Assembly (NCBI GenBank): GCA_963677545.2
Contig: CAXXKH010000003.1
Span: 672,563 to 704,562 of the forward strand
Reading direction: 5' to 3'
DNA: 32,000 nt
DNA from: Desulfobacterales bacterium
GTDB taxonomy: Bacteria > Desulfobacterota > Desulfobacteria > Desulfobacterales > JAFDDL01
Under the pieces are notes generated by a model. That model was not told the origin of the DNA and did no database searches. It was given only the letters and a program-made list of their open reading frames with translations. Position numbers and translations under genes: made by a program. How positions within the stretch are numbered: the first letter of the stretch is position 1; each line of letters starts with the position of its first letter. Below, piece after piece: positions 1-32,000 of the stretch.

Positions 1-1971
1 TTCCACATAGTCGAGGGCTGTCCGGACCGGGCTGCTTTTTTTAAAAAATTCCATCAGGTTGGTTTCAACGCGAAGGTGGCTTGTATAGATAACGGAAGCA
101 ACCACGATCGCCGCGCATACGACTATTACTAATCGATATTTTTCGAAAACGAATGAAAAGAGGTGGCGAAGTATCGTGGAAATCCTGTTGCCGCCGTCAT
201 ATTCCTGATAGACTTTTTTCGGGTCGAAACAGAGAATCAGGGGCGGCAGAAAAAAGAAAGAAAAGATGAACTCAAAAACCATGCCCGCGGATGCAATCCA
301 TCCGAATTCCTTAACCGGAGGGATATCGCTGATGCAAAGAGAAATAAACCCGATCGCCGTGGTAAGAGTGGTCAGGAAGCAGGGGAGTGCCACGCGATTC
401 ACTACATGGGAAAGTGCCTGTTTCCGCCGAGGGAACCGTTTCAGTATCTGCCGATCCATGTGGCTGAAGATATGAACCGTGTCGCAGAGCGCAAGCGCCA
501 TGACAAGTGGAATAATAATTGTGGTGACGTTGTTCAGGGCGATACCCATAAGCCCCATCAAGCCCCGGGTAGCGCCGACACAAATGGAGATATTGAGAAT
601 TGACAGAAATGTAATTCGAATATTTCTAAAAAAGAGCCATGTGAAAATGGTGAGAAGCAGATAGGTCGCGGGTACGAAAATGAGCACATCAGATGTGAGG
701 TATTGGCTGAGGCTGAGGTTGGTGGTGGTCCAGCCTGCCATATAAAATTTGTTCCCGGCGGCCTCGAAGGGGGCAAGAATCTCCTTCACATCTGCGAGGA
801 CCCGTTTCCTGAGGCCGTCATCCTGGGCATCGACATGGGGTTCGACCACAATGGCCGTTGTCCGGCCATCCTTCGAAATCAGATTTCCTTTATACAAGGG
901 GTTTTGCAGGGCTCTAGCTCTCAGTGCGGACTGCTCTGCTTCGTTTTCCGGCAGATAGTCTAAAAGCGGACGTACTTCAAAATAATCTTCTCCCCCGCTG
1001 ATTTCGTTGACGTTTGCTAGGCTGGTTACTTCTTCGACATCATCCAGCTCTTCAATAGACCAGGTGATCTGCTGGATTATCTCCAGTGTTTCAGGAGAAA
1101 ACAGGTTGTCGTTTTTAAAAGCGATAATGAAGAATTCATCATCGCCGAAAATGGTTTTGAATGTGTCGTAATATTCCAACTCGGGGTTGTTTTCAAGCGT
1201 GAAAAAGTCGAAGTCACTGGCTGTTTTAACAAAGGGGTTGTACGCGATAAAAAAGCATCCGAAAAGCAGTGCCGCTATGAAAAAGAGCTTGGGGAATTGG
1301 CAAACGATACCGAGATTCAACGGCGTTTTAGAAAGCTGTGCGGTCAGTTCCTCTATTTTCCGAAATATTCGATTATAGGTACTGTGTCGCTGGAGTATTT
1401 CCTTGTAGGTTGCCAGGGCTTCCGGTTTATTACCGCTTTGTTCCTGAATGATGGCGATTCGTTCAAGAAGTCTCGCCTCTTTTTCGGGATCGTTCTTAAC
1501 CAGGGAAAGAGCTTTCCGCAGCATATTGATGCCGGCATCTATATCTTCTTTTAATAGAAGAACTTCTGCGATTCCTTCAAAAGAGACGCTGGCAAATTCA
1601 GGAGAAATCTCGGCCGCTTTTTCAAACTCCTTTACGGCCTCATTATAAAAACCAAGGGATCTTAATTGGACGGCTCTTCTGATAAGGGCTTCCGCCGGCA
1701 GGTCACCAGGCACCCGTGTAACTTCAGATTCCGGTTTTTCCGCTGCTGTTGCTTTTTCGTCGATTATTTCGAGTCTTCTTGCAAGTGCTTTTGTAATAGC
1801 TTTGAGTTGCTTCAGTTTCCTGCTATCGAACTCTCCACTGTTTTTCAGGGTTTCACGGCATTGTGCAAGCATGGATTCGTATATGCCCGCTGCCTCTCTG
1901 AACAGGCCCTGCTGAACATATATTTCTGCTTCTTTCAAACCTTGCCGGGTATTGGGTTTTATTCTGCTCAT
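1..1971 (-). CDS. RND-superfamily MMPL-type exporter with a ~217-aa N-terminal TPR-like soluble extension; 3' end lies beyond the window
   Basis: Absent from the ORF track because this frame has no stop inside the window. Hand translation of the minus strand from ATG 1971..1969 showed no stop in any block checked: all of 421..1971, plus 1..60 in the same frame; 61..420 was not translated. N-terminus MSRIKPNTRQGLKEAEIYVQQGLFREAAGIYESMLAQ... (TPR-like helices). Then TM1 LNLGIVCQFPKLFFIAALLFGCFFIAY, loop start FDFFTLENNPELEYYDTFKTIFGDDEFFIIAFK, and TM bundle GIALNNVTTIIIPLVMALALCDTVHIFSH, typical of MMPL/RND proteins. Confidence 0.8.
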   Translation of the reverse strand, partial: MSRIKPNTRQGLKEAEIYVQQGLFREAAGIYESMLAQCRETLKNSGEFDSRKLKQLKAITKALARRLEIIDEKATAAEKPESEVTRVPGDLPAEALIRRAVQLRSLGFYNEAVKEFEKAAEISPEFASVSFEGIAEVLLLKEDIDAGINMLRKALSLVKNDPEKEARLLERIAIIQEQSGNKPEALATYKEILQRHSTYNRIFRKIEELTAQLSKTPLNLGIVCQFPKLFFIAALLFGCFFIAYNPFVKTASDFDFFTLENNPELEYYDTFKTIFGDDEFFIIAFKNDNLFSPETLEIIQQITWSIEELDDVEEVTSLANVNEISGGEDYFEVRPLLDYLPENEAEQSALRARALQNPLYKGNLISKDGRTTAIVVEPHVDAQDDGLRKRVLADVKEILAPFEAAGNKFYMAGWTTTNLSLSQYLTSDVLIFVPATYLLLTIFTWLFFRNIRITFLSILNISICVGATRGLMGLMGIALNNVTTIIIPLVMALALCDTVHIFSHMDRQILKRFPRRKQALSHVVNRVALPCFLTTLTTAIGFISLCISDIPPVKEFGWIASAGMVFEFIFSFFFLPPLILCFDPKKVYQEYDGGNRISTILRHLFSFVFEKYRLVIVVCAAIVVASVIYTSHLRVETNLMEFFKKSSPVRTALDYVE

Positions 1972-2013
1972 TGAATAATGGCCATGTCCAAGGACAAAAG
2001 GCAAAAACGAATT

Positions 2014-2374
2014 CTCGCGCAGAGACGCTGAGGCGCAGAGAACAGCATTAAAAGATTATTATTTTTTAAAAAATGACACTATAATGGTTTTTCAAAGATG
2101 TGACCTTTTCTATCCTTATCTTTTTTTTGTTGTGCCCCGCTTCCCTGTAACTCTGATCGAGAATATTTGCGCCATTTGTTTTATGAAGGATTCTTACTCT
2201 TCTAAACCGTTAACAAATCGTTTAATCCCTGATTTCATCAAAGCATCGCCAAAATTAAGCAAATAACCAAGTTTGTGTCCTGTAAGGCGCAAGTACGTTA
2301 TTTATAGTCCCGATTTCGTTTTCATTCATGACTTGTTTTTCGCTGTTCTCTGCGCCTCAGCGTCTCAGCGCGAT
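2014..2374. mobile_element. MITE-like unit: 33-bp terminal inverted repeats flanking ~295 bp that contain an internally deleted GxxExxY gene
   Basis: Left arm 2014..2046 is CTCGCGCAGAGACGCTGAGGCGCAGAGAACAGC. The reverse complement of the right arm 2342..2374 is ATCGCGCTGAGACGCTGAGGCGCAGAGAACAGC (31/33 identical). The same arm sequence recurs as solo copies at 5615..5644, about 4420..4450, 10071..10100, 23233..23258 and about 29207..29235. Confidence 0.6.
2194..2329 (-). pseudogene. GxxExxY-family (PD-(D/E)XK-like) gene remnant: N-terminal ~9 codons joined out of frame to the C-terminal 33 codons
   Basis: The minus strand from ATG 2329 reads MNENEIGTINN..., the usual GxxExxY N-terminus (compare MNSITENQIGNMV at 15333). 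A shifted frame from 2295 then reads YLRLTGHKLGYLLNFGDALMKSGIKRFVNGLEE*, the usual family C-terminus. The central part carrying GxxExxY and ELKA is missing. Confidence 0.6.
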
Positions 2375-2398
2375 AAATGGTAGTTTTTCTGCGTAAGT

Positions 2399-4363
2399 TT
2401 AAAAGTTTATTTCCAAAAGCCCATACACCTGATCATTGTCCGAATAAAAACCAATCGGTGTTTCTACCGATCCGTCAAAAAATTCTGCACCGAATTCAAG
2501 TCGAAGGGGCTGCCAATAGGCGATCTTGAACTTGGGATTGATCATAGTAGCATCTCCGGAAAAGTCATAATACCCACGACATTCAATTTCGTAATTACCG
2601 TTTGAAAAGGTTTTTCGAAACGTGCCGATCAGGGCGCTGGTTTGTTCCTCCGCCCAGACGATGAGCGGATCATAATCCCTGACCGAACTTTGGAAAAACT
2701 GAAGGTTGGCATACCATGCATTTGGGCTGTTGTAATCCATGCCGAGCATGTACTGCCACTGAGCTTTTTGCATACGTTCCAACCGGCTGGTTTGAAAGCT
2801 CTGGTTGTCAAAGTAGGCAATGTCGGCTCTGACCCCAAAATCTTTTACCGTTGTTTCAATCTCAAAACCGAAAATGTTTTGCCGGTTATGAACCAGTGAA
2901 ATGTTTTGGCCGGAAATGGAGGCAAACGATGCAAGATCAATCGGGGAAAACTCACCAGGCGGAAGCACAACACCCGGGGGCAGCCACATGCTGTCCGGTG
3001 TCGGTAAGTCCTCACGAGTGTAGAACCAACTGACGGCATAGTCGATATTTCTCAAAATTCCCGCTACCCGGATACCGTATTCGCTGTTGTCCAGGGAACA
3101 GCCGGGATCATCTTCAACTAAACCGAATGGACCAATTGTGCTGTCCGCGTGTCGAAACATGGCCCAGTCGGTGCCCGTGAAATCGAGTTCCGGGCCGAAA
3201 AAACCGGGGATATAAATACTCTGGAAGGTTATTTGGCCTTGGTATATTTCCAGGTTTGCCATGGGGATAGGGAGCTTCCGGTCTTCCCTGCGTCCGGCGA
3301 CACCATCCCGGTAGTCTTCAGGATTCAGATTGTCAAGGGGGCTGTAGCCATCTGTCTTGCCCCAGCGGACCACTTGATTGCCGAGCTTCAGGTTGAATCG
3401 CGGATGCGCGAAATTTATGTAGACATCGTGGAACCTCAGATTAAAGTCGTTATCCACATCCCCGCTGTTGGTATAACCATAATAATCGATATCCAGAGAG
3501 AATACCATTTGAAGATGGTTGTTCGGCTTATAGGTAGATTCCAGGATCAGTTCGGCGTGTCCATACCCATCGTCTTCGAATTCATTTTCAGTATTACTAT
3601 CCATGGATAGTAGGGTACGAAATCGTCCGGAAAGTTCGACTGGTGGCAGAGTGCTAATCGCATCCGGACTGCTGTCAGCACTGTCCCACAGGCCCTTCGC
3701 GCTTTCAGCCCCCGCCACATCCGAAGGCCCCTGATCCCAGAGATCACTGGCCCGGGTGTTATCGTCTTCAGAGGGGGGGGCTTCCCCCCAGAGATTGTCC
3801 GCATCGTCATCCGGGGATACGTCCGTATCCTCCCCCCAGATATCCTCGCTGCCTGCTGTTTCTTCTTCGTTGCTGCCGTGTGAAGTGGGCGTACTATCCG
3901 CTGCAGGTGAATGTTCGGTTGTCTGAAATGATTCTTGAGTCTCATTCTTGGGGTTGCTTATAAAAATGGTAACGACACCCCTGTTCTCTGAGGCATCGAA
4001 ATCAATACCGTTCAATATCTCGGTGTCAAGCACAATGCGCACTTTGCCGGGATGCTGTCCAACACGTACTGCTCTGACGATACCACTGCCGTCTTCCGGC
4101 CGTATGGTATTTTTTGAGAGAGTACACCCCTCCAGATCAATAACAATCCGATCTGGTGACGTCAATGTGAAAGGATTTATTTCCGGGATAATCCCGCTGA
4201 AATGGATTGTTACTGTGTCACCCGAATCATCGCTTTCAAGCTCGATATTTCTCACAACGGATCGTTGCATATCCCCGGTTTCGATATCTTCCCCGGAAGC
4301 TGACGGACAGATTGTAACCGCCATTGTCAACGCTGAAAGAACCCATATAGCCCAATTTTTCAT
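2399..4363 (-). CDS. Outer-membrane protein: signal peptide, AMIN-like domain, acidic Trp-repeat linker, and a DUF1302-like beta-barrel
   Basis: ORF 2399..4384; start moved to ATG 4363, giving signal peptide MKNWAIWVLSALTMAVTICPSASG. AMIN-like segment VRNIELESDDSGDTVTIHFSG...DRIVIDLEG...VRAVRVGQHPGKVRIVLD. C-terminal ~415 aa carry LGNQVVRWGKTDGYSPLDNLNP and end in the aromatic ...YGLLEINF, typical of OM barrels. Confidence 0.7.
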   Translation of the reverse strand: MKNWAIWVLSALTMAVTICPSASGEDIETGDMQRSVVRNIELESDDSGDTVTIHFSGIIPEINPFTLTSPDRIVIDLEGCTLSKNTIRPEDGSGIVRAVRVGQHPGKVRIVLDTEILNGIDFDASENRGVVTIFISNPKNETQESFQTTEHSPAADSTPTSHGSNEEETAGSEDIWGEDTDVSPDDDADNLWGEAPPSEDDNTRASDLWDQGPSDVAGAESAKGLWDSADSSPDAISTLPPVELSGRFRTLLSMDSNTENEFEDDGYGHAELILESTYKPNNHLQMVFSLDIDYYGYTNSGDVDNDFNLRFHDVYINFAHPRFNLKLGNQVVRWGKTDGYSPLDNLNPEDYRDGVAGRREDRKLPIPMANLEIYQGQITFQSIYIPGFFGPELDFTGTDWAMFRHADSTIGPFGLVEDDPGCSLDNSEYGIRVAGILRNIDYAVSWFYTREDLPTPDSMWLPPGVVLPPGEFSPIDLASFASISGQNISLVHNRQNIFGFEIETTVKDFGVRADIAYFDNQSFQTSRLERMQKAQWQYMLGMDYNSPNAWYANLQFFQSSVRDYDPLIVWAEEQTSALIGTFRKTFSNGNYEIECRGYYDFSGDATMINPKFKIAYWQPLRLEFGAEFFDGSVETPIGFYSDNDQVYGLLEINF

Positions 4364-4605
4364 GTTCGCTGTCCTATACCCCAACAGCGGGGTATTTAAT
4401 GAAAAGCCACTATTTCTCGTGCAGAGACGTAAAGATACAGAGCGATATAAAGCTGTGAAGCGAGGATGCCGGGAAGCTATGATGCAAAAACAAGCTTGAA
4501 ACTTTTGAGCCTCTTAAGAAAAGCGGTGTGGAATTGCATTGGGTTGCTATGAAGAAACAGAAACTTTCTGTACCTCAGTCCCCCTTGCATTTGAAAAACA
4601 TCCCG

Positions 4606-4755
4606 TTATCCTATTGCCTAAAGCCTATAATCCATCTCCTCCTTGCTTATGTTCTTTCCGACCTCAGATCTCCGACTTCCGACCTCTGGCACCTTGCCCC
4701 TTGATGTTTCTTCCAGGCTTCATAGCCTCCCAGCCTTCAAGCTCCCCGCTCCACG
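4606..4755. repeat. Pyrimidine-rich (plus strand) modular tract directly 3' of the stop codon of the 4756..5541 gene
   Basis: Contains CCTATTGCCTAAAGCCTATAATCC, then CCGACCTCAGATCTCCGACTTCCGACCTCTGGC, then CTCCCAGCCTTCAAGCTCCCC. The same three modules recur at 23826..24062, 26681..26844, 29350..29458 and 31650..31826. Confidence 0.7.
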
Positions 4756-5541
4756 CTAACTCCCATGCATCATATACGCCTTGGTGAAAATATTGTCAGG
4801 GATATCCCTGTTATAATGTAACTCCAGCGTCTTCATGTATGTATGGTGATCCTTTTTCAGGTCATGCATCTCTGATTCGGTAACAGACCAGATGCCATCC
4901 ACCTGCTTTATTTCTATGGCCGTAAACTCTTTCATCACTTTTCCCCTGCTGTCATAATACTCGGTTTTAACGGGAAGTAACGCTGTTTTAGAAATCCAGG
5001 AAATCAATTTGCCGTACTGAGTAGATTTGGCGTCCTTGGGAATGCTCTCAAGAACCCAGCATTCGTGGGTCCCCACGTTCTCCTCCCGCAGAATGTTATG
5101 CCGGTCCTGGTCGGGTTTGCGGCGCTCCATGTCCTCATAGGTATAATCGGTGTTTACGAACCGGCTGGATTTCTGTGATGAAACGATTCTGCGCACGCGG
5201 TTGAGCGCCGGAAGAAAGAGGAACTGATCGTTTTCGCGTTCTTCATTTTCCCAGGTCAAAAACGAGGTGCCGTCAATATCAGCCGGAGAAGTAAATTGGA
5301 TATAGCTTTTTTTTATTTCCCCGTATTCTTTGGTGGCGCTAATCAGGGTGCGAAACCGCTTTCTGCCCCTTTTGTCCAACAAGAGCATTCGGACCGTGGC
5401 ATAGGAGTCCTTTCCGTCTTCTCGGTTATATACCTTTTGTGCCAGTGTCGATCCATCGATGGGAAATGGCTGAGCCGATGCGTTTATGCAGATAGCAAAT
5501 ATTAAGAAGAATCCCATCAATTTTCTAACAGATAATTTCAT
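4756..5541 (-). CDS. LolA-like outer membrane lipoprotein-sorting family protein (periplasmic)
   Basis: Signal peptide MKLSVRKLMGFFLIFAICINASA. The body (YNREDGKDSYATVRMLLLDKRGRKRFRTL...QFLFLPALNRVRRI...DYTYEDM) matches my recollection of the LolA-like family that accompanies MMPL exporters and DUF1302-type barrels. Confidence 0.65.
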   Translation of the reverse strand: MKLSVRKLMGFFLIFAICINASAQPFPIDGSTLAQKVYNREDGKDSYATVRMLLLDKRGRKRFRTLISATKEYGEIKKSYIQFTSPADIDGTSFLTWENEERENDQFLFLPALNRVRRIVSSQKSSRFVNTDYTYEDMERRKPDQDRHNILREENVGTHECWVLESIPKDAKSTQYGKLISWISKTALLPVKTEYYDSRGKVMKEFTAIEIKQVDGIWSVTESEMHDLKKDHHTYMKTLELHYNRDIPDNIFTKAYMMHGS

Positions 5542-5614
5542 AGGGCCCCTTTTTGTTTAAAAATATTAAAAAAATATACTAAGAAAACGGTGAAAGTTCA
5601 AGTTTGTTTTAGTC

Positions 5615-5644
5615 GTTCTCTGCGTCACTGCGTCTCTGCGCGAG
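5615..5644. repeat. Solo copy of the GCGCAGAG-type repeat arm
   Basis: GTTCTCTGCGTCACTGCGTCTCTGCGCGAG, same orientation and near-identical to the right arm at 2342..2374. Confidence 0.6.
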
Positions 5645-5675
5645 AAATAAATGCTTTTATGCCGTAAAAGGTATG

Positions 5676-7682
5676 TCAGACAAATTCCTGAAGCGCCGGT
5701 AACGCGAGTTGGGCGGTTTCAATGGAAACATCGATCCCTGGTGGGGACATGATTTGATAAATTGTGTGGTAGCTATCAGGTATTGGTCCGACAATTTGCT
5801 CGATCCCCTGCAGGTGAATTCCCTGACGAGCCAGAAAAGAGATATAGGTGTGTCGTAATGCCTCGGGGGTTATTTGTTGCGGATCTCGAATCTGCGCCTG
5901 CTCGGCCGCCTCTAAGATACATTCCTCAGTTGTTTTGAGGGGAAAGGGGGCGCCCTTTTCGTTTCTCAGAATGTATTCGTCACCGTTCGTAGTCACTGAA
6001 AGGTTTTTTAAAAGAATCGAACGATAAAGTGGTGTTAATGGAATCGTTCGAGTGGAAGCCCCAGACGCTTTCAGCTTTCCTGTATCGAAATCGATATTTT
6101 TCCATTTTAACCGGATAATTTCATCGATGCGCAATCCGTTAAACAATCCCGCGATTATAGACTGTGTTGCGTCACTTGAAGCCACGTACAGTTTTTTAAT
6201 TTCCACATCCGACAACTCACGTGACAATATCTGTTCTGCTGGTGGAAGAAGGTTCTGACTTGCAGGCGTGCCTTGTAATTCGCTATGGGTTTGTGATGGC
6301 AGGCTTTGAAACACTTGATTGTAAGTGACGGGGAAAGCACCCAGGTCTTCTTTTCCGGCAGGGGCTCTTGTCAGAAAATCGAAGATTAGAACAGCGGCAA
6401 TTGCCAGCAACAGTGACACAACGACACTGATGGCAGCGTCACGCACATAATTTGGACGCGAAGGAGACTCCGGGAGGAAAGCCCTTTCGAGAACTTTGAT
6501 CTGAAGCAAGTCCGCGTCGCTTTTAATTTCCATTGCAACCATTTCTTTCTGATATTCTCTGCTCAACTTTTCGAGTTCCAGCAGGTTTTCTTTCAGCGAT
6601 TCGTATTCGGAAAAACGACCGCTGAATTCGGCGGCTTTTTTTTCATATGAAGCTATCTGAGCACGCAAATCATTTTCTGCGTGGCGCGCGCTTATGATTG
6701 CCTGTTCAGCCTCTTCAAGGGCAACTGTTTTAAGTTCCGTATGTTTGGATTGGATTTCTTCTATAAGACGGTGATATCTGTCTATGGTTGTCCGCGTGTT
6801 TTTGTCGATTTCTAAAAACTGAGGGGTGTACCGCGCTTCGTAATCCCTGACCAATTCCTCCATTTCGTCTGCTTTTTCCTCCAGACGCAGGAGTTCGGTG
6901 GTTTTTTTATAATTGCCTGCCCATTTTCCCTGTTCGATCGCTTCTTTGACTGAACGGAGATTCGCTTCCGCCAGTGTTCTATTTTCCGTTGCTTTATTCA
7001 GCGAATTATTCAACCCCTTCAGGGTAGAGAGAACTTTATTGCCATCTCGCTCCAGAGTGACAATGTCATATTTTTGGCGAAGCTGTTCCAGTTCCTCTCG
7101 TTTCTTTTCAATTTTATTGTTCAAGGTCTCGATTTGTTGATGAAGAGATACCGTGGTTGAATTCGAATAGGCTTGTTGTGTTTTTGAGTTCATGCCTACA
7201 TAGCGATCGATCCACGAATTGACGATGACCGGTAAGATCGCTTTATTCGGGCCGGCTGCTGTCAGGCGAATGACTGCACTATCTGAACGGGTTGTAACAT
7301 GAAGCATCGGACGGAGGGCGGAAACGGTGAACGGTTCCAAATACCCGGTATAGTCTGTTGAGGATAAACCGGTCAGCACATCCGACAGCAGGCTTCTGCT
7401 TAACAGCACTTGTTCCTGAAGCGCAATGTCATATGTGCTGGCATCCTGCCCTTCGCTGTTCGGATTTTTAGGTTCGATGAGCAAATCGGCGCTTGACTCG
7501 TAAATAGGCGGCCTGGCAAAAGTAAAAGCAAGTGACAGGGCGGCGACGACAATAAATACCCCTGCAAATATAAGCAGTCTTTTCCAAGACCTGTGTATTC
7601 TGGATCGAGGGGGTAGTTTACGGTATGTGCCGTTGAGAGGAGAAGGTTCGTAAATATGAGTTTGAGATGATTGCTGGGCCAT
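5676..7682 (-). CDS. Polysaccharide co-polymerase (Wzz/EpsF-like chain-length determinant) fused to a C-terminal tyrosine-recombinase-like domain
   Basis: TM1 LLIFAGVFIVVAALSLAF. Wzz motif FARPPIYESSADLLIEP. Long coiled coil. LPESPSRPN followed by TM2 AAISVVVSLLLAIAAVLIFDFL. The C-terminal ~185 aa (5676..6230) carry GLRIDEIIRLKWKNIDF, TRTIPL, and ITPEALRHTYISFLARQGIHLQGIEQIVGP...HTIYQ, resembling integrase boxes I and II. Confidence 0.7.
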   Translation of the reverse strand: MAQQSSQTHIYEPSPLNGTYRKLPPRSRIHRSWKRLLIFAGVFIVVAALSLAFTFARPPIYESSADLLIEPKNPNSEGQDASTYDIALQEQVLLSRSLLSDVLTGLSSTDYTGYLEPFTVSALRPMLHVTTRSDSAVIRLTAAGPNKAILPVIVNSWIDRYVGMNSKTQQAYSNSTTVSLHQQIETLNNKIEKKREELEQLRQKYDIVTLERDGNKVLSTLKGLNNSLNKATENRTLAEANLRSVKEAIEQGKWAGNYKKTTELLRLEEKADEMEELVRDYEARYTPQFLEIDKNTRTTIDRYHRLIEEIQSKHTELKTVALEEAEQAIISARHAENDLRAQIASYEKKAAEFSGRFSEYESLKENLLELEKLSREYQKEMVAMEIKSDADLLQIKVLERAFLPESPSRPNYVRDAAISVVVSLLLAIAAVLIFDFLTRAPAGKEDLGAFPVTYNQVFQSLPSQTHSELQGTPASQNLLPPAEQILSRELSDVEIKKLYVASSDATQSIIAGLFNGLRIDEIIRLKWKNIDFDTGKLKASGASTRTIPLTPLYRSILLKNLSVTTNGDEYILRNEKGAPFPLKTTEECILEAAEQAQIRDPQQITPEALRHTYISFLARQGIHLQGIEQIVGPIPDSYHTIYQIMSPPGIDVSIETAQLALPALQEFV

Positions 7683-8102
7683 GATAATCCTGAATTATTT
7701 TATGACATTAATGAGGTTTCAACGAACAATCAACCGTTTATTAGGAGCTGCTAAGAGTGACAAGCCCTGAACACGGAGAATACAATAATTTCCCACTCGT
7801 TACAATTTTTTCCTTTGTTTTTTTATTAAAGGTTGCCGTGAAAATTCATTTTCAATAAATAAGCCTATAAAATAATAAGTTATAGCCGATGATCGTGCTC
7901 GCATTTTTTGGCATGATTGCTGCTTATGTTTTGGGAATAAATAAATGTTTCTTTTTCCGGAGATTCCTGATAGTGACTCTTAAAAGTTATTATCCAACAT
8001 TTTGTGCTTTTAATCTGTATCCATCACAAGGATTTGCGATAAACAAATGTTGTATCTTCACAATGACTCCACAATCCCTTCATATCGAAAACGGTTGTTT
8101 AT

Positions 8103-8714
8103 ATGCTGAAATTTGATTTGGTAAGGCCCGAAGAAGCTCGATTCATAGAGGTTACGCAGCAATGTGAAAAGTCCTATTGGCGCTGTGACCTCCTGGATGA
8201 AAAATCCAGCTTTAATGAAAATCCGGACTATTATTGTATTGTCCGACGAAGCAACAACATACTCGTAACCCTGGGTGTTTTTTTAAAAACTGCCACAAAA
8301 TCTTTACCAATCGATGGGGTCATGTGGTACCAGAACAGCGGCCATGAACATACTGAGATAGAGCTTGGGCGCTTATCTTTTCACCAAAAGCCAAGCACCA
8401 AAAAGGAAGTCCTTGAAATTGTTGCTATCACCAGATTTTTGTTAGAGAATTTTTATTACCATGCGGAAGAAAAATATGGATCCTATATGGTTTATTTCGA
8501 AACTTACCATACTATCATAAAGCTGCTGTCCGCTGCAATTGGTAAAGACTTTATGATACCGAGAAAATGCCTGCTTCGATGGGATCAAATTCCTGAAGAG
8601 AGACGCGTTTTTTACAGAAAATTTTCCGAAGGTACTGCCGGTTTGTATCAAGTGGATCTGGATGCTTTTCGAAAGGCGATGGGAATAGTCGATAAAATAT
8701 CTGTCTATGCATAA
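8103..8714 (+). CDS. Hypothetical protein; weak resemblance to LuxI / N-acyl amino acid synthase-type GNAT fold
   Basis: 203-aa ORF convergent with 8732..9925. Segment TEIELGRLSFHQKP...ITRFLLENFYYHAEEKYGSYMVYFETYHTIIKLL resembles the core acyltransferase strand-helix motif. No stronger evidence. Confidence 0.4.
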   Translation: MLKFDLVRPEEARFIEVTQQCEKSYWRCDLLDEKSSFNENPDYYCIVRRSNNILVTLGVFLKTATKSLPIDGVMWYQNSGHEHTEIELGRLSFHQKPSTKKEVLEIVAITRFLLENFYYHAEEKYGSYMVYFETYHTIIKLLSAAIGKDFMIPRKCLLRWDQIPEERRVFYRKFSEGTAGLYQVDLDAFRKAMGIVDKISVYA

Positions 8715-8731
8715 CTGGAAATTATGAACGG

Positions 8732-9925
8732 CTATGATGAATATTGAGTCAGCAATTTTGGATTTAGCACCCTGACATTCTCGTCCTCTAAGGCGACAAT
8801 TTCGTTTTTCCGCCATTCCGTAATTATTTCCCGCAGGTTTTCCGGCCAAAGACCGCATTGTCTTGCCAGCCACGTCACGTGTATGGGTTTTGTCCCCTCA
8901 TCCGAGGCGTCGAGAAGTACATTGGCCACGGCTGAGGGCGATGGTGCAGTAATATTTTTATATCCCTGAATCTGACGTCTCAGTCGAGTGCCGAGCAGTC
9001 TGCAGATTTGCAGCGCCTTATCTCTGCTGTGCTCCAGCTGCTTCATAAACATCTCCTTGCTCCAGACCATTACATCCACTTCGTTGGAGTAGGGGACGAT
9101 TGTGGTTGTCCGTGCACCGCCATCGAGCAGGGATAGTTCACCGAAGATGTTGCCTTTGGAAATCAGAAAGTCCTTTTCCCCAATACGGTTGAACTGATTC
9201 CGTTCGGGAATAATGTCGTTGCCGTTTTTATCGGTCGGCAAGACCCTGATGGAACCCCTGAGGATAAAAAACGCGTCATCTCCCGCTTCCCCCTTCTGGG
9301 CAATAATTTCTCCCTCTTGATATATTTTCCGGACATTAGAGTCCTGAAGAATGATTTCGGAGGAAAAATCAAAAATTTCCCGGGAGCGCGGAGGAATTTT
9401 ATCCCAGCTTAGAAAAGCCGGTGTCATGGGAACTTGCAGTCCCGGTGATTCAAAATCGTTTCCGAGCCGTTTTGCGTTGAATGCGCGCTGGAGCAAGCGC
9501 ATGAGCGGAGGGTGCAGGGTTGCGACAACATGCCTGGCCCCCATTTTGCGCATGCTATGGACTGCCATTTTGAAGAGCCCGATAAGCAGCCCTGGATAAC
9601 TCCTGAATTCTTTTAATACGCAGAGCCACCCGAAACAGGCACACCTGCCTTCCAGATCTTTGATAAAAGGTCTGAAATCAAAATGTTCGTCTGCCGGGAA
9701 ACCGGCTGGGCTGTCCATGACCACACGGATTGTTCCGATTGGTTCTGCATCCTTGAAGGCAATGATATTCAGCGTTTCGTCAAAGCTGTCGAACATATCG
9801 AGAATGTAGGGGGTCTGGTGGGGAAATCGCCGCTCCTGCTCGACGAACACTCTGTGACGCAGTTTAAAAACGGTTTCCTTGTCCTCCGAGGATTCAGCAA
9901 CTTTGAACACGATCGGCATGAGCAA
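8732..9925 (-). CDS. Fusion protein: GNAT-type N-acyltransferase (PEP-CTERM-associated N-acyl amino acid synthase-like) + cyclic-nucleotide-binding domain + CRP-like wHTH
   Basis: SD AGGAGGG precedes the ATG. N-terminus FKVAESSEDKETVFKLRHRVFVEQERRF...IGTIRVV...CFGWLCVLKEFRSYPGLLIGLFK. Middle IYQEGEIIAQKGEAGDDAFFILRGSIRV...IFGELSLLDGGARTTTIV (cNMP phosphate-binding cassette). C-terminus VTWLARQCGLWPENLREIITEWRKNEIV (HTH-like). Confidence 0.7.
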   Translation of the reverse strand: MLMPIVFKVAESSEDKETVFKLRHRVFVEQERRFPHQTPYILDMFDSFDETLNIIAFKDAEPIGTIRVVMDSPAGFPADEHFDFRPFIKDLEGRCACFGWLCVLKEFRSYPGLLIGLFKMAVHSMRKMGARHVVATLHPPLMRLLQRAFNAKRLGNDFESPGLQVPMTPAFLSWDKIPPRSREIFDFSSEIILQDSNVRKIYQEGEIIAQKGEAGDDAFFILRGSIRVLPTDKNGNDIIPERNQFNRIGEKDFLISKGNIFGELSLLDGGARTTTIVPYSNEVDVMVWSKEMFMKQLEHSRDKALQICRLLGTRLRRQIQGYKNITAPSPSAVANVLLDASDEGTKPIHVTWLARQCGLWPENLREIITEWRKNEIVALEDENVRVLNPKLLTQYSS

Positions 9926-10009
9926 CCCTCCTGGAATTTTTGATTTGTACTTTTGGATTAATATAAGTATCAGATGTTTTCAATAATTTTTTTCTATGTT
10001 TTCTTATCT

Positions 10010-10218
10010 CCCGTTTCGTTCAAGATCGTGAGAGACCGCCGGGAACTACCTGAAAAGCAGAAAAATAATCTCGCGCAGAGCCGCAGAGCCGCCGAGAACT
10101 GCAAAAGAAGCTATTGCATTTCGCTGATCGCGAAATACAATAAAGGCATTCCCACTGGAAAGGAGCGCCTGCCGCAGGCATCGAGGTTTTTCTTTGCCGA
10201 GGCGTCCCTGTCTTGTAA
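10010..10218 (+). repeat. Modular hairpin repeat, copy with L-type arm variants, H1 hairpin and truncated H4
   Basis: TTCGTTCAAGATCGTGAGAGACCGCCGGGAAC, then TCGCGCAGAGCCGCAGAGCCGCCGAGAAC, then ATTGCATTTCGCTGATCGCGAAATACAAT, then GCATTCCC..GGAAAGG, then GCCGCAGGCATCGAGGTTTTTCTTTGCCGAG. Confidence 0.7.
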
Positions 10219-10304
10219 TCCATGTGCAAATAGGAATAGCCAACTATCGATGGAGTGATGATAACCAGCTTTACATTAAATTTAATACCTGATAGTTTTG
10301 TGTT

Positions 10305-10616
10305 ATGGAAAAAGCTGCTAAGGAGACTTTTAAAAAGGTTGTTACGGAACAATTTCCAGTCAATCAGAAGCGAGGGGGAGGCATAGTTAAAATCGAGGCT
10401 TGGGAAAATGAAAAGGGTGAAATCGTTAAATACAGTATGGCATACATCAATCCTTTCATTTTTCCGGAGGATAATGGCCGTGTGGTTGGGTATGACAACA
10501 CACATAATTTTCATCATCGCCACTTTTTCGGAGAACTATCTGAAATAAAAGATTTTTCAAGCTATCAGGAATTGTTAAATCGTTTCGAAAAAGAGCTTAA
10601 GGAGTTCATTGAATGA
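10305..10616 (+). CDS. DUF6516/TumE-like putative toxin
   Basis: 103 aa with GYDNTHNFHHRHFFGE motif (compare RYDDTPHFPKLNSFPNHKH at 31357..31587). 4-nt ATGA overlap with the downstream wHTH gene. Confidence 0.5.
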   Translation: MEKAAKETFKKVVTEQFPVNQKRGGGIVKIEAWENEKGEIVKYSMAYINPFIFPEDNGRVVGYDNTHNFHHRHFFGELSEIKDFSSYQELLNRFEKELKEFIE

Positions 10617-10987
10617 GTGTAGAATTAAGACCTGGATTGTTATCCGATTTTTTTGCATCTGCGAAGGCAACCGCAAAAGAGATCGACGAGGGCAAAAAAG
10701 TAACGAAAAAAAATATTATTTGGGTCGAGCCATCCGATCTTATGGCCATATTAAAGCCGGAAAGGACGCGATTAGTTCGGTATTTAAAGAAAAAGCAACG
10801 GGTGGTTTTTTCAGAACTGATGTCTGAAATGCAGCGTACACCGGTCAGTTTAAATAACGACTTGAAAATATTATCCCAATACCAATTGGTTAGAATATTC
10901 AAGGAATCCAATGCCGGACATGGAATGCATAAGGTCATCGAGGCAACCTACGGTAACGAAAATATTGAGTTTAAGGCTGTGATTTGA
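10613..10987 (+). CDS. wHTH DNA-binding protein (TumA / HVO_A0114-like putative antitoxin-regulator)
   Basis: Translationally coupled to 10305..10616. Layout IIWVEPSDLMAILKPERTRLVRYLKKKQRVVFSELMSEMQRTPVSLNNDLKILSQYQLV fits a MarR-like winged helix. Confidence 0.5.
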   Translation: MSVELRPGLLSDFFASAKATAKEIDEGKKVTKKNIIWVEPSDLMAILKPERTRLVRYLKKKQRVVFSELMSEMQRTPVSLNNDLKILSQYQLVRIFKESNAGHGMHKVIEATYGNENIEFKAVI

Positions 10988-11002
10988 AAACTGAAAAGGG
11001 TA

Positions 11003-11157
11003 TTACATCTCGTTGACTACGAATTACATTAGTGCGTTTCTTATAGATAGGGAGAACCTTGCAGCAGGCATAGATGGTTTTGCTTGCCGAGTGTTCCAGG
11101 CAAAAATATCTTTTCTTGGCGCCTCTTTGCGTTCTTGAACGAAGTGGGCGGTGAGAA
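11003..11157 (+). repeat. Modular hairpin repeat, degenerate H1/H2 plus H3, H4 and R arm
   Basis: ...GCAGCAGGCATAGATGGTTTTGCTTGCCGAGTGTTCCAGGCAAAAATATCTTTTCTTGGCGCCTCTTTGCGTTCTTGAACGAAGTGGGCGGTGAGAA. Confidence 0.65.
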
Positions 11158-11202
11158 GGGCTTAGAAAAACATTATTTTTCAAAAAAGACTGACGTTTTT
11201 TA

Positions 11203-11460
11203 ATGGTAACAAAGCGAAAAATACTTCAGAAATTGCTTTCAGGGTCAAAAAATATCCGATTTTCTGATATGATAACCCTTGTTGAAGCTTTTGGTTTTCA
11301 GCTTTCTCGTACCAATGGAAGTCATAATGTTTTCGTTCATCCTGACATCCCGGAACTTATCAATCTTCAAGAGGTGAAAGGGAAAGTCAAACCATATCAG
11401 GTTCGTCAATTCCTGAAACTAATAGAGCGAAACAACTTGAGCTTGGAGGAGTATAAATGA
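11203..11460 (+). CDS. hicA: HicA-family toxin
   Basis: FGFQLSRTNGSHNVFVHPD...LQEVKGKVKPYQVRQFLKLIE matches the HicA GSH core. ATGA overlap with the hicB-like gene. Confidence 0.75.
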   Translation: MVTKRKILQKLLSGSKNIRFSDMITLVEAFGFQLSRTNGSHNVFVHPDIPELINLQEVKGKVKPYQVRQFLKLIERNNLSLEEYK

Positions 11461-11681
11461 GAGATTACCACATAAATATTTTCTATTCCGAAGAGGATGG
11501 TGGATACATTGCCGACATTCCGGATTTGAATGCTTGCTCTGCCTACGGTAATACCCCCGAAGAGGCGCTTTGCGAAGTTCAAAAAGCGAAAACGATTTGG
11601 CTGCAAACCGCTCGTGATAGTAAAAGACCGATCCCCCTTCCGAAATACAGACCTGTTATCTATCAAGCATCATGTGCTTAG
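11457..11681 (+). CDS. hicB: HicB-family antitoxin (short form)
   Basis: YHINIFYSEEDGGYIADIPDLNACSAYGNTPEEALCEVQKAKTIWL is the typical HicB N-terminal fold. Coupled to hicA. Confidence 0.75.
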   Translation: MRDYHINIFYSEEDGGYIADIPDLNACSAYGNTPEEALCEVQKAKTIWLQTARDSKRPIPLPKYRPVIYQASCA

Positions 11682-11758
11682 TGATATGACGATTTTTCGA
11701 TCGAGATCTCAAAGGGCTTTTTATGTCTGTCGTGTGAACTACCTTTTTTTATAAGAAT

Positions 11759-11817
11759 TGTTTACCGGCCACTCCGCCTCGACATCGGGACTACGCTAAA
11801 GGGTGCCAAGGGCCGCT
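11759..11817 (+). repeat. L-arm fragment of the modular repeat
   Basis: TGTTTACCGGCCACTCCGCCTCGACATCGGGACTACGCTAAAGGGTGCCAAGGGCCGC, compared with 12518..12575 TTTTTTACCGCCCACTACGCCCTGTCGGACTTCGTTCAAGGCCGCCAAGGACCGCC. Confidence 0.55.
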
Positions 11818-11984
11818 TAGATTGACAAAGGCTGGTTGCATAGGAAATATTTGCCTGATAGAAAGATAAAAGATAAATTGCATTCGAAACTACCGCGGAT
11901 TTGGGAATAGTAACTTTGAATTAATTGAGTATGGACATTCAGATTATTATTCTGTTCCATAACTATTGAAAGGTAAGTGAGAGC

Positions 11985-12305
11985 ATGATGTCAACTCAGG
12001 ACAAGAAAATCCTTGAACTTTTTACGGCACGAGTTCGAGACCTGTACAAGGACGCACGGGTTTGGGCCTATGGATCACGCGTACGGGGGGATGCAACCTG
12101 GGAGTCCGATTTTGATATTTTTATACTCTTGCCGAAAAAGGATGAATTTGCAGAGACAAAGATCAGGAATATCGGTTGGGAGATTGGCTTTGAACATGAA
12201 AGAGTTCTTACCACCGTGATAATGGAGCAAAATCAATTTGAGCATGGTCCCATGTCTGAGAGCACTCTTGTTAAAAATATCCTGCATGAAGGCCTGGAAG
12301 CGTGA
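11985..12305 (+). CDS. MNT-type nucleotidyltransferase antitoxin
   Basis: AYGSRVRGDATWESDFDIFILL (GS...D.D polymerase-beta-type NTase motif). 4-nt overlap with the HEPN gene. Confidence 0.75.
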   Translation: MMSTQDKKILELFTARVRDLYKDARVWAYGSRVRGDATWESDFDIFILLPKKDEFAETKIRNIGWEIGFEHERVLTTVIMEQNQFEHGPMSESTLVKNILHEGLEA

Positions 12306-12484
12306 CCTCTGAAAACATAAAAGCGTTGGTCCGGTATCGGCTTGAACAATCCGACGAGTCTATTAAAGCTGCGGTTTTGTTACTCCAAGAGGGCATCCCG
12401 AGACGCTCGGTCAACAACTCCTACTATGCTATGTTTTATGCCGTCATGGCGCTTCTTTGCGATCTTAAGCGAAGCGAGCGGTGA
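12302..12484 (+). pseudogene. HEPN-domain toxin gene truncated after ~51 codons by a repeat R arm
   Basis: The native part ...LLLQEGIPRRSVNNSYYAMFYAVMALL is a typical HEPN first half. The last codons CDLKRSER* are encoded by the repeat GGCGCTTCTTTGCGATCTTAAGCGAAGCGAGCGGTGA. The C-terminal half, where HEPN proteins carry the Rx4-6H motif, is absent. Confidence 0.65.
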
Positions 12485-12487
12485 GAT
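12448..12487 (+). repeat. R arm of the modular repeat (forms the 3' end of the truncated HEPN ORF)
   Basis: GGCGCTTCTTTGCGATCTTAAGCGAAGCGAGCGGTGAGA, compared with 15724..15762 GGCGCTTCTTTGCGATCTTGAGTGAAACGGGCGGTGAAA. Confidence 0.7.
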
Positions 12488-12517
12488 AGCAGTTATTTTT
12501 TGGCTTTTATGATATTG

Positions 12518-12665
12518 TTTTTTACCGCCCACTACGCCCTGTCGGACTTCGTTCAAGGCCGCCAAGGACCGCCAAGGCCGCCAAAGGCGGCTAAAAGCTG
12601 CAAGGTGCTATTGTATTTCGCTGGTCACGAAATACAATGAGAGCATTCCCTTCGGGAAGAGGGAG
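12518..12665 (+). repeat. Modular repeat, L arm through H2, right half missing
   Basis: TTTTTTACCGCCCAC...CTTCGTTCAAGGCCGCCAAGGACCGCCAAGGCCGCCAAAGGCGGCTAAAAGCTGCAAGG..ATTGTATTTCGCTGGTCACGAAATACAAT..GCATTCCCTTCGGGAAGAGGG. Confidence 0.7.
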
Positions 12666-12798
12666 CAGATATGTTTTTCTCAGCGGTTTGCTTGAATTGA
12701 TGGGCTTCGCACTGTATGTGGAAAATATTCTGTTGACAAAATGCCCTGTAGATTTACATTTGAAATGTACGAAAATATAACGAATTTATATTATTATA

Positions 12799-12956
12799 GT
12801 GAACGTTACAGAACTCAGGAAACATATATCTGCATATATGAATAAGGTAAAAGCAGGTGAAGAGGTGGAGATAACGTCTCGGGGCAAGGTTATTGCGAGG
12901 CTGGTTCCGGAGGTGGATGAAAGCCGCGCTGCACGCATGCGTCTGGCTTCTATTAG
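12799..12956 (+). pseudogene. Truncated orphan copy of the Phd/YefM-type antitoxin gene at 14387..14626
   Basis: 12713..12956 aligns with 14303..14553 (promoter, operator and the first ~53 codons: NVTELRKHISAYMNKVKAGEEVEITSRGKVIARLVPEVDESRAARMRLASI). The SD and ATG are lost and homology stops at 12956. No cognate PIN gene follows. Confidence 0.6.
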
Positions 12957-13000
12957 TCTCTATGGTGAGCACTCAAAAAGAAGTTGCTATTTATTAAAAA

Positions 13001-13390
13001 TCAAATTTTCCAACCACGTTGAACAACAATTTCGGGCAAGGGGTAATGTTTGGTGTTTAATGTATAAATCTTACCTCCGGTTTGTATGACGGTGGCAGCC
13101 AGAATCGCATCGTTCACGTCCATGCCATGGCTCGGATTCCAGCGACGATAAAGCTCTCCTGCCTTATCGATAATAGTCTGGTCGACCTGTTCGGTTTTAA
13201 ATTGCGATAAAAACAGCAAAGTGGCTTTTTCTTCAACCGGGCGCATAAAAAACACCACTTCGGCGCGCTGCATGGTACCGATCCAGAGTTCCATCTTTTC
13301 TCTGTCGCGCAGTTTTTTAAGTAAGTTGAGAGCGTTCCGTTCACCGCGCAAATGCCATATGAGAATATCCGAATCGATAAACGCTTTCAT
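13001..13390 (-). CDS. vapC: PIN-domain toxin (VapC-like)
   Basis: MKAFIDSDILIWHL...MDVNDAILAATVIQTGGKIYTLNTKHY shows the PIN acidic residues. 4-nt overlap with the upstream antitoxin gene. Confidence 0.75.
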   Translation of the reverse strand: MKAFIDSDILIWHLRGERNALNLLKKLRDREKMELWIGTMQRAEVVFFMRPVEEKATLLFLSQFKTEQVDQTIIDKAGELYRRWNPSHGMDVNDAILAATVIQTGGKIYTLNTKHYPLPEIVVQRGWKI

Positions 13391-13644
13391 CGCTTATATC
13401 TTTCCTGGGATATGCGCATTGTTGTCTTGATTCGTGTAATCGTATCGTCCGCGGATTCGTCACGTTGCCAGCTGCCAAACGTTTGGACCAAGAGATCCAG
13501 ATCTTTCTCCGAAGCGATTTTTTCCGCATAGGCCTGGACAGCGTTTTCGAGGACAGCTTTTTTTGATGTCCCCAGTTTTTGAGCCAGCATACCGATTTTC
13601 CGAATCACCGCTTCATCCATACGAGTTGACATTATTTTATCCAT
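13387..13644 (-). CDS. Antitoxin partner of the PIN toxin (RHH/VapB-like)
   Basis: Start moved from 13803 to ATG 13644, preceded by AGGAGG. The longer ORF N-terminus is repeat-encoded. MDKIMSTRMDEAVIRKIGMLAQKLGTSKKAVLENAVQAYAEK. Confidence 0.65.
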   Translation of the reverse strand: MDKIMSTRMDEAVIRKIGMLAQKLGTSKKAVLENAVQAYAEKIASEKDLDLLVQTFGSWQRDESADDTITRIKTTMRISQERYKR

Positions 13645-13672
13645 TTCGAACACCTCCTGTGTATATGTAAGA

Positions 13673-13701
13673 AAGATAACGTAAGATTGTTTAATTGTCA
13701 A
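13673..13701 (-). promoter_or_regulatory. Candidate sigma-70 promoter for the antitoxin-PIN operon
   Basis: On the minus strand: TTGACA (13701..13696), 17 nt, TATCTT (13678..13673), about 30 nt upstream of ATG 13644. Confidence 0.35.
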
Positions 13702-13728
13702 CGGATCATGGTTGAATTGAATGTTACA

Positions 13729-13808
13729 GCGCTTTTGGGATCCTCTCTGCGATCTTGAGCGAAGCCCTGTGCCCCTTGTGCCGGGGAGGCAGGCAGTGAG
13801 CATGCAGT
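13729..13808 (+). repeat. R arm of the modular repeat, long variant with extra GC hairpin
   Basis: TTTTGGGATCCTCTCTGCGATCTTGAGCGAAGCCCTGTGCCCCTTGTGCCGGGGAGGCAGGCAGTGAGCATGCAG, compared with 14137..14206. Confidence 0.6.
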
Positions 13809-13964
13809 AGCATTTAAGCCGTTGATGTTGATTTTATTTATGCGGTAAGATCGATGCCCTGACAAGGCGTTGACTATAGTCATTGACCATAGTACCAAAT
13901 GAATAACGCTTATTTGCGATTTGAAGGCATAAATATAGTTGTTTTAAGCCTTTGTGATAAGAAC

Positions 13965-14206
13965 TTTTTACCGCCCACTTCGTTCAAGACCGCCAAGAAC
14001 CGCCAAGAACAACAAGTGCACATTGTATTTCGCTGATCGCGAAAAACAATGGGTGCATTCCCTCCAGGAAGGTAGTGCATGCCGCAGGCATCAAATTTTT
14101 TCTTGGCCGAGATGTCTCCGGCAAACAAAAAGATCTTTTCTTGGCCTTCCTTCCCGACCTTGAGCGAAGCCCCGACGCCGGGGCAGGTAAGGCGGTGAGA
14201 ATGCAG
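13965..14206 (+). repeat. Complete ~240-bp copy of the modular repeat (L arm, H1-H4 hairpins, R arm); reference copy
   Basis: The L arm TTTTACCGCCCACTTCGTTCAAGACCGCCAAGAA is the inverted complement of the consensus R arm end (..TTCTTGGCGCTTCTTTGCGATCTTGAACGAAGTGGGCGGTGAAAA in other copies). Internal hairpins: ATTGTATTTCGC-TGATC-GCGAAAAACAAT, TTCCC-TCCA-GGAA, ATGCC-GCA-GGCAT and TTGGCCGAG-ATGTCT-CCGGCAAA. Confidence 0.75.
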
Positions 14207-14324
14207 TTTTTTGCTCGACCAAGCGGGTCAGGAAATTTATGGCTGTGAGGTTTGAAAGCGTTTTTGGGGGTATCCCGATTTGTCTGAAATGAGGGGCTTT
14301 ATAATGTAAATGGAGAAAATACTA

Positions 14325-14365
14325 TTGACAAAATGCCCTACAGATGTACATTTGAAATGTACATC
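14325..14365 (+). promoter_or_regulatory. Promoter plus perfect 23-bp palindromic operator of the phd-PIN operon
   Basis: TTGACA 14325..14330, 16 nt, TACATT 14347..14352. The palindrome GATGTACATTT-G-AAATGTACATC at 14343..14365 overlaps the -10. Confidence 0.55.
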
Positions 14366-14386
14366 TATAAAATCAAGGTGATTTAT

Positions 14387-14626
14387 ATGATTATAGTAAA
14401 TGTTACAGAGCTTAGAAAACATATACCTGCATATATGAACAAGGTGAAGGCCGGTGAAGAGGTGGCGATAACGTCTAGGGGCAAAGTTGTCGCAAGGTTG
14501 GTTCCGGAGGTAGATGAAAGCCGCGCTGCACGAATGCGCCTGGCTTCAATCAGAAAAGAGAGCTGGGTGGGGGATGTGATCACACCGACCGGTGAGCCGT
14601 GGGAGGCTGACCATGATTCTCCTTGA
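14387..14626 (+). CDS. Phd/YefM-type antitoxin
   Basis: Start moved to ATG 14387, preceded by AAGGTGA. MIIVNVTELRKHIPAYMNKVKAGEEVAITSRGKVVARLVPE is a typical Phd/YefM N-terminus. Overlaps the PIN gene start. Confidence 0.75.
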   Translation: MIIVNVTELRKHIPAYMNKVKAGEEVAITSRGKVVARLVPEVDESRAARMRLASIRKESWVGDVITPTGEPWEADHDSP

Positions 14627-15008
14627 CACCTGTGTCATGATATTCGATGCGCTTACGCCGGAAAAACTCAGTCAGAAGGCCTTCAAGGAACTGGAAAAAG
14701 GCAGACAATCAAATAACCTTGTCTGCAGCGATATTACACTATGGGAAATCGCTATGCTTGTCAGTAAAGAAAGACTGAAGCTTCCTATACCACTTCATGA
14801 TTTTCTGACCGATGTCATATTGGCCAACAGACTGCGGGTGCTTCCCATTGGCCCTGAAATTGCCGCTTTTTCAGCCTGCCACAGCGAATTTATTCATGGC
14901 GATCCAGCTGACAGAATTATCGCGGCAACCGCGTTGCACCACAATGCGGTTCTTCTAACCTGTGATACCAGACTGAGAAAAATAAAAAGCTTGAAAACGA
15001 TGTGGTGA
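14613..15008 (+). CDS. vapC: PIN-domain toxin (VapC-like)
   Basis: MILLDTCVMIFDAL...HGDPADRIIAATALHHNAVLLTCDTRL. ATG 14613 preferred over the upstream alternative start at 14592. Confidence 0.8.
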   Translation: MILLDTCVMIFDALTPEKLSQKAFKELEKGRQSNNLVCSDITLWEIAMLVSKERLKLPIPLHDFLTDVILANRLRVLPIGPEIAAFSACHSEFIHGDPADRIIAATALHHNAVLLTCDTRLRKIKSLKTMW

Positions 15009-15029
15009 TTGAATCGATCTTTTTTTTCA

Positions 15030-15190
15030 GCTCACTTCTCCCTATGGGATAAACTGAGATGCGGTATTGGTGAGAGCTGCAAAAAGCCCTGCCGGAGGCA
15101 TCGAAGTTTTTATTTGCCGAGTTGTCTTCGGCAAACAAAAAATCTTTCCTTCGCGTTTCTTTGCGATCTTGAACGAAGTGGGCGGTGAAA
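15030..15190 (+). repeat. Modular repeat copy lacking H1 (H3, H4 and R arm present)
   Basis: GCTGCAAAAAGCCCTGCCGGAGGCATCGAAGTTTTTATTTGCCGAGTTGTCTTCGGCAAACAAAAAATCTTTCCTTCGCGTTTCTTTGCGATCTTGAACGAAGTGGGCGGTGAAA. Confidence 0.7.
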
Positions 15191-15332
15191 TATTCAGTAT
15201 TTTTTTTGCTTTTCAGTGAAGTCCCTATCATGCATAGATACCTAAATAATTCTGCAAGGTTGTGGTATTTTTTATTTAATGATAAACTGATTTCTTAAGT
15301 CAGAATCCATTAAGGATATTGGCGAGATCGCG

Positions 15333-15653
15333 ATGAATTCGATAACTGAAAACCAGATCGGCAATATGGTGGTTGATGCTGCAATCCAAGTTCATAGAAC
15401 ACTTGGACCGGGACTGCTTGAAAGTGCATATGAAGTATGCCTTACTCATGAATTACGATCACGAGGTGTTACAATTCAAACTCAGGCCGAGTTGCCAATA
15501 ACTTATAAAAATGTCCGGTTGGATGCCGGTTACCGCTTGAATATTCTGATTGAAAATAAGGTTATTATTGAACTGAAGGCGGCTAAAAACTGCAAAAATC
15601 ATATTGCATTTCGCTGGTCACGAAATACAATAAGGTGCATTCCCTTCGGGTAG
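15333..15653 (+). pseudogene. GxxExxY-family (PD-(D/E)XK-like) gene truncated after ...IIELKA by a repeat copy
   Basis: GPGLLESAYEVCLTHELRSRGV...LPITYKNVRLDAGYRLNILIENKVIIELKA is the canonical first ~83 aa. From 15577 the ORF reads through repeat sequence (AKNCKNHIAFRWSRNTIRCIPFG*). The family C-terminus (..YL..G..LGLL.NF..) is absent. Confidence 0.65.
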
Positions 15654-15768
15654 GGAGCTTGCTGCAGGCATCAAGGTTTTTCTTTGCCGAGTCGTCCCCG
15701 GCAAACAAAAAATAGCTTTTCTTGGCGCTTCTTTGCGATCTTGAGTGAAACGGGCGGTGAAAATGCAG
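15577..15768 (+). repeat. Modular repeat copy, 5'-truncated inside the L-side GCCGCC-AAA-GGCGGC hairpin; H1-H4 and R arm intact
   Basis: AAGGCGGCTAAAAACTGCAAAAATCATATTGCATTTCGCTGGTCACGAAATACAAT...GCTGCAGGCATCAAGGTTTTTCTTTGCCGAGTCGTCCCCGGCAAACAAAAAATAGCTTTTCTTGGCGCTTCTTTGCGATCTTGAGTGAAACGGGCGGTGAAAATGCAG. Confidence 0.75.
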
Positions 15769-15804
15769 TTGAATGTTCTTCAATACCCTGAGCGGTGAGA
15801 CAAT

Positions 15805-17841
15805 ATGGAAAAAAAAGATCTGATAAAGAAACTAAAGGAACATGGTATCCATACCAAGGCGCACTTTTATACGGAAGCCTTTTCCCGGAACATCGGTCTG
15901 TTAACCACTGCTGACCAGGCTAAGCTCTCCGAGGCCACCGTCGCCATCCCCGGTATGGGCGGGGTAGGCGGGGCACACCTGATGGCCATGATTCGGATGG
16001 GGGTGGGAAAGTTTCACATTTCAGATTTCGATACCTTTGAAGTGGCCAATTTTAACCGGCAATACGGCGCCACCGTCCCGAGTCTGGGTCAGAATAAACT
16101 GGATACGATGGTTGCACAGGCATTGTCCGTAAATCCCTATGCAGAAATCAAGACTTTCCCCCAGGGCATTTCCGCCGAAAATCTCGATGAATTCCTGGAT
16201 GGAGTGGATGTCGTTATCGACAGTCTCGACTATTTCGAATTCGATATTCGAAGAATGCTGTTCAATCGGGCAAGTGAAAGAGGCGTGTATGTGGTTACCG
16301 CCGGCCCGATCGGCTTCAGTTCCGCCATGCTGGTTTTCTCCCCGCACGAAGGCATGGGGTTTGACGAGTATTTCAATATCGTCCGCGATATGACGCCACA
16401 GGATCATTACCTCTCCTATGCTATGGGGCTGGCCCCGAGGTCCACCCAGATCAAGTACATGGATCTGTCCCGAGTGGATTTGACCGCCAAGGCCGGCCCA
16501 TCATCAATTGCCGCTGTCCAGCTTTGTGCCGGTATGGTAGCTTCTGAGGCCATGCGGATTATTTTAGGAAAGGGCAGAATAAAACCGGCGCCTCATTATT
16601 TCCAATTCGATTTCTATCGGCAGATTTTTCGAAAAGGAAAACTTAGAGGCGGAAACCGGCATCCCATTCAGAAGCTGAAAAAAAGTATTGTAAACAAGCT
16701 TCTCGCGAGAAACGCTAAGATTATTAAACCGGAGGTGCCGGAAATACCCGCGTTAGGTAATATAACAGAGGACCTGCCTGAGCCTGTTCTTGAATATATC
16801 TTAAAGGCTGGAATTCAGGCGCCTTCCGGCGACAATGTTCAGCCCTGGAAGTTCAAAGTCAGGAACAACAGCATCGATCTTTACCTTGACAAAGCCGTTG
16901 ACAACTCGTTTTTCAATGTGCAACAGATCGCGTCCATTATTTCGTGTGGTGCGGTTATCGAAAACCTCAAAATCGCGGCAACCCTGTTCGGCCTTGATTC
17001 GAATATTCATTTACTCCCGGAAGGCGGGGGAAGTGACCATATGGCCTCGGTTACCTTCACCGACGGCGAAATTGAAAGCGATCCCCTCTCCCCATTTATT
17101 TGGGAGCGTTGCACCAACCGGAAATTCTTCAATAAAGAAGTCATTCCCGAGTCAAATCTTGAAACACTTAGTGAATCTGTTTCGATGTTTCCCGGCGTCA
17201 GCCTCCACCTGATCACCGGTCGTGAGCGGCTGAAATCGGTTGCCGACATGGTGTATCTGGCAGACCGTATTCGAACCGAGCACCGCCCCATGCATGAGCA
17301 TTTAAATAAAATGATTCGCTTCACGAAAAAAGAGGCGATTGACGCGCGTGATGGTTTCCCCCTGAAAAACCTGGAGGCCGGTATTGCCGGAGAGATTTTC
17401 TTGAAAGCCACCCGTTCTTGGGCGGCCATGACCGTGGCGAATTATTTGGGGGTTGGCCGGCTTGTGGCCATGCATGCCAAAATGGGAATACTCAGTTCAT
17501 CCGGAGTGGGACTTGTTACGGTAAAAGGCACCGGAACAAAGGACCTTTTGATAGGCGGCCAGGCCCTTGAACGGACCTGGCTTAACCTTGCCAAGCTTGG
17601 TATTTCTTTTCAACCCATGGCGGCTGTGACTCTATTCTGGATGCGTTGGCTTCTGTCCGGGGAGAATGATTTTCTGCCGAAGCATCGCCCGCTTTTGAAC
17701 CGCGTGTGGGATGCTTACAAAAGGCTCTTTCCTGAAGTTGATTTTGAAGCGGATGGGCATGTCCTGTTATTTCGGTTCGGGGTTGCGAAACCGATTCGGC
17801 AGAGAACTATACGAAAATATCATCACAGTTTTTACCGGTGA
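15805..17841 (+). CDS. ThiF/E1-like adenylyltransferase domain fused to tandem nitroreductase-like domains (Rv1355c/MoeY-type architecture)
   Basis: N-terminus FSRNIGLLTTADQAKLSEATVAIPGMGGVGGAHLMAMIRMGVGKFHISDFDTFEVANFNRQ (E1 Rossmann, Gly-rich ATP loop). From about residue 330, ILKAGIQAPSGDNVQPWKFKV (nitroreductase signature). 678 aa. Confidence 0.7.
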   Translation: MEKKDLIKKLKEHGIHTKAHFYTEAFSRNIGLLTTADQAKLSEATVAIPGMGGVGGAHLMAMIRMGVGKFHISDFDTFEVANFNRQYGATVPSLGQNKLDTMVAQALSVNPYAEIKTFPQGISAENLDEFLDGVDVVIDSLDYFEFDIRRMLFNRASERGVYVVTAGPIGFSSAMLVFSPHEGMGFDEYFNIVRDMTPQDHYLSYAMGLAPRSTQIKYMDLSRVDLTAKAGPSSIAAVQLCAGMVASEAMRIILGKGRIKPAPHYFQFDFYRQIFRKGKLRGGNRHPIQKLKKSIVNKLLARNAKIIKPEVPEIPALGNITEDLPEPVLEYILKAGIQAPSGDNVQPWKFKVRNNSIDLYLDKAVDNSFFNVQQIASIISCGAVIENLKIAATLFGLDSNIHLLPEGGGSDHMASVTFTDGEIESDPLSPFIWERCTNRKFFNKEVIPESNLETLSESVSMFPGVSLHLITGRERLKSVADMVYLADRIRTEHRPMHEHLNKMIRFTKKEAIDARDGFPLKNLEAGIAGEIFLKATRSWAAMTVANYLGVGRLVAMHAKMGILSSSGVGLVTVKGTGTKDLLIGGQALERTWLNLAKLGISFQPMAAVTLFWMRWLLSGENDFLPKHRPLLNRVWDAYKRLFPEVDFEADGHVLLFRFGVAKPIRQRTIRKYHHSFYR

Positions 17842-17902
17842 ACTGCTGCTCCTGAAAAAAATCAGTCCAAAGTCTGGATAAACGCATGGTGTGGAGTTTA
17901 AC

Positions 17903-18910
17903 ATGAATATTAACAAGATCTTAGAGCGTGTTTCCGAATATATGTGGCCTGTGATTCGTTTTGTTATAAAGAAAAAAAGACGGTGTAAGAATTGCATTCT
18001 TTCAGAAGCATATCTCCCGTTGAAGAACGGCTTATGTGAAAAATGTTCCAATGAAATTAATTGTTTTGAAGAGAAGCATTTTGAGGCATCGGAGGATATC
18101 AAGCACAAATTTCATGAAAAGATAACCTCTTATCAGGAAACCGATAAACGTTATCATTGTCTACTGCTTCTAAGCGGGGGGAAAGACAGCGCCTATATCC
18201 TGTATCGCATGAAATTGGAATATCCCGGCTTAAGGATACTCTGCGTTTTTGTAGACAATGGTTTTTCGAGCCCTGTAGCGATATCGAACGCTACTTATGT
18301 CGCAGATAAATTCAAAACCGATTTTATGATTGTCAGCTCTTATGTTGATGAATTTTCTAAAGTGTTTCGTCAGGCCTTTTTAGATCTGAAAGGAAGAGGA
18401 AGTTATGGTGTTGTGGACAAGGCTGACGGAGATTTTATATTTGAAGTTGGGCAAAAAGTGGCCCGAGATATGCGGATTCCAATGATACTCGGCGGTCTCT
18501 CATGGGTCCAGCTGCAAAAAATATTTGGTATCGATGGTTTCGAACTTGAACAGGAGATTCCGGTAATTCATCCGCTTGCTGTCTGGCGGGTCAATGAGCA
18601 GGGTATCCGTGATGAGGTTCAGGCGCGGAATCTGTTGCCCCGGGGAAATGACAACCCCGTGGTAACCAATAACAAGCTTATCCTGACCATGTGCGCATTG
18701 GACGTAAAGAACAACGGTTATTGCAGTTTCGAGCCCGAATTTGCCCAGTTGGTACGTGAGGGGAAAGCAGACAGGAAAACCTGGTTGTATAATTTTGAAT
18801 TGCTGGAATTTGCCACGATAAATGGTTTTCTGGATAAGGAAATCTCAGATTCCCTGGAGAAACTTCATCTGACAATGGATGATGTCATAAAATGTGAGAA
18901 AGTCAAATAA
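17903..18910 (+). CDS. PP-loop ATP pyrophosphatase with N-terminal CxxC-x13-CxxC zinc ribbon (N-acetyl sugar amidotransferase-like or TtuA-like)
   Basis: ATG 17903 is preferred (GGAG 6 nt upstream). CKNCILSEAYLPLKNGLCEKC, then HCLLLLSGGKDSAYILYRM (SGGxDS PP-loop). Confidence 0.65.
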   Translation: MNINKILERVSEYMWPVIRFVIKKKRRCKNCILSEAYLPLKNGLCEKCSNEINCFEEKHFEASEDIKHKFHEKITSYQETDKRYHCLLLLSGGKDSAYILYRMKLEYPGLRILCVFVDNGFSSPVAISNATYVADKFKTDFMIVSSYVDEFSKVFRQAFLDLKGRGSYGVVDKADGDFIFEVGQKVARDMRIPMILGGLSWVQLQKIFGIDGFELEQEIPVIHPLAVWRVNEQGIRDEVQARNLLPRGNDNPVVTNNKLILTMCALDVKNNGYCSFEPEFAQLVREGKADRKTWLYNFELLEFATINGFLDKEISDSLEKLHLTMDDVIKCEKVK

Positions 18911-18923
18911 GAGAGGAGATTGT

Positions 18924-19895
18924 ATGAAAACTGCCATTATCACAGGCGCGACAGGATGTGTCGGGCGAAATATCATTGAAAATTTAGATCCTTCAGAATG
19001 GGATATTGTGATTTTTCATAGAAGATCATCTGATTTGTCTCGTCTCAAAGATTGCAGAGTCCGATTCCAGGAAGTCGATTTATACGATATAAATTCTGTC
19101 CGGCACGCCATGCCTGGCGATGCTGATGTCATTTTTCATGTCGCTGGCAACACTTCTCACTGGTCATCAGAGGCAGCACAACAATGGAAAGACAATGTCC
19201 TTGTCACTAGAAATCTTGTTCAAGTTGCAGTGGAAAAAAAAGTAACGCGTTTTATATTCACTTCGACGGGTGCAACTCGTAAGTATCTGTATTATAATGA
19301 AAAAGAGTGTAAGCGTATTAAGTCGGGCTATAAACGTACCAAACGGTTGGCTGAAATTGAGTTGATCAAGGGAATTGAGATGGGATTGGACGCCGTCATT
19401 CTTCAACCCACCATTGTTGTCGGCGCCTACGATTACAATAGCTATTCACAAATTTTTTCAGGATTGAAAAGCGGAAAAATCAATACGGTTTTTCCCGGTA
19501 AGATTGCTTTCTGCCACGCCGATGATGTCGCCAAGGCTCATATACAGGCTTATGAAAAAGGAAGATGCGGGGAATATTATGTCCTGGGAGGCACCTATGC
19601 AACCTGGCTTGATTTTTTTGTTCGGATTGCCAATGTCATCGGGGTGAAACCGATAAAAAAGGCCCCTTCCAGATTCGTCATAAAAATATTAGCCTGTTTG
19701 GAATTTGTCCGAGCCAAGTTTGCCGGACAAAAACCCCTGCTCACTTTTGATTTGTTGGATCTGGTTGTAGACGATCCGGATTTGAGCTACTCGGAAAAAA
19801 GCCGATCATTTGAAGAGCTTGGCTATGAGTCCGCTTCCATGGATCAAATGATCATTGATTGTTACAATTGGATGAAGGAAGAAGGACGGTTGTAA
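18924..19895 (+). CDS. Extended SDR, NAD-dependent epimerase/dehydratase/reductase family
   Basis: ATG 18924 is preceded by GAGGAG. MKTAIITGATGCVGRNI (Rossmann GxxGxxG), SGYKRTK (YxxxK), FTSTGAT. Confidence 0.75.
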   Translation: MKTAIITGATGCVGRNIIENLDPSEWDIVIFHRRSSDLSRLKDCRVRFQEVDLYDINSVRHAMPGDADVIFHVAGNTSHWSSEAAQQWKDNVLVTRNLVQVAVEKKVTRFIFTSTGATRKYLYYNEKECKRIKSGYKRTKRLAEIELIKGIEMGLDAVILQPTIVVGAYDYNSYSQIFSGLKSGKINTVFPGKIAFCHADDVAKAHIQAYEKGRCGEYYVLGGTYATWLDFFVRIANVIGVKPIKKAPSRFVIKILACLEFVRAKFAGQKPLLTFDLLDLVVDDPDLSYSEKSRSFEELGYESASMDQMIIDCYNWMKEEGRL

Positions 19896-19976
19896 AGGGT
19901 CAAACCGGATACGTCCTATTCATGTAGCGGACGATTCCGATATAAAAAATCCGGATAAAATAAAGCCCGGCGCCTC

Positions 19977-20009
19977 AAAAAAACAAAGGGCAGCTAAGAT
20001 AGCTGCCCT
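19977..20009 (-). terminator. Rho-independent terminator of the PEP-CTERM gene; the hairpin is shared with the convergent SDR operon
   Basis: Perfect 9-bp stem AGGGCAGCT / AGCTGCCCT (19987..19995 and 20001..20009) with a 5-nt loop. On the minus strand it is followed by TTGTTTTTTT. Confidence 0.7.
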
Positions 20010-20038
20010 CTGCATAATCCATTCAGAAAGAAGTTTTA

Positions 20039-20971
20039 TTATTTACGAAACTTTTTTCGGCTAATCCCTGCCAGACCAATAAGTCCCATGCCCAAAAGGA
20101 TCATAGTGCCTGGTTCGGGAACTGCATCAAATACAACGTCAATGCCGTTATCGCTGAAACTGAGCAGGATTGTATTCTCGGGCGAGTCATTATTATCATT
20201 TCCATCATCAGAAAAGCCTGCGATACCGACACCATGAGCGCTACCATCATTATAAGTAAACAGCAAACCATTAGCGACTAATTCTTCCAAAGGCATGGCT
20301 GCTGAACCGGCGTCAAACCAGAAATCGTCGTCCTGGTTGATGTCGGCAAGTGAGAACGCAACGCTATATAATGCTGTCCCGGCCGGAACTGCTTCAGGCC
20401 AAACGCTCGGCCCGACCAAAGATGGAGCAGCATACTCAAAGGCAAAATCAGCGGCTAATGTATCACCAGCAGTATATGTGTGGCTATCATCCATATCGAT
20501 ATACATTGATGCGCTGCCATAAGCCATTTGTGTATAATAAGTATCGGTTTTAATACTTTCATAGGTGAGCCTTGTCGTATCACCGTCCCCACCATTGTTA
20601 TATCCAAAGATGTAACCGCCTAAAGAGACGTCAATCATCAAATCTTGGCTACCGCTGGGATAGCTCGGATAAACTGCATTACCGATAGCATCGACACCAT
20701 TGACAACTTTCATGGAAAAGACCTCGGTAAAGGTGTCACCATCGTTTAAAATACCGTCATCGCCAAGATCTTGTACGATATAGGTAGTTCCAGTTCCTCC
20801 ACCTACTGAGTATTGTGCATAGCCTTCTGTATCAAATCCCCAAATTTCCATGGGGTTGTGCGTGGCACCGGTTGCATCTGCATCAAAAATGACTGAATAA
20901 GGGGCCGCCATAGCAGTACCGCTTATTAAAAAGATTGACATTAAAATTGCTAAAAATGCGATTTTTTTCAT
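20039..20971 (-). CDS. PEP-CTERM sorting-domain secreted protein (exosortase substrate)
   Basis: Signal peptide MKKIAFLAILMSIFLISGTAMA. C-terminus VPEPGTMILLGMGLIGLAGISRKKFRK (PEP motif, TM helix, basic tail). Strong SD AAGGAG. Confidence 0.85.
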   Translation of the reverse strand: MKKIAFLAILMSIFLISGTAMAAPYSVIFDADATGATHNPMEIWGFDTEGYAQYSVGGGTGTTYIVQDLGDDGILNDGDTFTEVFSMKVVNGVDAIGNAVYPSYPSGSQDLMIDVSLGGYIFGYNNGGDGDTTRLTYESIKTDTYYTQMAYGSASMYIDMDDSHTYTAGDTLAADFAFEYAAPSLVGPSVWPEAVPAGTALYSVAFSLADINQDDDFWFDAGSAAMPLEELVANGLLFTYNDGSAHGVGIAGFSDDGNDNNDSPENTILLSFSDNGIDVVFDAVPEPGTMILLGMGLIGLAGISRKKFRK

Positions 20972-21155
20972 ATCGAGCTCCTTTTATAAAAGTCCATTGA
21001 TAAAAAAATCAAATGATTACGACTATTGTAAGCATTTTTTTCCGTCTGTTTCTCCCACCCCCTTTCTAAAGTAATCTAATAAATGGAATTATTTTTTCTT
21101 TAAAGAATTGGTTCGGTTATATTTGTCGACCATTTCTAATGTTGATATTTCTAGA

Positions 21156-21171
21156 AGCAAAACTCGGGCCA
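21156..21171 (-). promoter_or_regulatory. Candidate sigma-54 (-24/-12) promoter upstream of the PEP-CTERM gene
   Basis: The minus strand reads TTGGCCCGAGTTTTGCTT against consensus YTGGCACGrNNNTTGCW. GG and GC have correct spacing and there is one mismatch. It lies about 185 nt upstream of ATG 20971. Confidence 0.5.
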
Positions 21172-21460
21172 AATTTTCAATTCTAATAAAAATGATGATA
21201 TTTCTTGAATATTTATATTGATAACAACAGGTAACGAATAGCATACAATTTAAAAGTCACCATTTTTTAAAAGATTCTTTCGCCTTGAGCTATTAATTGG
21301 GAAATAAAGGTAATAGAATTGTTTACTATACTCCATAGGAGCAAAGGCGCGAATTTCTCACTGCAAAAGGATTTCGTTTGTTGATTTTCAGGATAGCAAC
21401 ACCCCAAAAAAGCAAGAGGGAGCTTTTGCCAGCTTTCATTGTCCTAAGTTATCCAACTGA

Positions 21461-22177
21461 TCATACATATCGTGCCGCCCAGAGAGATGCCTGGAGACGG
21501 TTTTTAACGTTAATTTTTTTGTATATGTTGTAGATGTGGGTTTTGACCGTGTGAAGACTGATGCAGAATTCATCAGCAATCTGCTGATTTCCGATTCCAC
21601 TGGCAATCCTTATCAAAATTTGTCGTTCTCGTTCCGTCAGGCAGGAGGCCAGGTCAGTACTTATTCTGTTATTAGTAATGTGTGTATGCCCGTTTGATAA
21701 ACAGTGGGAAAGCGTCTTTCTGCTAAACCACAATTCACCCCGCAGGATTGGAGGAATAGCTTTCGGCAAAATTTTAAACGAATCTTTTTGATAAAATAAA
21801 CCATGAACACCGTGTTCTATGGCCTTGTTTTCAAGGCCTGCCTCTGTGTGAACGTTATAAAACGTAATAAAACACTGGCTGTTTATCTCTGCTCTACTGA
21901 GGTTGTATGATCGCCAGGGATCAATCTTTTTCTCACCAAGACAATCCACCAACAGCAGATGTGTCATACCGGGTTTCAGCGCTGTTCTAAATGATGAATC
22001 CATCAATTTATGCTGTTTGCATTGCAAACCCAGGTTCTCGGCTAAAAAGGAGGTGAGTAATTCATTCTGTAGAATATTCGGCCCGATCACGTGGATCAGT
22101 ACGTCTGTGAAATCAGGTTTGTCGTTTACATCATCGGTGGTTTTAAGATTCATGGTGACCTCTTTGTATTGGCTCAT
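21461..22177 (-). CDS. LuxR/CsgD-VpsT-type transcription regulator (degenerate receiver-like N-domain + LuxR HTH)
   Basis: C-terminus LTERERQILIRIASGIGNQQIADEFCISLHTVKTHIYNIYKKINVKNRLQASLWA. The N-domain has LLLVD but lacks the usual N-terminal acidic pair (IHVIGPN). Confidence 0.75.
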   Translation of the reverse strand: MSQYKEVTMNLKTTDDVNDKPDFTDVLIHVIGPNILQNELLTSFLAENLGLQCKQHKLMDSSFRTALKPGMTHLLLVDCLGEKKIDPWRSYNLSRAEINSQCFITFYNVHTEAGLENKAIEHGVHGLFYQKDSFKILPKAIPPILRGELWFSRKTLSHCLSNGHTHITNNRISTDLASCLTERERQILIRIASGIGNQQIADEFCISLHTVKTHIYNIYKKINVKNRLQASLWAARYV

Positions 22178-22184
22178 TACTGAT

Positions 22185-22232
22185 GGAGAAAGGCTATGGG
22201 CAAGGGGCTATAGGCTATGGGGTAACAAACAG
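22185..22232. repeat. Inverted-orientation copy of the CCYATWGCC sub-module (purine-rich on the plus strand)
   Basis: GAGAAAGGCTATGGGCAAGGGGCTATAGGCTATGGGG is the reverse complement type of 31665..31690 and 31747..31785. Confidence 0.5.
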
Positions 22233-22454
22233 CTAAGAAACTGTCTCCCGCAGAGAAAAACATTATAAATTAGAGCACAAAAAATGAACTGAAATTATTG
22301 CAGGTCAATTAGAAAGATGGGGTCGTAGATTGAAAAAAAGACAAGGCAATAATATAAGATATTTGAAAATCTACTAAAACGGAGTGTCAATGATGGCGTC
22401 TCTCGTTTGCATGACGTATCAAATTGACCGTATTCCTTTGCCTTTTTGTAAGGG

Positions 22455-22841
22455 TTATCCGAGCACCGAAACTGAATACTTTTCAAACCGGCTGTCGTGG
22501 GTAACAACGGGAAGATGGTTAAGCTTTGCCGTAGCAATAATAATCCGATCCGCCGGATCTTTATGGATAAACGGCAAGGCAGCGGAAACCATGGCTATCG
22601 TTCCTGTAATCGGTATTTCAACCAAATCATGAATTTCAAGGGCTTTGGAATACCACTTGACGGCTTCCATAGACAACTCAAGTTTCCCCAAGGCGGCTTT
22701 GCATCCGATTTCAAGGGCGGTTGCAGCACTCACATAGACGATATCCGTATTTCGAATGGATTCCAAAGTCTCCTTCGATATCGCACCGCCGCCATTGGCT
22801 AACCAGATCAGCCCGCAGGTATCCAACATTATTGCAGGCAT
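22455..22841 (-). CDS. vapC: PIN-domain toxin (VapC-like)
   Basis: MLDTCGLIWL...PFIHKDPADRIIIATAKLNHLPVVTHDSRF. Overlaps the stop of the upstream antitoxin gene. The start may be ATG 22829 rather than 22841. Confidence 0.8.
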   Translation of the reverse strand: MPAIMLDTCGLIWLANGGGAISKETLESIRNTDIVYVSAATALEIGCKAALGKLELSMEAVKWYSKALEIHDLVEIPITGTIAMVSAALPFIHKDPADRIIIATAKLNHLPVVTHDSRFEKYSVSVLG

Positions 22842-23056
22842 TCAAAGTCCTCGCTCATATCGTCATCATATAGCGGCCCGCTCACACCGACGTGTAGTTC
22901 CATTGACCCTTTTAAACGGTCTTTGGCTTTATGGGAAACGATTTCGGCGACCGGTTTCCCATTTCGGCATATCAGATAAGACATGTTATATTTTTCAACT
23001 TTGGATAATAAGCTGGAAAGCTTATTTTTGGCTTCAAACACACTGATGGTTTCCAT
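22829..23056 (-). CDS. Phd/YefM-like antitoxin
   Basis: METISVFEAKNKLSSLLSKVEKYNMSYLICRNGKPVAEIV is a typical antitoxin N-terminus. Coupled to the PIN gene. Confidence 0.7.
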   Translation of the reverse strand: METISVFEAKNKLSSLLSKVEKYNMSYLICRNGKPVAEIVSHKAKDRLKGSMELHVGVSGPLYDDDMSEDFECLQ

Positions 23057-23185
23057 TGAAAGATCCTTTCAAAATTTTACAAATCTGACATAGCTTAGCT
23101 AACTTATCCAAAATTGTCAAGATGAAAACTCCAGCATAGGCATCAGAGCTGCATTCTCTTGTGGGCGAAATTATTTGACTCCAAA

Positions 23186-23285
23186 TTTCACCGCAAGGAG
23201 CGCCAAAAGCTGCCGTAAAAAGCAAAAAATTATCTTGCGCAGAGCCGCTCAGAACTGCAGGCACATTACATTTCGTTATCCGTGG
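23186..23285 (+). repeat. Fragmentary modular repeat (arm variants plus a degenerate H1 left half)
   Basis: TTTCACCGCAAGGAGCGCCAAAAGCTGC...CTTGCGCAGAGCCGCTCAGAACTGCAGGCACATTACATTTCG. Overlaps the 3' end of ORF 23276..23476. Confidence 0.5.
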
Positions 23286-23476
23286 GTGTCTATTTGTTTT
23301 TGAACTGACCCAACTTGTTGGCCTGTTTTAGCAATCTCAACCAGAGTTTCAAGACGAACCACTCGTTTGTCGATATCATTGGTCTGATCAGCCAATTTTT
23401 CAGTTCTGTCGTTAAGTCTTTGGACAGTATCTGTCAGTTTTATTATATCCAATACAAGCTCTTTCCAGCCGGCCAT
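23276..23476 (-). CDS. Small coiled-coil protein of unknown function
   Basis: 66 aa. Heptad-rich LVLDIIKLTDTVQRLNDRTEKLADQTNDIDKRVVRLETLVEI. Its ATG overlaps the stop of the upstream RHH gene by 1 nt (TAATG). Confidence 0.5.
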   Translation of the reverse strand: MAGWKELVLDIIKLTDTVQRLNDRTEKLADQTNDIDKRVVRLETLVEIAKTGQQVGSVQKQIDTHG

Positions 23477-23769
23477 TATTTAGCCTCCTTTGCCGCGGAA
23501 AGGTTATCAAGGCAATGATCTACTTTTTTAATAGTATCCTCTGTCCTGATAATAGCCTCTTTCACCTTTTCGTGGGCAACGGCTAATAGCGCTTCTTGTT
23601 CTTGGATCTGAGTCAGATCACCGGCGGGATCATATGCGTCAATTGCATCCCGAACAATTTGAGCCGCAGACCGGCCTTTCAAAGATGAACTTAGTTCTTC
23701 AAGTTTCTTTACCTGGGCCCGTGAAATAAAAAATTGTTTTCTGACTAATTTTCCAGATTGTGATTGCAT
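23476..23769 (-). CDS. Ribbon-helix-helix (CopG-like) DNA-binding protein
   Basis: Start moved to ATG 23769 (GGTGGGAG upstream). KLVRKQFFISRAQVKKLEELSSSLKGRSAAQIVRDAIDAY fits an RHH strand-helix-helix. Confidence 0.55.
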   Translation of the reverse strand: MQSQSGKLVRKQFFISRAQVKKLEELSSSLKGRSAAQIVRDAIDAYDPAGDLTQIQEQEALLAVAHEKVKEAIIRTEDTIKKVDHCLDNLSAAKEAK

Positions 23770-23825
23770 AAGTATAACTCCCACCTCTTGGTTATACCCA
23801 TATTGCACACATATACATAATATTT

Positions 23826-24062
23826 GCCTCTCTCTTTTGAGTCGAAGATCCCAGCGTCGGGACGAAGCGGTCTCCTATCTTCCCTCTATTTATCCCCGCT
23901 GTTCGTATCTTCCGAACTTCAGCTTTTTGTGCCCAGGCACCAGACCTCCGAACTCTGATCTTTTTATCTCCGTAGTCTCCGGCTTCAGACCTTCGACCTC
24001 CGAGTTAAAGCTTTCTGTCAGTAATTTCTGACCTCAGATTTCTGATCTCAGACCTCTGGCTA
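23826..24062. repeat. Pyrimidine-rich modular tract directly 3' of the stop codon of TPR gene 24063..26351
   Basis: Degenerate ~10-nt units such as CAGACCTCCGAACTCTGATC, GGCTTCAGACCTTCGACCTCCGAG and TTCTGACCTCAGATTTCTGATCTCAGACCTCTGGC. Confidence 0.65.
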
Positions 24063-26351
24063 TTAATTGTTCCCCTCAATCTCCTGCAAAACTCGCTTAG
24101 CATCATCAGCGCCATCAAATTCCGGGTTGAGGGAAAGCGCCTGCTCAAGAGCCGATTTAGCCTTGGATATTTCTCCCTTTTTATACTGCGCAAGACCCAT
24201 ATGATAAAGGATTATCGGTTGCTCCGGGCTTTTTTCAAGAGCATCGGAAAACTCACTAATGGCACTGTCATAGAGACCTTTCTTATAATAAACCCATCCA
24301 AGTGTATCAGCATTGCTGACATCGTCTGGTCGTTTTTCTTTTGACATTCTCGCCAGTTCCAATGCTTCATTAAGGTTTTGACCTTTTTCCGCTAATATGA
24401 AGGCCAAATTGTTGGCTGCCGTGCTGAAATCGGGGTCGATTTCAAGTGCTTTCCGATAGTGAGCCTCTGACAAGTCTGTTTCTTTCTTCATATCGAAAAG
24501 CACGCCCAAAAGCATGTGAGGTGCTGCTATGTTCGGATTTTTTTCAATTAACGCCTCATATTCGGAAATGGCCTGATCCGTTTTCTCAGCGCTGCCGTAG
24601 ACATTTGCTATGGCATAGTAGGGGGGGGCATACATATTATTTAATTGCTGTGATTCCTTATATGCGGCGATTGCTTCGTCCATAAGGCCCTGCTGTTGCT
24701 TTATTTGCCCTTGGAGGTATCTTACAACCGCCTGGGCGGAGGGCTCACTATCGAAGGTTTTTAGTTGATCTTCGCAAAGCCCCAGAGCAATGTCCAGATT
24801 TTTCATGGAAGCCTGGGTGACGACAAGCTGGGTAAATGCATCTAACAGTTTCGGATTGATACTAAGTGCCTTTTCGAACTGACCAATTGCTCGTTCGGGT
24901 TGACGAGATGCCAGGTAATAAAGGCCCATTCGGTAATAGCCAGTAGGATTTTCAGGTTCGAGTTCTATAAGCCGCTCATAGTGAGTCTTGGTTTCATCGG
25001 CATTTTTCTGCCTGAAATAAATATTTCCAAGTAAAAAGGATGCCTGGTAAGAGTTGGGTTTAAGACGTAGAACCTCTTCACATTCCTTCACTGCCAAGTC
25101 ATAGCTCGTTTCCCTGTAATATATCTCAGCCAAAAGAAGTCTGGCCTTTGGGAAATTGGGGGAGAGATTCACAGCCTTGGCAATATCGGGTTTGGCCATG
25201 CGAATATCGCCTTTCAGATAGTGGGTAAGTCCTATGAAATAATGGACCCGTGAGGAATCCGGTTCTTCTTGGAGCAATTGGTTAAATATAGAAATCGCTT
25301 CATCTGTTTTCCCCTTAAGTAGTAAAAATTCACCTTTCAGCATGCGAGTTGGTGCGTATCGGGGGCGTTCCGTAAGAATTTCATTAATCAACCGTTCACA
25401 ATCATTGAGGTTTCTTGTTTTCAAATGAAGCTCTGCCAAGGAATTTTTTATCGCGACATTTTCTGGCTGAAGCGATAGGGCTTTTTCATACATGGATAGC
25501 GCTTCTTCAACCTTATTGGAACTCATATAAAAACCGGCGAGGACAAGGTAAGGCTGAGTGTTGTTAGGGGCCAGAGACAAAGCCTTCTGGTATGCGGTTT
25601 CAGCCTGTTCCGGCTCCTGAAGTTTAAAATAAAAATTTCCTAATATCATATGAAGGGCAGAAGACTCTGGACTTTCTGCAATTGCGGCAAGGAGAGTTTC
25701 TTCAGCGTCATCGAAATGCTTGATGCCGATGTACAGAGAGCTGAGGACCAACCGAGCTTTGGTTCCCTTGGGATCGATGTCAATGGCGCGCTTGAGAATT
25801 CGTTCGGTTTCCAGGGAGTTTCCCTGCAGGCCTCGAACGCGGGCAAGGCCGAGATAGGCGTTAATGTTTTTGGAGTCGATGCTCATGATTCTTTCGTAGA
25901 GGGCTGCTGCCTCGTACAGATTTTTTTTCTGCTCTCGGACCGAAGCTACCAGGAAAAGCGCCTCGATATTATTGGGTGATGCCTCCAGAACAGCATCCAG
26001 CTTTTCCATGCCGCTGTCTGTTTGTTTCGCCAGAATCAGAAAGTTGGCAATTTTTAGCTTGGCCTCGATATTGTCAGGATCAAGTTGCTCTACCTTGATA
26101 TAGGCGCGATAGGAATCCTGAGTGTTTCCAAGCTTCAAGAAAGCATCCCCTAAAAGCATATAAGCCTCGACAAATTCGGGATCGATCTGAATGGCGTTAC
26201 GAAATTCGAGTTCCGCACTTTTATAGTCGCCCTTTTCAATGTATACTTTTCCTTTTTCTATATGAGCGGTTTTCTTTTCCTCATCGCTCGCACAACCAAT
26301 TACAGACAGGATCAGAATAATTGCCAGAATAACAGCTTTTGCCCGATTCAT
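24063..26351 (-). CDS. PEP-CTERM-system TPR-repeat lipoprotein (PrsT-like), paralog 1
   Basis: Start moved to ATG 26351 (GGAGGAAACACA ATG). Lipoprotein signal MNRAKAVILAIILILSVIGC. About 20 TPR units along the whole length. Confidence 0.75.
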   Translation of the reverse strand: MNRAKAVILAIILILSVIGCASDEEKKTAHIEKGKVYIEKGDYKSAELEFRNAIQIDPEFVEAYMLLGDAFLKLGNTQDSYRAYIKVEQLDPDNIEAKLKIANFLILAKQTDSGMEKLDAVLEASPNNIEALFLVASVREQKKNLYEAAALYERIMSIDSKNINAYLGLARVRGLQGNSLETERILKRAIDIDPKGTKARLVLSSLYIGIKHFDDAEETLLAAIAESPESSALHMILGNFYFKLQEPEQAETAYQKALSLAPNNTQPYLVLAGFYMSSNKVEEALSMYEKALSLQPENVAIKNSLAELHLKTRNLNDCERLINEILTERPRYAPTRMLKGEFLLLKGKTDEAISIFNQLLQEEPDSSRVHYFIGLTHYLKGDIRMAKPDIAKAVNLSPNFPKARLLLAEIYYRETSYDLAVKECEEVLRLKPNSYQASFLLGNIYFRQKNADETKTHYERLIELEPENPTGYYRMGLYYLASRQPERAIGQFEKALSINPKLLDAFTQLVVTQASMKNLDIALGLCEDQLKTFDSEPSAQAVVRYLQGQIKQQQGLMDEAIAAYKESQQLNNMYAPPYYAIANVYGSAEKTDQAISEYEALIEKNPNIAAPHMLLGVLFDMKKETDLSEAHYRKALEIDPDFSTAANNLAFILAEKGQNLNEALELARMSKEKRPDDVSNADTLGWVYYKKGLYDSAISEFSDALEKSPEQPIILYHMGLAQYKKGEISKAKSALEQALSLNPEFDGADDAKRVLQEIEGNN

Positions 26352-26523
26352 TGTGTTTCCTCCAAGTGATGATGAAGCAGCAGGGAGCTTGGGGCGTGGA
26401 ACTTGGAGTTTAAAAAATATTTCCACTACACCATTTTTGTCTATGATTTTAGTATTTCCCATATCTGACTCCGGTCTACGTTATTGGTTTTTGACTCACT
26501 TGTAAAAGCATGAATCTCACGGG

Positions 26524-26615
26524 AAGCTGCAAAGAACGTAACGGTAACACTCTTTTTTGGTTTTTTTTGCGTTCTTTGCAGTGCAGTTTACCCCGGTGTC
26601 GGGGCGTGAGAAATT
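26524..26615 (+). repeat. Fragment related to the long R-arm variant of the modular repeat, with a 12-bp inverted repeat
   Basis: CTGCAAAGAACG...31 nt...CGTTCTTTGCAG, then TTTACCCCGGTGTCGGGGCGTGAGAAATTGC (compare 14170..14205 CCCCGACGCCGGGGCAGGTAAGGCGGTGAGAATGC). Confidence 0.5.
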
Positions 26616-26680
26616 GCTGTTGTTTTTTAAAGTCGTCAGTTTTTTGACCAAACTCCGTTCCAAACGGATGGTACAGTGGA

Positions 26681-26844
26681 ACTGACTTCTGATTCCCGAT
26701 TTCAGGCCTCTGGCTTCTTTACTCTCTACTCCAAACTTCTTGCCCTTTGCCCATTGTACATAATTTTTCTGACTTCCGATCTCTGACTTCTGACCTCTAT
26801 CTCTTTACTCTTTGCTTCCATGCTCCAAGCTCCTCGCTTCCCGC
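26681..26844. repeat. Pyrimidine-rich modular tract directly 3' of the stop codon of TPR gene 26845..29142
   Basis: CTTCTGATTCCCGATTTCAGGCCTCTGGC ... TTCTGACTTCCGATCTCTGACTTCTGACCTCTATCTC ... GCTTCCATGCTCCAAGCTCCTCGCTTCC. Confidence 0.7.
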
Positions 26845-29142
26845 TTACAGCCCATAAGTCTCAAGCTTCTTCAGAACTCGTTTCGCCTCACCAGCCCCGT
26901 CAAAATCCGGATCGAGTTCAAGGGCTTTTTCGAGGTATGCCCTTGCTTTTTGCTTATCTCCTTTCCCGTATAGAGCAAGCCCCATGTGGTACTGCATGAC
27001 CGGATGTTCGGGCTGTTTTTCGAGACAGAAGGAGAACTCTTCGATGGCGCTGTCAAAGAGACCTTTCTTATAATATACCCATCCCAGGGTATCGGCAATG
27101 CTTGCTTCTTCCGGGGCGTTTCGCCTGGCCATTCGTGCGAGTTCCAAGGCCTTATTGAGGTCTTCCCCCTTTTCCGCCAGAATAAAGGCGAGATTGTTGG
27201 CTGCGGCGGTAAAATTCGGATTGATTTCGAGCGCTCTTCGATAATGCTGTTCGGAAAGGTCCGGCTGCTTTTTTGTATCGTAAAGAACCCCCAGGAGCAT
27301 GTGAGGCCCTGCGTTGTTCGGATTTTTTTTAATGACGGACTGAATTTCGGATATGGCCTTGTTTTCGCTTCCCCCACGGATATAGATGTTGGCCAGTCCG
27401 TAATAGGGCGGCAGATAATTTTCATTGAGCCGGCGGGATTCCTGGAAGCATGCTTCGGCTTTATCGAGGCTCTTTTGAGTCAAGCGGATCTGACCTTCCA
27501 GATATTTCACGACCGCCTGGGCGGCGGGAACATCCTTCAGGACCGTCAGTTGTTTTTCGCAGGCCGCTAAGGCCGCTTCCTGTTTTCCCAGCGCCATTTG
27601 AGCGGCCACGAGCTGGGAAAAGGCGTCCAGAAGTTTCGGGTTGATATCGAGGGCTTTCCGGAAATATTCGGTGGCGGATTCCGGCTTGTTGTTTGACCGA
27701 TAATAAATGCCCAGTCGATACGCGCCGGTGGGGTTGTCCGGTGATAGCTCTATAAGCTGTTCGTACTGTTTCCGGGCCTCTTCTTTTTTACCCTGTTGGA
27801 GGTAGATATTCCCGAGAAGCAACACCGCCTGGTATTGAGCCGGTTGAAGTTGAATCACTTCTTTGCACTCTTTTTCAGCAAGGTTCAGGTTATTTTCCCT
27901 CAAATAGATTTCGGCCAGCAGGAGTCGAGCCTTAACGAAATCGGGGGCAAGATCCACCGAAGAGGCCACTGCGGCTTTGGCTATGCGAACTTCCCCCTTC
28001 ACCAGATAGGCAAGTCCCCGGAAATAATGGGCCCGGGCGTTATCAGGCTCGTTCTTGATGAGTTGATCGAAGATGGTGATGGCTTCATCCGCCCTCTTTT
28101 GAAAAACCAGAAGTTCTCCCTTCAGCATTTGGGCGGATGCATATTGGGGGCGTTTGGTGAGAATTTCGTCGACCAGTTTTTCACAGGCGTCCGGTTTTGA
28201 AGTTTTGAGATAAAACCGGGCAAGGGCCATTTTGACATCGATATTATCCGATTCCAGTTTCAAGGCCTTTTGGTACATGGCCAGTGCAGCGTCGTTTTTG
28301 CCGATGTTTTCATAGAAACCGGCCAGAACCAGGCAGGGCCGAATATTTCCAGGATCCATGGCCATGGCTTTTTGATAAGCTTTTTCCGCTTCGTCTGTGT
28401 TGCCTGTCTGAGCATAGAAACTCCCCAATACCAAGCGCAGATTGGCATCTTCCGGATTGTTCTCGATAGTCGATAGAAGTGTTCTTTCCGCTTTTTCAGG
28501 TCGTTTCGTGGCAATATAGAAAGAGACCAGGGAGAGCGGGGCGGATGTGTTTTTAGCGTCAATATCCACGGCAAGCTTAAGTATCCGCTCTGCTTCCAGC
28601 GGGTTGTCCTGTCGGGCACGAACACGGGCGAGCCCGATGTAGGCGTTGACAAATCCGGTATCGATCCCCATTACTTTTTCATAAAAGGATGCGGCTTCAT
28701 CCAGATTTTTTTCCTGCTCTCGAACCGCCGCCGTCATCATAAGCGCATCGGTATTTTCGGGTGCTATGGCCAGCACTGCCTCCAATCTTTCCTTGGCCAT
28801 GTCTGTCTGTTTGGCAAGGAGCAAAAAAGACGCCAGCCTGAGGCGGATATCGATATTTTCCGGATCAAGTTGTTCCACCTTGCCATATGCCCGGTAGGCT
28901 TCCTGGGCATTTCCCAGTTTCAGGAGAGTCTCCCCCAAAAGGAGGTAGGCATCGGTGTATTCAGGATCTATCTGAATGGCGTTTCGCAGTTCGAGTTCCG
29001 CACTTTTCAGGTCTCCTTCCTCGATAAAGGTTTTCCCCTTGTCGTAATGATCCGCTTTTTTTTCATCATCGCTTTTAAATATAAAACCGGTAACCGACAA
29101 AAACACGAACAGCATGAGAACGACTATTTTAATACGATGCAT
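26845..29142 (-). CDS. PrsT-like TPR-repeat protein, paralog 2 (lipobox cysteine replaced)
   Basis: Collinear with paralog 1 over the full length (for example KSAELELRNAIQIDPEY vs KSAELEFRNAIQIDPEF). The signal MHRIKIVVLMLFVFLSVTGF has Phe where paralog 1 has the lipobox Cys. Confidence 0.75.
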   Translation of the reverse strand: MHRIKIVVLMLFVFLSVTGFIFKSDDEKKADHYDKGKTFIEEGDLKSAELELRNAIQIDPEYTDAYLLLGETLLKLGNAQEAYRAYGKVEQLDPENIDIRLRLASFLLLAKQTDMAKERLEAVLAIAPENTDALMMTAAVREQEKNLDEAASFYEKVMGIDTGFVNAYIGLARVRARQDNPLEAERILKLAVDIDAKNTSAPLSLVSFYIATKRPEKAERTLLSTIENNPEDANLRLVLGSFYAQTGNTDEAEKAYQKAMAMDPGNIRPCLVLAGFYENIGKNDAALAMYQKALKLESDNIDVKMALARFYLKTSKPDACEKLVDEILTKRPQYASAQMLKGELLVFQKRADEAITIFDQLIKNEPDNARAHYFRGLAYLVKGEVRIAKAAVASSVDLAPDFVKARLLLAEIYLRENNLNLAEKECKEVIQLQPAQYQAVLLLGNIYLQQGKKEEARKQYEQLIELSPDNPTGAYRLGIYYRSNNKPESATEYFRKALDINPKLLDAFSQLVAAQMALGKQEAALAACEKQLTVLKDVPAAQAVVKYLEGQIRLTQKSLDKAEACFQESRRLNENYLPPYYGLANIYIRGGSENKAISEIQSVIKKNPNNAGPHMLLGVLYDTKKQPDLSEQHYRRALEINPNFTAAANNLAFILAEKGEDLNKALELARMARRNAPEEASIADTLGWVYYKKGLFDSAIEEFSFCLEKQPEHPVMQYHMGLALYGKGDKQKARAYLEKALELDPDFDGAGEAKRVLKKLETYGL

Positions 29143-29349
29143 GACTTAATCTCCACTATTATTTTTTCCGAATACCTAACATAACAATTGCATTGTTCAA
29201 AAGCAAATTTCGCACAGATACGCTGGGATGCTATGATGTAATACCAAACGGCTACTTCAAATCCTCGTGCAAAATCAGGATATGGATGTCAGCGATGAGC
29301 CAGGCCATGAATGAAAGTCTAAAACCCTAAAAAAAATGGTCAAAACTGT

Positions 29350-29458
29350 GATTCAGGCTTCTGGCCTCTGGCTTCTGCTTTTCCTCTGTCCCGTATCCTT
29401 GACTCTTAGTCCTCTTGTATTTACTTTTTGCCTCCTGGCTTCCCAGCATCCAAGCCTC
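29350..29458. repeat. Pyrimidine-rich modular tract directly 3' of the stop codon of gene 29459..30868
   Basis: ATTCAGGCTTCTGGCCTCTGGCTTCTGC ... CCTCCTGGCTTCCCAGCATCCAAGCCTCC. Confidence 0.65.
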
Positions 29459-30868
29459 CTAGGGTCCTTGCTTACGTTTAAATGGCCGATAAAGCGGATC
29501 TCCGACCAGAACCTGCTTCCAGGAGAGGTAAGGCACGCTGAGAATATAGCATTCCGCCAGGGACAGGCTCCCTTCCGTCAGATATTTAAAAAAAATGGCG
29601 GGAAGCGGAAATGATTGGACATAAGGTTCCCCAACAGGCCCGATAGTGGCGGCCACACCCTCTTCGAGCATCCGCTTGCACCAGACCTGGCTGTTTTTAT
29701 TCCGCAGGGTGCTGCATTCGGAACTTGCAATGTGATATCCGACTGCTCCCGGCTGCCACTCAAAGGCATCAACATATCTTGCCAGTCGATACCATCCGCA
29801 GTACAGGGCCGCTGTCTTACATTGGCCGGGGGCGAACAACTCGGAGGTCTTTTCGAGAGTGACCGGCATGGTGCCGCTTTCCTCGATGATGCCCGCCGCC
29901 TCGTGAAGAGACTTGTCATACAAGGCATAGCCGGAGACGGATTTGTTCCCGGGGTCCGGCCACCGGGCATCTATATAGGCGGTGCCTGAAAGCCCGTTTT
30001 TTTCCGCGGAGAGGCTGTCGTCGATAATTCGCCGCACGATTTCGGGGCTCGGCCCATCGAGTCGGCTGACCATGAGGACATCCTTTTTCTCAATCCCTGT
30101 TTTTTGTTTTTGAAACCCGACAAAATAGGGGTTGGGTGTCCAGCCGCCGATATCGTTGTCTGTTTTTAACACCAGGGACAGTTCGGAATCAAGTGAAGCT
30201 CCTGTGTTTTGGTTGAATTTCAGTTTTCTGATATCGTTATTGATCTGCTCTATCTGCCCTCTCAGCAGTTTCTTTTCAGTTTCCTCAATACTTTCACCCG
30301 ATTCAAGCCTGAGTTTCAATTCAGCTTTTTTCTCAGAAAGCTGGTTAAGTGCTGCTGTTTCGGATTCCGAAGGTTGAGTCCCCCCGATCTTTAGAGGAAC
30401 CCCGTAAACTGTTACCAGGCATCGAATTGTATGGGGCCGATGCTCTTCCTCTATATGGCGCCTGATCGGTGGTACTATTTTTTTGTCATAAGCCTGACGA
30501 CTACAGGATTCTTTGTCTGTGGTCCAGAGTAGAACGAGATTTTTCTCGGGTATTTTTCGTTTTTTGATATAATATTTGGCCAGGGATACGCTTTTCGCGG
30601 CATTCCGGTTTGCCACTACAACAATTTCATCCGGTGATAACGCCATACTTGTGGTTGGTAGAGAGCACACCAATGCAAAGCAAAAGAACGCTAGGATGCC
30701 TGGATGCCTGGATGCTTGGAGGCTGGAAAGCAAAAAGCGTGGAGTATGGAGCTTGGAGCAGAGAGCGTTGGCCAGGAACTGAAAGGTACATAAATGTCTC
30801 ACGCAAAGTCGCCAAAACGCGGAGAGAAGACGAAAAGCGGAAGTTGGGAAGACACGAAGATAGTTCAT
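29459..30868 (-). CDS. Secreted hypothetical protein, possibly of the TIGR03790-type family seen in PEP-CTERM organisms; start codon uncertain
   Basis: The conserved-looking body starts at SPDEIVVVANRNAAKSVSLAKYYIKKRKIPEKNLVLL. The first ~45-60 codons of the maximal ORF are encoded by an inverted repeat tract (30690..30775). Alternative starts: TTG 30733, giving signal peptide MLSSLQASRHPGILAFFCFALVCSLPTTSMA, or ATG 30646. Confidence 0.55.
   Translation of the reverse strand: MNYLRVFPTSAFRLLSAFWRLCVRHLCTFQFLANALCSKLHTPRFLLSSLQASRHPGILAFFCFALVCSLPTTSMALSPDEIVVVANRNAAKSVSLAKYYIKKRKIPEKNLVLLWTTDKESCSRQAYDKKIVPPIRRHIEEEHRPHTIRCLVTVYGVPLKIGGTQPSESETAALNQLSEKKAELKLRLESGESIEETEKKLLRGQIEQINNDIRKLKFNQNTGASLDSELSLVLKTDNDIGGWTPNPYFVGFQKQKTGIEKKDVLMVSRLDGPSPEIVRRIIDDSLSAEKNGLSGTAYIDARWPDPGNKSVSGYALYDKSLHEAAGIIEESGTMPVTLEKTSELFAPGQCKTAALYCGWYRLARYVDAFEWQPGAVGYHIASSECSTLRNKNSQVWCKRMLEEGVAATIGPVGEPYVQSFPLPAIFFKYLTEGSLSLAECYILSVPYLSWKQVLVGDPLYRPFKRKQGP
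30690..30775. repeat. Inverted-orientation (purine-rich on plus strand) copy of the CCAAGCTCC / CCAGGCATCC sub-module
   Basis: CTAGGATGCCTGGATGCCTGGATGCTTGGAGGCTGGAAAGC...GGAGTATGGAGCTTGGAGCAGAGAG. Confidence 0.6.
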
Positions 30869-30973
30869 AGCTGATAGTAGATGTCCACTGCCCTGGATTT
30901 ATTGACAATAAGATTGAATTTTGCTATCAAAAACAAAGGGTTCTGAAAAACAATATGGTATGGAGCGTAACAG

Positions 30974-31204
30974 ATGCAAAAAAAACGTATCGAATATGAT
31001 TCAAGCCTTGATGCTTTGGTAGCGATTTCAAAACGATTGAGTTGGTCTGAAAAACAACACAGTATGGTGTCTGAGGAATTTTATGACAGATACTCCAAAG
31101 GGTTAATGGCCGACACAATAGAATTTGTCGAATGGGCTAACGATTACCGTCATTACTTAGTAATTTATAAAAAGTTGGAGAAACAACTTCAACATGTTGC
31201 TTAG
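30974..31204 (+). CDS. Hypothetical small protein
   Basis: 76-aa ORF with GGAG 8 nt upstream. No recognisable motif. Its TAG stop is in frame with the following DUF6516-like reading frame. Confidence 0.4.
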   Translation: MQKKRIEYDSSLDALVAISKRLSWSEKQHSMVSEEFYDRYSKGLMADTIEFVEWANDYRHYLVIYKKLEKQLQHVA

Positions 31205-31587
31205 CCCTGTCTTCAGGAATACCTTGGGGCTCTCGAAAAGGCCATCCATAGTATGGATGAGGCTTATGTCGAACTCTCTATGAAGAAGAGATCATTACAG
31301 AGGAACGTTTAAACATTAGACTCCGAATACGCATTGGTAACGGTTTTCTACTTGAATTGAACGAAGCGGTTTTTGTAGAAAATCAACTTATTAATCATAT
31401 TGGGTATCGCTATCATTTTCAAGATGAACGTAATAGGCTGATATTCAGATACGATGACACTCCCCATTTCCCGAAATTAAACAGTTTCCCAAACCACAAA
31501 CATCTGAAAAATGGTGTTGTTGAGGCAAATAAACATAGTATTTTAGCTGTAATATCAGAAGCATTAAAACTTGCTATTTTGGCGTAA
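31194..31587 (+). pseudogene. DUF6516/TumE-like gene apparently disrupted by two frameshifts
   Basis: Three consecutive frames read: ATG 31194 (MLLS..), then PCLQEYLGALEKAIHSMDEAYVELS (31205..31279), then YEEEIITEERLNIRLRIRIGNGFLLELNEAVFVENQLINHIGYRYHFQDERNRLIFRYDDTPHFPKLNSFPNHKHLKNGVV.. (31279..31587). Concatenated, they look like one family member. Confidence 0.45.
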
Positions 31588-31649
31588 ATAATTTTTCCCG
31601 CCCATTTTTTCCCATTCTGTCCCATGTCTTAAATCCCGGTGTCATGACT

Positions 31650-31826
31650 CTTTGTTCTCTGATGTTCCCAATAGCCCATCGCCTATAGCCTCTCTCTTCC
31701 CAGCCCCCCAGCGTTTTCCCTCCACGCTTCATGCGCTCTGCTGTTCCCATAGCCAATAGCCCATTGCCTAAAGCCTCTCTCCTCCCATCCTCCCAGCGTC
31801 CAAGCTTCCCAGCCTTTGTCACCAAA
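31650..31826. repeat. Pyrimidine-rich modular tract directly 3' of the stop codon of the CPBP gene
   Basis: CCCAATAGCCCATCGCCTATAGCCTCTCTC ... CCCATAGCCAATAGCCCATTGCCTAAAGCCTCTCTCC ... CTCCCAGCGTCCAAGCTTCCCAGCC. Confidence 0.7.
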
Positions 31827-31828
31827 AC

Positions 31829-32000
31829 GACCAACTCCCAGTTTGGATGACATAGATCCCCAGCAGGAAATTTGTCACGGCATGAGCCAGGATCGGTTCG
31901 AACAGATTTTTGCTCCGATACAAAGTCCAAGCATAAATCATTCCTGCCACAATTCCAACCAGCCACCGATGATGCTCCAATCCAAAAGCGACGGAAATAA
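31829..32000 (-). CDS. CPBP/CAAX-type intramembrane protease, C-terminal 57 codons (5' end beyond window)
   Basis: Not in the ORF track. Hand translation gives ISVAFGLEHHRWLVGIVAGMIYAWTLYRSKNLFEPILAHAVTNFLLGIYVIQTGSWSFW*, with CPBP motifs FxxxH (FGLEH) and HxxxN (HAVTN). Confidence 0.65.

Follow-up and report, generated by a model that had tools for sequence, protein, structure and literature searches.

The origin of the intervening sequences (IVSs) of rRNA has been an open question since the 1990s. The 23S rRNA IVSs of Leptospira and Coxiella burnetii are units of 0.4-0.8 kb in helix 25 or 45 of the rRNA, with terminal inverted repeats that form a long stem and with one small ORF. The Coxiella IVS has a length of 428 nt, a 28-bp terminal stem, cleavage by RNase III and a decaying S23p ORF preceded by three tandem heptamers (GACAGAT); the repeat number of IVSs varies among strains, and their ORF often decays (PMC4990558). 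Tandem heptamers also build the STRR hairpins of heterocyst-forming cyanobacteria, which lie between co-transcribed genes (e.g. hupS-hupL) and for which a role in transcript stability was proposed (PMC2670836). No association of STRRs with GxxExxY or four-helix-bundle genes was reported in the literature searched. Vioque is said to have found in 1997 that STRRs lengthen one of the helices in RNase P RNA. In the RAYT system, a small nuclease-type gene lies between inverted copies of the dispersed hairpin repeat of its genome, and gene-less hairpins far outnumber the gene. The RNA hairpins of Correia elements are RNase III substrates.

Here we describe a unit at positions 2014-2374 of a 32,000-nt stretch of Desulfobacterales DNA (the window). 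The unit resembles an IVS in its build: terminal inverted repeats are predicted to form a long stem around a small ORF, now a relic, and tandem heptamers stand in the 5' arm directly before the ATG. Moreover, a relative bears an intact 23S_rRNA_IVP gene with heptamer-array arms in the spacer that holds the relic. Unlike an IVS, the unit occupies the mRNA spacer of a DUF1302 barrel gene and an MMPL gene and has a protein of PD-(D/E)XK fold as cargo, and no sampled GxxExxY locus lies within an rRNA gene; excision by RNase III has been demonstrated for IVSs and is a predicted step for this unit. With STRRs it shares tandem 7-nt repeats that form spacer hairpins between co-transcribed genes, but the phylum and the unit sequences are different and the spacing here is 8-9 nt. 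The nuclease-type gene flanked by an inverted dispersed hairpin repeat recalls REP/REPIN-RAYT systems. However, RAYTs are HUH/Y1 enzymes rather than PD-(D/E)XK proteins, and REPs are single short palindromes, not heptamer arrays. Like MITEs (Neisseria Correia elements, ERIC), the unit has terminal inverted repeats, no transposase and a location in an operon spacer; unlike them, it has motif arrays as arms and a gene relic inside. By eye, no target-site duplication was visible at its outer ends, and the window contained no near-identical full-length copies.

The unit, its arms and its surroundings

The unit lies between two host genes on the minus strand, in the same orientation as the relic: upstream an AMIN + DUF1302 outer-membrane barrel gene (2399-4384) and downstream a TPR + MMPL transporter gene (1-1971, extending past the window edge). 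The first-pass annotation, made from the sequence alone, had placed the barrel stop at 2399 and the MMPL start at 1971, and was right in both. It had also reported 33-bp arms, and re-reading gave the same count: 2014-2046 and 2342-2374 are inverted copies of each other that share 31 of their 33 nt. A repeat finder set the limits at 2007-2046 and 2342-2381 (40 nt each, 90% complementary, 36/40, with 295 nt between them). Searches with the 31-nt arm core found exactly two sites in the window (0 and 1 mismatch), against 0.00 expected from 100 shuffles. Each arm consists of three C[A/G]CN[A/G]AG heptamers, here CGCNGAG. In sense orientation (minus strand), the 5' arm (2342-2381; ..TATCGCGCTGAGACGCTGAGGCGCAGAGAACAGC) has its heptamers at 8-nt spacing and ends 12 nt before the relic ATG. 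The 3' arm (2007-2046, minus strand; GCTGTTCTCTGCGCCTCAGCGTCTCTGCGCGAGAATTCGT) is its inverted copy (36/40; core 30/31). An A/T-rich spacer of 147 nt (2047-2193, minus strand) separates the relic stop from the 3' arm; it is long compared with the family median of 18.5 nt, and had no similarity to the other sequences compared.

Heptamer-type arrays are present in all spacers of this operon. A solo arm of the same motif type (5608-5646, minus strand; TTCTCGCGCAGAGACGCAGTGACGCAGAGAAC) stands without a gene in its next-but-one spacer, and in the relative L204 an arm pair of this type surrounds a composite hairpin unit. Further gene-less arm-like copies are found at 10069-10106 (plus strand; CGCAGAGCCGCAGAGCCGCCGAGAAC), in the left-arm place of a composite hairpin unit, and at 23198-23248. 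The two arms of the 2014-2374 unit match each other (30/31) far better than they match the other copies in the window (82-91%). A complete gene-less composite unit (13958-14182, plus strand) has a CGCCAAG-type left arm, three internal hairpins and an inverted right arm. Searched against the rest of the 32-kb window and 22 kb of a relative, the 2014-2374 unit gave matches of arm length only. Rfam matched no RNA family over the whole window.

A GxxExxY pseudogene inside the arms

The minus strand between the arms holds two pieces of a GxxExxY gene. The N-terminal piece (2303-2329, minus strand) is an ATG plus eight codons (MNENEIGTI), which fits the M(T/N)ENEI beginning that is conserved among intact homologues; its ATG, at 2329, was found again 12 nt inside the arm, as annotated. 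The C-terminal piece (2194-2301, minus strand; 35 codons, ITYLRLTGHKLGYLLNFGDALMKSGIKRFVNGLEE, plus a stop) begins one base further on and in another frame, placing the deletion junction at approximately 2299-2303. This frame-shifted C-terminus, recognised from the sequence alone in the first pass, matched PF13366 (PDDEXK_3; positions 90-117 of 117, E 1.4e-5, 25.9 bits, gathering cut-off 22) and TIGR04256 (positions 89-116 of 116, E 2.2e-5, 24.8 bits). The TIGR04256 cut-off of 35 bits applies to whole proteins, and a lower score is expected for a fragment. A custom HMM built from 55 full-length GxxExxY homologues matched at positions 93-124 (E 4.4e-10). The check that had been proposed, a family match for the 2194-2329 translations, was thus significant for the C-terminal piece, in which only profile positions ~89-117 are left.

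Compared with 127-aa homologues, residues ~10-91 are absent (~82 codons, near the ~85 estimated earlier). G24, E27, Y30, D67, E77 and K79 (L013 numbering) all fall within the deleted residues, and the relic therefore lacks both the family motif and the catalytic residues. Since these central codons and the reading frame are lost, no protein can be made: the unit is a pseudogene relic of the GxxExxY family and not a functional member. In a 99.1%-identical strain (ENA contig ctg96707l) the unit is unchanged and has the same orientation.

A second GxxExxY gene in the window (15333-15582, plus strand) is truncated at its 3' end. Its ORF matched TIGR04256 at positions 3-82 of 116 (E 4e-27), and it has Asn in place of the catalytic Asp (RLNIL). 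The gene part ends at a GGCGG microhomology (15578-15582) and is fused to a left-truncated composite hairpin unit (15583-15763, plus strand) with internal hairpins and a right arm of the CTTGGCG/CTTTGCG type. Repeat copies do flank this gene on both sides, as annotated, but it was not truncated by insertion of a repeat: alignment with the orthologue of a relative revealed a 240-nt deletion between two GGCGG microhomologies, which joins codon ~84 to the inside of the downstream repeat. Integron attC-like cassettes were considered for the toxin-antitoxin island at 10-16 kb and rejected; the island is bounded by inverted arm pairs instead of single attC palindromes and has no integrase gene next to it.

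Inverted heptamer arrays flank GxxExxY genes in many phyla

The arms of other family members were surveyed at 80 GxxExxY loci from many phyla (458 kb), with 159 ORFs as controls. A generic periodic-word detector was too noisy, and the motif C[AG]CN[AG]AG was used in its place. Runs of this heptamer numbered 158 in the 458 kb, compared to 3-5 in shuffles. Inverted arrays stood on both sides of 25-29 of the 80 GxxExxY genes and of none of the 159 control ORFs. A forward array was found upstream of 39 genes, a reverse array downstream of 42, and both in 29; judged by the nearest arms, the arrangement was forward..reverse in 25 genes and reverse..forward in 4. The best upstream/downstream inverted-repeat scores exceeded the 95th percentile of mismatched-partner controls at 30 of the 80 loci. 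Bracketed intact genes came from Bacteroidota, Acidobacteriota, Verrucomicrobiota, Chloroflexota, Planctomycetota and other groups. With the strict motif, approximately one third of the 80 genes had both arms and 22 had none. A single Chryseobacterium lineage, with another and longer inverted repeat, accounts for 14 of the 80 genes.

The general layout of the cassette is a GxxExxY gene of ~125 aa between inverted arrays of 2-4 heptamers at 8-9-nt spacing, with median gaps of 22 nt from array to ATG and 18.5 nt from stop to array. The window unit follows this layout, with three CGCNGAG per arm and 12 nt to the ATG. In four of the 80 cases the gene lies between hairpins and not inside one; these include the second copy of the window and L026, a Chloroflexota locus which is the closest DNA relative of the relic and carries the same arms (TCTCGCGCAGAG..). 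In 27 protein pairs with 75% identity or more, the two members lie in non-homologous contexts and nevertheless have arm termini in common (TTAACCGCAARG, TGCCACNAAG, TTCACGCAAAG).

Metagenome DNA selected by its arms (609 kb) contained three intact GxxExxY genes, all exactly within an arm pair (inner length 379-435 nt). The association between repeat arms and GxxExxY genes that the first-pass annotation had suspected from two genes was thus borne out in both data sets. As judged from these sequences, it is real and general across phyla. Most metagenome arms of the C[A/G]CN[A/G]AG type were gene-less hairpins. Of the 138 arm instances, 77 had a partner within 435 nt; most of the loops between partners measured 7-200 nt and held neither gene nor remnant, and hairpins of other motifs were frequently nested in these loci. 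No GxxExxY remnants were detected in the loops of 66 gene-less metagenome hairpins. Gene-less hairpins had been proposed as deletion derivatives of the gene-bearing unit; their loops (7-333 nt), without a detectable GxxExxY remnant, do not bear this out. As most metagenome arms are empty and without gene remnants, hairpins may pre-exist and genes lodge in them. By conserved 16S/23S motifs, none of the GxxExxY and arm loci in the sample could be placed convincingly within an rRNA.

The arms seem to break short-read assemblies, and most homologues lie on contigs of ~1 kb. They also give spurious ORFs, such as 'SASLRLCG' and 'RRDAEAQR'. The literature searched held nothing on the genomic setting of GxxExxY genes, and a PD-(D/E)XK survey gives PF13366 as 'unknown'.

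Different occupants of the same spacer in relatives

The orthologous barrel-MMPL spacer holds a gene-less CGCCAAG-armed unit, similar to that at 13958-14182, in an 86% relative, a GCTGGGA-type hairpin in an 82% relative, and an intact PF05635 gene (E 3.6e-31) between heptamer arms that reach at least 215 nt and are 82% complementary in a 69% relative. In a 43% relative the spacers measure only 17 and 160 nt, and the 160-nt one contains a heptamer array. Because the occupants of one operon spacer differ among relatives, these units turn over. Differences between two 99.1%-identical strains are concentrated in hairpin units.

PF05635 is the four-helix-bundle 23S_rRNA_IVP family, that is, the protein of 23S rRNA IVSs. 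The relic itself belongs to PF13366 and not to this S23p/PF05635 family of IVS ORFs, yet a PF05635 gene occupies the orthologous spacer of L204. Homologues of the PF05635 gene had AGCT[C/G]AT arms at four different sites; overall, PF05635 cargo is found with several arm motifs. GxxExxY had been proposed as the cargo or the nuclease of a selfish unit. It is one cargo of at least two, since PF05635 shares the arm build, and a role as engine is not demonstrable.

The predicted RNA stem and the conservation of the arms

The unit folds with an MFE of -113.8 kcal/mol (z -6.3), and none of 100 shuffles was as stable. The predicted terminal stem has ~35 bp and surrounds the small ORF, as in IVSs. Cassettes stand between co-oriented neighbours, in 137 of 156 cases compared to a baseline of 149/189 (p 0.03). 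Across 12 Chryseobacterium species that carry the cassette at a shared site, a 25-bp stem is almost invariant and two of its pairs show double compensatory changes. A bias towards G.U over A.C among sense-strand arm mismatches, used as a test of selection on the RNA, was absent (73 vs 63, p 0.44), and mismatches were mostly transversions (253). Within cassettes, the two arms agreed at 94% of the fixed and 75% of the degenerate motif positions, and at 48% of the spacer positions (control 40%). It is mainly the motif rather than perfect pairing that is conserved, a pattern that recognition by a protein explains no worse than an RNA stem does.

Origin of the unit

The best explanation is that the unit belongs to a type of IVS-like selfish gene cassette with hairpin arms, which colonises intergenic spacers, and that this copy is dead (probability approximately 0.7). 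It would be transcribed together with the barrel-MMPL operon, and its arms would pair in the transcript into an imperfect RNA stem of ~35 bp. By analogy with IVSs, we tentatively propose that this stem is a substrate of RNase III; cleavage would remove the cassette from the transcript and leave the flanking cistrons unharmed. The relic would now be at most an intercistronic hairpin, or neutral. As to the spread of intact cassettes, we consider it possible but rather unlikely that the encoded nuclease acts on the arms as DNA.

A REP/RAYT-like or homing-type DNA system would give the nuclease the leading part: GxxExxY would recognise its cognate arrays of heptamers at the DNA level, in hairpin or cruciform form, and cut them, which would mobilise the cassette itself and also, by action in trans, hairpins without a gene. 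The unit would then be a dead autonomous copy, and solo or empty arms its non-autonomous relatives. Several observations point this way: C[A/G]CN[A/G]AG is kept across phyla for GxxExxY while PF05635 goes with other heptamers (e.g. AGCT[C/G]AT at four sites), arm termini vary together with the protein subfamily even between non-homologous contexts, and motif positions are more conserved than pairing. All 55 homologues keep D67/E77/K79, R65 and the GxxExxY motif, and a confident predicted model (pLDDT 95.8) has Cas4 and lambda exonuclease as its nearest folds, although a PDB sequence search had no matches and the fold matches are generic (best E 2e-3). The abundance of gene-less hairpins, the changing occupants of one spacer and the clustering of strain differences in hairpin units would also fit a mobile DNA system. 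They have to be set against unit ends at which no target-site duplication was seen, empty loops without gene remnants, a Chryseobacterium cassette fixed at one site across 14 species, PF05635 cargo with several arm motifs, and a motif type that is confounded with host taxon. On balance we consider this system improbable as the main explanation, though less so than the idea that the hairpins belong to the host. In the latter case, they would be STRR-like intercistronic elements (stabilisers, processing sites or terminators) in which small selfish genes lodge, and GxxExxY would be a later guest that then decayed. The remnant-less loops and nested hairpins of the metagenomes (77 of 138 arms paired within 435 nt, mostly without a gene) agree with this, as do the arrays in all spacers of this operon and in the 160-nt spacer of the 43% relative; the cyanobacterial tandem-heptamer hairpins between co-transcribed genes, with their proposed role in transcript stability, offer a precedent (PMC2670836). 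Host elements would not be expected to follow a gene subfamily into unrelated contexts, as the arm termini do, to accompany PF05635 homologues as AGCT[C/G]AT arms at four sites, or to keep tightly constrained distances to an ORF, and we judge this reading quite unlikely.

Two further accounts are highly improbable. The inverted repeats around a ~300-bp segment between two operon genes had suggested an invertible or excisable switch, in which a tyrosine-recombinase-like domain, encoded at a distance of 3.3 kb, would recombine the 33-40-bp repeats, and the flipping of the segment would regulate MMPL expression; a 668-aa protein (5676-7682) does fuse a Phage_integrase domain (E 3.1e-12) to Wzz. 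A promoter-like site was looked for within the unit and none was found, the segment contains a gene relic that points the same way as the operon, and the 99.1% strain carries the identical unit in the same orientation. The 86% relative lacks the Wzz-integrase gene there, so that the recombinase-domain gene is not kept beside the spacer, and has an unrelated hairpin in it. The same arm sequence is typical of GxxExxY flanks in phyla without this recombinase; family-wide architecture thus explains the arm type, and the switch is not supported. In the case of chance, an abundant dispersed repeat would have come to lie twice, independently and in opposite orientation, beside an unrelated pseudogene, once on each side, and the gene-less arm-like copies at 5608-5646, 10069-10106 and 23198-23248 show that such copies are at hand. 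Against chance stand the likeness of the two arms, which is well above that to the other window copies, an arm-to-ATG gap of 12 nt that is typical of the family, and the same bracket around 25-29 of 80 homologues but none of 159 control ORFs. The dead IVS-like cassette remains the preferred explanation.

Implications

GxxExxY (PF13366) and the four-helix-bundle proteins (PF05635) are among the commonest unexplained families of small genes, and occur in 'bursts' in bacterial genomes. A wider proposal, which we put forward as speculation and regard as doubtful, is that GxxExxY and S23p four-helix-bundle proteins are cargo, and possibly agents, of one widespread and undescribed class of hairpin-armed mini-elements with tandem-heptamer arms and a cargo-specific motif. 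Such elements would settle in hairpin loops, short operon spacers and rRNA helices, GxxExxY would act on its own arms like a homing enzyme or RAYT, and a single phenomenon would underlie 23S rRNA IVSs, STRR hairpins and the many heptamer hairpins without a gene in soil and sediment bacteria. Both gene families live in one kind of inverted heptamer-array hairpin, and the arms travel with the gene. The arms are thereby a defined candidate substrate both for the nuclease and for RNase III, which makes the model testable.

The unit at 2014-2374 and its decayed gene

The arms at 2014-2046 and 2342-2374 are inverted repeats with 31 of 33 positions identical, and the pairing extends to 2007-2046/2342-2381 (40 nt at 90%, separated by 295 nt). 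The 31-nt arm core was found at only two sites in the window, the arms themselves (chance expectation, none). As described in the first-pass annotation, a minus-strand ATG 12 nt inside the arm (2329) opens MNENEIGTI, and the GxxExxY C-terminus follows in a shifted frame. This second piece (ITYLRLTGHKLGYLLNFGDALMKSGIKRFVNGLEE* at 2301-2194) starts one base past codon 9. The assignment was borne out: the C-terminal piece matched both TIGR04256 (E 2.2e-5) and PF13366 (E 1.4e-5, exceeding the Pfam gathering score) over their final ~28 positions, and reached E 4.4e-10 with an HMM made from 55 full-length homologues. Compared to 127-aa homologues, residues ~10-91 are absent, including G24/E27/Y30 and the invariant R65, D67, E77 and K79. 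The unit does lie between two operon genes (DUF1302/AMIN barrel and TPR-MMPL), and the relic has the same orientation as both. The array to ATG distance is 12 nt; the stop to array distance, 147 nt, is unusual. This A/T-rich stretch (2047-2193) is ~8 times the family median length and had no match in any of the other sequences analysed. Arm complementarity is still 97%. The unit is a GxxExxY cassette with hairpin arms, now dead: its catalytic core and reading frame are gone.

The second GxxExxY gene, at 15333, is truncated as proposed, but the cause is a 240-nt deletion between GGCGG microhomologies, which removed the last ~40 codons and part of the next repeat, and not the repeat itself. Its catalytic Asp is replaced by Asn (D67 is invariant in homologues), and its orthologue in a relative is frameshifted. 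Deletion decay is a recurrent theme in this lineage. The 15333 gene belongs to a toxin-antitoxin cassette island running from a FeeM/cNMP-binding gene to a ThiF-nitroreductase gene (window 9926-15804; 2356-6045 in locus L081). Its modules (TumE+HVO_A0114-like, HicAB, nucleotidyltransferase, PIN+RHH, Phd+PIN, GxxExxY) are set apart by composite hairpin units, in which two mutually inverted arms enclose three internal hairpins, and cassette content and order are not the same in the relative with 86% barrel protein identity.

Heptamer arrays bracket GxxExxY genes across phyla

Each window arm carries three CGCNGAG heptamers spaced 8 nt. We analysed 80 GxxExxY loci from GTDB genomes of many phyla, a set that excludes the source genome. 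At 30 of the 80 loci, a motif-free comparison of the 200 nt before and the 200 nt after the gene gave inverted-repeat scores beyond the 95th percentile of the mismatched-partner controls. Nearly all of these repeats were arrays of CGCAAAG, CGCAGAG, CACAAAG, CGCCAAG and units like these. Runs of C[AG]CN[AG]AG with 7-12-nt spacing numbered 158 in 458 kb (3-5 in shuffled sequence). A forward run was present within 250 nt upstream of 39 genes, a reverse run downstream of 42, and both in 29. The nearest arms were arranged forward..reverse, as in the window unit, at 25 genes and reverse..forward at 4. Arrays stood a median of 22 nt before the ATG and 18.5 nt after the stop. None of the other 159 ORFs at these loci was so bracketed. 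Given these counts, the suspected association of arms with intact genes is present across phyla (25-29 of 80 genes vs. 0 of 159 other ORFs).

Searching JGI metagenomes with CGCNGAGNCGCNGAGNCGCNGAGAA returned at least 138 arm instances in at least 120 stretches (609 kb). Of these, 77 among the matches listed had a reverse-type partner at most 435 nt away, mostly enclosing gene-less 7-200-nt loops, and 42 among the matches listed were partnerless. All intact GxxExxY genes among the matches listed (3) lay exactly within arm pairs (inner lengths 379, 380 and 435 nt). These counts indicate that the hairpin class is very common and that the GxxExxY cassette occupies only a minority of it. The first-pass suggestion that gene-less hairpins are deletion derivatives of the cassette is unproven: the gene-less loops of the matches listed contained no detectable GxxExxY remnants, and nested hairpins of other motifs were frequent in them.

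Different occupants in the same spacers

The barrel-MMPL spacer differed among relatives found through the barrel protein (percentages are barrel protein identities). In the 86% relative (5.77-Mb contig) it is 458 nt, not alignable with the window spacer, and contains a composite unit of ~230 nt that has CGCCAAG-type arms, carries no gene and resembles window 13958-14182. The 82% relative has an empty hairpin of GCTGGGA units. In the 69% relative, an intact 119-aa PF05635 gene (23S_rRNA_IVP, four-helix bundle; E 3.6e-31) is enclosed by inverted heptamer arrays (AGCTGAT/AGCTCGT) that span 215 nt or more and are 82% complementary. The operon spacers of the 43% relative are merely 17 and 160 nt. 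The differing occupants show that the spacers of this operon were invaded again and again, by varied elements that all belong to a single architectural class.

The window and ENA ERZ21831104 contig ctg96707l are 99.1% identical across 14.2 kb. Of the 129 differences, 64 are concentrated in two stretches of 200-300 nt, window 4600-4799 and 13900-14199, which correspond to hairpin-arm regions (4657-4752 and the empty unit 13958-14182); the relic unit has zero. At least three more kinds of tandem 7-9-mer arrays (GGTCGGAAG/TCTGAGG, GCTGGGAAG, GGCTATAGG) occupy window spacers (4385-4755, 22192-22225, 23976-24060, 29353-29462, 30693-30767 and 31600-31816), some resembling PF05635-flanking arms elsewhere (e.g. 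GCTGGGA in locus L013).

Arms and their cargo

Four unrelated sites harbour homologues with 70-85% identity to the 69%-relative PF05635 protein, each with AGCT[C/G]AT arms (5, 11 or about 30 units); more distant PF05635 genes had different heptamers. One of the four sites is a TPR-TPR junction, the counterpart of window 26463-26844. In the window, TCTGACTTC-type arrays lie in the spacer of two tandem paralogous TPR lipoprotein genes (24063-29142, minus strand; 799 and 765 aa; 70-74% DNA identity, offset 2785 nt) of a PEP-CTERM/exosortase-type locus. The same spacer in three related assemblies (L207-L209) holds an intact PF05635 cassette; its heptamer units number 5 in two of them and 11 in the remaining one, a difference suggestive of unit-number slippage. 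Similarly, 27 pairs of GxxExxY proteins at least 75% identical, in non-homologous contexts, had common arm termini (TTAACCGCAARG, TGCCACNAAG, TTCACGCAAAG). The closest DNA relative of the relic, from Chloroflexota (L026), has the same TCTCGCGCAGAG.. arms as the relic; its gene adjoins a hairpin rather than being enclosed by one. These sequence comparisons show the arms travelling with their cargo gene.

In Chryseobacterium, the cassette occupies one site in 14 species, with a nearly invariant 25-bp stem and double compensatory changes at two pairs. At this site the GxxExxY gene lies between the arms in 12 species, and in the other two (L076 and L061) it lies beyond the reverse arm, on the downstream side, and an unrelated palindrome comes after it; where the gene sits with respect to the hairpin is thus open to change. 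Close homologues of GxxExxY and PF05635 proteins were mostly on contigs of about 0.5-2 kb, which fits short-read assemblies breaking at repeated arms. ORF callers read through the arms, producing tails such as SSASLRLRG and heads such as MNRRDTETQS.

What the arms may do

The first-pass alternative, an invertible switch served by a nearby recombinase, is without support. The candidate gene (5676-7682, minus strand) encodes a 668-aa protein that joins a Wzz chain-length-determinant domain to a C-terminal tyrosine-recombinase (Phage_integrase) domain. It is not conserved beside the spacer; the 86% relative lacks it there, and the 82% relative has it broken up among several ORFs. No promoter-like site was found inside the unit, and the arm type is already explained by the family architecture.

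The cassette arms might act as an RNA stem or as protein-binding sites. The predicted fold of the unit pairs its arms (MFE -113.8 kcal/mol, z -6.3), and cassettes are co-oriented with both neighbours more often than the baseline (137/156 vs. 149/189, p 0.03), both in favour of a stem. RNase III cuts intervening sequences (IVSs) of 23S rRNA genes, which are of the same build, and in the Coxiella IVS tandem heptamers precede the ORF (PMC4990558). Against strict pairing, arm mismatches had no sense-strand excess of G.U over A.C (73 vs. 63), and arm-arm agreement was 94% at fixed motif positions, 75% at degenerate positions and only 48% at spacer positions. Recognition of the heptamers by a protein accounts for this conservation pattern no less well. 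A PD-(D/E)XK fold was modelled with confidence for the GxxExxY family (pLDDT 95.8); its structural neighbours were generic only (Cas4, lambda exonuclease, a weak match to EndA), and a PDB sequence search gave no solved relative.

REP/RAYT-type systems are already known. So are cyanobacterial STRR hairpins (PMC2670836) and IVSs with S23p ORFs (PMC4990558). In the literature searched, neither GxxExxY genes nor S23p genes outside rRNA were described as the cargo of inverted heptamer arrays. Taken alone, the relic is ordinary; its interest lies in the family-wide link between arms and gene that it exposed.

Follow-up and report, generated by a model that had tools for sequence, protein, structure and literature searches.

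A polysaccharide co-polymerase fused to a degenerate tyrosine-recombinase catalytic fold in environmental bacteria

The fusion gene and its surroundings

The gene studied here lies on the reverse strand of the window (the whole stretch of DNA that was analysed, 32,000 nucleotides) at 5676..7682 and is an uninterrupted ORF of 668 codons, with an ATG start and its stop codon at 5676-5678. A promoter-like site (TTGAAA-17-AATAAT, 10/12 matches) is located upstream of the ATG at 7694..7722 on the same strand, as judged from a consensus scan only. The ORF encodes a polysaccharide co-polymerase (PCP) joined to a domain that, from its sequence, would be a pseudo-recombinase. The protein has an N-in/C-in topology, with a helical periplasmic domain of about 360 aa between TM1 and TM2, and all of the following segments are encoded on the reverse strand. 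Residues 1-36 (7575..7682) are basic just ahead of TM1 (RKLPPRSRIHRSWKR) and are presumably cytoplasmic according to the positive-inside rule; residues 1-28 have a pLDDT below 50 in the AlphaFold2 model. Both TM1 (about residues 37-56, 7515..7574), with the hydrophobic stretch LLIFAGVFIVVAALSLAFTF, and TM2 (about residues 417-438, 6369..6434), with the hydrophobic stretch AAISVVVSLLLAIAAVLIFDFL, fall within transmembrane helices of that monomer model, 28-56 and 412-438, respectively, between which a long helical periplasmic domain extends. This periplasmic PCP domain (about residues 57-416, 6435..7514), delimited using PF02706, the TIGR03007 alignment and Foldseek, comprises the Wzz motif region, long helical hairpins and a Pro-rich motif ahead of TM2. 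The protein continues with a disordered cytoplasmic tether (about residues 439-485, 6228..6368; pLDDT below 50 for 440-484) and ends in a cytoplasmic domain having a degenerate tyrosine-recombinase catalytic fold (residues 486-668, 5679..6227), recognised by PF00589, profile comparison, structural modelling and Foldseek.

Residues 1-438 are a polysaccharide co-polymerase, with a Wzz match above the cutoff and a predicted fold matching that of Wzc. In Pfam, PF02706 (Wzz) aligns with residues 33-104 of the query at 30.2 bits (cutoff 25.5) and is found in 22 of 30 family members, whereas GNVR (PF13807) gave no query match at E<=1 and was positive in one of the 30. TIGR03007, the chain-length determinant of the XrtA system, aligns with residues 30-447 (73.4 bits, E=1.1e-20), but since its cutoff is 278.85 bits the query is not an equivalog of that model. 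For the N-terminal fold, the best Foldseek match was Wzc (9r68_I, E=7.5e-10), and KpsE and WzzE were also matched. The Pro-rich motif is present directly ahead of TM2 (LPESPSRPNYVRD; P407/P410-x-Y412-x-R414-D415), and its residues are strongly conserved among 102 members (P410 in 99%, Y412 in 97%, R414 in 94% and D415 in 96%). No AAA_31, CbiA or ParA match indicative of a BY-kinase domain was obtained for the query in Pfam at E<=1.

Residues 486-668 have the fold of a tyrosine-recombinase catalytic domain. With PF00589 (Phage_integrase), residues 515-632 score 47 bits (cutoff 27.1, E=3.1e-12), and the same Pfam domain was found in 23 of 30 family members; the archaeal XerA model NF040815 aligns with residues 482-632 (E=1.6e-16), and a family profile compared with PDB sequences matched XerA 5hxy (E=6e-18). 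The model of the C-terminal domain alone (monomer) has a pLDDT of 90.5 and a pTM of 0.87, and the top 50 PDB matches obtained with it in Foldseek were all tyrosine recombinases, XerA reaching a TMq of 0.70-0.72. Pfam detected no core-binding or SAM-like domain of the Phage_int_SAM type in the query; in the AlphaFold2 model the domain is preceded by a TM helix and a disordered linker, and across the family the linker has a median length of 49 aa (range 37-67). The first-pass annotation had proposed by eye that a tyrosine-recombinase-like domain sits where the BY-kinase of a PCP would normally be, and Pfam, NCBIfam, the XerA profile and Foldseek agree on this arrangement.

Downstream of the fusion gene, and on the same strand, the scan found no terminator-like site in the 134-bp gap that leads to a gene for a LolA-like/DUF1329 periplasmic protein (4756..5541; PF17131, E=2.4e-66). 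This is followed by a gene for a putative outer-membrane protein with AMIN and DUF1302 domains (2399..4384; PF11741 and PF06980), DUF1302 corresponding to the AmeA-type outer-membrane protein (PMC6394551), and by the 5' part (657 codons) of a gene for a TPR-MMPL RND-type transporter (1..1971; PF03176 MMPL and TPR), which runs past the window edge; the sister-strain locus L001 has this gene complete, at 970 aa. The LolA-like gene is possibly an operon partner, in the subclade of the query only; in a relative of 49% identity (P0004) a LolA-like gene is situated two genes downstream. A pair of 40-nt inverted repeats around 295 bp was also observed at 2007-2381, about 3.3 kb downstream of the fusion gene.

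The window contains, in addition, one PEP-CTERM protein and two PrsT-like TPR proteins that score above the TIGR02917 cutoff, and these genes, together with one for a weakly TIGR03694-like acyltransferase, lie 1 to 19 kb from the fusion gene. No exosortase or EpsG kinase gene was found within the window, and no BY-kinase-type domain was seen in its scanned ORFs, as had been noted earlier, nor in the Pfam table of L001. The neighbours in P0004 include a PEP-CTERM protein, a hexapeptide acetyltransferase, a GT2 glycosyltransferase, an FAD-binding protein and a DegT aminotransferase, and in the subclade of the query the fusion gene is close to sugar-modification, PEP-CTERM and LolA-like/DUF1302/MMPL genes. 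The PEP-CTERM link drawn in the first-pass annotation thus applies to the query locus and to a single close relative; it does not extend to the rest of the family, where a crude PEP-CTERM regular expression gave 7 matches in 883 kb of family loci and enrichment is not clear. The fusion gene is solitary in 21 of the 49 loci that could be evaluated on both sides. No universal partner emerged from clustering and Pfam: of the 67 same-strand neighbours, no family accounts for more than 4, and the 25 listed neighbour families include neither Wza, Wzy or Wzx nor a kinase family; an SNF2 helicase gene is located upstream in five loci of one subclade. Because there are no conserved neighbours, the role in polysaccharide production rests on the homology of the N-terminal domain.

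Distribution, catalytic residues and origin

A first search for homologues returned 25 full-length proteins with identities down to 26%, and a wider alignment comprised 102 full-length members with identities down to about 22%. At E<=1e-30 there are at least 209 clusters (50% identity), mostly of 600-693 aa and with the recombinase domain at the extreme C-terminus, and the same architecture occurs at 298 metagenomic loci; a genome scan with a closer alignment gave 6 loci, none of them in the window's own species. Carriers are MAGs assigned to Desulfobulbaceae, Myxococcota, Gammaproteobacteria and Alphaproteobacteria, which come from metagenome assemblies in several repositories. The fusion architecture is genuine, and hundreds of environmental bacteria share it; in line with the earlier remark that no such protein was known, our literature search found no published description of a PCP-recombinase fusion. 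Matches of about 200-330 aa that resembled stand-alone domains were regarded as gene fragments, since they start partway through the protein, within the linker, TM2 or the coiled coil. A small intact integrase encoded near the family member at L012 has canonical catalytic motifs and was judged to be an unrelated mobile-element gene, and a reading as a defence system was rejected, PADLOC having given only coiled-coil noise (LmuB, JetC; E>=3.7e-4).

In the alignment with XerA, the query has R518 at the Arg-I position, S543 at Lys, E607 at His-II, R610 at Arg-II, P633 at His/Trp-III and Y642 at Tyr, and thus reads R-S-E-R-P-Y where the catalytic residues are R-K-H-R-H/W-Y. The S, E and P previously read at the Lys, His-II and His/Trp-III positions are therefore exact. 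That both arginines are retained is true of the query but is not a family trait: among the 102 full-length members the Arg-I column is S in 49, T in 18 and R in only 9. In the Lys column S (34), N (12) and G (12) predominate and K is outside the eight commonest residues, the His-II column has E in 31, A in 18, L in 15 and H in 6, and the His/Trp-III column has P in 30, R in 19 and H in 7. Not one of the 102 members has the full catalytic set, so that the earlier view of a degenerate, non-cleaving domain is stronger at the family level than for the query. Other positions are better preserved, Arg-II being kept in 80, H611 in 94 and Tyr in 79 of the 102 members. Arg-II and Tyr tend to disappear together (both present in 73/102, neither in 16/102), and the Tyr column is Leu throughout one subgroup of 16 members. 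R545 is near-invariant and Y613 nearly invariant across the family, and the conserved residues specific to the family are R488-E489, R545, H611, R619-Q620-G621, PPG at 647-649 and P662. The domain is also acidic: as figures for the whole domain, within which local basic patches are possible, its pI is 5.42 in the query and has a median of 5.19 in the family (median net charge -6; pI above 8.5 in only 2%), compared with 9.1-10.2 for three genuine recombinase domains, two of them catalytic domains of XerA and the third from a small intact integrase. Judged by these sequence features, the C-terminal domain is a non-catalytic pseudo-enzyme, in which a residual anion pocket with a catalytic or ligand-related role is possible. 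DNA recombination or DNA binding by the domain appears unlikely, because catalytic residues have been lost, the core-binding domain is absent and the domain is acidic.

Searches with a profile of the N-terminal domain only retrieved family members at 260 bits or more and then, after a sharp gap, 12 proteins with lengths of 703-794 aa and scores of at most 79 bits. All strong matches were fusion proteins, whereas among the 12 below the gap kinase-type domains (AAA_31/CbiA/ParA) are present in 11 and GNVR in 7. As the nearest N-domain relatives outside the family are thus kinase-bearing PCP-2a proteins, the comparison suggests that a BY-kinase was replaced by the pseudo-recombinase.

Possible roles of the fusion protein

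The reading that we prefer, and to which we would give about an even chance, is that the protein is a PCP whose pseudo-recombinase works as a protein- or ligand-binding, not DNA-acting, module for regulation or oligomerisation. The N-terminal part would form an oligomeric periplasmic cage, as in other PCPs, and the cage would assist in the polymerisation and export of a surface glycan whose genes often lie elsewhere. The pseudo-recombinase would stand in for the BY-kinase as the cytoplasmic module, would bind a protein or a small anionic ligand instead of DNA, and may control the assembly or activity of the co-polymerase. In recombinase tetramers the C-terminal tails pack cyclically from neighbour to neighbour, and a similar packing, involving the conserved tail PPG...YPxL, is a candidate mechanism here. 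The first-pass annotation had left a choice between a DNA- and a protein-binding module; coupling to DNA is disfavoured by the acidic pI and the missing core-binding domain, which leaves the protein- or ligand-binding alternative standing. One could go further, in a more tentative proposal, and assume a new class, for which we use the name PCP-Int, in which the recombinase fold has been exapted without any DNA role as the ring or sensor, tethered to the membrane on its cytoplasmic side, of a glycan or glycolipid exporter that spans the envelope, and has replaced the phospho-control exerted by the BY-kinase. A conserved residual pocket of R545, R610, H611, Y642 and R619-Q620 would then bind an anionic signal or partner, and the tail would oligomerise cyclically.

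It could also be that the fusion protein is not a classical Wzx/Wzy PCP but serves the neighbouring Ame-like RND system as an adaptor or cage in the periplasm, and that this system would move an apolar compound or glycolipid by means of the LolA-like, AMIN-DUF1302 and TPR-MMPL proteins while the C-terminal domain regulates the transporter. KpsE, which is among the fold matches, provides with KpsMT a precedent for a PCP that serves a transporter, the same-strand gene order with its short, terminator-less first gap would suit such a system, and the LolA-like gene recurs downstream in the 49% identical relative. In addition, the AmeABCD monoterpene efflux system consists of DUF1302, DUF1329 and RND proteins (PMC6394551). 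However, the neighbourhood differs in the other relatives examined, and LolA_like accounts for only 1 of the 67 same-strand neighbours, that one coming from the window's own locus (L001), so that we regard this explanation as rather unlikely.

Improbable, too, is a reading in which a separately encoded BY-kinase or phosphatase docks on the pseudo-recombinase or meets it as a substrate mimic, with Tyr642 or Y613 as phospho-acceptor. The arrangement would resemble that of PCP-2b systems, in which the kinase is split off from the co-polymerase. The domain occupies the position of the kinase in the nearest PCP relatives, and the retention of Tyr642 in 79 of 102 members and the near-invariance of Y613 would be compatible with docking; moreover, HK022 Int, which is a true tyrosine recombinase, is reported to be phosphorylated by the BY-kinase Wzc (PMC2516531, citing Kolot et al. 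2008). Against this, neither the window nor the 25 commonest neighbour families include a kinase gene, the Tyr is replaced by Leu in a whole subgroup (16/102), and a Tyr cluster is absent.

A non-cleaving, membrane-tethered DNA binder, acting as a DNA tether or as a ToxR-like transcription regulator that links envelope status to DNA, seems very unlikely. It would have in its favour the fold of a DNA enzyme, the conservation of Arg-II, H611, R545 and Tyr in most members, and a tether whose roughly 49 aa might span the distance to the nucleoid, and the upstream SNF2 helicase in five loci of one subclade might be taken to point the same way. The Arg-I and Lys of tyrosine recombinases contact the scissile phosphate, though, and both have been lost, the core-binding domain is absent, and the domain is acidic (pI 5.4, median 5.19) where real recombinase domains have values of 9.1-10.2. 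An active membrane-anchored recombinase or invertase, which would for example flip 2007-2381 and thereby phase-vary the locus, is hardly credible: although the query retains Arg-I, Arg-II and Tyr and has the 40-nt inverted repeats around 295 bp some 3.3 kb downstream, Ser replaces the general-acid Lys, Glu takes the place of His-II and Pro that of His/Trp-III, the acidic domain is devoid of a core-binding domain, and in the family as a whole Arg-I is missing and the full set never occurs. Finally, the worry, raised in the first-pass annotation and nourished by the odd architecture alone, that assembly error or a frameshift joined a PCP gene to an integrase gene is refuted by the conservation of the fusion in at least 100 independent full-length proteins of 22-63% identity and at 298 metagenomic loci, by its presence on contigs of 7.4, 7.36 and 6.57 Mb, and by the N-domain profile, which yields no close relative lacking the C-terminal domain.

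If a kinase has been swapped for a dead recombinase fold, as we suggest, then this change in a widespread lineage implies a kinase-independent control of a co-polymerase. An acidic, membrane-tethered and apparently non-catalytic form would also represent, as far as our literature search shows, an unreported fate of the tyrosine-recombinase catalytic domain. Annotation based on PF00589 could mislabel such fusion genes as integrases or mobile-element markers, and they are neither.

Comparison with known systems

Like PCP-2a proteins (Wzc and Etk of E. coli, ExoP), the fusion protein has a large helical periplasmic domain flanked by two TM helices and, at the C-terminus, a globular cytoplasmic domain; Wzc is the best fold match of the query, and kinase-bearing PCPs are the nearest N-domain relatives outside the family. 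In the best-studied PCP-2a systems, Wzc among them, cycles of tyrosine phosphorylation play a key part in controlling how polysaccharide is produced. The query, in contrast, has no P-loop kinase, Walker motifs or C-terminal Tyr cluster but a tethered recombinase fold instead, and the fusion gene is usually situated outside clusters of the wza-wzb-wzc type. With the TIGR03007/EpsF-like proteins, which are accompanied by a separate EpsG kinase, the query shares its best NCBIfam match over residues 30-447 and, in the window, the PrsT-like TPR and PEP-CTERM proteins; unlike them, it scores below the cutoff and has an extra C-terminal domain, and the PEP-CTERM context is not family-wide.

The PCP-3 protein KpsE resembles the query in its periplasmic fold (8tsh chains, E about 1e-5), whereas the KpsE chains of determined structure are far shorter (226-265 residues), and the transporter is of the ABC type for KpsE but of the RND/MMPL type next to the fusion gene. 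KpsE is not known to carry a globular domain at its C-terminus in the cytoplasm. With Xer-type recombinases (XerA, XerC/XerD and integron integrases) the C-terminal domain has its fold in common, and E521, R545, R610-H611, G621, G632 and Y642 of the query align with them. It differs from these enzymes in lacking a core-binding domain, in being acidic and membrane-tethered, and in the absence of Arg-I from 91% of the family, and the fusion family has conserved residues of its own, namely R488-E489, R619-Q620 and the tail with PPG and P662.

Architecture and spread of the fusion

The PCP-Int gene, encoding a polysaccharide co-polymerase (PCP) with a tyrosine-recombinase-like C-terminal domain, is a single unbroken ORF of 668 codons with an ATG start (window 5676..7682, minus strand, from the ORF listing), and its base composition is even along the whole length. 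Of the Pfam families whose search had been proposed in the first-pass annotation, two match above their curated cutoffs, PF02706 (Wzz/chain-length determinant) at residues 33-104 (30.2 bits vs 25.5) and PF00589 (Phage_integrase) at residues 515-632 (47 bits vs 27.1, E=3.1e-12). The GNVR domain, also proposed there, gave no match at E<=1, and neither did any kinase-type P-loop family. In NCBIfam, where there is no model whose cutoff the query passes, residues 30-447 align to TIGR03007 (XrtA/PEP-CTERM chain-length determinant; E=1.1e-20), missing the equivalog cutoff with 73 bits vs 279, and residues 482-632 align to archaeal XerA (E=1.6e-16), with weaker alignments of the C-domain to XerC, XerD and integron integrases. 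PADLOC returned coiled-coil noise only.

A full-length AlphaFold2 model built from a 19-sequence family alignment (mean pLDDT 80) comprises helices containing TM1 (residues 28-56) and TM2 (412-438), a long, helical periplasmic domain between them, a tether with pLDDT <50 (440-484) and a confidently modelled C-terminal domain. Using Foldseek against the PDB, the N-terminal part matches Wzc (9r68_I, E=7.5e-10) as well as KpsE and WzzE, and the C-terminal part matches XerA (5hxy_F, rmsd 2.6 Å, 161 columns). When residues 478-668 were modelled separately (pLDDT 90.5, pTM 0.87), the best 50 PDB matches were all tyrosine recombinases, led by XerA (TMq 0.70-0.72) and followed by the integrases of MRSA and Tn1549, IntI4, XerH, lambda Int, Cre and P2/HP1 Int; a C-domain sequence profile against the PDB retrieved XerA at E=6e-18. 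Domain matches, models and fold matches thus bear out in every part the anatomy first proposed (PCP, linker of about 50 aa, recombinase catalytic fold). Taken together, the analyses show the membrane topology, a PCP fold, a tether and, on the predicted cytoplasmic side, a recombinase fold that is dead and acidic.

Through a word-indexed search, 25 homologues were retrieved. Almost all are 617-675 aa long and align over 89-100% of the query, with identities as low as 26%, and some of them lie on contigs of 7.44, 7.36 and 6.57 Mb. The C-domain profile retrieved 209 proteins at E<=1e-30 from 1.84 billion cluster representatives; among the 150 matches listed, most are 600-693 aa long and end with this domain. 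Shorter matches start within the coiled coil, TM2 or the linker and were therefore classed as fragments, not as stand-alone domains. Relatives are also encoded by 298 metagenome loci (scan with the motif [TS]Y[LIV][ASV][FY]L[VA]RQG). Such numbers show that the ORF is not an artefact, and the assembly-level fusion initially feared is refuted, as a large uniform family carries the same architecture. Among 30 diverse members PF00589 was matched in 23 and PF02706 in 22. The genome matches are MAGs assigned to Desulfobulbaceae, Myxococcota, and Gamma- and Alphaproteobacteria; family proteins are annotated at source as ‘hypothetical’, ‘ExoP’ or ‘uncharacterized protein involved in exopolysaccharide biosynthesis’. 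The pairing of PF02706 and PF00589 is already present in precomputed Pfam annotations; a full-text literature search found no description of a PCP-recombinase fusion, in agreement with the first-pass annotation, or of a membrane-tethered pseudo-recombinase.

The word-indexed candidate set was also searched with a profile restricted to residues 1-440. At 260 bits or more it found fusion-length family proteins only, the next match was one fragment bearing the C-domain (113 bits), and at 79 bits or less there were 12 proteins, all of 703-794 aa. AAA_31/CbiA/ParA-type kinase domains are present in eleven of these 12 and GNVR in seven, which identifies them as ExoP/Wzc/Etk-like PCP-2a proteins. Within this candidate set, the ranking supports joint evolution of the PCP and recombinase parts as one family, with the recombinase fold apparently sitting at the BY-kinase position of the nearest relatives.

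Catalytic residues and charge of the C-terminal domain

Catalytic positions were placed by HMM alignment to XerA and to the known XerD hexad R148-K172-H244-R247-H270-Y279. The query carries R518, S543, E607, R610, P633 and Y642, so that the S, E and P first read at the Lys, His-II and His/Trp-III positions are recovered in the alignment to XerA. Over 102 full-length members (raw counts, regardless of kinship), the Arg-I column holds S in 49, T in 18 and R in nine; the Lys column S in 34 and N and G in 12 each, with K outside the eight commonest residues; His-II E in 31, A in 18, L in 15 and H in six; Arg-II R in 80 and W in 18; His/Trp-III P in 30, R in 19, A in 10 and H in seven; and Tyr Y in 79 and L in 16. 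Retention of both arginines, as first described, holds for the query but not as a family trait, and to judge from the alignment they are a lineage quirk. Arg-II and Tyr tend to stay or go jointly (both in 73, neither in 16, mixed in 13 of the 102; raw counts, uncorrected for phylogeny). Conserved residues specific to the family are R488-E489-L490, E494, G516, E521, R545, A593 and H611, and further L617, R619-Q620-G621, G632, P647 and P662.

The full catalytic set is present in none of the 102 members, which agrees with the earlier description of the domain as degenerate and non-cleaving; on sequence grounds it is a catalytically dead pseudo-enzyme, and this disfavours an active invertase. The C-domain is also acidic, with a family median pI of 5.19 (interquartile range 4.92-5.58; query 5.42), a median net charge of -6 and a pI >8.5 in 2% of members, vs 9.1-10.2 for the comparators, two XerA catalytic domains and one intact small integrase. 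The latter, a 222-aa stand-alone tyrosine recombinase encoded two genes from a family member (locus L012, 13115-13783, plus strand), has intact catalytic motifs (GARLSE, GLRHGF, LGH, IYT) and is probably an unrelated mobile-element gene. No core-binding domain was found in the query by Pfam or in the AlphaFold2 model. With catalytic residues lost, an acidic overall charge and no core-binding domain, recombination by the C-domain is strongly disfavoured and generic DNA binding unlikely. The same acidity and missing core-binding domain disfavour a DNA tether; of the DNA- or protein-binding module originally envisaged, the protein-binding or regulatory half is favoured and the coupling to DNA is not.

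Gene neighbourhood in the window and across the family

A promoter-like site lies directly 5′ of the PCP-Int gene (7722-7694, minus strand), and the 134 bp that separate the gene from the next one on its strand contain no terminator-like site. Downstream on the same strand follow a LolA-like/DUF1329 gene (4756-5541), an AMIN+DUF1302 gene (2399-4384) and the 5′ part of a TPR-MMPL RND transporter gene that runs off the window (1-1971). An AT-rich segment of 295 bp between the DUF1302 and MMPL genes is bounded by a pair of 40-nt inverted repeats (2007-2046 and 2342-2381, 90% complementary). The core of the repeat, CTCTGCGCCTCAGCGTCTC, has a further copy with 3 mismatches at 5618-5636, in the 134-bp gap just 3′ of the PCP-Int stop, giving 3 matches in the window vs 0.01 expected by chance. 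The element could be MITE-like or REP-like and intergenic, or an invertible segment; the PCP-Int C-domain as its invertase is strongly disfavoured.

Upstream lies a FeeM-like N-acyl amino acid synthase (GNAT) fused to a cNMP-binding domain (8732-9925, minus strand), which matches TIGR03694 (PEP-CTERM/exosortase-associated acyltransferase) weakly (34.6 bits vs 112) and could be a cNMP-regulated lipo-amino-acid signal synthase. Between it and the ThiF gene is a dense toxin-antitoxin island (about 10000-15700) with three PIN-domain genes, HicA/HicB, a PhdYeFM antitoxin, NTP_transf_2, TumE-like and PDDEXK_3. The plus-strand genes at 15805-19895, namely a 678-aa ThiF-nitroreductase fusion (PRK14851, 1014 bits, slightly below cutoff), a WbuX-like N-acetyl-sugar amidotransferase homologue and an NAD-dependent epimerase/dehydratase, resemble a cassette for sugar modification that includes an E1-like enzyme. 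Genes of the PEP-CTERM system are clustered at 20039-30868 (minus strand): a weakly PepA-like PEP-CTERM protein (20039-20971), a LuxR/GerE regulator (21461-22177), two PrsT-like TPR proteins above the TIGR02917 cutoff (24063-26462 and 26845-29142) and a TIGR03790 family protein (29459-30868). No kinase, as already remarked at first, and no Wza, Wzy or exosortase gene was found within the 32,000-nt window.

In the closest informative relative (P0004, 49% identity), the gene lies inside a sugar-modification operon, in the order PEP-CTERM protein, hexapeptide acetyltransferase, GT2, FAD-binding protein, PCP-Int, DegT aminotransferase, LolA-like. In Desulfobulbaceae, gammaproteobacterial and other relatives the flanking genes are unrelated. 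Both flanks could be assessed at 49 of 82 non-redundant loci, and the gene stands alone at 21 of these 49; among 67 close same-strand neighbours no Pfam family was seen more than four times, the commonest being SNF2/Helicase_C, VanZ with heparinase II/III-like, and GT2. The glycan and LolA-like links by gene context are therefore confined to the query's subclade, and the PEP-CTERM context invoked at first holds for the window and P0004 but not for relatives elsewhere.

In five loci of one subclade (L037, L044, L047, L051, L052), a large SNF2-family helicase with SNF2_assoc, a DNA-related neighbour, is encoded immediately upstream on the same strand, and GT2, fatty-acid hydroxylase and DUF2064 genes lie downstream. 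In six others (L064, L065, L071, L075, L084, L085), the family gene adjoins that of a protein of about 1,200 aa with an N-terminal VanZ domain plus DUF4962 and heparinase II/III-like domains (same strand in six of six, upstream in five), a hint at a glycan link in another subclade.

Possible function and relation to known systems

We infer that the N-terminal part would, as is typical of PCPs, oligomerise into a periplasmic cage and that this cage would serve an export route for a glycan or glycolipid, the C-domain standing in for the kinase as a cytoplasmic control or assembly module that may bind a protein or an anionic ligand. In recombinase tetramers each protomer donates its C-terminal segment to its neighbour in a cycle that holds the assembly together, and Wzc octamers are held by one kinase's Tyr tail inserting into the next kinase; by analogy, the conserved PPG...YPxL tail of PCP-Int could play the same role.

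Alternatively, PCP-Int may serve the neighbouring Ame-like RND system as an adaptor. AmeABCD, which mediates apolar-compound efflux, consists of a DUF1302 outer-membrane protein, a periplasmic DUF1329 LolA-superfamily protein and an RND transporter (PMC6394551), resembling the LolA-like/DUF1329, DUF1302 and RND genes directly downstream of PCP-Int (1-5541, minus strand). The AMIN and TPR additions in the window are unusual for such a module. The C-domain might also be a docking site or substrate mimic for a separately encoded BY-kinase, for which the reported phosphorylation of HK022 Int by Wzc (PMC2516531) is a precedent.

The PCP-Int family, of putative function, is real, widespread and unexpected to two fields. 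It is best classified as a PCP whose cytoplasmic module is new, outside the PCP-2a proteins, outside the TIGR03007 equivalog and outside the functional tyrosine recombinases.

Follow-up and report, generated by a model that had tools for sequence, protein, structure and literature searches.

The window, that is, the whole 32,000-nucleotide stretch of DNA analysed here, encodes a protein in which a FeeM-type GNAT domain is followed by a cyclic-nucleotide-binding (cNMP) barrel and a CRP-type winged helix-turn-helix (wHTH). The protein is real, conserved and uncharacterised, and on balance we favour its reading as a cyclic-nucleotide-responsive N-acyl amino acid synthase of the OxzA/TyzA type. 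The ThiF-nitroreductase gene in its neighbourhood, together with the direct fusion of such a GNAT to ThiF and nitroreductase domains in a close relative, makes an OxzA/TyzA-like synthase equipped with a CRP module appear most likely. The gene is organised as follows:

8732..9919, minus strand: three-domain protein gene, 395 aa from the ATG at 9919, stop codon 8732..8734
9927..9932, minus strand: AGGAGG, the ribosome-binding site, lying 7 nt upstream of the ATG at 9919, read from the sequence
9401..9919, minus strand: FeeM-type GNAT, aa 3-175, putative N-acyl amino acid synthase (Pfam, AF2, Foldseek)
9341..9400, minus strand: inter-domain linker, aa 176-195, with P178, R182 and E183 invariant (alignment A1)
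9032..9340, minus strand: cNMP-binding beta-barrel, aa 196-298 (Pfam cNMP_binding, PDB profile matches)
8966..9031, minus strand: CRP-type C-helix, aa 299-320, presumed dimerisation helix (aligned with the 4ev0 C-helix)
8735..8941, minus strand: C-terminal wHTH, aa 329-397, topology H-H-H-beta-beta (AF2)

All the peptides quoted in the earlier note are present in the 397-aa ORF 8732..9925 (minus strand), which the ORF finder starts at a TTG (9925) two codons 5' of the ATG. The ATG at 9919 is probably the true start, since all homologues start with MPI... and the AGGAGG motif precedes it at 7 nt; GGAGG-like motifs are also found upstream of the homologous starts in most loci. The 395-aa product is 100% identical to the database protein P0001. 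A genome scan using the alignment recovered homologous loci, whereas the scan with the single protein as query returned no match. In total, 65 full-length homologue clusters (378-434 aa, 40-100% identity), most of them from Desulfobacterota MAGs, display the same three-part architecture, for which the earlier note had suggested a search in other genomes. The note had also considered that two genes might have been joined by an error around 9340..9400. The probability of such an assembly or sequencing artefact is negligible: the identical protein is found on independent multi-megabase assemblies, the 65 clusters run without break over this segment in a single continuous frame down to 40% identity, with invariant linker residues, and the whole-protein AF2 model is coherent (pLDDT 86.6, pTM 0.85), the pLDDT of the linker being low at aa 186-189 only. 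No support for a two-gene artefact was found, and the homologue set already refutes the join. All three domain calls were correct, and the fusion is real and recurrent.

Pfam analysis of the N-terminal domain reports FeeM (PF21926) for aa 19-169 (E 2.1e-21, 76.8 bits for a cut-off of 27), a family matched by all 24 aligned relatives. The domain is modelled by AF2 with a pLDDT of 90.2, and Foldseek returns FeeM (2G0B) as its best match (E 5e-10, TM 0.77/0.79, rmsd ~3 A), followed by the AHL synthases BjaI, MesI, TofI, LasI, RpaI and EsaI. An acyltransferase fold is therefore found, and the placement of the N-terminal ~175 aa in the LuxI-like/FeeM branch of the GNATs holds. The likeness to 2G0B is detected by the fold search alone, the sequence search with the N-domain giving no direct match to this PDB entry, and the LuxI-type N-terminal block alone aligns with BjaI (E 8.5e-4) and RpaI (E 6.7e-3). 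PF00765 (LuxI-type AHL synthase) does not match the window protein at E<=1 and matches 7 of the 24 relatives weakly (best E 0.0054). The protein falls outside the TIGR03694 family (PEP-CTERM/exosortase-associated acyltransferase), with whose model the earlier note had suggested a search: it scores 34.6 bits for a cut-off of 111.95, with a best stretch limited to aa 8-73. Within the protein, conservation is highest in the N-terminal domain (1.20 bits entropy). A word-indexed homologue search with this domain alone gave one fragment, and an exhaustive profile search was used instead.

The middle part was rightly described as carrying a canonical cNMP cassette. PF00027 (cNMP_binding) covers aa 200-298 (E 3.3e-11, 43.4 bits for a cut-off of 27.5), PDB profile matches include the CNB domains of PKA, PKG and CRP, and in the phosphate-binding cassette FGELSLLDGGARTTT G262 and E263 are invariant, with R272 and T273 conserved in at least 90% of the sequences (24 aligned relatives). 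The barrel also carries a variable insert (aa ~232-252). Following the C-helix, which AF2 predicts as a helix at residues 301-319, the wHTH appears to complete a CRP-type module occupying the C-terminal two-thirds of the protein, with a fitting AF2 topology: the family profile for aa 196-392 aligns end-to-end with PDB CRP regulators (4ev0, E 3.8e-14, as well as GlxR and Mtb CRP). The completeness of this CRP-like wHTH argues for some DNA-linked or protein-linked output.

The conserved genomic partner lies on the other strand, beyond an island of small cassettes:

15805..17841, plus strand: ThiF-nitroreductase di-domain protein, 678 aa, putative OxzB/TrzS-type oxazolone synthetase (Pfam, NCBIfam)
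10001..15763, no strand assigned: toxin-antitoxin-type (TA) cassette island (gene calls; repeat families D1-D10)

By its sequence, the 678-aa protein is clearly homologous to OxzB/TrzS-type enzymes: Pfam reports ThiF (E 1.3e-44) plus Nitroreductase, and NCBIfam reports PRK14851 (1014 bits, below the cut-off of 1170) and the Rv1355c family (E 5e-82, 276 bits, below the cut-off of 476). Rv1355c is TrzS (PMC12856293), and the combination of a synthase of N-acyl amino acids (NAS) with a ThiF/nitroreductase enzyme defines the N-acyl oxazolone pathway (bioRxiv 10.1101/2020.06.11.147165, PMC10404671, PMC12856293). A ThiF-nitroreductase gene is found within 10 kb of the fusion gene in 21 of the 32 loci, in several subclades and usually directly adjacent. 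It lies immediately downstream on the same strand in a subgroup of 386-aa proteins, and is divergent from the fusion gene in L001, L043, L020 and L026. The distance between the two genes is 250-270 bp in L001 and L043 and 5.9 kb in the window, and it is because of the arrangement in these two relatives that the TA island is seen as splitting an otherwise adjacent divergent pair. Within the island, copies of a ~200-nt palindromic repeat separate the cassettes (hairpin fold z = -5.1). The 386-aa subgroup includes at least 13 loci without a second NAS-like gene within 10 kb, which leaves the fused GNAT as the sole OxzA candidate there. Furthermore, the nearest non-family match of the N-domain profile (E 2.6e-46) is P0080, an 870-aa FeeM+ThiF+Nitroreductase fusion found on two independent contigs. 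PRK14852, considered as a Rosetta stone with its extra 300 N-terminal residues taken as FeeM, was rejected, P0080 matching this model only from position 296. The two closest structures reported for TyzA, FeeM 2G0B and BjaI 5W8C (PMC10404671), are the same two as for the window N-domain. Since the conserved partner is an OxzB/TrzS-type ThiF-nitroreductase, the fused protein would belong to the N-acyl oxazolone pathway.

Further neighbours are located on the 3' side of the gene:

8103..8714, plus strand: orf203, a convergent orphan gene, at whose position relatives carry a canonical FeeM synthase
4756..5541, minus strand: LolA-like/DUF1329 periplasmic lipid-carrier-like protein (Pfam LolA_like, E 2.4e-66)
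2399..4384, minus strand: AMIN + DUF1302 outer-membrane protein (Pfam)
1..1971, minus strand: gene of an MMPL/RND-type transporter, of which the window contains the 5' part (mapped from the identical locus L032)

The gene orf203 is convergent as described in the earlier note, at 17 bp from the stop codon of the fusion gene. Its suggested identity as a second divergent acyltransferase fits its position, occupied by a canonical FeeM gene in L043, L001, L005 and L028, but is not borne out by its sequence: it has only 5 close homologues, it returned no match in Pfam, NCBIfam, the PDB profile search or BLASTP against the positional orthologue, and hhalign gave a probability of 0.1% with the GNAT of the fusion protein and of 6-8% (P ~0.005) with the canonical FeeM neighbours. 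A stand-alone canonical FeeM synthase adjoins the fusion gene in 7 of the 32 loci, including L001 and L043, whose fusion proteins are 60-65% identical to that of the window; these paralogues match the Pfam family with E 1e-43 to 1e-47. The LolA-like gene is co-located in 8 of the 32 loci, accompanied in relatives by the AMIN + DUF1302 gene, and Pfam analysis of the complete transporter gene in L032 (17949..20861) reports MMPL, Patched and Sterol-sensing domains. As for the PEP-CTERM/exosortase link drawn earlier, the window does contain genes of this system (two PrsT, one PEP-CTERM protein and one ChnLen-like chain-length determinant). However, PEP-CTERM proteins within 10 kb recur in 8 of the 32 loci by raw count, all belonging to the window's own subclade, and the 386-aa subgroup is devoid of them; the family-wide partner is the ThiF-nitroreductase.

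From these data, a putative mechanism can be outlined. The GNAT, with its FeeM fold, would acylate an amino acid with a fatty acyl chain donated by acyl-CoA or acyl-ACP. By analogy with the characterised OxzAB, TyzACB and TrzAS systems, the product would be passed to the ThiF-nitroreductase 15805..17841, whose ATP-dependent cyclisation and desaturation would yield an N-acyl oxazolone or a dehydro-N-acyl amino acid. The LolA-like, DUF1302 and MMPL genes may then provide for lipid export, as their co-location suggests. The CRP-type module is predicted to dimerise via its C-helix and to bind a cyclic nucleotide in the canonical cassette; its primary role would be the allosteric gating of the acyltransferase, following the same logic as mycobacterial Pat, and the invariant linker residues, the canonical cassette and the HTH-less GNAT-cNMP proteins described below count in favour of such gating. 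The C-terminal winged helix would be an add-on of this subfamily with a putative DNA-binding role. Because the conserved partner is of the oxazolone-synthetase type, a cyclic nucleotide may switch the production of N-acyl amino acid lipids in these relatives of sulfate reducers. Where a stand-alone FeeM synthase is present (the 7 loci mentioned above), the fused GNAT could instead be redundant or sensory, which speaks against this main reading. The 5.9-kb gap in the window, the sub-cut-off scores of the partner, the degenerate cassettes of some divergent representatives such as P0071 and P0073 and the output suggested by the complete wHTH also count against it. Characterised nitroreductase-type desaturases require O2 (PMC12856293, PMC10404671), while the Desulfobacterota hosts are mostly anaerobic, a discrepancy that weighs on the same side.

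The GNAT-cNMP pair extends well beyond the three-domain proteins. Among 87 cNMP-bearing representatives, about 50 have the GNAT-cNMP architecture without any HTH, the commonest one, and the C-terminal slot holds either nothing, a wHTH, a methyltransferase, a P450 or a histidine kinase. Since this slot is interchangeable, GNAT-cNMP is, as far as domain composition tells, the core unit, and it is a broader module that is so far undescribed. The one-component arrangement, previously considered unusual, is therefore not rare. A bolder version of the gated-synthase reading, which we hold to be unlikely, sees FeeM-cNMP as a widespread second-messenger-gated lipid-signal synthase, in which the cyclic nucleotide would switch on N-acyl amino acid/oxazolone lipid synthesis. 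The wHTH would be a docking or output element, contacting the ThiF-nitroreductase or DNA with lineage-specific targets and not a classical operator. Given the O2 requirement of the known nitroreductase-type desaturases, strict anaerobes would form the final product only when exposed to oxygen. If this is true, a cyclic-nucleotide signal and O2 would be integrated into one exported lipid signal.

The earlier note took the protein to contain a nucleotide-sensing transcription factor; the CRP-type module stands, and the factor role remains putative. In this rival explanation, which is possible but rather unlikely, a CRP/FNR transcription factor would control the ThiF-nitroreductase, NAS and exporter genes, its GNAT serving as a sensor of acyl-CoA or of the pathway product. 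Such a role would suit the end-to-end alignment of aa 196-392 with bona fide CRP regulators, HTH and wing included, the divergence from the ThiF-nitroreductase gene over 250-270 bp in L001 and L043, a classic regulator-target layout, and the FeeM-cNMP-histidine kinase variant, which puts the N-terminal domains in the usual sensor position, while the canonical FeeM beside the gene in 7 loci could provide the enzyme activity. However, helix 2 of the wHTH (WLARQCG) is invariant, whereas the recognition helix 'WPENLREIITEW' (aa 359-371) is variable, with the highest entropy of the structured segments (2.39 bits, compared with 0.95 for helix 2). The DNA-contacting R180 and R185 of CRP have P/G and E as equivalents here, the wHTH has a net charge of -3 in the window protein (family mean -0.9), and HTH_Crp_2 scores 15.8 bits over aa 333-394 (cut-off 27, E 0.014) and is found in 6 of 24 members only, each time below the cut-off. 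An operator search with 5/6-mer palindromes (gaps 0-12) and the CRP, FNR and NtcA consensus revealed no shared palindrome beyond shuffled controls upstream of 29 homologous genes, the best one occurring in 4 loci, compared with at most 3 in the controls; matches to the CRP- and FNR-type consensus were sparse in these 29 regions, and the operator could lie elsewhere. The palindrome 10112..10144 was discarded as a gene-specific operator because it is one of five repeat copies flanking the TA cassettes. DNA binding by the wHTH is thus doubtful, given its variable recognition helix, its acidity and the operator search. Moreover, most GNAT-cNMP proteins lack an HTH; among the three domains it is the GNAT that is most strongly constrained, and P0080 has it fused to ThiF-nitroreductase.

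The CRP-like barrel might alternatively bind the acylated product or acyl-CoA, resulting in a synthase and its receptor in one chain with feedback or autoinduction. CprK, NtcA and CooA are examples of CRP/FNR-superfamily barrels with non-nucleotide ligands, the cassette Glu or Arg is missing in the divergent representatives P0071 (GVLP...PRVH) and P0073 (GFLP...KHVR), and many relatives exhibit R-[I/M/V]-A in place of R-[S/T]-A. Nevertheless, this explanation is improbable, as the G-E-L...R-T motif, the ribose-phosphate binding signature usually lost in non-nucleotide CRP/FNR members, is retained by the window protein as well as by each of the 24 aligned relatives (E263 invariant; R272, T273 >=90%). 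Even less credible is a Pat-type cNMP-regulated protein or small-molecule acetyltransferase, unrelated to lipid-signal synthesis, which we consider very improbable. The combination of cNMP and GNAT domains is the hallmark of mycobacterial Pat, and the cNMP part gives weak NCBIfam matches to Pat, with E 0.19 in the window protein and 1.8e-12 in P0086. Against this, the Pat model NF058543 scores 10.5 bits for a cut-off of 460, on the cNMP domain only, the domain order is reversed (GNAT then cNMP here), and the PAT GNAT 4nxy ranks 35th in Foldseek (TM 0.56) with FeeM and AHL synthases on top; the ThiF-nitroreductase linkage and the P0080 fusion point elsewhere. A Pat-like acetyltransferase was rejected on these grounds of score, domain order, structural ranking and genomic link.

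N-acyl amino acid lipids are a poorly understood class of bacterial lipids, and the N-acyl oxazolones (tyrazolones, tryptazolones) came to light only in 2020-2025. A synthase with its own cyclic-nucleotide sensor would offer a direct, testable handle on the timing of lipid production, and the interchangeable C-termini of the module suggest a general, unreported second-messenger control of acyl-amino-acid lipid synthesis. The gated-synthase reading would also bring the oxazolone pathway into anaerobic Desulfobacterota, in which a step that depends on O2 is puzzling. According to the oxazolone-pathway literature, the absorption of oxazolones lies at 330-400 nm.

The known systems resemble the window protein in different parts. 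FeeM (2G0B) is its best structural match, and the Pfam FeeM family is matched above cut-off, but 2G0B shares only 12% identity with the N-domain and is a stand-alone enzyme, unlike the fusion; the TIGR03694 acyltransferase belongs to the same GNAT branch. Mycobacterial Pat (Rv0998 / MSMEG_5458), a cAMP-regulated GNAT acetyltransferase, combines a cNMP domain with a GNAT, placing acyl transfer under second-messenger control, and offers the closest analogy in mechanism to the proposed gating, but its GNAT is of a different branch (protein lysine acetyltransferase) and it is devoid of a wHTH. CRP/FNR factors (E. coli CRP, GlxR, Mtb CRP, T. thermophilus 4ev0) share the barrel and cassette and, to judge by the AF2 model and the profile alignment, the C-helix and wHTH topology, whereas the window protein carries an extra 185-aa N-terminal enzyme domain, and its acidic wHTH has an unconserved recognition helix without the DNA-contacting arginines. 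The N-acyl oxazolone biosynthesis systems OxzA/OxzB of Pseudoalteromonas rubra and TyzA/TyzB/TyzC and TrzA/TrzS of Mycobacterium tuberculosis pair, as here, a synthase of the FeeM/AHL-synthase fold with a ThiF-nitroreductase enzyme, the likeness of the window protein to OxzA, TyzA and TrzA being judged by fold and gene context. In oxzAB, the synthase precedes the ThiF-nitroreductase on one strand, as in the 386-aa subgroup, and an mmpL gene borders the tyz cluster of Mtb (PMC10404671), as the window has an MMPL transporter nearby. The known hosts are aerobic proteobacteria or actinobacteria, whereas those found here are mostly anaerobic Desulfobacterota. Compared with OxzA, TyzA and TrzA, the window protein adds a C-terminal cNMP domain and a CRP-type wHTH, and the three papers on the known oxazolone synthases that were searched for the terms 'cyclic nucleotide' and 'cAMP', in which both are absent, describe no such sensor module.

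The ORF that the earlier note had placed at 8732..9925 on the minus strand is present, with every peptide cited there, and encodes 397 residues. The real product probably comprises 395 residues from ATG 9919, identical to the database protein P0001, because all homologues in a 24-sequence alignment start with MPI... and an AGGAGG motif (9932..9927) lies 7 nt upstream of this codon. A search of 5.8 billion proteins reports 65 homologue clusters (378-434 residues, 40-100% identity), every one annotated FeeM + cNMP_binding and named at source just "cyclic nucleotide-binding domain-containing protein" or "CRP-like cAMP-binding protein". The homologous loci belong nearly all to Desulfobacterota MAGs (Desulfobacterales, Desulfosarcinaceae, Desulfatitalea, Desulfocapsaceae, Desulfohalobiaceae), with a minority from a few Myxococcales and one Riflebacteria. 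A sequencing join of two genes is refuted, since the 24-sequence alignment bridges the suspected junction without a break and the linker residues P178, R182, and E183 are invariant; together with the 65 clusters, this establishes the three-part fusion as real.

Pfam matches of the fusion protein
FeeM (PF21926), residues 19-169, E 2.1e-21, score 76.8 against a cut-off of 27
Acetyltransf_5, E 1e-5
cNMP_binding, residues 200-298, E 3.3e-11, score 43.4 against a cut-off of 27.5
HTH_Crp_2, residues 333-394, E 0.014, score 15.8, below the cut-off of 27

The assignment of the N-terminus to an acyltransferase is borne out by the FeeM hit and by its fold. Foldseek analysis of the separately modelled N-domain (AF2, pLDDT 90.2) returns FeeM 2G0B first (E 5e-10, TM 0.77/0.79), then the CoA-dependent AHL synthases BjaI and MesI, followed by TofI, LasI, RpaI, and EsaI, generic GNATs ranking lower. 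Sequence alignment to BjaI and RpaI is limited to the LuxI-type N-terminal block (here R23, F27, D43, D46, and R67). The exosortase-associated acyltransferase model TIGR03694 (NCBIfam), put forward as a check, reaches 34.6 bits where its cut-off is 111.95 and does not apply.

Clustering of all ORFs in the related loci identifies a ~680-residue ThiF + nitroreductase protein as the conserved neighbour of the fusion gene, encoded at 21 of 32 loci. In the subgroup of 386-residue homologues its gene lies directly downstream on the same strand, and it is divergent in L001 and L043, where the gap is just 250-270 bp, as well as in L020 and L026. In the window, ~5.9 kb lies between the two genes, occupied by toxin-antitoxin cassettes with copies of a ~200-nt palindromic element at their borders, and a 93%-identical relative (L042) carries another toxin-antitoxin set in this gap.

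Features of the window
5676..7682, minus strand, 668-residue chain-length-determinant/recombinase protein
8103..8714, plus strand, orf203
8732..9919, minus strand, fusion gene
10001..15763, toxin-antitoxin-type cassettes
15805..17841, plus strand, ThiF-nitroreductase (PRK14851 1014 bits; Rv1355c family E 5e-82)
17891..18910, WbuX-like N-acetyl-sugar amidotransferase homologue, directly 3' of the ThiF-nitroreductase gene
18894..19895, HpnA-like NAD-dependent epimerase, next in order
20039..20971, PepA-like PEP-CTERM protein
21461..22177, CsgD/LuxR-type regulator
24063..26462 and 26845..29142, PrsT TPR lipoproteins, two paralogues
29459..30868, TIGR03790-family protein

The N-domain, used as a profile in an exhaustive search, collected 1922 representatives at E<=1e-3. 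The nearest match outside the family, P0080 (870 residues, E 2.6e-46), combines FeeM, ThiF, and Nitroreductase in a single chain, is found on two independent metagenome contigs (L035, L036), and could be an entire N-acyl oxazolone synthase in one polypeptide. At 13 loci of the 386-residue subgroup, the fusion gene is directly preceded, on its own strand, by the gene of a conserved 560-586-residue protein without any Pfam match (7805..9547 in L010), which forms an apparent three-gene unit with the fusion and ThiF-nitroreductase genes. The WbuX-like protein, also encoded in L017 and L028, and the HpnA-like protein are possible tailoring enzymes. Radical-SAM neighbours constitute an alternative tailoring context: in the Riflebacteria locus L022 they flank the fusion gene on both sides (8447..9991 and 11169..12623; upstream the match is to Radical_SAM alone, whereas the downstream protein has a B12-binding domain), and in L038 a ~315-residue FeeM-cNMP gene precedes a B12-binding radical-SAM gene (3976..5751). 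The flanks examined in both contexts contain no ThiF-nitroreductase.

In 7 of 32 loci, including the closer relatives L001 and L043, the fusion gene is adjoined by another FeeM gene of more canonical type (Pfam E 1e-43 to 1e-47), which is convergent and immediately downstream in L043, L001, L005, and L028. The window and L042 have orf203 at this position, a 203-residue orphan with five close homologues. The idea that it is a second acyltransferase draws on position, but not on sequence: orf203 has no Pfam or NCBIfam family match, and hhalign reports 0.1% probability with the fused GNAT and 6-8% with the canonical FeeM group (P ~0.005, 63 columns in register). Fusion genes of the 386-residue subgroup have no other N-acyl amino acid synthase gene within 10 kb of them, which leaves the fused GNAT as the sole OxzA candidate in this range.

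LolA-like, DUF1302, and MMPL genes stay beside the fusion gene in the window's subclade, and a PEP-CTERM protein is encoded within 10 kb in 8 of its loci; in the window, 20039..30868 is a PEP-CTERM/exosortase-type neighbourhood. The 5676..7682 protein has a Wzz/polysaccharide chain-length-determinant N-terminal part (pepcterm_ChnLen-like, residues 30-447) and, where such proteins normally come with a tyrosine kinase, a catalytic domain of the tyrosine-recombinase type (Phage_integrase E 3e-12; XerA/integron-integrase-like E 1.6e-16). By eye, Arg-I, Arg-II, and Tyr are present, His-II is replaced by Glu and His/Trp-III by Pro. The gene is missing from L042, which marks it as a recent insertion. 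The 10001..15763 cassettes (TumE-like, HicA/HicB, nucleotidyltransferase, PhdYeFM/PIN, a further PIN, and a PDDEXK_3 gene) are kept apart by the ~200-nt composite palindromic repeat, present in five or six copies, full or partial, one of which folds into an extended branched hairpin (-44 kcal/mol, z = -5.1). Rfam gave no match, and the array resembles an integron (attC/CALIN-type) or MITE-bounded cassette array.

The main rival to a synthase is a regulator of CRP type that would govern the cluster and whose GNAT would be sensory. The cNMP assignment holds: the Pfam hit is accompanied by a canonical phosphate-binding cassette, FGELSLLDGGARTTT, in which G262 and E263 never vary and R272 and T273 are kept by at least 90% of the aligned sequences. 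The C-terminal HTH assignment draws on the family profile of residues 196-392, which matches complete CRP regulators end-to-end (T. thermophilus CRP 4ev0, E 3.8e-14; GlxR; Mtb CRP) across barrel, C-helix, and HTH. The full-length AF2 model (pLDDT 86.6, pTM 0.85) has a C-terminus of CRP topology, three helices and a β-hairpin wing, and Foldseek matches it exclusively to CRP-family proteins.

Mean column entropy per segment over 65 sequences
GNAT, 1.20 bits
cNMP, 1.36 bits
C-helix, 1.30 bits
wHTH, whole, 1.83 bits
wHTH helix 2 (WLxRQCG), 0.95 bits
wHTH recognition helix (residues 359-371), 2.39 bits
wHTH wing, 2.23 bits

The regulator reading is, however, weakened by the unconserved recognition helix. 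P/G and E occupy the positions matching CRP R180 and R185, the wHTH of the window protein carries a net charge of -3 (family mean -0.9) where the E. coli CRP C-terminal domain has +2, HTH_Crp_2 is found in just 6 of 24 family members, and 29 upstream regions of homologues share no palindrome above shuffled controls. For these reasons DNA binding may occur but is unsupported, and any specificity it has is not conserved. The proposed one-component signal synthase and transcription factor keeps its domains and their fusion, and the transcription-factor role becomes the less likely part.

Architectures among the best 150 of the 1922 representatives include 42 stand-alone GNATs (<=230 residues), ~50 GNAT + cNMP alone (~300-320 residues), and 30 of ~400 residues with an additional C-terminal domain. 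Still longer proteins have at their C-terminus an O-methyltransferase (P0106, P0147, P0198, P0207), a cytochrome P450 (P0149), another cNMP domain (P0127, P0200), or the histidine-kinase pair HisKA + HATPase_c (P0165). Of 87 cNMP-bearing representatives, 51 have a strictly canonical cassette; in the others it is variant (R-I/M/V-A) or degenerate. An LCM-type carboxyl methyltransferase gene adjoins the GNAT-cNMP gene in all three loci inspected (L034, L037, and L039, the latter CP021425.1, a complete 6.4-Mb genome), two with the ~300-residue form and one with the methyltransferase fusion P0106; a TARA marine contig bears a tandem FeeM-cNMP gene pair. The cNMP-only forms and interchangeable C-terminal domains make GNAT-cNMP the core unit and the wHTH one of several add-ons, which favours regulation of the enzyme over a transcription factor with an incidental enzyme.

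The identities of the domains, their folds and conservation, the linkage of the genes, and the Rosetta-stone fusion P0080 are established here. The reading with the best support is an OxzA-type N-acyl amino acid synthase that responds to a cyclic nucleotide, whose chemistry, ligand, and direction of regulation we infer, as we would any DNA binding. Its product would pass to the OxzB/TrzS-like oxazolone synthetase, and the lipid would likely be exported via an MMPL-type route.

In known pathways, the N-acyltransferase OxzA converts acyl-CoA to N-acyl-Tyr/Phe and the ThiF-nitroreductase OxzB is the "oxazolone synthetase", together yielding tyrazolones and phenazolones; oxzB is usually directly preceded by oxzA, and the examples given are alpha-, beta-, and gammaproteobacterial only (bioRxiv 10.1101/2020.06.11.147165). 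Stieleriacines and thalassotalic acids are linked to clusters combining N-acyl amino acid synthase, ThiF, nitroreductase, and methyltransferase (PMC12479983). Neither "cyclic nucleotide" nor "cAMP" occurs in the text of the de Rond preprint, PMC12856293, or PMC12479983, and the literature searched has no paper that relevantly links FeeM to "cyclic nucleotide" or that brings together GNAT, cNMP, and N-acyl amino acid. M. tuberculosis TyzACB and TrzAS (Rv1356c/Rv1355c) perform the same chemistry as OxzAB, with a desaturation that needs O2; FeeM 2G0B and BjaI are the closest structures to TyzA, and mmpL9 flanks the tyz cluster (PMC10404671, PMC12856293). The O2 need of known desaturases is a puzzle in anaerobic hosts. 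By analogy, the nucleotide domain would act as in mycobacterial Pat, where such a domain controls an acyltransferase, as proposed here for GNAT-cNMP.

Follow-up and report, generated by a model that had tools for sequence, protein, structure and literature searches.

What are the hairpin repeats that crowd a single intergenic spacer of a Desulfobacterales genome, and how did they come to lie among toxin-antitoxin (TA) genes? The spacer runs from a FeeM-like gene to a ThiF-like gene within a 32,000-nucleotide stretch of DNA (the window) and measures 5.9 kb there, against 378 nt in a relative (L131). A preliminary description of the window had counted at least 14 copies of a MITE- or REPIN-like family, bracketing almost every TA module and reshaping the island. 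The interspersed hairpin repeats of Proteobacteria are the best understood; REPs there are lineage-specific, each with its cognate RAYT.

Repeat copies and the island they occupy

Searching the window with its complete copy as reference (13960-14215) returned matches at 10081-10213, 11000-11153, 12519-12667, 15087-15179 and 15575-15771, and arm-only matches at 10001-10050, 11762-11821, 12443-12497 and 13735-13809, all primary matches being on the + strand. The 19-nt arm core (ACCGCCCGCTTCGCTCAAG) occurs six times in the window at three or fewer mismatches (0.01 expected), and a module-by-module scan gave 37 matches, where shuffled windows averaged 2.06. Nine copies or fragments are placed at 10.0-15.8 kb (Table 1), in the single orientation first reported for them and with the mosaic composition, each holding a different subset of modules. 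The arms in the window are mutually reverse-complementary (I1 and I2, 85% over 47-52 nt). The complete copy has the four internal hairpins ascribed to it and folds well (z -4.8 as DNA, -5.5 as RNA), but is atypical in having two long arms. An R arm is followed closely by an L arm twice, at 12487/12518 (~35 nt between) and 13808/13965 (156 nt).

The remainder of the original count has to be qualified. Four other sites are short-arm relatives; those at 2014, 2342 and 5615 belong with the family but consist of a short GCGCAGAG-type arm alone, without the 240-bp element. We tie these three to the family because the GCGCAGAG module sits inside copy 1 (D12, 76%; I4 and I5, 82-91%), and because an element of Desulfosarcina widdelii joins a long arm to a short one of TCTCGCAGAG type. 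The arm pair at 2007-2381 encloses a C-terminal GxxExxY fragment (2194-2298, minus strand), and the copy at 23186-23285 adjoins a Phd/PIN module (22455-23056). The segment 26524-26615, which matched neither the profile nor any module in the window scan, is at best a distant relative, and the spacer that holds it is wholly replaced in locus L130.

Table 1. Repeat copies, fragments and relatives located in the window
Feature	Position	Strand	Composition and context
Inverted pair of short GCGCAGAG-type arms	2007-2046 and 2342-2381		90% complementary
Solo short GCGCAGAG-type arm	5608-5645	-	just 3' of a chain-length-determinant/recombinase fusion ORF
Copy 1	10001-10218	+	decayed long L arm 10001-10049; GCGCAGAG unit module 10053-10110; hairpins A 10113-10141, B 10146-10163, C 10167-10182, partial D; no R arm; left edge of island
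Copy 2	11003-11164	+	no L arm; decayed hairpin A, hairpin C 11057-11072, D-like hairpin, long R arm 11108-11157
L-arm variant with additional inserted hairpin	11759-11817	+	upstream of MNT gene; weak nhmmer match, E 0.043
Long R arm	12438-12493	+	fused to truncated HEPN gene
Copy with L arm (extra hairpin inserted), arm units, hairpins A and B	12518-12665	+	remainder absent
R-arm variant	13728-13808	+	G+C-rich hairpin inserted, replacing part of core; tail 13795-13808
Complete copy	13965-14207	+	long L arm, hairpins A-D, long R arm with inserted hairpin; no cargo
Copy with hairpins C and D, long R arm	15087-15191	+	downstream of Phd/VapC module
Copy with remnant L-arm units, hairpins A-D, long R arm	15577-15769	+	right edge of island; fused to truncated GxxExxY gene
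Truncated copy	23186-23285	+	short L arm (ACCGC and units), GCGCAGAG module, start of hairpin A; D14, 73%
Doubtful relative	26524-26615		local hairpin (CTGCAAAGAACG...CGTTCTTTGCAG) and tail similar to R-arm variant

Together with TA genes, the repeats have piled up in this one spacer and scrambled the island, and both its accretion and its recent changes can be read from the comparison of loci. Truncation at an element border affects the HEPN gene (12302-12484; Pfam HEPN positions 2-49 of 117) and the GxxExxY gene (15333-15576; model positions 3-82 of 116), and a Phd gene is likewise cut short, in its case at a TA-module junction; one 8-nt unit of copy 1 (10074-10081) is missing from the 99.7%-identical locus L130; and the island is missing in the relative L131. 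These observations bear out the reshaping that had been proposed. The bracketing of TA modules survives in part: from 10.3 to 15.0 kb no module lacks a copy or fragment, on one side or on both, but this looks like co-accumulation. Arm pairs elsewhere do not enclose TA genes (the long L...R intervals hold ordinary genes), and the distance to the arms is no shorter for TA genes than for other ORFs. Gene capture between arms is not a trait of the family.

Arm plan and occurrence across phyla

The arms follow one plan: ACCGC, an optional and invariant 14-nt insert (CCGCTTCGCTCAAG), and a run of two or three 9-nt units in tandem, of the CGCNARG type. A long arm, which carries the insert, is typically paired with an inverted short arm, and 47 of 57 complete elements elsewhere consist of one of each. 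In such elements the insert protrudes from the stem, five base pairs up from the foot, as a bulge that presents a GCGNAGC mini-hairpin; among 25 variants of this mini-hairpin on the R-sense strand, 23 retain both stem pairs and the loop G and A. Elements are 86-342 nt long. L-R pairs mostly have interiors of 15-300 nt (58 of 70), about half of the R-L pairs have spacers of 10-17 nt (25 of 51; tail-to-tail arms around ~13 nt), and solo arms are frequent. A single arm holds only the 7-nt mini-hairpin and its core has no dyad symmetry on inspection; the long stem requires two arms, and the partners within an element pair no better than arms taken from other elements.

Interiors often contain hairpins of the form T-run, stem, A-run, with covarying stems. 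In hairpin D, 8 of 9 stem pairs are changed on both sides while the TGAGAGG loop is conserved, in an alignment that was trimmed by eye around the hairpin and therefore leans towards structure. The R-sense strand gives the better fold in 31 of 47 elements (p 0.002).

Far from being confined to this locus, the arm core was found in more than 118 genome stretches from Desulfobacterota, Planctomycetota, Verrucomicrobiota/Victivallales and a Spirochaetaceae metagenome-assembled genome; across these sequences, spanning at least four bacterial phyla, the 19-nt signature is nearly invariant. The subtype in the window occurs in 9 metagenome contigs, and the module order of the window copies recurs in other species. 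We found no catalogued counterpart of the family, and the window and 18 related loci had no Rfam match at the gathering threshold (one chance snoRNA match, E 0.9). Element ends are sharp within unrelated flanks. Most copies are single and dispersed beside housekeeping genes, which are diverse, with an excess of PIN toxins and no recurrent neighbour protein family; in the D. widdelii locus, as in the window, same-orientation long arms punctuate TA modules.

No transposase is linked to the repeats. Insertion sequences with matching ends were not found in ~870 kb of related loci, where the sole RAYT-like gene (L114; the RAYT queries were approximate) is flanked by GTAG-type REPs of its own, not by these arms, and no tyrosine recombinase was found among 586 ORFs of 118 loci. 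The window has no intact transposase or RAYT, as was originally stated, and no intact integrase; it does hold a fused and decayed fragment of the catalytic half of an Xer-type recombinase (integrase_gron, 23 bits against a cutoff of 265).

Relationship to known repeat classes

The family, non-coding and, as first supposed, non-autonomous and hairpin-forming, probably represents widespread interspersed repeats of the REP/BIME/REPIN kind. The asymmetric pairs and the solo and tail-to-tail arms make this a better fit than a MITE bounded by terminal inverted repeats. Like the REPs and BIMEs of enterobacteria and the REPINs of Pseudomonas, these are short extragenic repeats at gene ends, present in many copies as singlets, hairpin-forming inverted doublets and clusters, with two unit variants in alternating orientation, distinct head-to-head and tail-to-tail linkers, mosaic composition and no linked transposase. 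REP singlets can arise by insertion into, or by decay of, doublets, and each REP unit is an imperfect palindrome of about 20-60 bp (PMC3116915), whereas a single arm here is not palindromic. The arms also differ in being built of tandem 9-nt units without a GTAG-type motif, the interior reaches 300 nt with several hairpins, and no link to a RAYT was found. REPINs, moreover, are lineage-specific and vertically inherited (PMC3116915; bioRxiv 10.1101/2022.05.22.493013), unlike a 19-mer common to at least four phyla.

Elements of this kind would propagate as non-autonomous DNA, in the A/T-rich spacers found at gene ends. As our best guess, the invariant 19-mer would be recognised, on a folded single strand, by an enzyme that another locus encodes; we infer both this mode of mobilisation and the single-strand recognition. 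In the window, copies have accumulated together with small TA modules and GxxExxY modules in the FeeM-like/ThiF-like spacer, and mosaics and truncated genes would then have arisen by recombination, deletion and unit slippage among copies.

It is unlikely that the repeats are ordinary MITEs, that is, deletion derivatives of DDE-transposase insertion sequences that move by cut-and-paste with target-site duplication. They share with the Correia elements of Neisseria and Nezha of cyanobacteria a length of 100-350 bp, arms forming inverted repeats at element ends, a strong fold, many copies and sharp ends in unrelated flanks, and direct flank repeats of at least 4 nt are somewhat enriched (15 of 46 elements against 7.5 +/- 2.3). 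One subfamily (subfamily 1) has outer imperfect inverted ends with CTWAG flanks, direct repeats in 4 of 6 copies, that resemble target-site duplications; its arms, however, lie inside these outer ends and do not form them. At arm-bounded elements no consistent duplication was found, several apparent ones being spacers common to tandem elements, and no parent insertion sequence with such ends was found in the 870 kb. The two arms are systematically unequal, and they also stand solo or, as standalone units, tail-to-tail around a ~13-nt spacer. The picture of a lineage-specific MITE gives way before a 19-mer in at least four phyla, a usual unit of one long and one short arm, and common solo and tail-to-tail arms.

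Selection could instead have kept the repeats as host-useful 3' untranslated RNA structures (stabilisers, RNase III sites or operon insulators) rather than selfish DNA, which we consider quite unlikely. Elements lie at gene ends, genes on either side mostly read into them (121 against 79), folding is strong and better on one strand, the hairpin D loop is conserved over covarying stems, and all copies in the window lie on the strand of most TA genes. Those copies, however, are truncated and mosaic and cut into genes, and element polarity is nearly symmetric with respect to neighbouring genes (58 against 41) and mixed for TA operons reading toward an element (long arm distal in 4 and proximal in 3, a small sample). 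The hairpins do not resemble terminators, terminator and promoter motifs are not enriched, arms can be exchanged from one element to another, and Rfam offers no match.

Very improbable is a reading of the elements as attC-like or pdif-like folded recombination sites, with TA module plus element as a tyrosine-recombinase cassette and the island as a degenerate integron-like array. In its favour, the elements resemble the sites of attC/CALIN arrays in being imperfect hairpins with a variable central part and an asymmetric bulge, recalling the extrahelical bases of attC; long arms in one orientation punctuate TA modules both in the window and at the D. widdelii locus; L and R take turns over the first eight arms; and the decayed Xer-type fragment sits on the opposite strand, 2.3 kb upstream. 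Against it, elements of 86-342 nt are larger than attC sites and mostly dispersed beside housekeeping genes, TA operons have no fixed polarity to them, long L...R intervals elsewhere contain ordinary genes, and no tyrosine recombinase was found among the ORFs of the 118 loci. Each pdif module is flanked by a 28-bp XerC/XerD binding site whose central region is 6 bp, and inspection of the arm core reveals no dyad symmetry. An AAC triplet is the sole stretch conserved in all attC sites (PMC5027507), whereas left ends here read AAC in 14, CAC in 23 and TAC in 9 of 46 elements and right ends GTT in 21 and GTG in 21 of 46, the window copies reading TAC...GTG. Membership in an integron attC family, which the preliminary description had named as a way to refute it, was rejected for want of conserved AAC/GTT boxes and an integrase and for the dispersal of copies by housekeeping genes. 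Both checks that could have overturned that description, a lack of further copies and arms of attC type, thus turned out in its favour.

Significance and a wider class of unit-armed hairpins

The family stands apart in its near-invariant 19-nt signature, found in mostly anaerobic sediment bacteria from at least four phyla, its asymmetric two-arm design of repeated units, and its internal hairpins with covarying stems, features that imply a conserved recognition partner and horizontal spread. Since the repeats give rise to spurious small ORFs, fragment assemblies and cut genes short, recognising them should improve the annotation of Desulfobacterota and Planctomycetota genomes. Desulfosarcina widdelii PP31, a cultured host with a complete genome, makes these questions experimentally approachable.

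A broader class of hairpins with unit-repeat arms enclosing four-helix-bundle genes also emerged: at L130 and six other sites, PF05635 genes lie between inverted arms of tandem 8-nt units. A comparable arrangement is known from 23S rRNA intervening sequences (IVS) with a PF05635 ORF, in which inverted flanks form a long stem that encloses nothing or a small gene; the hairpin repeat family was not seen within rRNA genes here. It is conceivable, if doubtful, that hairpins with arms of tandem 8-9-nt units form an undescribed but general class that houses small selfish genes, with the present repeats as ORF-less, MITE-like members and the 19-mer as the handle of a mobilising enzyme. Such housings may contain four-helix-bundle/IVS proteins, GxxExxY nucleases and possibly TA modules. 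If so, the cassettes would lodge in the spacers of operons and, as intervening sequences, in rRNA, and would be tolerated because the long stem allows RNA-level excision or insulation of the insert. The arms that enclose PF05635 genes use other units (AGCTGATAG), whereas the family described here is mostly ORF-less.

The repeat family and its distribution

The dense hairpin repeats of the preliminary description are real: the reference copy (13960-14215) returns five extended and four arm-only matches in the window, every one on the forward strand, so that the single orientation described for the 10.0-15.8 kb copies also stands. The arm core, a 19-mer made up of ACCGC and an invariant 14-nt insert, occurs six times in the window at 3 or fewer mismatches versus 0.01 expected, and a module-by-module scan gives 37 matches versus approximately 2 per shuffled window. 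The element is ordered as L arm, hairpins A, B, C and D, and R arm, the R arm being the reverse complement of the L arm, which in the window reads TTTTTACCGCCCACTTCGTTCAAG followed by CCGCCAAGAAC-type units. The copies are modular as described, with one complete and the remainder lacking one arm or some of the hairpins. Three outlying sites reported as copies (2014, 2342, 5615) have a short GCGCAGAG-type arm and nothing more of the element, and family membership was not confirmed for 26524-26615. Genes found among the copies encode TumE-like/HVO_A0114, HicAB, MNT with a truncated HEPN, a Phd fragment, a minus-strand PIN module, Phd/VapC and a truncated GxxExxY protein.

Copies also exist far beyond this locus. 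Scanning one genome per species, we found the arm core in more than 118 stretches, the majority from several orders of Desulfobacterota, including the cultured Desulfosarcina widdelii PP31 (NZ_AP021875.1); other hosts belong to Phycisphaerales, Pirellulales and Victivallales, or are MAGs of Spirochaetaceae and another Verrucomicrobiota. A few matches in Lachnospiraceae and similar taxa lack adjoining unit repeats and are chance matches in coding sequence. The 19-mer is identical in 119 of 148 profile-detected arms, a figure that partly reflects ascertainment. No Rfam family matches the element in the window or related loci, and the arm sequence did not occur in the literature searched, nor did publications on REPIN/RAYT in Deltaproteobacteria, attC in Desulfobacterales, or GxxExxY or four-helix-bundle repeats contain an account of these arms. 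The family is real and widespread, and no description of it was found in Rfam or the literature searched.

Coordinates of repeat copies and associated features (window positions unless a locus is named)
Feature	Position	Strand	Remarks
Complete element	13965-14207	+	
Truncated copy	23186-23285		
310-390 bp subfamily	L065, L076, L091, L099, L116, L068, L082		related loci
Short GCGCAGAG arm	5608-5645		just downstream of 668-aa ORF
668-aa ORF	5676-7682	-	also in L130
8-nt unit	10074-10081		absent from L130
Phd and operator-like region	12684-12956		Phd truncated at 12956
Second Phd and operator-like region	14276-14553		79-87% identity to the first
GxxExxY (TIGR04256) fragment	15333-15576	+	model 3-82
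GxxExxY (TIGR04256) fragment	2194-2298	-	model 89-116
TPR-repeat gene	24063-26462		
TPR-repeat gene	26845-29142		
SNP cluster	26310-26356		nine SNPs relative to L130
TPR spacer, window	26364-26845		nested hairpins, no ORF
TPR spacer, L130	L130 20560-21025		four-helix-bundle gene
Hairpins armed with other units	26640-26845; 31668-31799; L131 9780-9975		
47-nt direct repeat	31668 and 31753		
RAYT-like gene	L114 4700-5430		Verrucomicrobiota MAG

Arm architecture and a possible strand polarity

The consensus arm is tt[c/a]-ACCGC-[CCGCTTCGCTCAAG]-(ACGCAAAGG)2-3, with a unit that varies among copies (CGCAAAG, CGCAGAG, CGCCAAG and others). By alignment, elements from at least eight other species match the window element, read on the minus strand, in module order. 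A relaxed detector finds 310 arms versus 60 in shuffled loci, mainly in two geometries: L-interior-R, whose arms lie 15-300 nt apart in 58 of 70 pairs, and R-spacer-L, with an A/T-rich spacer of 10-17 nt in 25 of 51 pairs, mostly standalone. In 47 of 57 complete elements one arm is long, bearing the 14-nt insert, and the other is short and lacks it; because long arm pairs with short, the insert bulges out of the stem five base pairs up from its foot. The window reference copy, with two long arms, is unusual against this norm.

The hairpin adjoining the long arm always takes the form T-run, stem, loop, stem, A-run, and its stem sequences are wholly different among copies. Where the loop is TGAGAGG, both sides have changed in 8 of 9 stem pairs, with 97.8% pairing (reached in 0 of 500 shuffles; slid controls ≤56%), although these sequences were cut by eye around the hairpin. 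In the minimal copies (L121, L122, L126) the interior is a short A/T-rich stretch, consisting in L122 of only T6A5 and a few bases. In several species (L069, L088, L107, L117, L082, L047) the long arm is preceded, roughly 80 nt upstream, by a conserved module of approximately 80 nt (TTAATTAATCCCTTAAACCTTCAGC...GCTATGCGGGTAAGTGGGAG) that has no Rfam match.

On the R-sense strand, which is the forward strand of the window, the invariant insert contains GCGAAGC. The sequence d(GCGNAGC) is a classic DNA mini-hairpin of extraordinary stability. Variants of GCGAAGC occur in 25 of 147 genuine arms. The outer pair is altered on both sides in 13 (ACGAAGT; 9 of these come from a biased metagenome scan) and the inner pair on both sides in one (GTGAAAC); seven differ in the middle loop base alone, one in the first loop base, and one decayed copy has lost both pairs. 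The remaining two (GCGAAGT) form a G-T wobble on the R-sense strand versus an A-C mismatch on the opposite strand. Among 47 asymmetric elements, 31 fold better on the R-sense strand (p 0.002). Together, the variants and this folding bias modestly support an element that acts in single-stranded, folded form and with a set polarity. Co-evolution of an element's two arms was not seen: arms from the same element match no better than arms drawn from other elements, and the long stem therefore consists of interchangeable units rather than a co-evolving helix.

Relationship to mobile elements and toxin-antitoxin genes

The closest known kind is REP/BIME/REPIN (PMC3116915), which shares with this family the occurrence of singlets, hairpin doublets and clusters, two unit variants alternating in orientation, and the lack of a linked transposase. 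However, the arms here are built of unit repeats and are not palindromes in themselves, their 19-mer is invariant across phyla, the interiors they enclose are long and structured, and a search of about 870 kb of related loci gave no RAYT link. The sole RAYT-like gene in those loci has classical GTAG-type REPs (GGTAGGGCCGGACTGCCAGTCCGGCC) of its own on either side, and this REP-RAYT system is unrelated to the arms at that locus. Because these differences are substantial, we do not class the family with RAYT-REPIN elements. A classical TIR MITE, the other reading in the preliminary description, does not account for tail-to-tail pairs, solo arms or unequal arms.

Six loci that seemed orthologous have unrelated flanks around a common element of 310-390 bp with sharp boundaries, in which outer imperfect inverted ends (TGCTCTAATTCG...ATATATGTA) enclose arms and hairpins. 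A CTWAG pentamer flanks these copies, as a direct repeat in four of six, as an inverted repeat in another and with a mismatch in the last, and may be a target-site duplication of IS5/Harbinger-like kind. For the arm subtype of the window, conservation ends within 2-4 nt of ACCGC; flanks of arm-bounded elements are T-rich on the left and A-rich on the right, with no consistent duplication. The neighbours of the arms include no recurrent protein family, and no tyrosine recombinase was detected among 586 ORFs of 118 loci.

A match to integron attC sites would have counted against the preliminary description. The arms do not conform at their terminal boxes to AAC/GTT, the only universal sequence feature of attC (PMC5027507), integrase is absent, and neither dispersion nor polarity fits, so the integron reading was rejected. 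The family resembles REP/BIME elements in behaviour, with several unusual features, and is not an integron-type cassette system.

The repeats were proposed to bracket toxin-antitoxin (TA) modules. The D. widdelii locus resembles the window, being a TA island punctuated by four long arms in the same orientation. Among 63 credible small neighbours of arms, PIN toxins account for 9-12 and other TA components for a few, the remainder being housekeeping genes. Capture of TA genes as cargo by arm pairs was rejected on three grounds: at other loci long L...R intervals show no enrichment and contain ordinary genes (e.g. rpsB), the distance to arms is no smaller for TA-like genes than for other ORFs, and relative to TA operons the long arm is distal four times and proximal three times. 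The association reads instead as co-accumulation in permissive spacers. Phage carriage was rejected on the finding of the arm core in one viral contig among 2.9 million (IMGVR_UViG_3300028837_001956, a putative phage with two occurrences), and a terminator or promoter role is unsupported.

History of the island and other unit-repeat-armed hairpins

Homology search located a 99% relative of the window ThiF protein. In the more distant relative L131, where the ThiF-like gene is 68% identical, FeeM-like and ThiF genes are 378 nt apart and the spacer holds a nested hairpin of other unit repeats; the corresponding window interval is 5.9 kb, beginning with an L arm and ending with an R arm. The island is present at L130 (99.7% identity, on the 7.44-Mb contig ERZ21873832:ctg9789c), minus one 8-nt unit. 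HEPN is truncated within an R arm (model position 49 of 117), GxxExxY is truncated at position 82 of 116 and fused to L-arm units, possibly through AAGGC microhomology, and Phd is truncated where the minus-strand PIN module joins, not at an element. The contrast in spacer length, the unit difference and these three truncated genes bear out the claim that repeats reshape the island, likely via recombination, deletion and slippage.

Several further features of the window were observed. The two GxxExxY fragments, 13 kb apart, are nearly complementary in model coverage, each is abutted by a family arm, and a single inversion of 2293..15576 would align them. Phd and its upstream palindromic operator-like region (TTGACAAAATGCCC...GTACATTTGAAATGTAC) are partly duplicated. 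In the 668-aa ORF the N-terminus (residues 30-447) resembles a chain-length determinant of the XrtA system, and residues 482-632 correspond to a Xer-type tyrosine recombinase, of which the catalytic half alone is present (NF040815 positions 89-241 of 263); this part has the look of a decayed recombinase that was fused in frame. The two TPR-repeat genes are tandem paralogues with a spacing of 2785 and several stretches of ~70-74% DNA identity. They belong to a polysaccharide locus of PEP-CTERM/exosortase type, which places the repeat island within an EPS gene cluster.

The only large difference between window and L130 is replacement of the whole spacer between these TPR genes. In L130 it holds a four-helix-bundle gene (PF05635, 23S rRNA IVS protein) between inverted arms of AGCTGATAG units. 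The SNP cluster at the left boundary suggests that the spacer was swapped by homologous recombination. Homologues of this gene occupy six other independent sites, all wedged between co-directional genes of EPS, T2SS and glycosyltransferase operons (L132-L138, genes ~1501-1860), with AGCTGATA/AGCTCATA units upstream and complementary units downstream as inverted arms. Most of the 120 homologues listed come from contigs shorter than 2 kb, which would be expected if assemblies break at the flanking repeats. In the window, the C-terminal GxxExxY fragment is likewise enclosed by a short-arm pair. These arrangements suggest that unit-repeat-armed hairpins may be a general cassette class, of which the present family would be the ORF-less form. 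Other such hairpins use different units (GCGCATAGA, CTGACTTCT, CTCTTTACT), the 47-nt direct repeat begins CCAATAGCCCATCGCCTATAGCC..., and in D. widdelii CACGGAT-type arms lie ahead of a GxxExxY gene.

Follow-up and report, generated by a model that had tools for sequence, protein, structure and literature searches.

A PP-loop ATPase and SDR gene pair beside an oxazolone-synthetase-like gene in a Desulfobacterales bacterium: a possible tailoring module for lipo-amino acids

The closest described systems to the locus reported here are the pathways that make N-acyl oxazolones. Oxazolone synthetases of the OxzB/TrzS type were characterised between 2021 and 2025, and OxzB, TyzB/TyzC and TrzS (= Rv1355c) convert N-acyl amino acids into N-acyl oxazolones (bioRxiv 10.1101/2020.06.11.147165; PMC10404671; PMC12856293). 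The first-pass annotation of our DNA had described the Rv1355c-type fusion of ThiF and nitroreductase domains as lacking an assigned function, a statement that these papers overtake. A further set of clusters is built around N-acyl amino acid synthases in an EPS-rich region and contains ThiF, nitroreductase and PEP-CTERM protein genes (PMC12479983, PMC7293339). Two groups of PP-loop enzymes are also pertinent. N-acetyl-sugar amidotransferases (NASAT) act by activating an amide carbonyl (PMC10607449), while CongE and OzmP, N-type ATP pyrophosphatases with an SGGKDS motif, are proposed oxazole cyclodehydratases, as which Itm15 is also cited; the proposed role of all three is to activate the amide oxygen of an acylamino-carbonyl compound, which then becomes an oxazole (PMC4504003, PMC8706051).

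The window, i.e., the whole 32-kb stretch of DNA that was analysed, is an EPS/PEP-CTERM region. Within it, gene 1 (15805-17841, + strand, 678 aa), gene 2 (17903-18910, +) and gene 3 (18924-19895, +) follow one another. Genes 2 and 3 have alternative starts (ORFs from 17891 or 17903 and from 18894 or 18924); with ATG 17903 and ATG 18924 as starts, the intergenic distances come to exactly 61 and 13 nt, and SD-like purine-rich stretches (GGTGAG, GGTGTGGAG and GAGAGGAGA) precede the three starts. Inspection of ORFs and starts thus agreed with the first-pass description of three same-strand genes, each with its SD, and all the motifs quoted there were found: GMGGVGG, DFD..NFNRQ, APSGDNVQPWKF, SGGKDS and GATGCVG, together with C28xxC31-x13-C45xxC48 in gene 2 and Y136xxxK140 in gene 3. 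All three are genuine genes and form one unit. A dispersed repeat of ~190 nt is present in at least five copies within 10.0-15.8 kb, and the operon does begin right after one of them, the last copy ending near 15765, ~40 nt 5' of gene 1. At the other end, a 14-bp intrinsic-terminator-like hairpin (19983-20013, - strand) lies between gene 3 and a convergent PEP-CTERM gene. The hairpin had been described as shared by the two; it exists, but because its T-run is found on the - strand only, it looks like a terminator belonging to the PEP-CTERM gene, and the sharing is not clear.

Gene 1 consists of a ThiF-like ATP-dependent cyclase domain (residues ~20-306) and an Acg-like flavin-dependent oxidase (FDO) domain (residues ~320-676). 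It matched ThiF (PF00899, 1.3e-44) and Nitroreductase (PF00881, 1.3e-07) in Pfam, and in NCBIfam it matched PRK14851 (1014 bits, under the curated cut-off of 1170), PRK08223 (380 bits, above the cut-off of 266), the Rv1355c family (5e-82; 276 bits, under the curated cut-off of 476) and the Acg family (9e-46). R85, K98 and D142 of the ThiF ATP site are conserved. Judged by sequence, gene 1 has the OxzB/TrzS (Rv1355c) "oxazolone synthetase" architecture, that of enzymes making oxazolone lipids out of fatty-acyl amino acids. The proposal of an adenylation/redox operon linked to the PEP-CTERM region holds. The predicted substrate is a small molecule, an N-acyl amino acid, and therefore the missing carrier protein is expected rather than puzzling. 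A search of both strands of the whole 32-kb window for GG-ending ORFs of 30-130 aa found none, in keeping with the earlier remark that no ThiS/MoaD-like ORF is present. As a counterpoint to the oxazolone reading, the FDO domains characterised so far use O2, and Desulfobacterales, from which the best-named relatives of gene 1 come, are anaerobes.

A precursor-supplying gene, which the first-pass annotation had not seen, is found at 8732-9925 (- strand) and encodes a FeeM-type N-acyl amino acid synthase with a cyclic-nucleotide-binding domain (FeeM 2.1e-21, cNMP_binding 3.3e-11; weak match to the TIGR03694 exosortase-associated acyltransferase model). FeeM genes adjoin gene 1 homologues in four related loci (L082, L084, L085 and L086), and in L084, the closest relative, the synthase orthologue, 59% identical, lies 379 bp from the gene 1 orthologue and is divergent to it. 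By homology, the synthase would be the equivalent of OxzA/TyzA/TrzA and would supply the substrate of gene 1. In the window, the synthase gene is 5.9 kb from gene 1 and on the opposite strand. The two are separated by a block of toxin-antitoxin cassettes with the ~190-nt repeats between them (9928-15795), where L084 has ~360 bp instead; gene content, repeats and the L084 comparison indicate that this block is an insertion that split the synthase gene from gene 1.

Other genes in the window have counterparts in related loci. The 5' part of an MMPL/RND-type transporter gene, recognised by tblastx synteny, occupies 1-1321 (-) and runs past the window start; it is 63% identical to the L084 MMPL gene (tblastx), the L084 and L085 genes both match Pfam MMPL, and its product is a candidate lipid exporter. 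Its syntenic partner in L084 and L085 encodes an AMIN plus DUF1302-like outer-membrane protein (2399-4384, -; AMIN 1.3e-12, DUF1302 2.3e-10), and a LolA-like/DUF1329 periplasmic lipid-carrier-like protein (4756-5541, -; LolA_like 2.4e-66) is syntenic in the same two loci. On the far side of the operon are the convergent PEP-CTERM (PepA-like) protein gene (20039-20971, -; PEP-CTERM 3.5e-07, floc_PepA 8e-12) and a CsgD/LuxR-family transcription regulator gene (21461-22177, -; GerE 1.5e-18, CsgD 3.7e-29). In L013, L084 and L085, too, the module has PEP-CTERM genes at its flank, and LuxR-type regulators recur beside related clusters (L027, L082; cluster c9 in 8 loci).

Gene 2 encodes a Zn-ribbon PP-loop ATP pyrophosphatase that had no match in the Pfam profile search. 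Against TIGR03573 it scored 4.8e-19 (69 bits, with a family cut-off of 203) over the N-terminal half of the model only, and its AF2 model (pLDDT 89.8) retrieved 8WEX as top Foldseek match (E 5e-9, TM 0.53). C28, C31, G43, C45, C48 and S91GGKDS96 are invariant, and the C-terminal half has its own family-specific invariant motif, GY[CS]SFEPEF..R..K; the family comprises 171 representative clusters at E<=1e-30. By tetracysteine motif, PP-loop and predicted fold, gene 2 is a divergent relative of the N-acetyl-sugar amidotransferases, as the first-pass annotation had suggested. None of the NCBIfam tRNA-modification models was matched. A TtuA-type thiolase is not supported either, as gene 2 has no Fe-S cysteine triad.

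Since an E1-like protein and a PP-loop protein are encoded side by side, a superficially fitting reading is that the locus serves sulfur relay or thio-modification like TtuC/TtuA or ThiF/ThiI, gene 1 being the E1 and gene 2 the thiolase. TtuA and NcsA are indeed found, among the weaker matches by fold and profile. We consider this analogy, which the first-pass annotation had drawn, extremely improbable and unsupported: a GG-ended small ORF is absent from the 32 kb; the three cysteines of gene 1 are scattered, and it has neither a CxxC nor a rhodanese domain; gene 2 is without the three-Cys Fe-S site because only its four Zn-ribbon cysteines are invariant; and no NCBIfam tRNA-thiolase model was matched at E<=0.01.

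Gene 3 encodes an extended SDR of the HpnA/aldehyde-flavonoid-reductase-like group (Epimerase PF01370 1.7e-28, NAD_binding_4 1.1e-12; 160 bits to the HpnA model, under that model's cut-off), with 3wj7, 2x4g and cinnamoyl-CoA reductase as best PDB matches. TGxTGxxG, R33, S114, Y136 and K140 are conserved across 27 homologues; the predicted enzyme is an HpnA-like SDR with an intact Ser-Tyr-Lys triad and the NADPH-type Arg kept, and is probably NADPH-dependent.

The neighbourhood of the trio, on whose conservation the first-pass proposal had depended, is conserved: genes 2 and 3 (the PPL-SDR pair) are adjacent in 27 genome loci, in varied gene orders and several phyla. ThiF and/or FDO genes lie within 7 kb in 11 of these loci and FeeM in 10, at least one of them being present in 14. 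The remaining 13 have no synthase or ThiF/FDO gene in the fetched flanks (L083 is amid chemotaxis genes), and the pair might accordingly act more broadly or on another substrate. It is also absent from L084-L086, the three closest gene 1 contexts examined; it is an add-on, and its adjacency to gene 1 here could be recent. A mobile PPL-SDR cassette with an unrelated substrate, inserted 3' of gene 1 where cassettes are visibly accumulating (as the toxin-antitoxin insertion illustrates), would account for these observations. Nevertheless, we regard such incidental adjacency as very unlikely, given that 14 of 27 loci independently co-localise with ThiF/FDO and/or FeeM in differing orders and phyla, that no terminator is found in the 61-nt gap between genes 1 and 2, and that L082 has a co-directional five-gene string (FeeM, ThiF-FDO, GT1, PPL, SDR).

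The modified sugar for the exopolysaccharide that the first-pass annotation had entertained is possible, e.g., an acetamidino or differently modified nucleotide sugar for exopolysaccharide or glycolipid made by genes 2 and 3, whose only tie to gene 1 would be the common operon. By profile and by fold, gene 2 is best matched by N-acetyl-sugar amidotransferases, the superfamily of gene 3 is that of the NDP-sugar epimerases/dehydratases, at least six loci have a GT1 or GT2 gene next to the pair, and the setting is an EPS/PEP-CTERM region. We nevertheless hold this to be distinctly unlikely, the context favouring a lipo-amino-acid role more. The gene 2 match to the sugar enzymes is far under the cut-off and confined to the N-terminal half, the C-terminal half having its own motif. 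Neither a glutamine-amidotransferase nor a HisH/HisF-like partner is among the called genes of the window, as the first-pass annotation had stated for the HisH/HisF-type ammonia donor. FeeM, and not sugar-nucleotide genes, leads the Pfam families of the 128 neighbours counted around close homologues of gene 2. Finally, the fusion partners of gene-2-family domains are acyl-reductase, AMP-ligase and NRPS domains rather than sugar enzymes: the domain follows NAD_binding_4 acyl-reductase domains (P0255, P0264, P0265, P0288 and the L037 ORF) and ends an NRPS of architecture A-T-C-A-T-R-PPL (P0276, L087). These fusions put the domain at the step following the release, by reduction, of an N-acylated amino aldehyde. 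The HpnA-like SDR of gene 3 differs in type from the NAD_binding_4 reductases in the fusions.

We slightly favour the reading that the three genes form the later half of a lipo-amino-acid pathway, in which genes 2 and 3 tailor its scaffold. The first step, suggested by homology and synteny, would be N-acylation of an amino acid by the FeeM-type synthase. By analogy with characterised homologues, the ThiF domain would adenylate the carboxylate, ring closure through the amide oxygen would then yield a 5(4H)-oxazolone, and the flavin domain of gene 1 would desaturate the alpha,beta bond, giving an N-acyl oxazolone or dehydro-amino acid like the products of OxzB, TyzBC and TrzS. Neighbourhoods and fusions suggest that genes 2 and 3, a widespread and unstudied enzyme pair, probably reshape the oxazolone lipid further as a two-enzyme module for which this acyl-amino-acid scaffold is also the substrate. 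Reduction by the SDR would take the activated carboxyl (oxazolone C5 here; acyl-AMP or thioester elsewhere) down to an aldehyde, and adenylation of the amide carbonyl oxygen by the NASAT-like PP-loop enzyme would permit ring closure or amidine formation, yielding a 2-alkyl azole-type or amidine-type lipid. Context suggests that export is probably by the MMPL/DUF1302/LolA-like genes at 1-5541, and that the product is tied functionally to the nearby PEP-CTERM/exosortase and LuxR-type genes.

Alternatively, genes 2 and 3 may process a carboxylate with no ring formed, the PP-loop enzyme adenylating the acyl-amino-acid carboxylate in parallel with NAD synthetase, asparagine synthetase and QueC, and SDR reduction or ammonia attack then giving an N-acyl amino aldehyde, alcohol or amide. 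Carboxylate adenylation is common among PP-loop enzymes, fused gene 2 homologues have weak QueC and NAD-synthase Pfam matches, the SDR resembles cinnamoyl-CoA and thioester reductases, and the PPL-SDR adjacency is tight. We find this alternative rather unlikely. Another domain already activates the carboxylate in A-T-R-PPL and AMP-ligase/R-PPL proteins, which would make a second activator redundant, and in this operon the ThiF domain would already do so; moreover, NASAT, the nearest fold and motif relative, activates an amide rather than a carboxylate (PMC10607449).

Compared with OxzAB of Pseudoalteromonas rubra, TyzACB and TrzAS (Rv1356c-Rv1355c), the nearest known pathways, gene 1 shares the ThiF-then-FDO fusion of OxzB and TrzS, the pairing with a FeeM/LuxI-fold N-acyltransferase gene and a small-molecule substrate without carrier protein, and an MMPL gene is near, as mmpL9 adjoins tyz (PMC10404671). 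Unlike them, gene 1 falls in a separate PRK14851-like subfamily under the Rv1355c equivalog cut-off, the acyltransferase includes a cNMP-binding domain and its gene has been moved 5.9 kb away, and the host lineage is probably anaerobic while known oxidase domains need O2. The synthase clusters of PMC12479983 and PMC7293339 likewise bring together synthase, ThiF, nitroreductase and PEP-CTERM genes, but their ThiF and nitroreductase genes are separate, tailoring is by methyltransferases, and a PP-loop/SDR pair is not reported there. With NASAT (WbuX, WbpG, LpNASAT, PDB 8WEX; TIGR03573), gene 2 has in common CxxCxn[GN]xCxxC, the SGGKDS PP-loop and the fold (PMC10607449), and likely the logic of ATP-dependent amide-carbonyl activation; it differs in its C-terminal half, in having no ammonia-donor partner and in its lipid/NRPS rather than O-antigen genomic partners. 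Its likeness to CongE, OzmP and Itm15 would be one of chemistry, proposed for gene 2 on an N-acyl amino aldehyde, and those enzymes act on PKS-NRPS-bound N-formylglycine-derived intermediates, not free lipo-amino acids. Gene-2-family domains directly follow the R domains of NRPS/CAR reductive release (A-T-R, NAD_binding_4), to which gene 3 has weaker similarity; the operon instead has a free HpnA-like SDR and no carrier domain, and activation would come from the ThiF domain or gene 2 itself. The oxazolone step is already known; what is new is the PP-loop and SDR pair added to it, which is in no described oxazolone cluster.

The operon at 15805-19895 is an oxazolone-type cluster joined to an uncharacterised, widely distributed PP-loop/SDR pair with a putative tailoring role. 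Its three ORFs lie as the first-pass annotation had described them, i.e., a fusion of ThiF and flavin-dependent oxidase (FDO) domains (gene 1, 15805-17841, plus strand), a Zn-ribbon PP-loop protein (gene 2, 17903-18910, plus strand) and an SDR (gene 3, 18924-19895, plus strand), with gaps of 61 and 13 nt, ATG starts at 17903 and 18924, and a purine-rich SD-like stretch before each of the three starts. Every motif quoted for these genes was found, and no terminator-like sites were found between them. The operon does begin just after a repeat copy, as the last copy of a ~190-nt dispersed repeat ends about 40 nt before gene 1. At the other end, a GC-rich hairpin with 14 bp (19983-20013) separates gene 3 from the PEP-CTERM gene that converges on it; the hairpin is not clearly shared by the two as had been proposed, since only the minus strand has a T-run, which makes it mainly the terminator of the PEP-CTERM gene. 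An Rfam search of the window gave no matches, and no structured RNA or riboswitch was found upstream of the operon. A metagenome-assembled contig of 7.36 Mb (L001) matches the window at 98-100% protein identity.

Gene 1 has a ThiF domain (PF00899, 1.3e-44, residues 27-280) and a nitroreductase domain (PF00881, 1.3e-07) in Pfam searches. Among NCBIfam models, its ThiF part passes PRK08223 (380 bits, cut-off 266), while the full-length PRK14851 (1014.5 bits, cut-off 1170), the Rv1355c family NF005901 (residues 228-675, 5e-82, 276 bits, cut-off 476) and the Acg family of FMN oxidoreductases NF047509 (residues 332-608, 8.7e-46, 156.8 bits, cut-off 199) all score below their cut-offs. Because gene 1 falls under the NF005901 and PRK14851 cut-offs, it is, by these scores, a homologue in a different subfamily from the Rv1355c family. 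The Acg structure 2YMV is among its matches, and the placement of a C-terminal monomeric Acg-like FDO of the nitroreductase superfamily after the ThiF domain is that of the OxzB/TrzS type. In an alignment, R85, K98 and D142 of gene 1 correspond to R70, K83 and D127 of E. coli ThiF, i.e., the ATP site is intact, and the Asp equivalent to D142 is essential in TrzS (PMC12856293). Its best-named relatives are from Desulfobacterales.

The Rv1355c-type architecture had been said to have no assigned function, which is out of date. In P. rubra, the acyltransferase OxzA makes N-acyl tyrosine or phenylalanine, which serves as substrate for the ATP-dependent oxazolone synthetase OxzB (bioRxiv 10.1101/2020.06.11.147165), the M. 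tuberculosis proteins TyzA, TyzB and TyzC carry out the same oxazolone chemistry as separate proteins (PMC10404671), and Rv1355c itself, under the name TrzS, takes the N-acyl tryptophan made by TrzA through cyclisation and then desaturation (PMC12856293). Oxazolones are destroyed by acid and by methanol (PMC12856293). We consider it likely, from domain order and active-site residues, that gene 1 is an OxzB/TrzS-type oxazolone synthetase homologue, predicted to cyclise an N-acyl amino acid with ATP and to desaturate it through its flavin domain. A role as a sulfur-carrier E1 of the ThiF/MoeB/TtuC kind was rejected. Cysteines occur only at positions 241, 381 and 436, neither a CxxC nor a rhodanese domain is present, the ThiF and MoeB equivalog models score far under their cut-offs, and, as the first-pass annotation had noted for carrier genes, a search of the whole window turned up no GG-ended ORF of 30-130 aa. 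On the oxazolone synthetase reading, the missing protein carrier is what the OxzB/TrzS enzyme class predicts. Known FDO domains use O2, and this sits awkwardly with a host that is probably anaerobic. An anti-phage E1/E2-type defence role, an idea drawn from the toxin-antitoxin neighbours, was also set aside, as PADLOC gave only generic E1-domain matches for gene 1 and none for genes 2 and 3.

The operon had also been thought to have no visible precursor gene; this does not hold, since a FeeM-family N-acyl amino acid synthase with a cyclic-nucleotide-binding domain is encoded as one ORF at 8732-9925 on the minus strand. In L084, the closest relative of gene 1 with genomic context, the gene 1 orthologue (68% identity) lies 379 bp from a divergently transcribed synthase orthologue (59%), with the same MMPL, DUF1302-like and LolA-like genes upstream as in the window and a PEP-CTERM gene downstream. 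FeeM genes also adjoin gene 1 homologues in L082 (a Burkholderiales MAG), L085 and L086 (D. autotrophicum HRM2). In the window the two genes are 5.9 kb apart, and the interval 9928-15795 holds toxin-antitoxin cassettes (TumE-like, HicAB, an MNT-type nucleotidyltransferase, two Phd/PIN pairs and PDDEXK_3) along with at least five copies of the dispersed repeat, spread over 10.0-15.8 kb. L084 has only ~360 bp in place of this block, which is thus an insertion that split an oxzA/oxzB-like pair. The repeat separates the cassettes, carries internal hairpins and matches no Rfam family, and the block can be likened to a cassette array. L084 also encodes a stand-alone paralogue of the oxidase half of gene 1 (13174-14097, 66% identity); it lies downstream of the gene 1 orthologue at a distance of ~1.1 kb, with an AbiEii-type toxin-antitoxin pair in between.

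Gene 2 had been viewed as a Zn-ribbon PP-loop relative of the N-acetyl-sugar amidotransferases (NASATs), and this is borne out by its cysteine motif, its PP-loop and its best fold match, but not by a full-length profile match or by the family cut-off. No Pfam match was retrieved with gene 2, and its top NCBIfam model, TIGR03573, reached 69 bits against a cut-off of 203.2 and covered only model positions 3-170 of 344, the N-terminal half. Its cysteines nevertheless form the exact NASAT signature, CxxCxn[GN]xCxxC, which has been shown to bind zinc in LpNASAT (PMC10607449), and its PP-loop has the SGGxDS motif of NASATs. Across 16 aligned family members C28, C31, G43, C45, C48 and S91GGKDS96 are invariant, as is a family-specific C-terminal block (GY[CS]SFEPEF...R285..K288..W294). 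The AlphaFold2 model (pLDDT 89.8) has LpNASAT (8WEX) as its best PDB neighbour in Foldseek, over the full length with E 5e-9 but a TM of only 0.53, followed by LarE, TtuA, NcsA, TilS and GMP synthetase; PDB profile matches span the PP-loop region only.

The presence of TtuA and NcsA among these neighbours recalls the suggestion of a TtuC/TtuA-type sulfur relay, which did not survive closer inspection. TtuA/NcsA-type tRNA thiolases have three catalytic-domain Fe-S cysteines and a second Zn finger; in gene 2 no cysteines are invariant other than the four of the N-terminal Zn ribbon, and C274 alternates with Ser. With no conserved three-Cys Fe-S site, a TtuA-type thiolase is excluded, and the relay lacks a GG-ended ORF as well. 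No NCBIfam tRNA-thiolase model, nor any other tRNA-modification model, matched gene 2, which agrees with it not being a housekeeping tRNA-modifying enzyme. In glycan loci NASATs have a HisH/HisF-like ammonia-donor partner (WbuY/WbuZ), and neither the genes called near the trio nor the most frequent neighbour families include such a Pfam family.

The gene 2 family comprises 171 representative clusters (50% identity) at E<=1e-30 and 1353 at E<=1e-10, and a genome scan with it returned 78 loci. Nearly all close homologues (at least 44% identity) are followed directly by a gene 3 homologue, and in a second branch the gene 3 homologue comes directly before the PP-loop gene; the two arrangements add up to 27 loci, from Burkholderiales, other Pseudomonadota, Planctomycetota, Bdellovibrionota and Acidimicrobiia, with varying gene order. 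Within 7 kb of the pair, ThiF and/or FDO genes occur in 11 of the 27, FeeM in 10, at least one of the three in 14 and a GT1 glycosyltransferase in six, which leaves 13 without visible synthase or OxzB genes. FeeM is the commonest Pfam family in 128 neighbours of close gene 2 homologues. In L082, FeeM, ThiF-FDO, GT1, PP-loop and SDR genes run in the same direction behind a LuxR-type regulator and a hybrid kinase, and in L013 a PEP-CTERM gene is directly upstream of the PP-loop/SDR pair and divergent from FDO-ThiF. Genes 2 and 3 are absent from L084-L086, the three closest gene 1 contexts examined, while L035 (labelled archaeal), which falls outside the 27, has PP-loop, ThiF and FDO genes and no gene 3 homologue. 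The expected conservation of the trio thus stands for the pair but not for gene 1 and the synthase as obligatory members: the constant core is the PP-loop/SDR pair, and gene 1 and the synthase are frequent partners.

Another branch of the gene 2 family has the order FeeM, PP-loop, AMP-ligase, PP-loop in 14 loci, including the isolate Desulfatitalea alkaliphila. The cultured strain M08but of that species carries a FeeM, PP-loop, AMP-ligase operon (L027, 5547-14598), flanked by a LuxR-type response regulator and a MASE11/PAS hybrid histidine kinase, and offers a tractable organism for the family. A distant branch (Accumulibacter, Propionivibrio, Bdellovibrio and others; L047, L051-L053, L055-L057, L059, L060, L062, L064 and L072) combines a FAD_binding_4 oxidase, an RRM-like protein, the PP-loop protein and two FtsX-type permeases. 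There, the small RRM_1-like protein always precedes the PP-loop protein and is sometimes fused to it (P0267), which places an RNA-recognition-motif fold inside a lipid-type cluster.

The PP-loop domain is also found behind NAD_binding_4 acyl/thioester-reductase (R) domains in five independent proteins of ~780 aa, fused to an AMP-binding ligase (P0256), and as the last domain of an NRPS with the order A-T-C-A-T-R-PP-loop (P0276; L087, 1977-8922). Apparent SDR-PP-loop fusions in L040 and L043 were not real, being two genes in different frames; the fusions counted after these were dropped are an L037 ORF, P0255, P0264, P0265, P0288 and P0276. The A domains of the L087 contig look frameshifted. 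The ending of this NRPS is the clearest hint as to the substrate of the gene 2 family: the predicted release product of its R domain is an N-acylated alpha-amino aldehyde, and the PP-loop domain comes next. Since the carboxylate is already activated, by the A/T domains in the NRPS and by the ThiF domain in the operon, a carboxylate-adenylating PP-loop domain would be redundant, and a NASAT-like attack on the amide carbonyl appears to fit better than carboxylate adenylation.

Gene 3 is an extended SDR whose top model is HpnA (TIGR03466, 160.4 bits, cut-off 367.65), and by its score it is assigned to the same SDR subgroup as HpnA, but not as a family member. It also matches SdmB, OleD, thioester-reductase and NAD_binding_4 models, with 3wj7, 2x4g and cinnamoyl-CoA reductases as best PDB matches; nevertheless, it is not of the NAD_binding_4 type found in the gene 2 family fusions. 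TGxTGxxG, R33, S114, Y136 and K140 are kept across 27 homologues, and these residues are consistent with an active carbonyl or acyl reductase, probably NADPH-dependent.

Based on homology and synteny, we propose that the synthase makes an N-acyl amino acid, which gene 1 would convert to an oxazolone or dehydro-acyl amino acid. Gene 3 may then reduce the activated C5 carbonyl to the aldehyde level, and gene 2 may adenylate the amide oxygen, so that an oxazole ring closes or, if ammonia takes part, an amidine or imidazole forms; the MMPL, DUF1302 and LolA-like genes could export the product. We lean towards the view that genes 2 and 3 work on the lipo-amino-acid scaffold that gene 1 handles, and hold the specific azole chemistry for them to be rather doubtful. 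More speculative still is the idea that the PP-loop/SDR pair and its R-PP-loop and A-T-R-PP-loop relatives form an unrecognised, widespread module, in which N-acyl amino acids or oxazolones pass via the aldehyde level to 2-alkyl oxazole- or imidazole/amidine-type lipids and the NASAT-like PP-loop protein serves as a cyclodehydratase/amidotransferase on a lipid amide and not a sugar amide. If this were true, PEP-CTERM/exosortase loci might have in these lipids their long-sought small-molecule partner or signal. A TOMM/YcaO-type azole RiPP pathway was rejected, as the window has no YcaO or RiPP precursor; a YcaO-TPR gene in L086 (21353-22046), ~9 kb from the FeeM/ThiF-FDO pair and absent from the other contexts, is probably unrelated to that pair. 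CongE and OzmP are PP-loop proteins with a proposed role as cyclodehydratases that form oxazoles by activating an amide oxygen, and Itm15 is cited as another (PMC4504003, PMC8706051); gene 2 is likened to them by the SGGKDS motif and the proposed chemistry (PMC4504003).

Two tandem PrsT-like XrtA/PEP-CTERM TPR lipoprotein genes (24063-29142, minus strand), followed by a TIGR03790-family gene (29459-30868, minus strand; 317 bits), confirm that the window sits within an exosortase-system region. The wider setting holds these two TPR proteins, a chain-length determinant, a PepA-like PEP-CTERM protein and a CsgD/LuxR regulator. A 668-aa ORF at 5676-7682 (minus strand), absent from L084, has two parts, a polysaccharide chain-length determinant of the PEP-CTERM type (Wzz/TIGR03007, residues 30-447) and the catalytic domain of a tyrosine recombinase (residues 482-632); an integration event may have fused them.

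Taken at face value, ThiF plus PP-loop is an annotation trap here, as the combination is not a sulfur relay, and the label "ThiF family adenylyltransferase" masks a known lipid-biosynthetic function. Oxazolone lipids were discovered only in 2021-2025, and this locus places a putative oxazolone synthetase gene, predicted to be co-transcribed with a conserved PP-loop/SDR pair, inside a PEP-CTERM region. The R-PP-loop fusions and the NRPS ending in a PP-loop domain lead to a testable hypothesis, in which a new family of tailoring enzymes activates amides at the expense of ATP. A tie between N-acyl amino acid synthases and PEP-CTERM/exosortase loci has stood without explanation since 2011 (Craig et al. 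2011, as relayed by PMC7293339), and the PEP-CTERM setting of the window agrees with two published observations.
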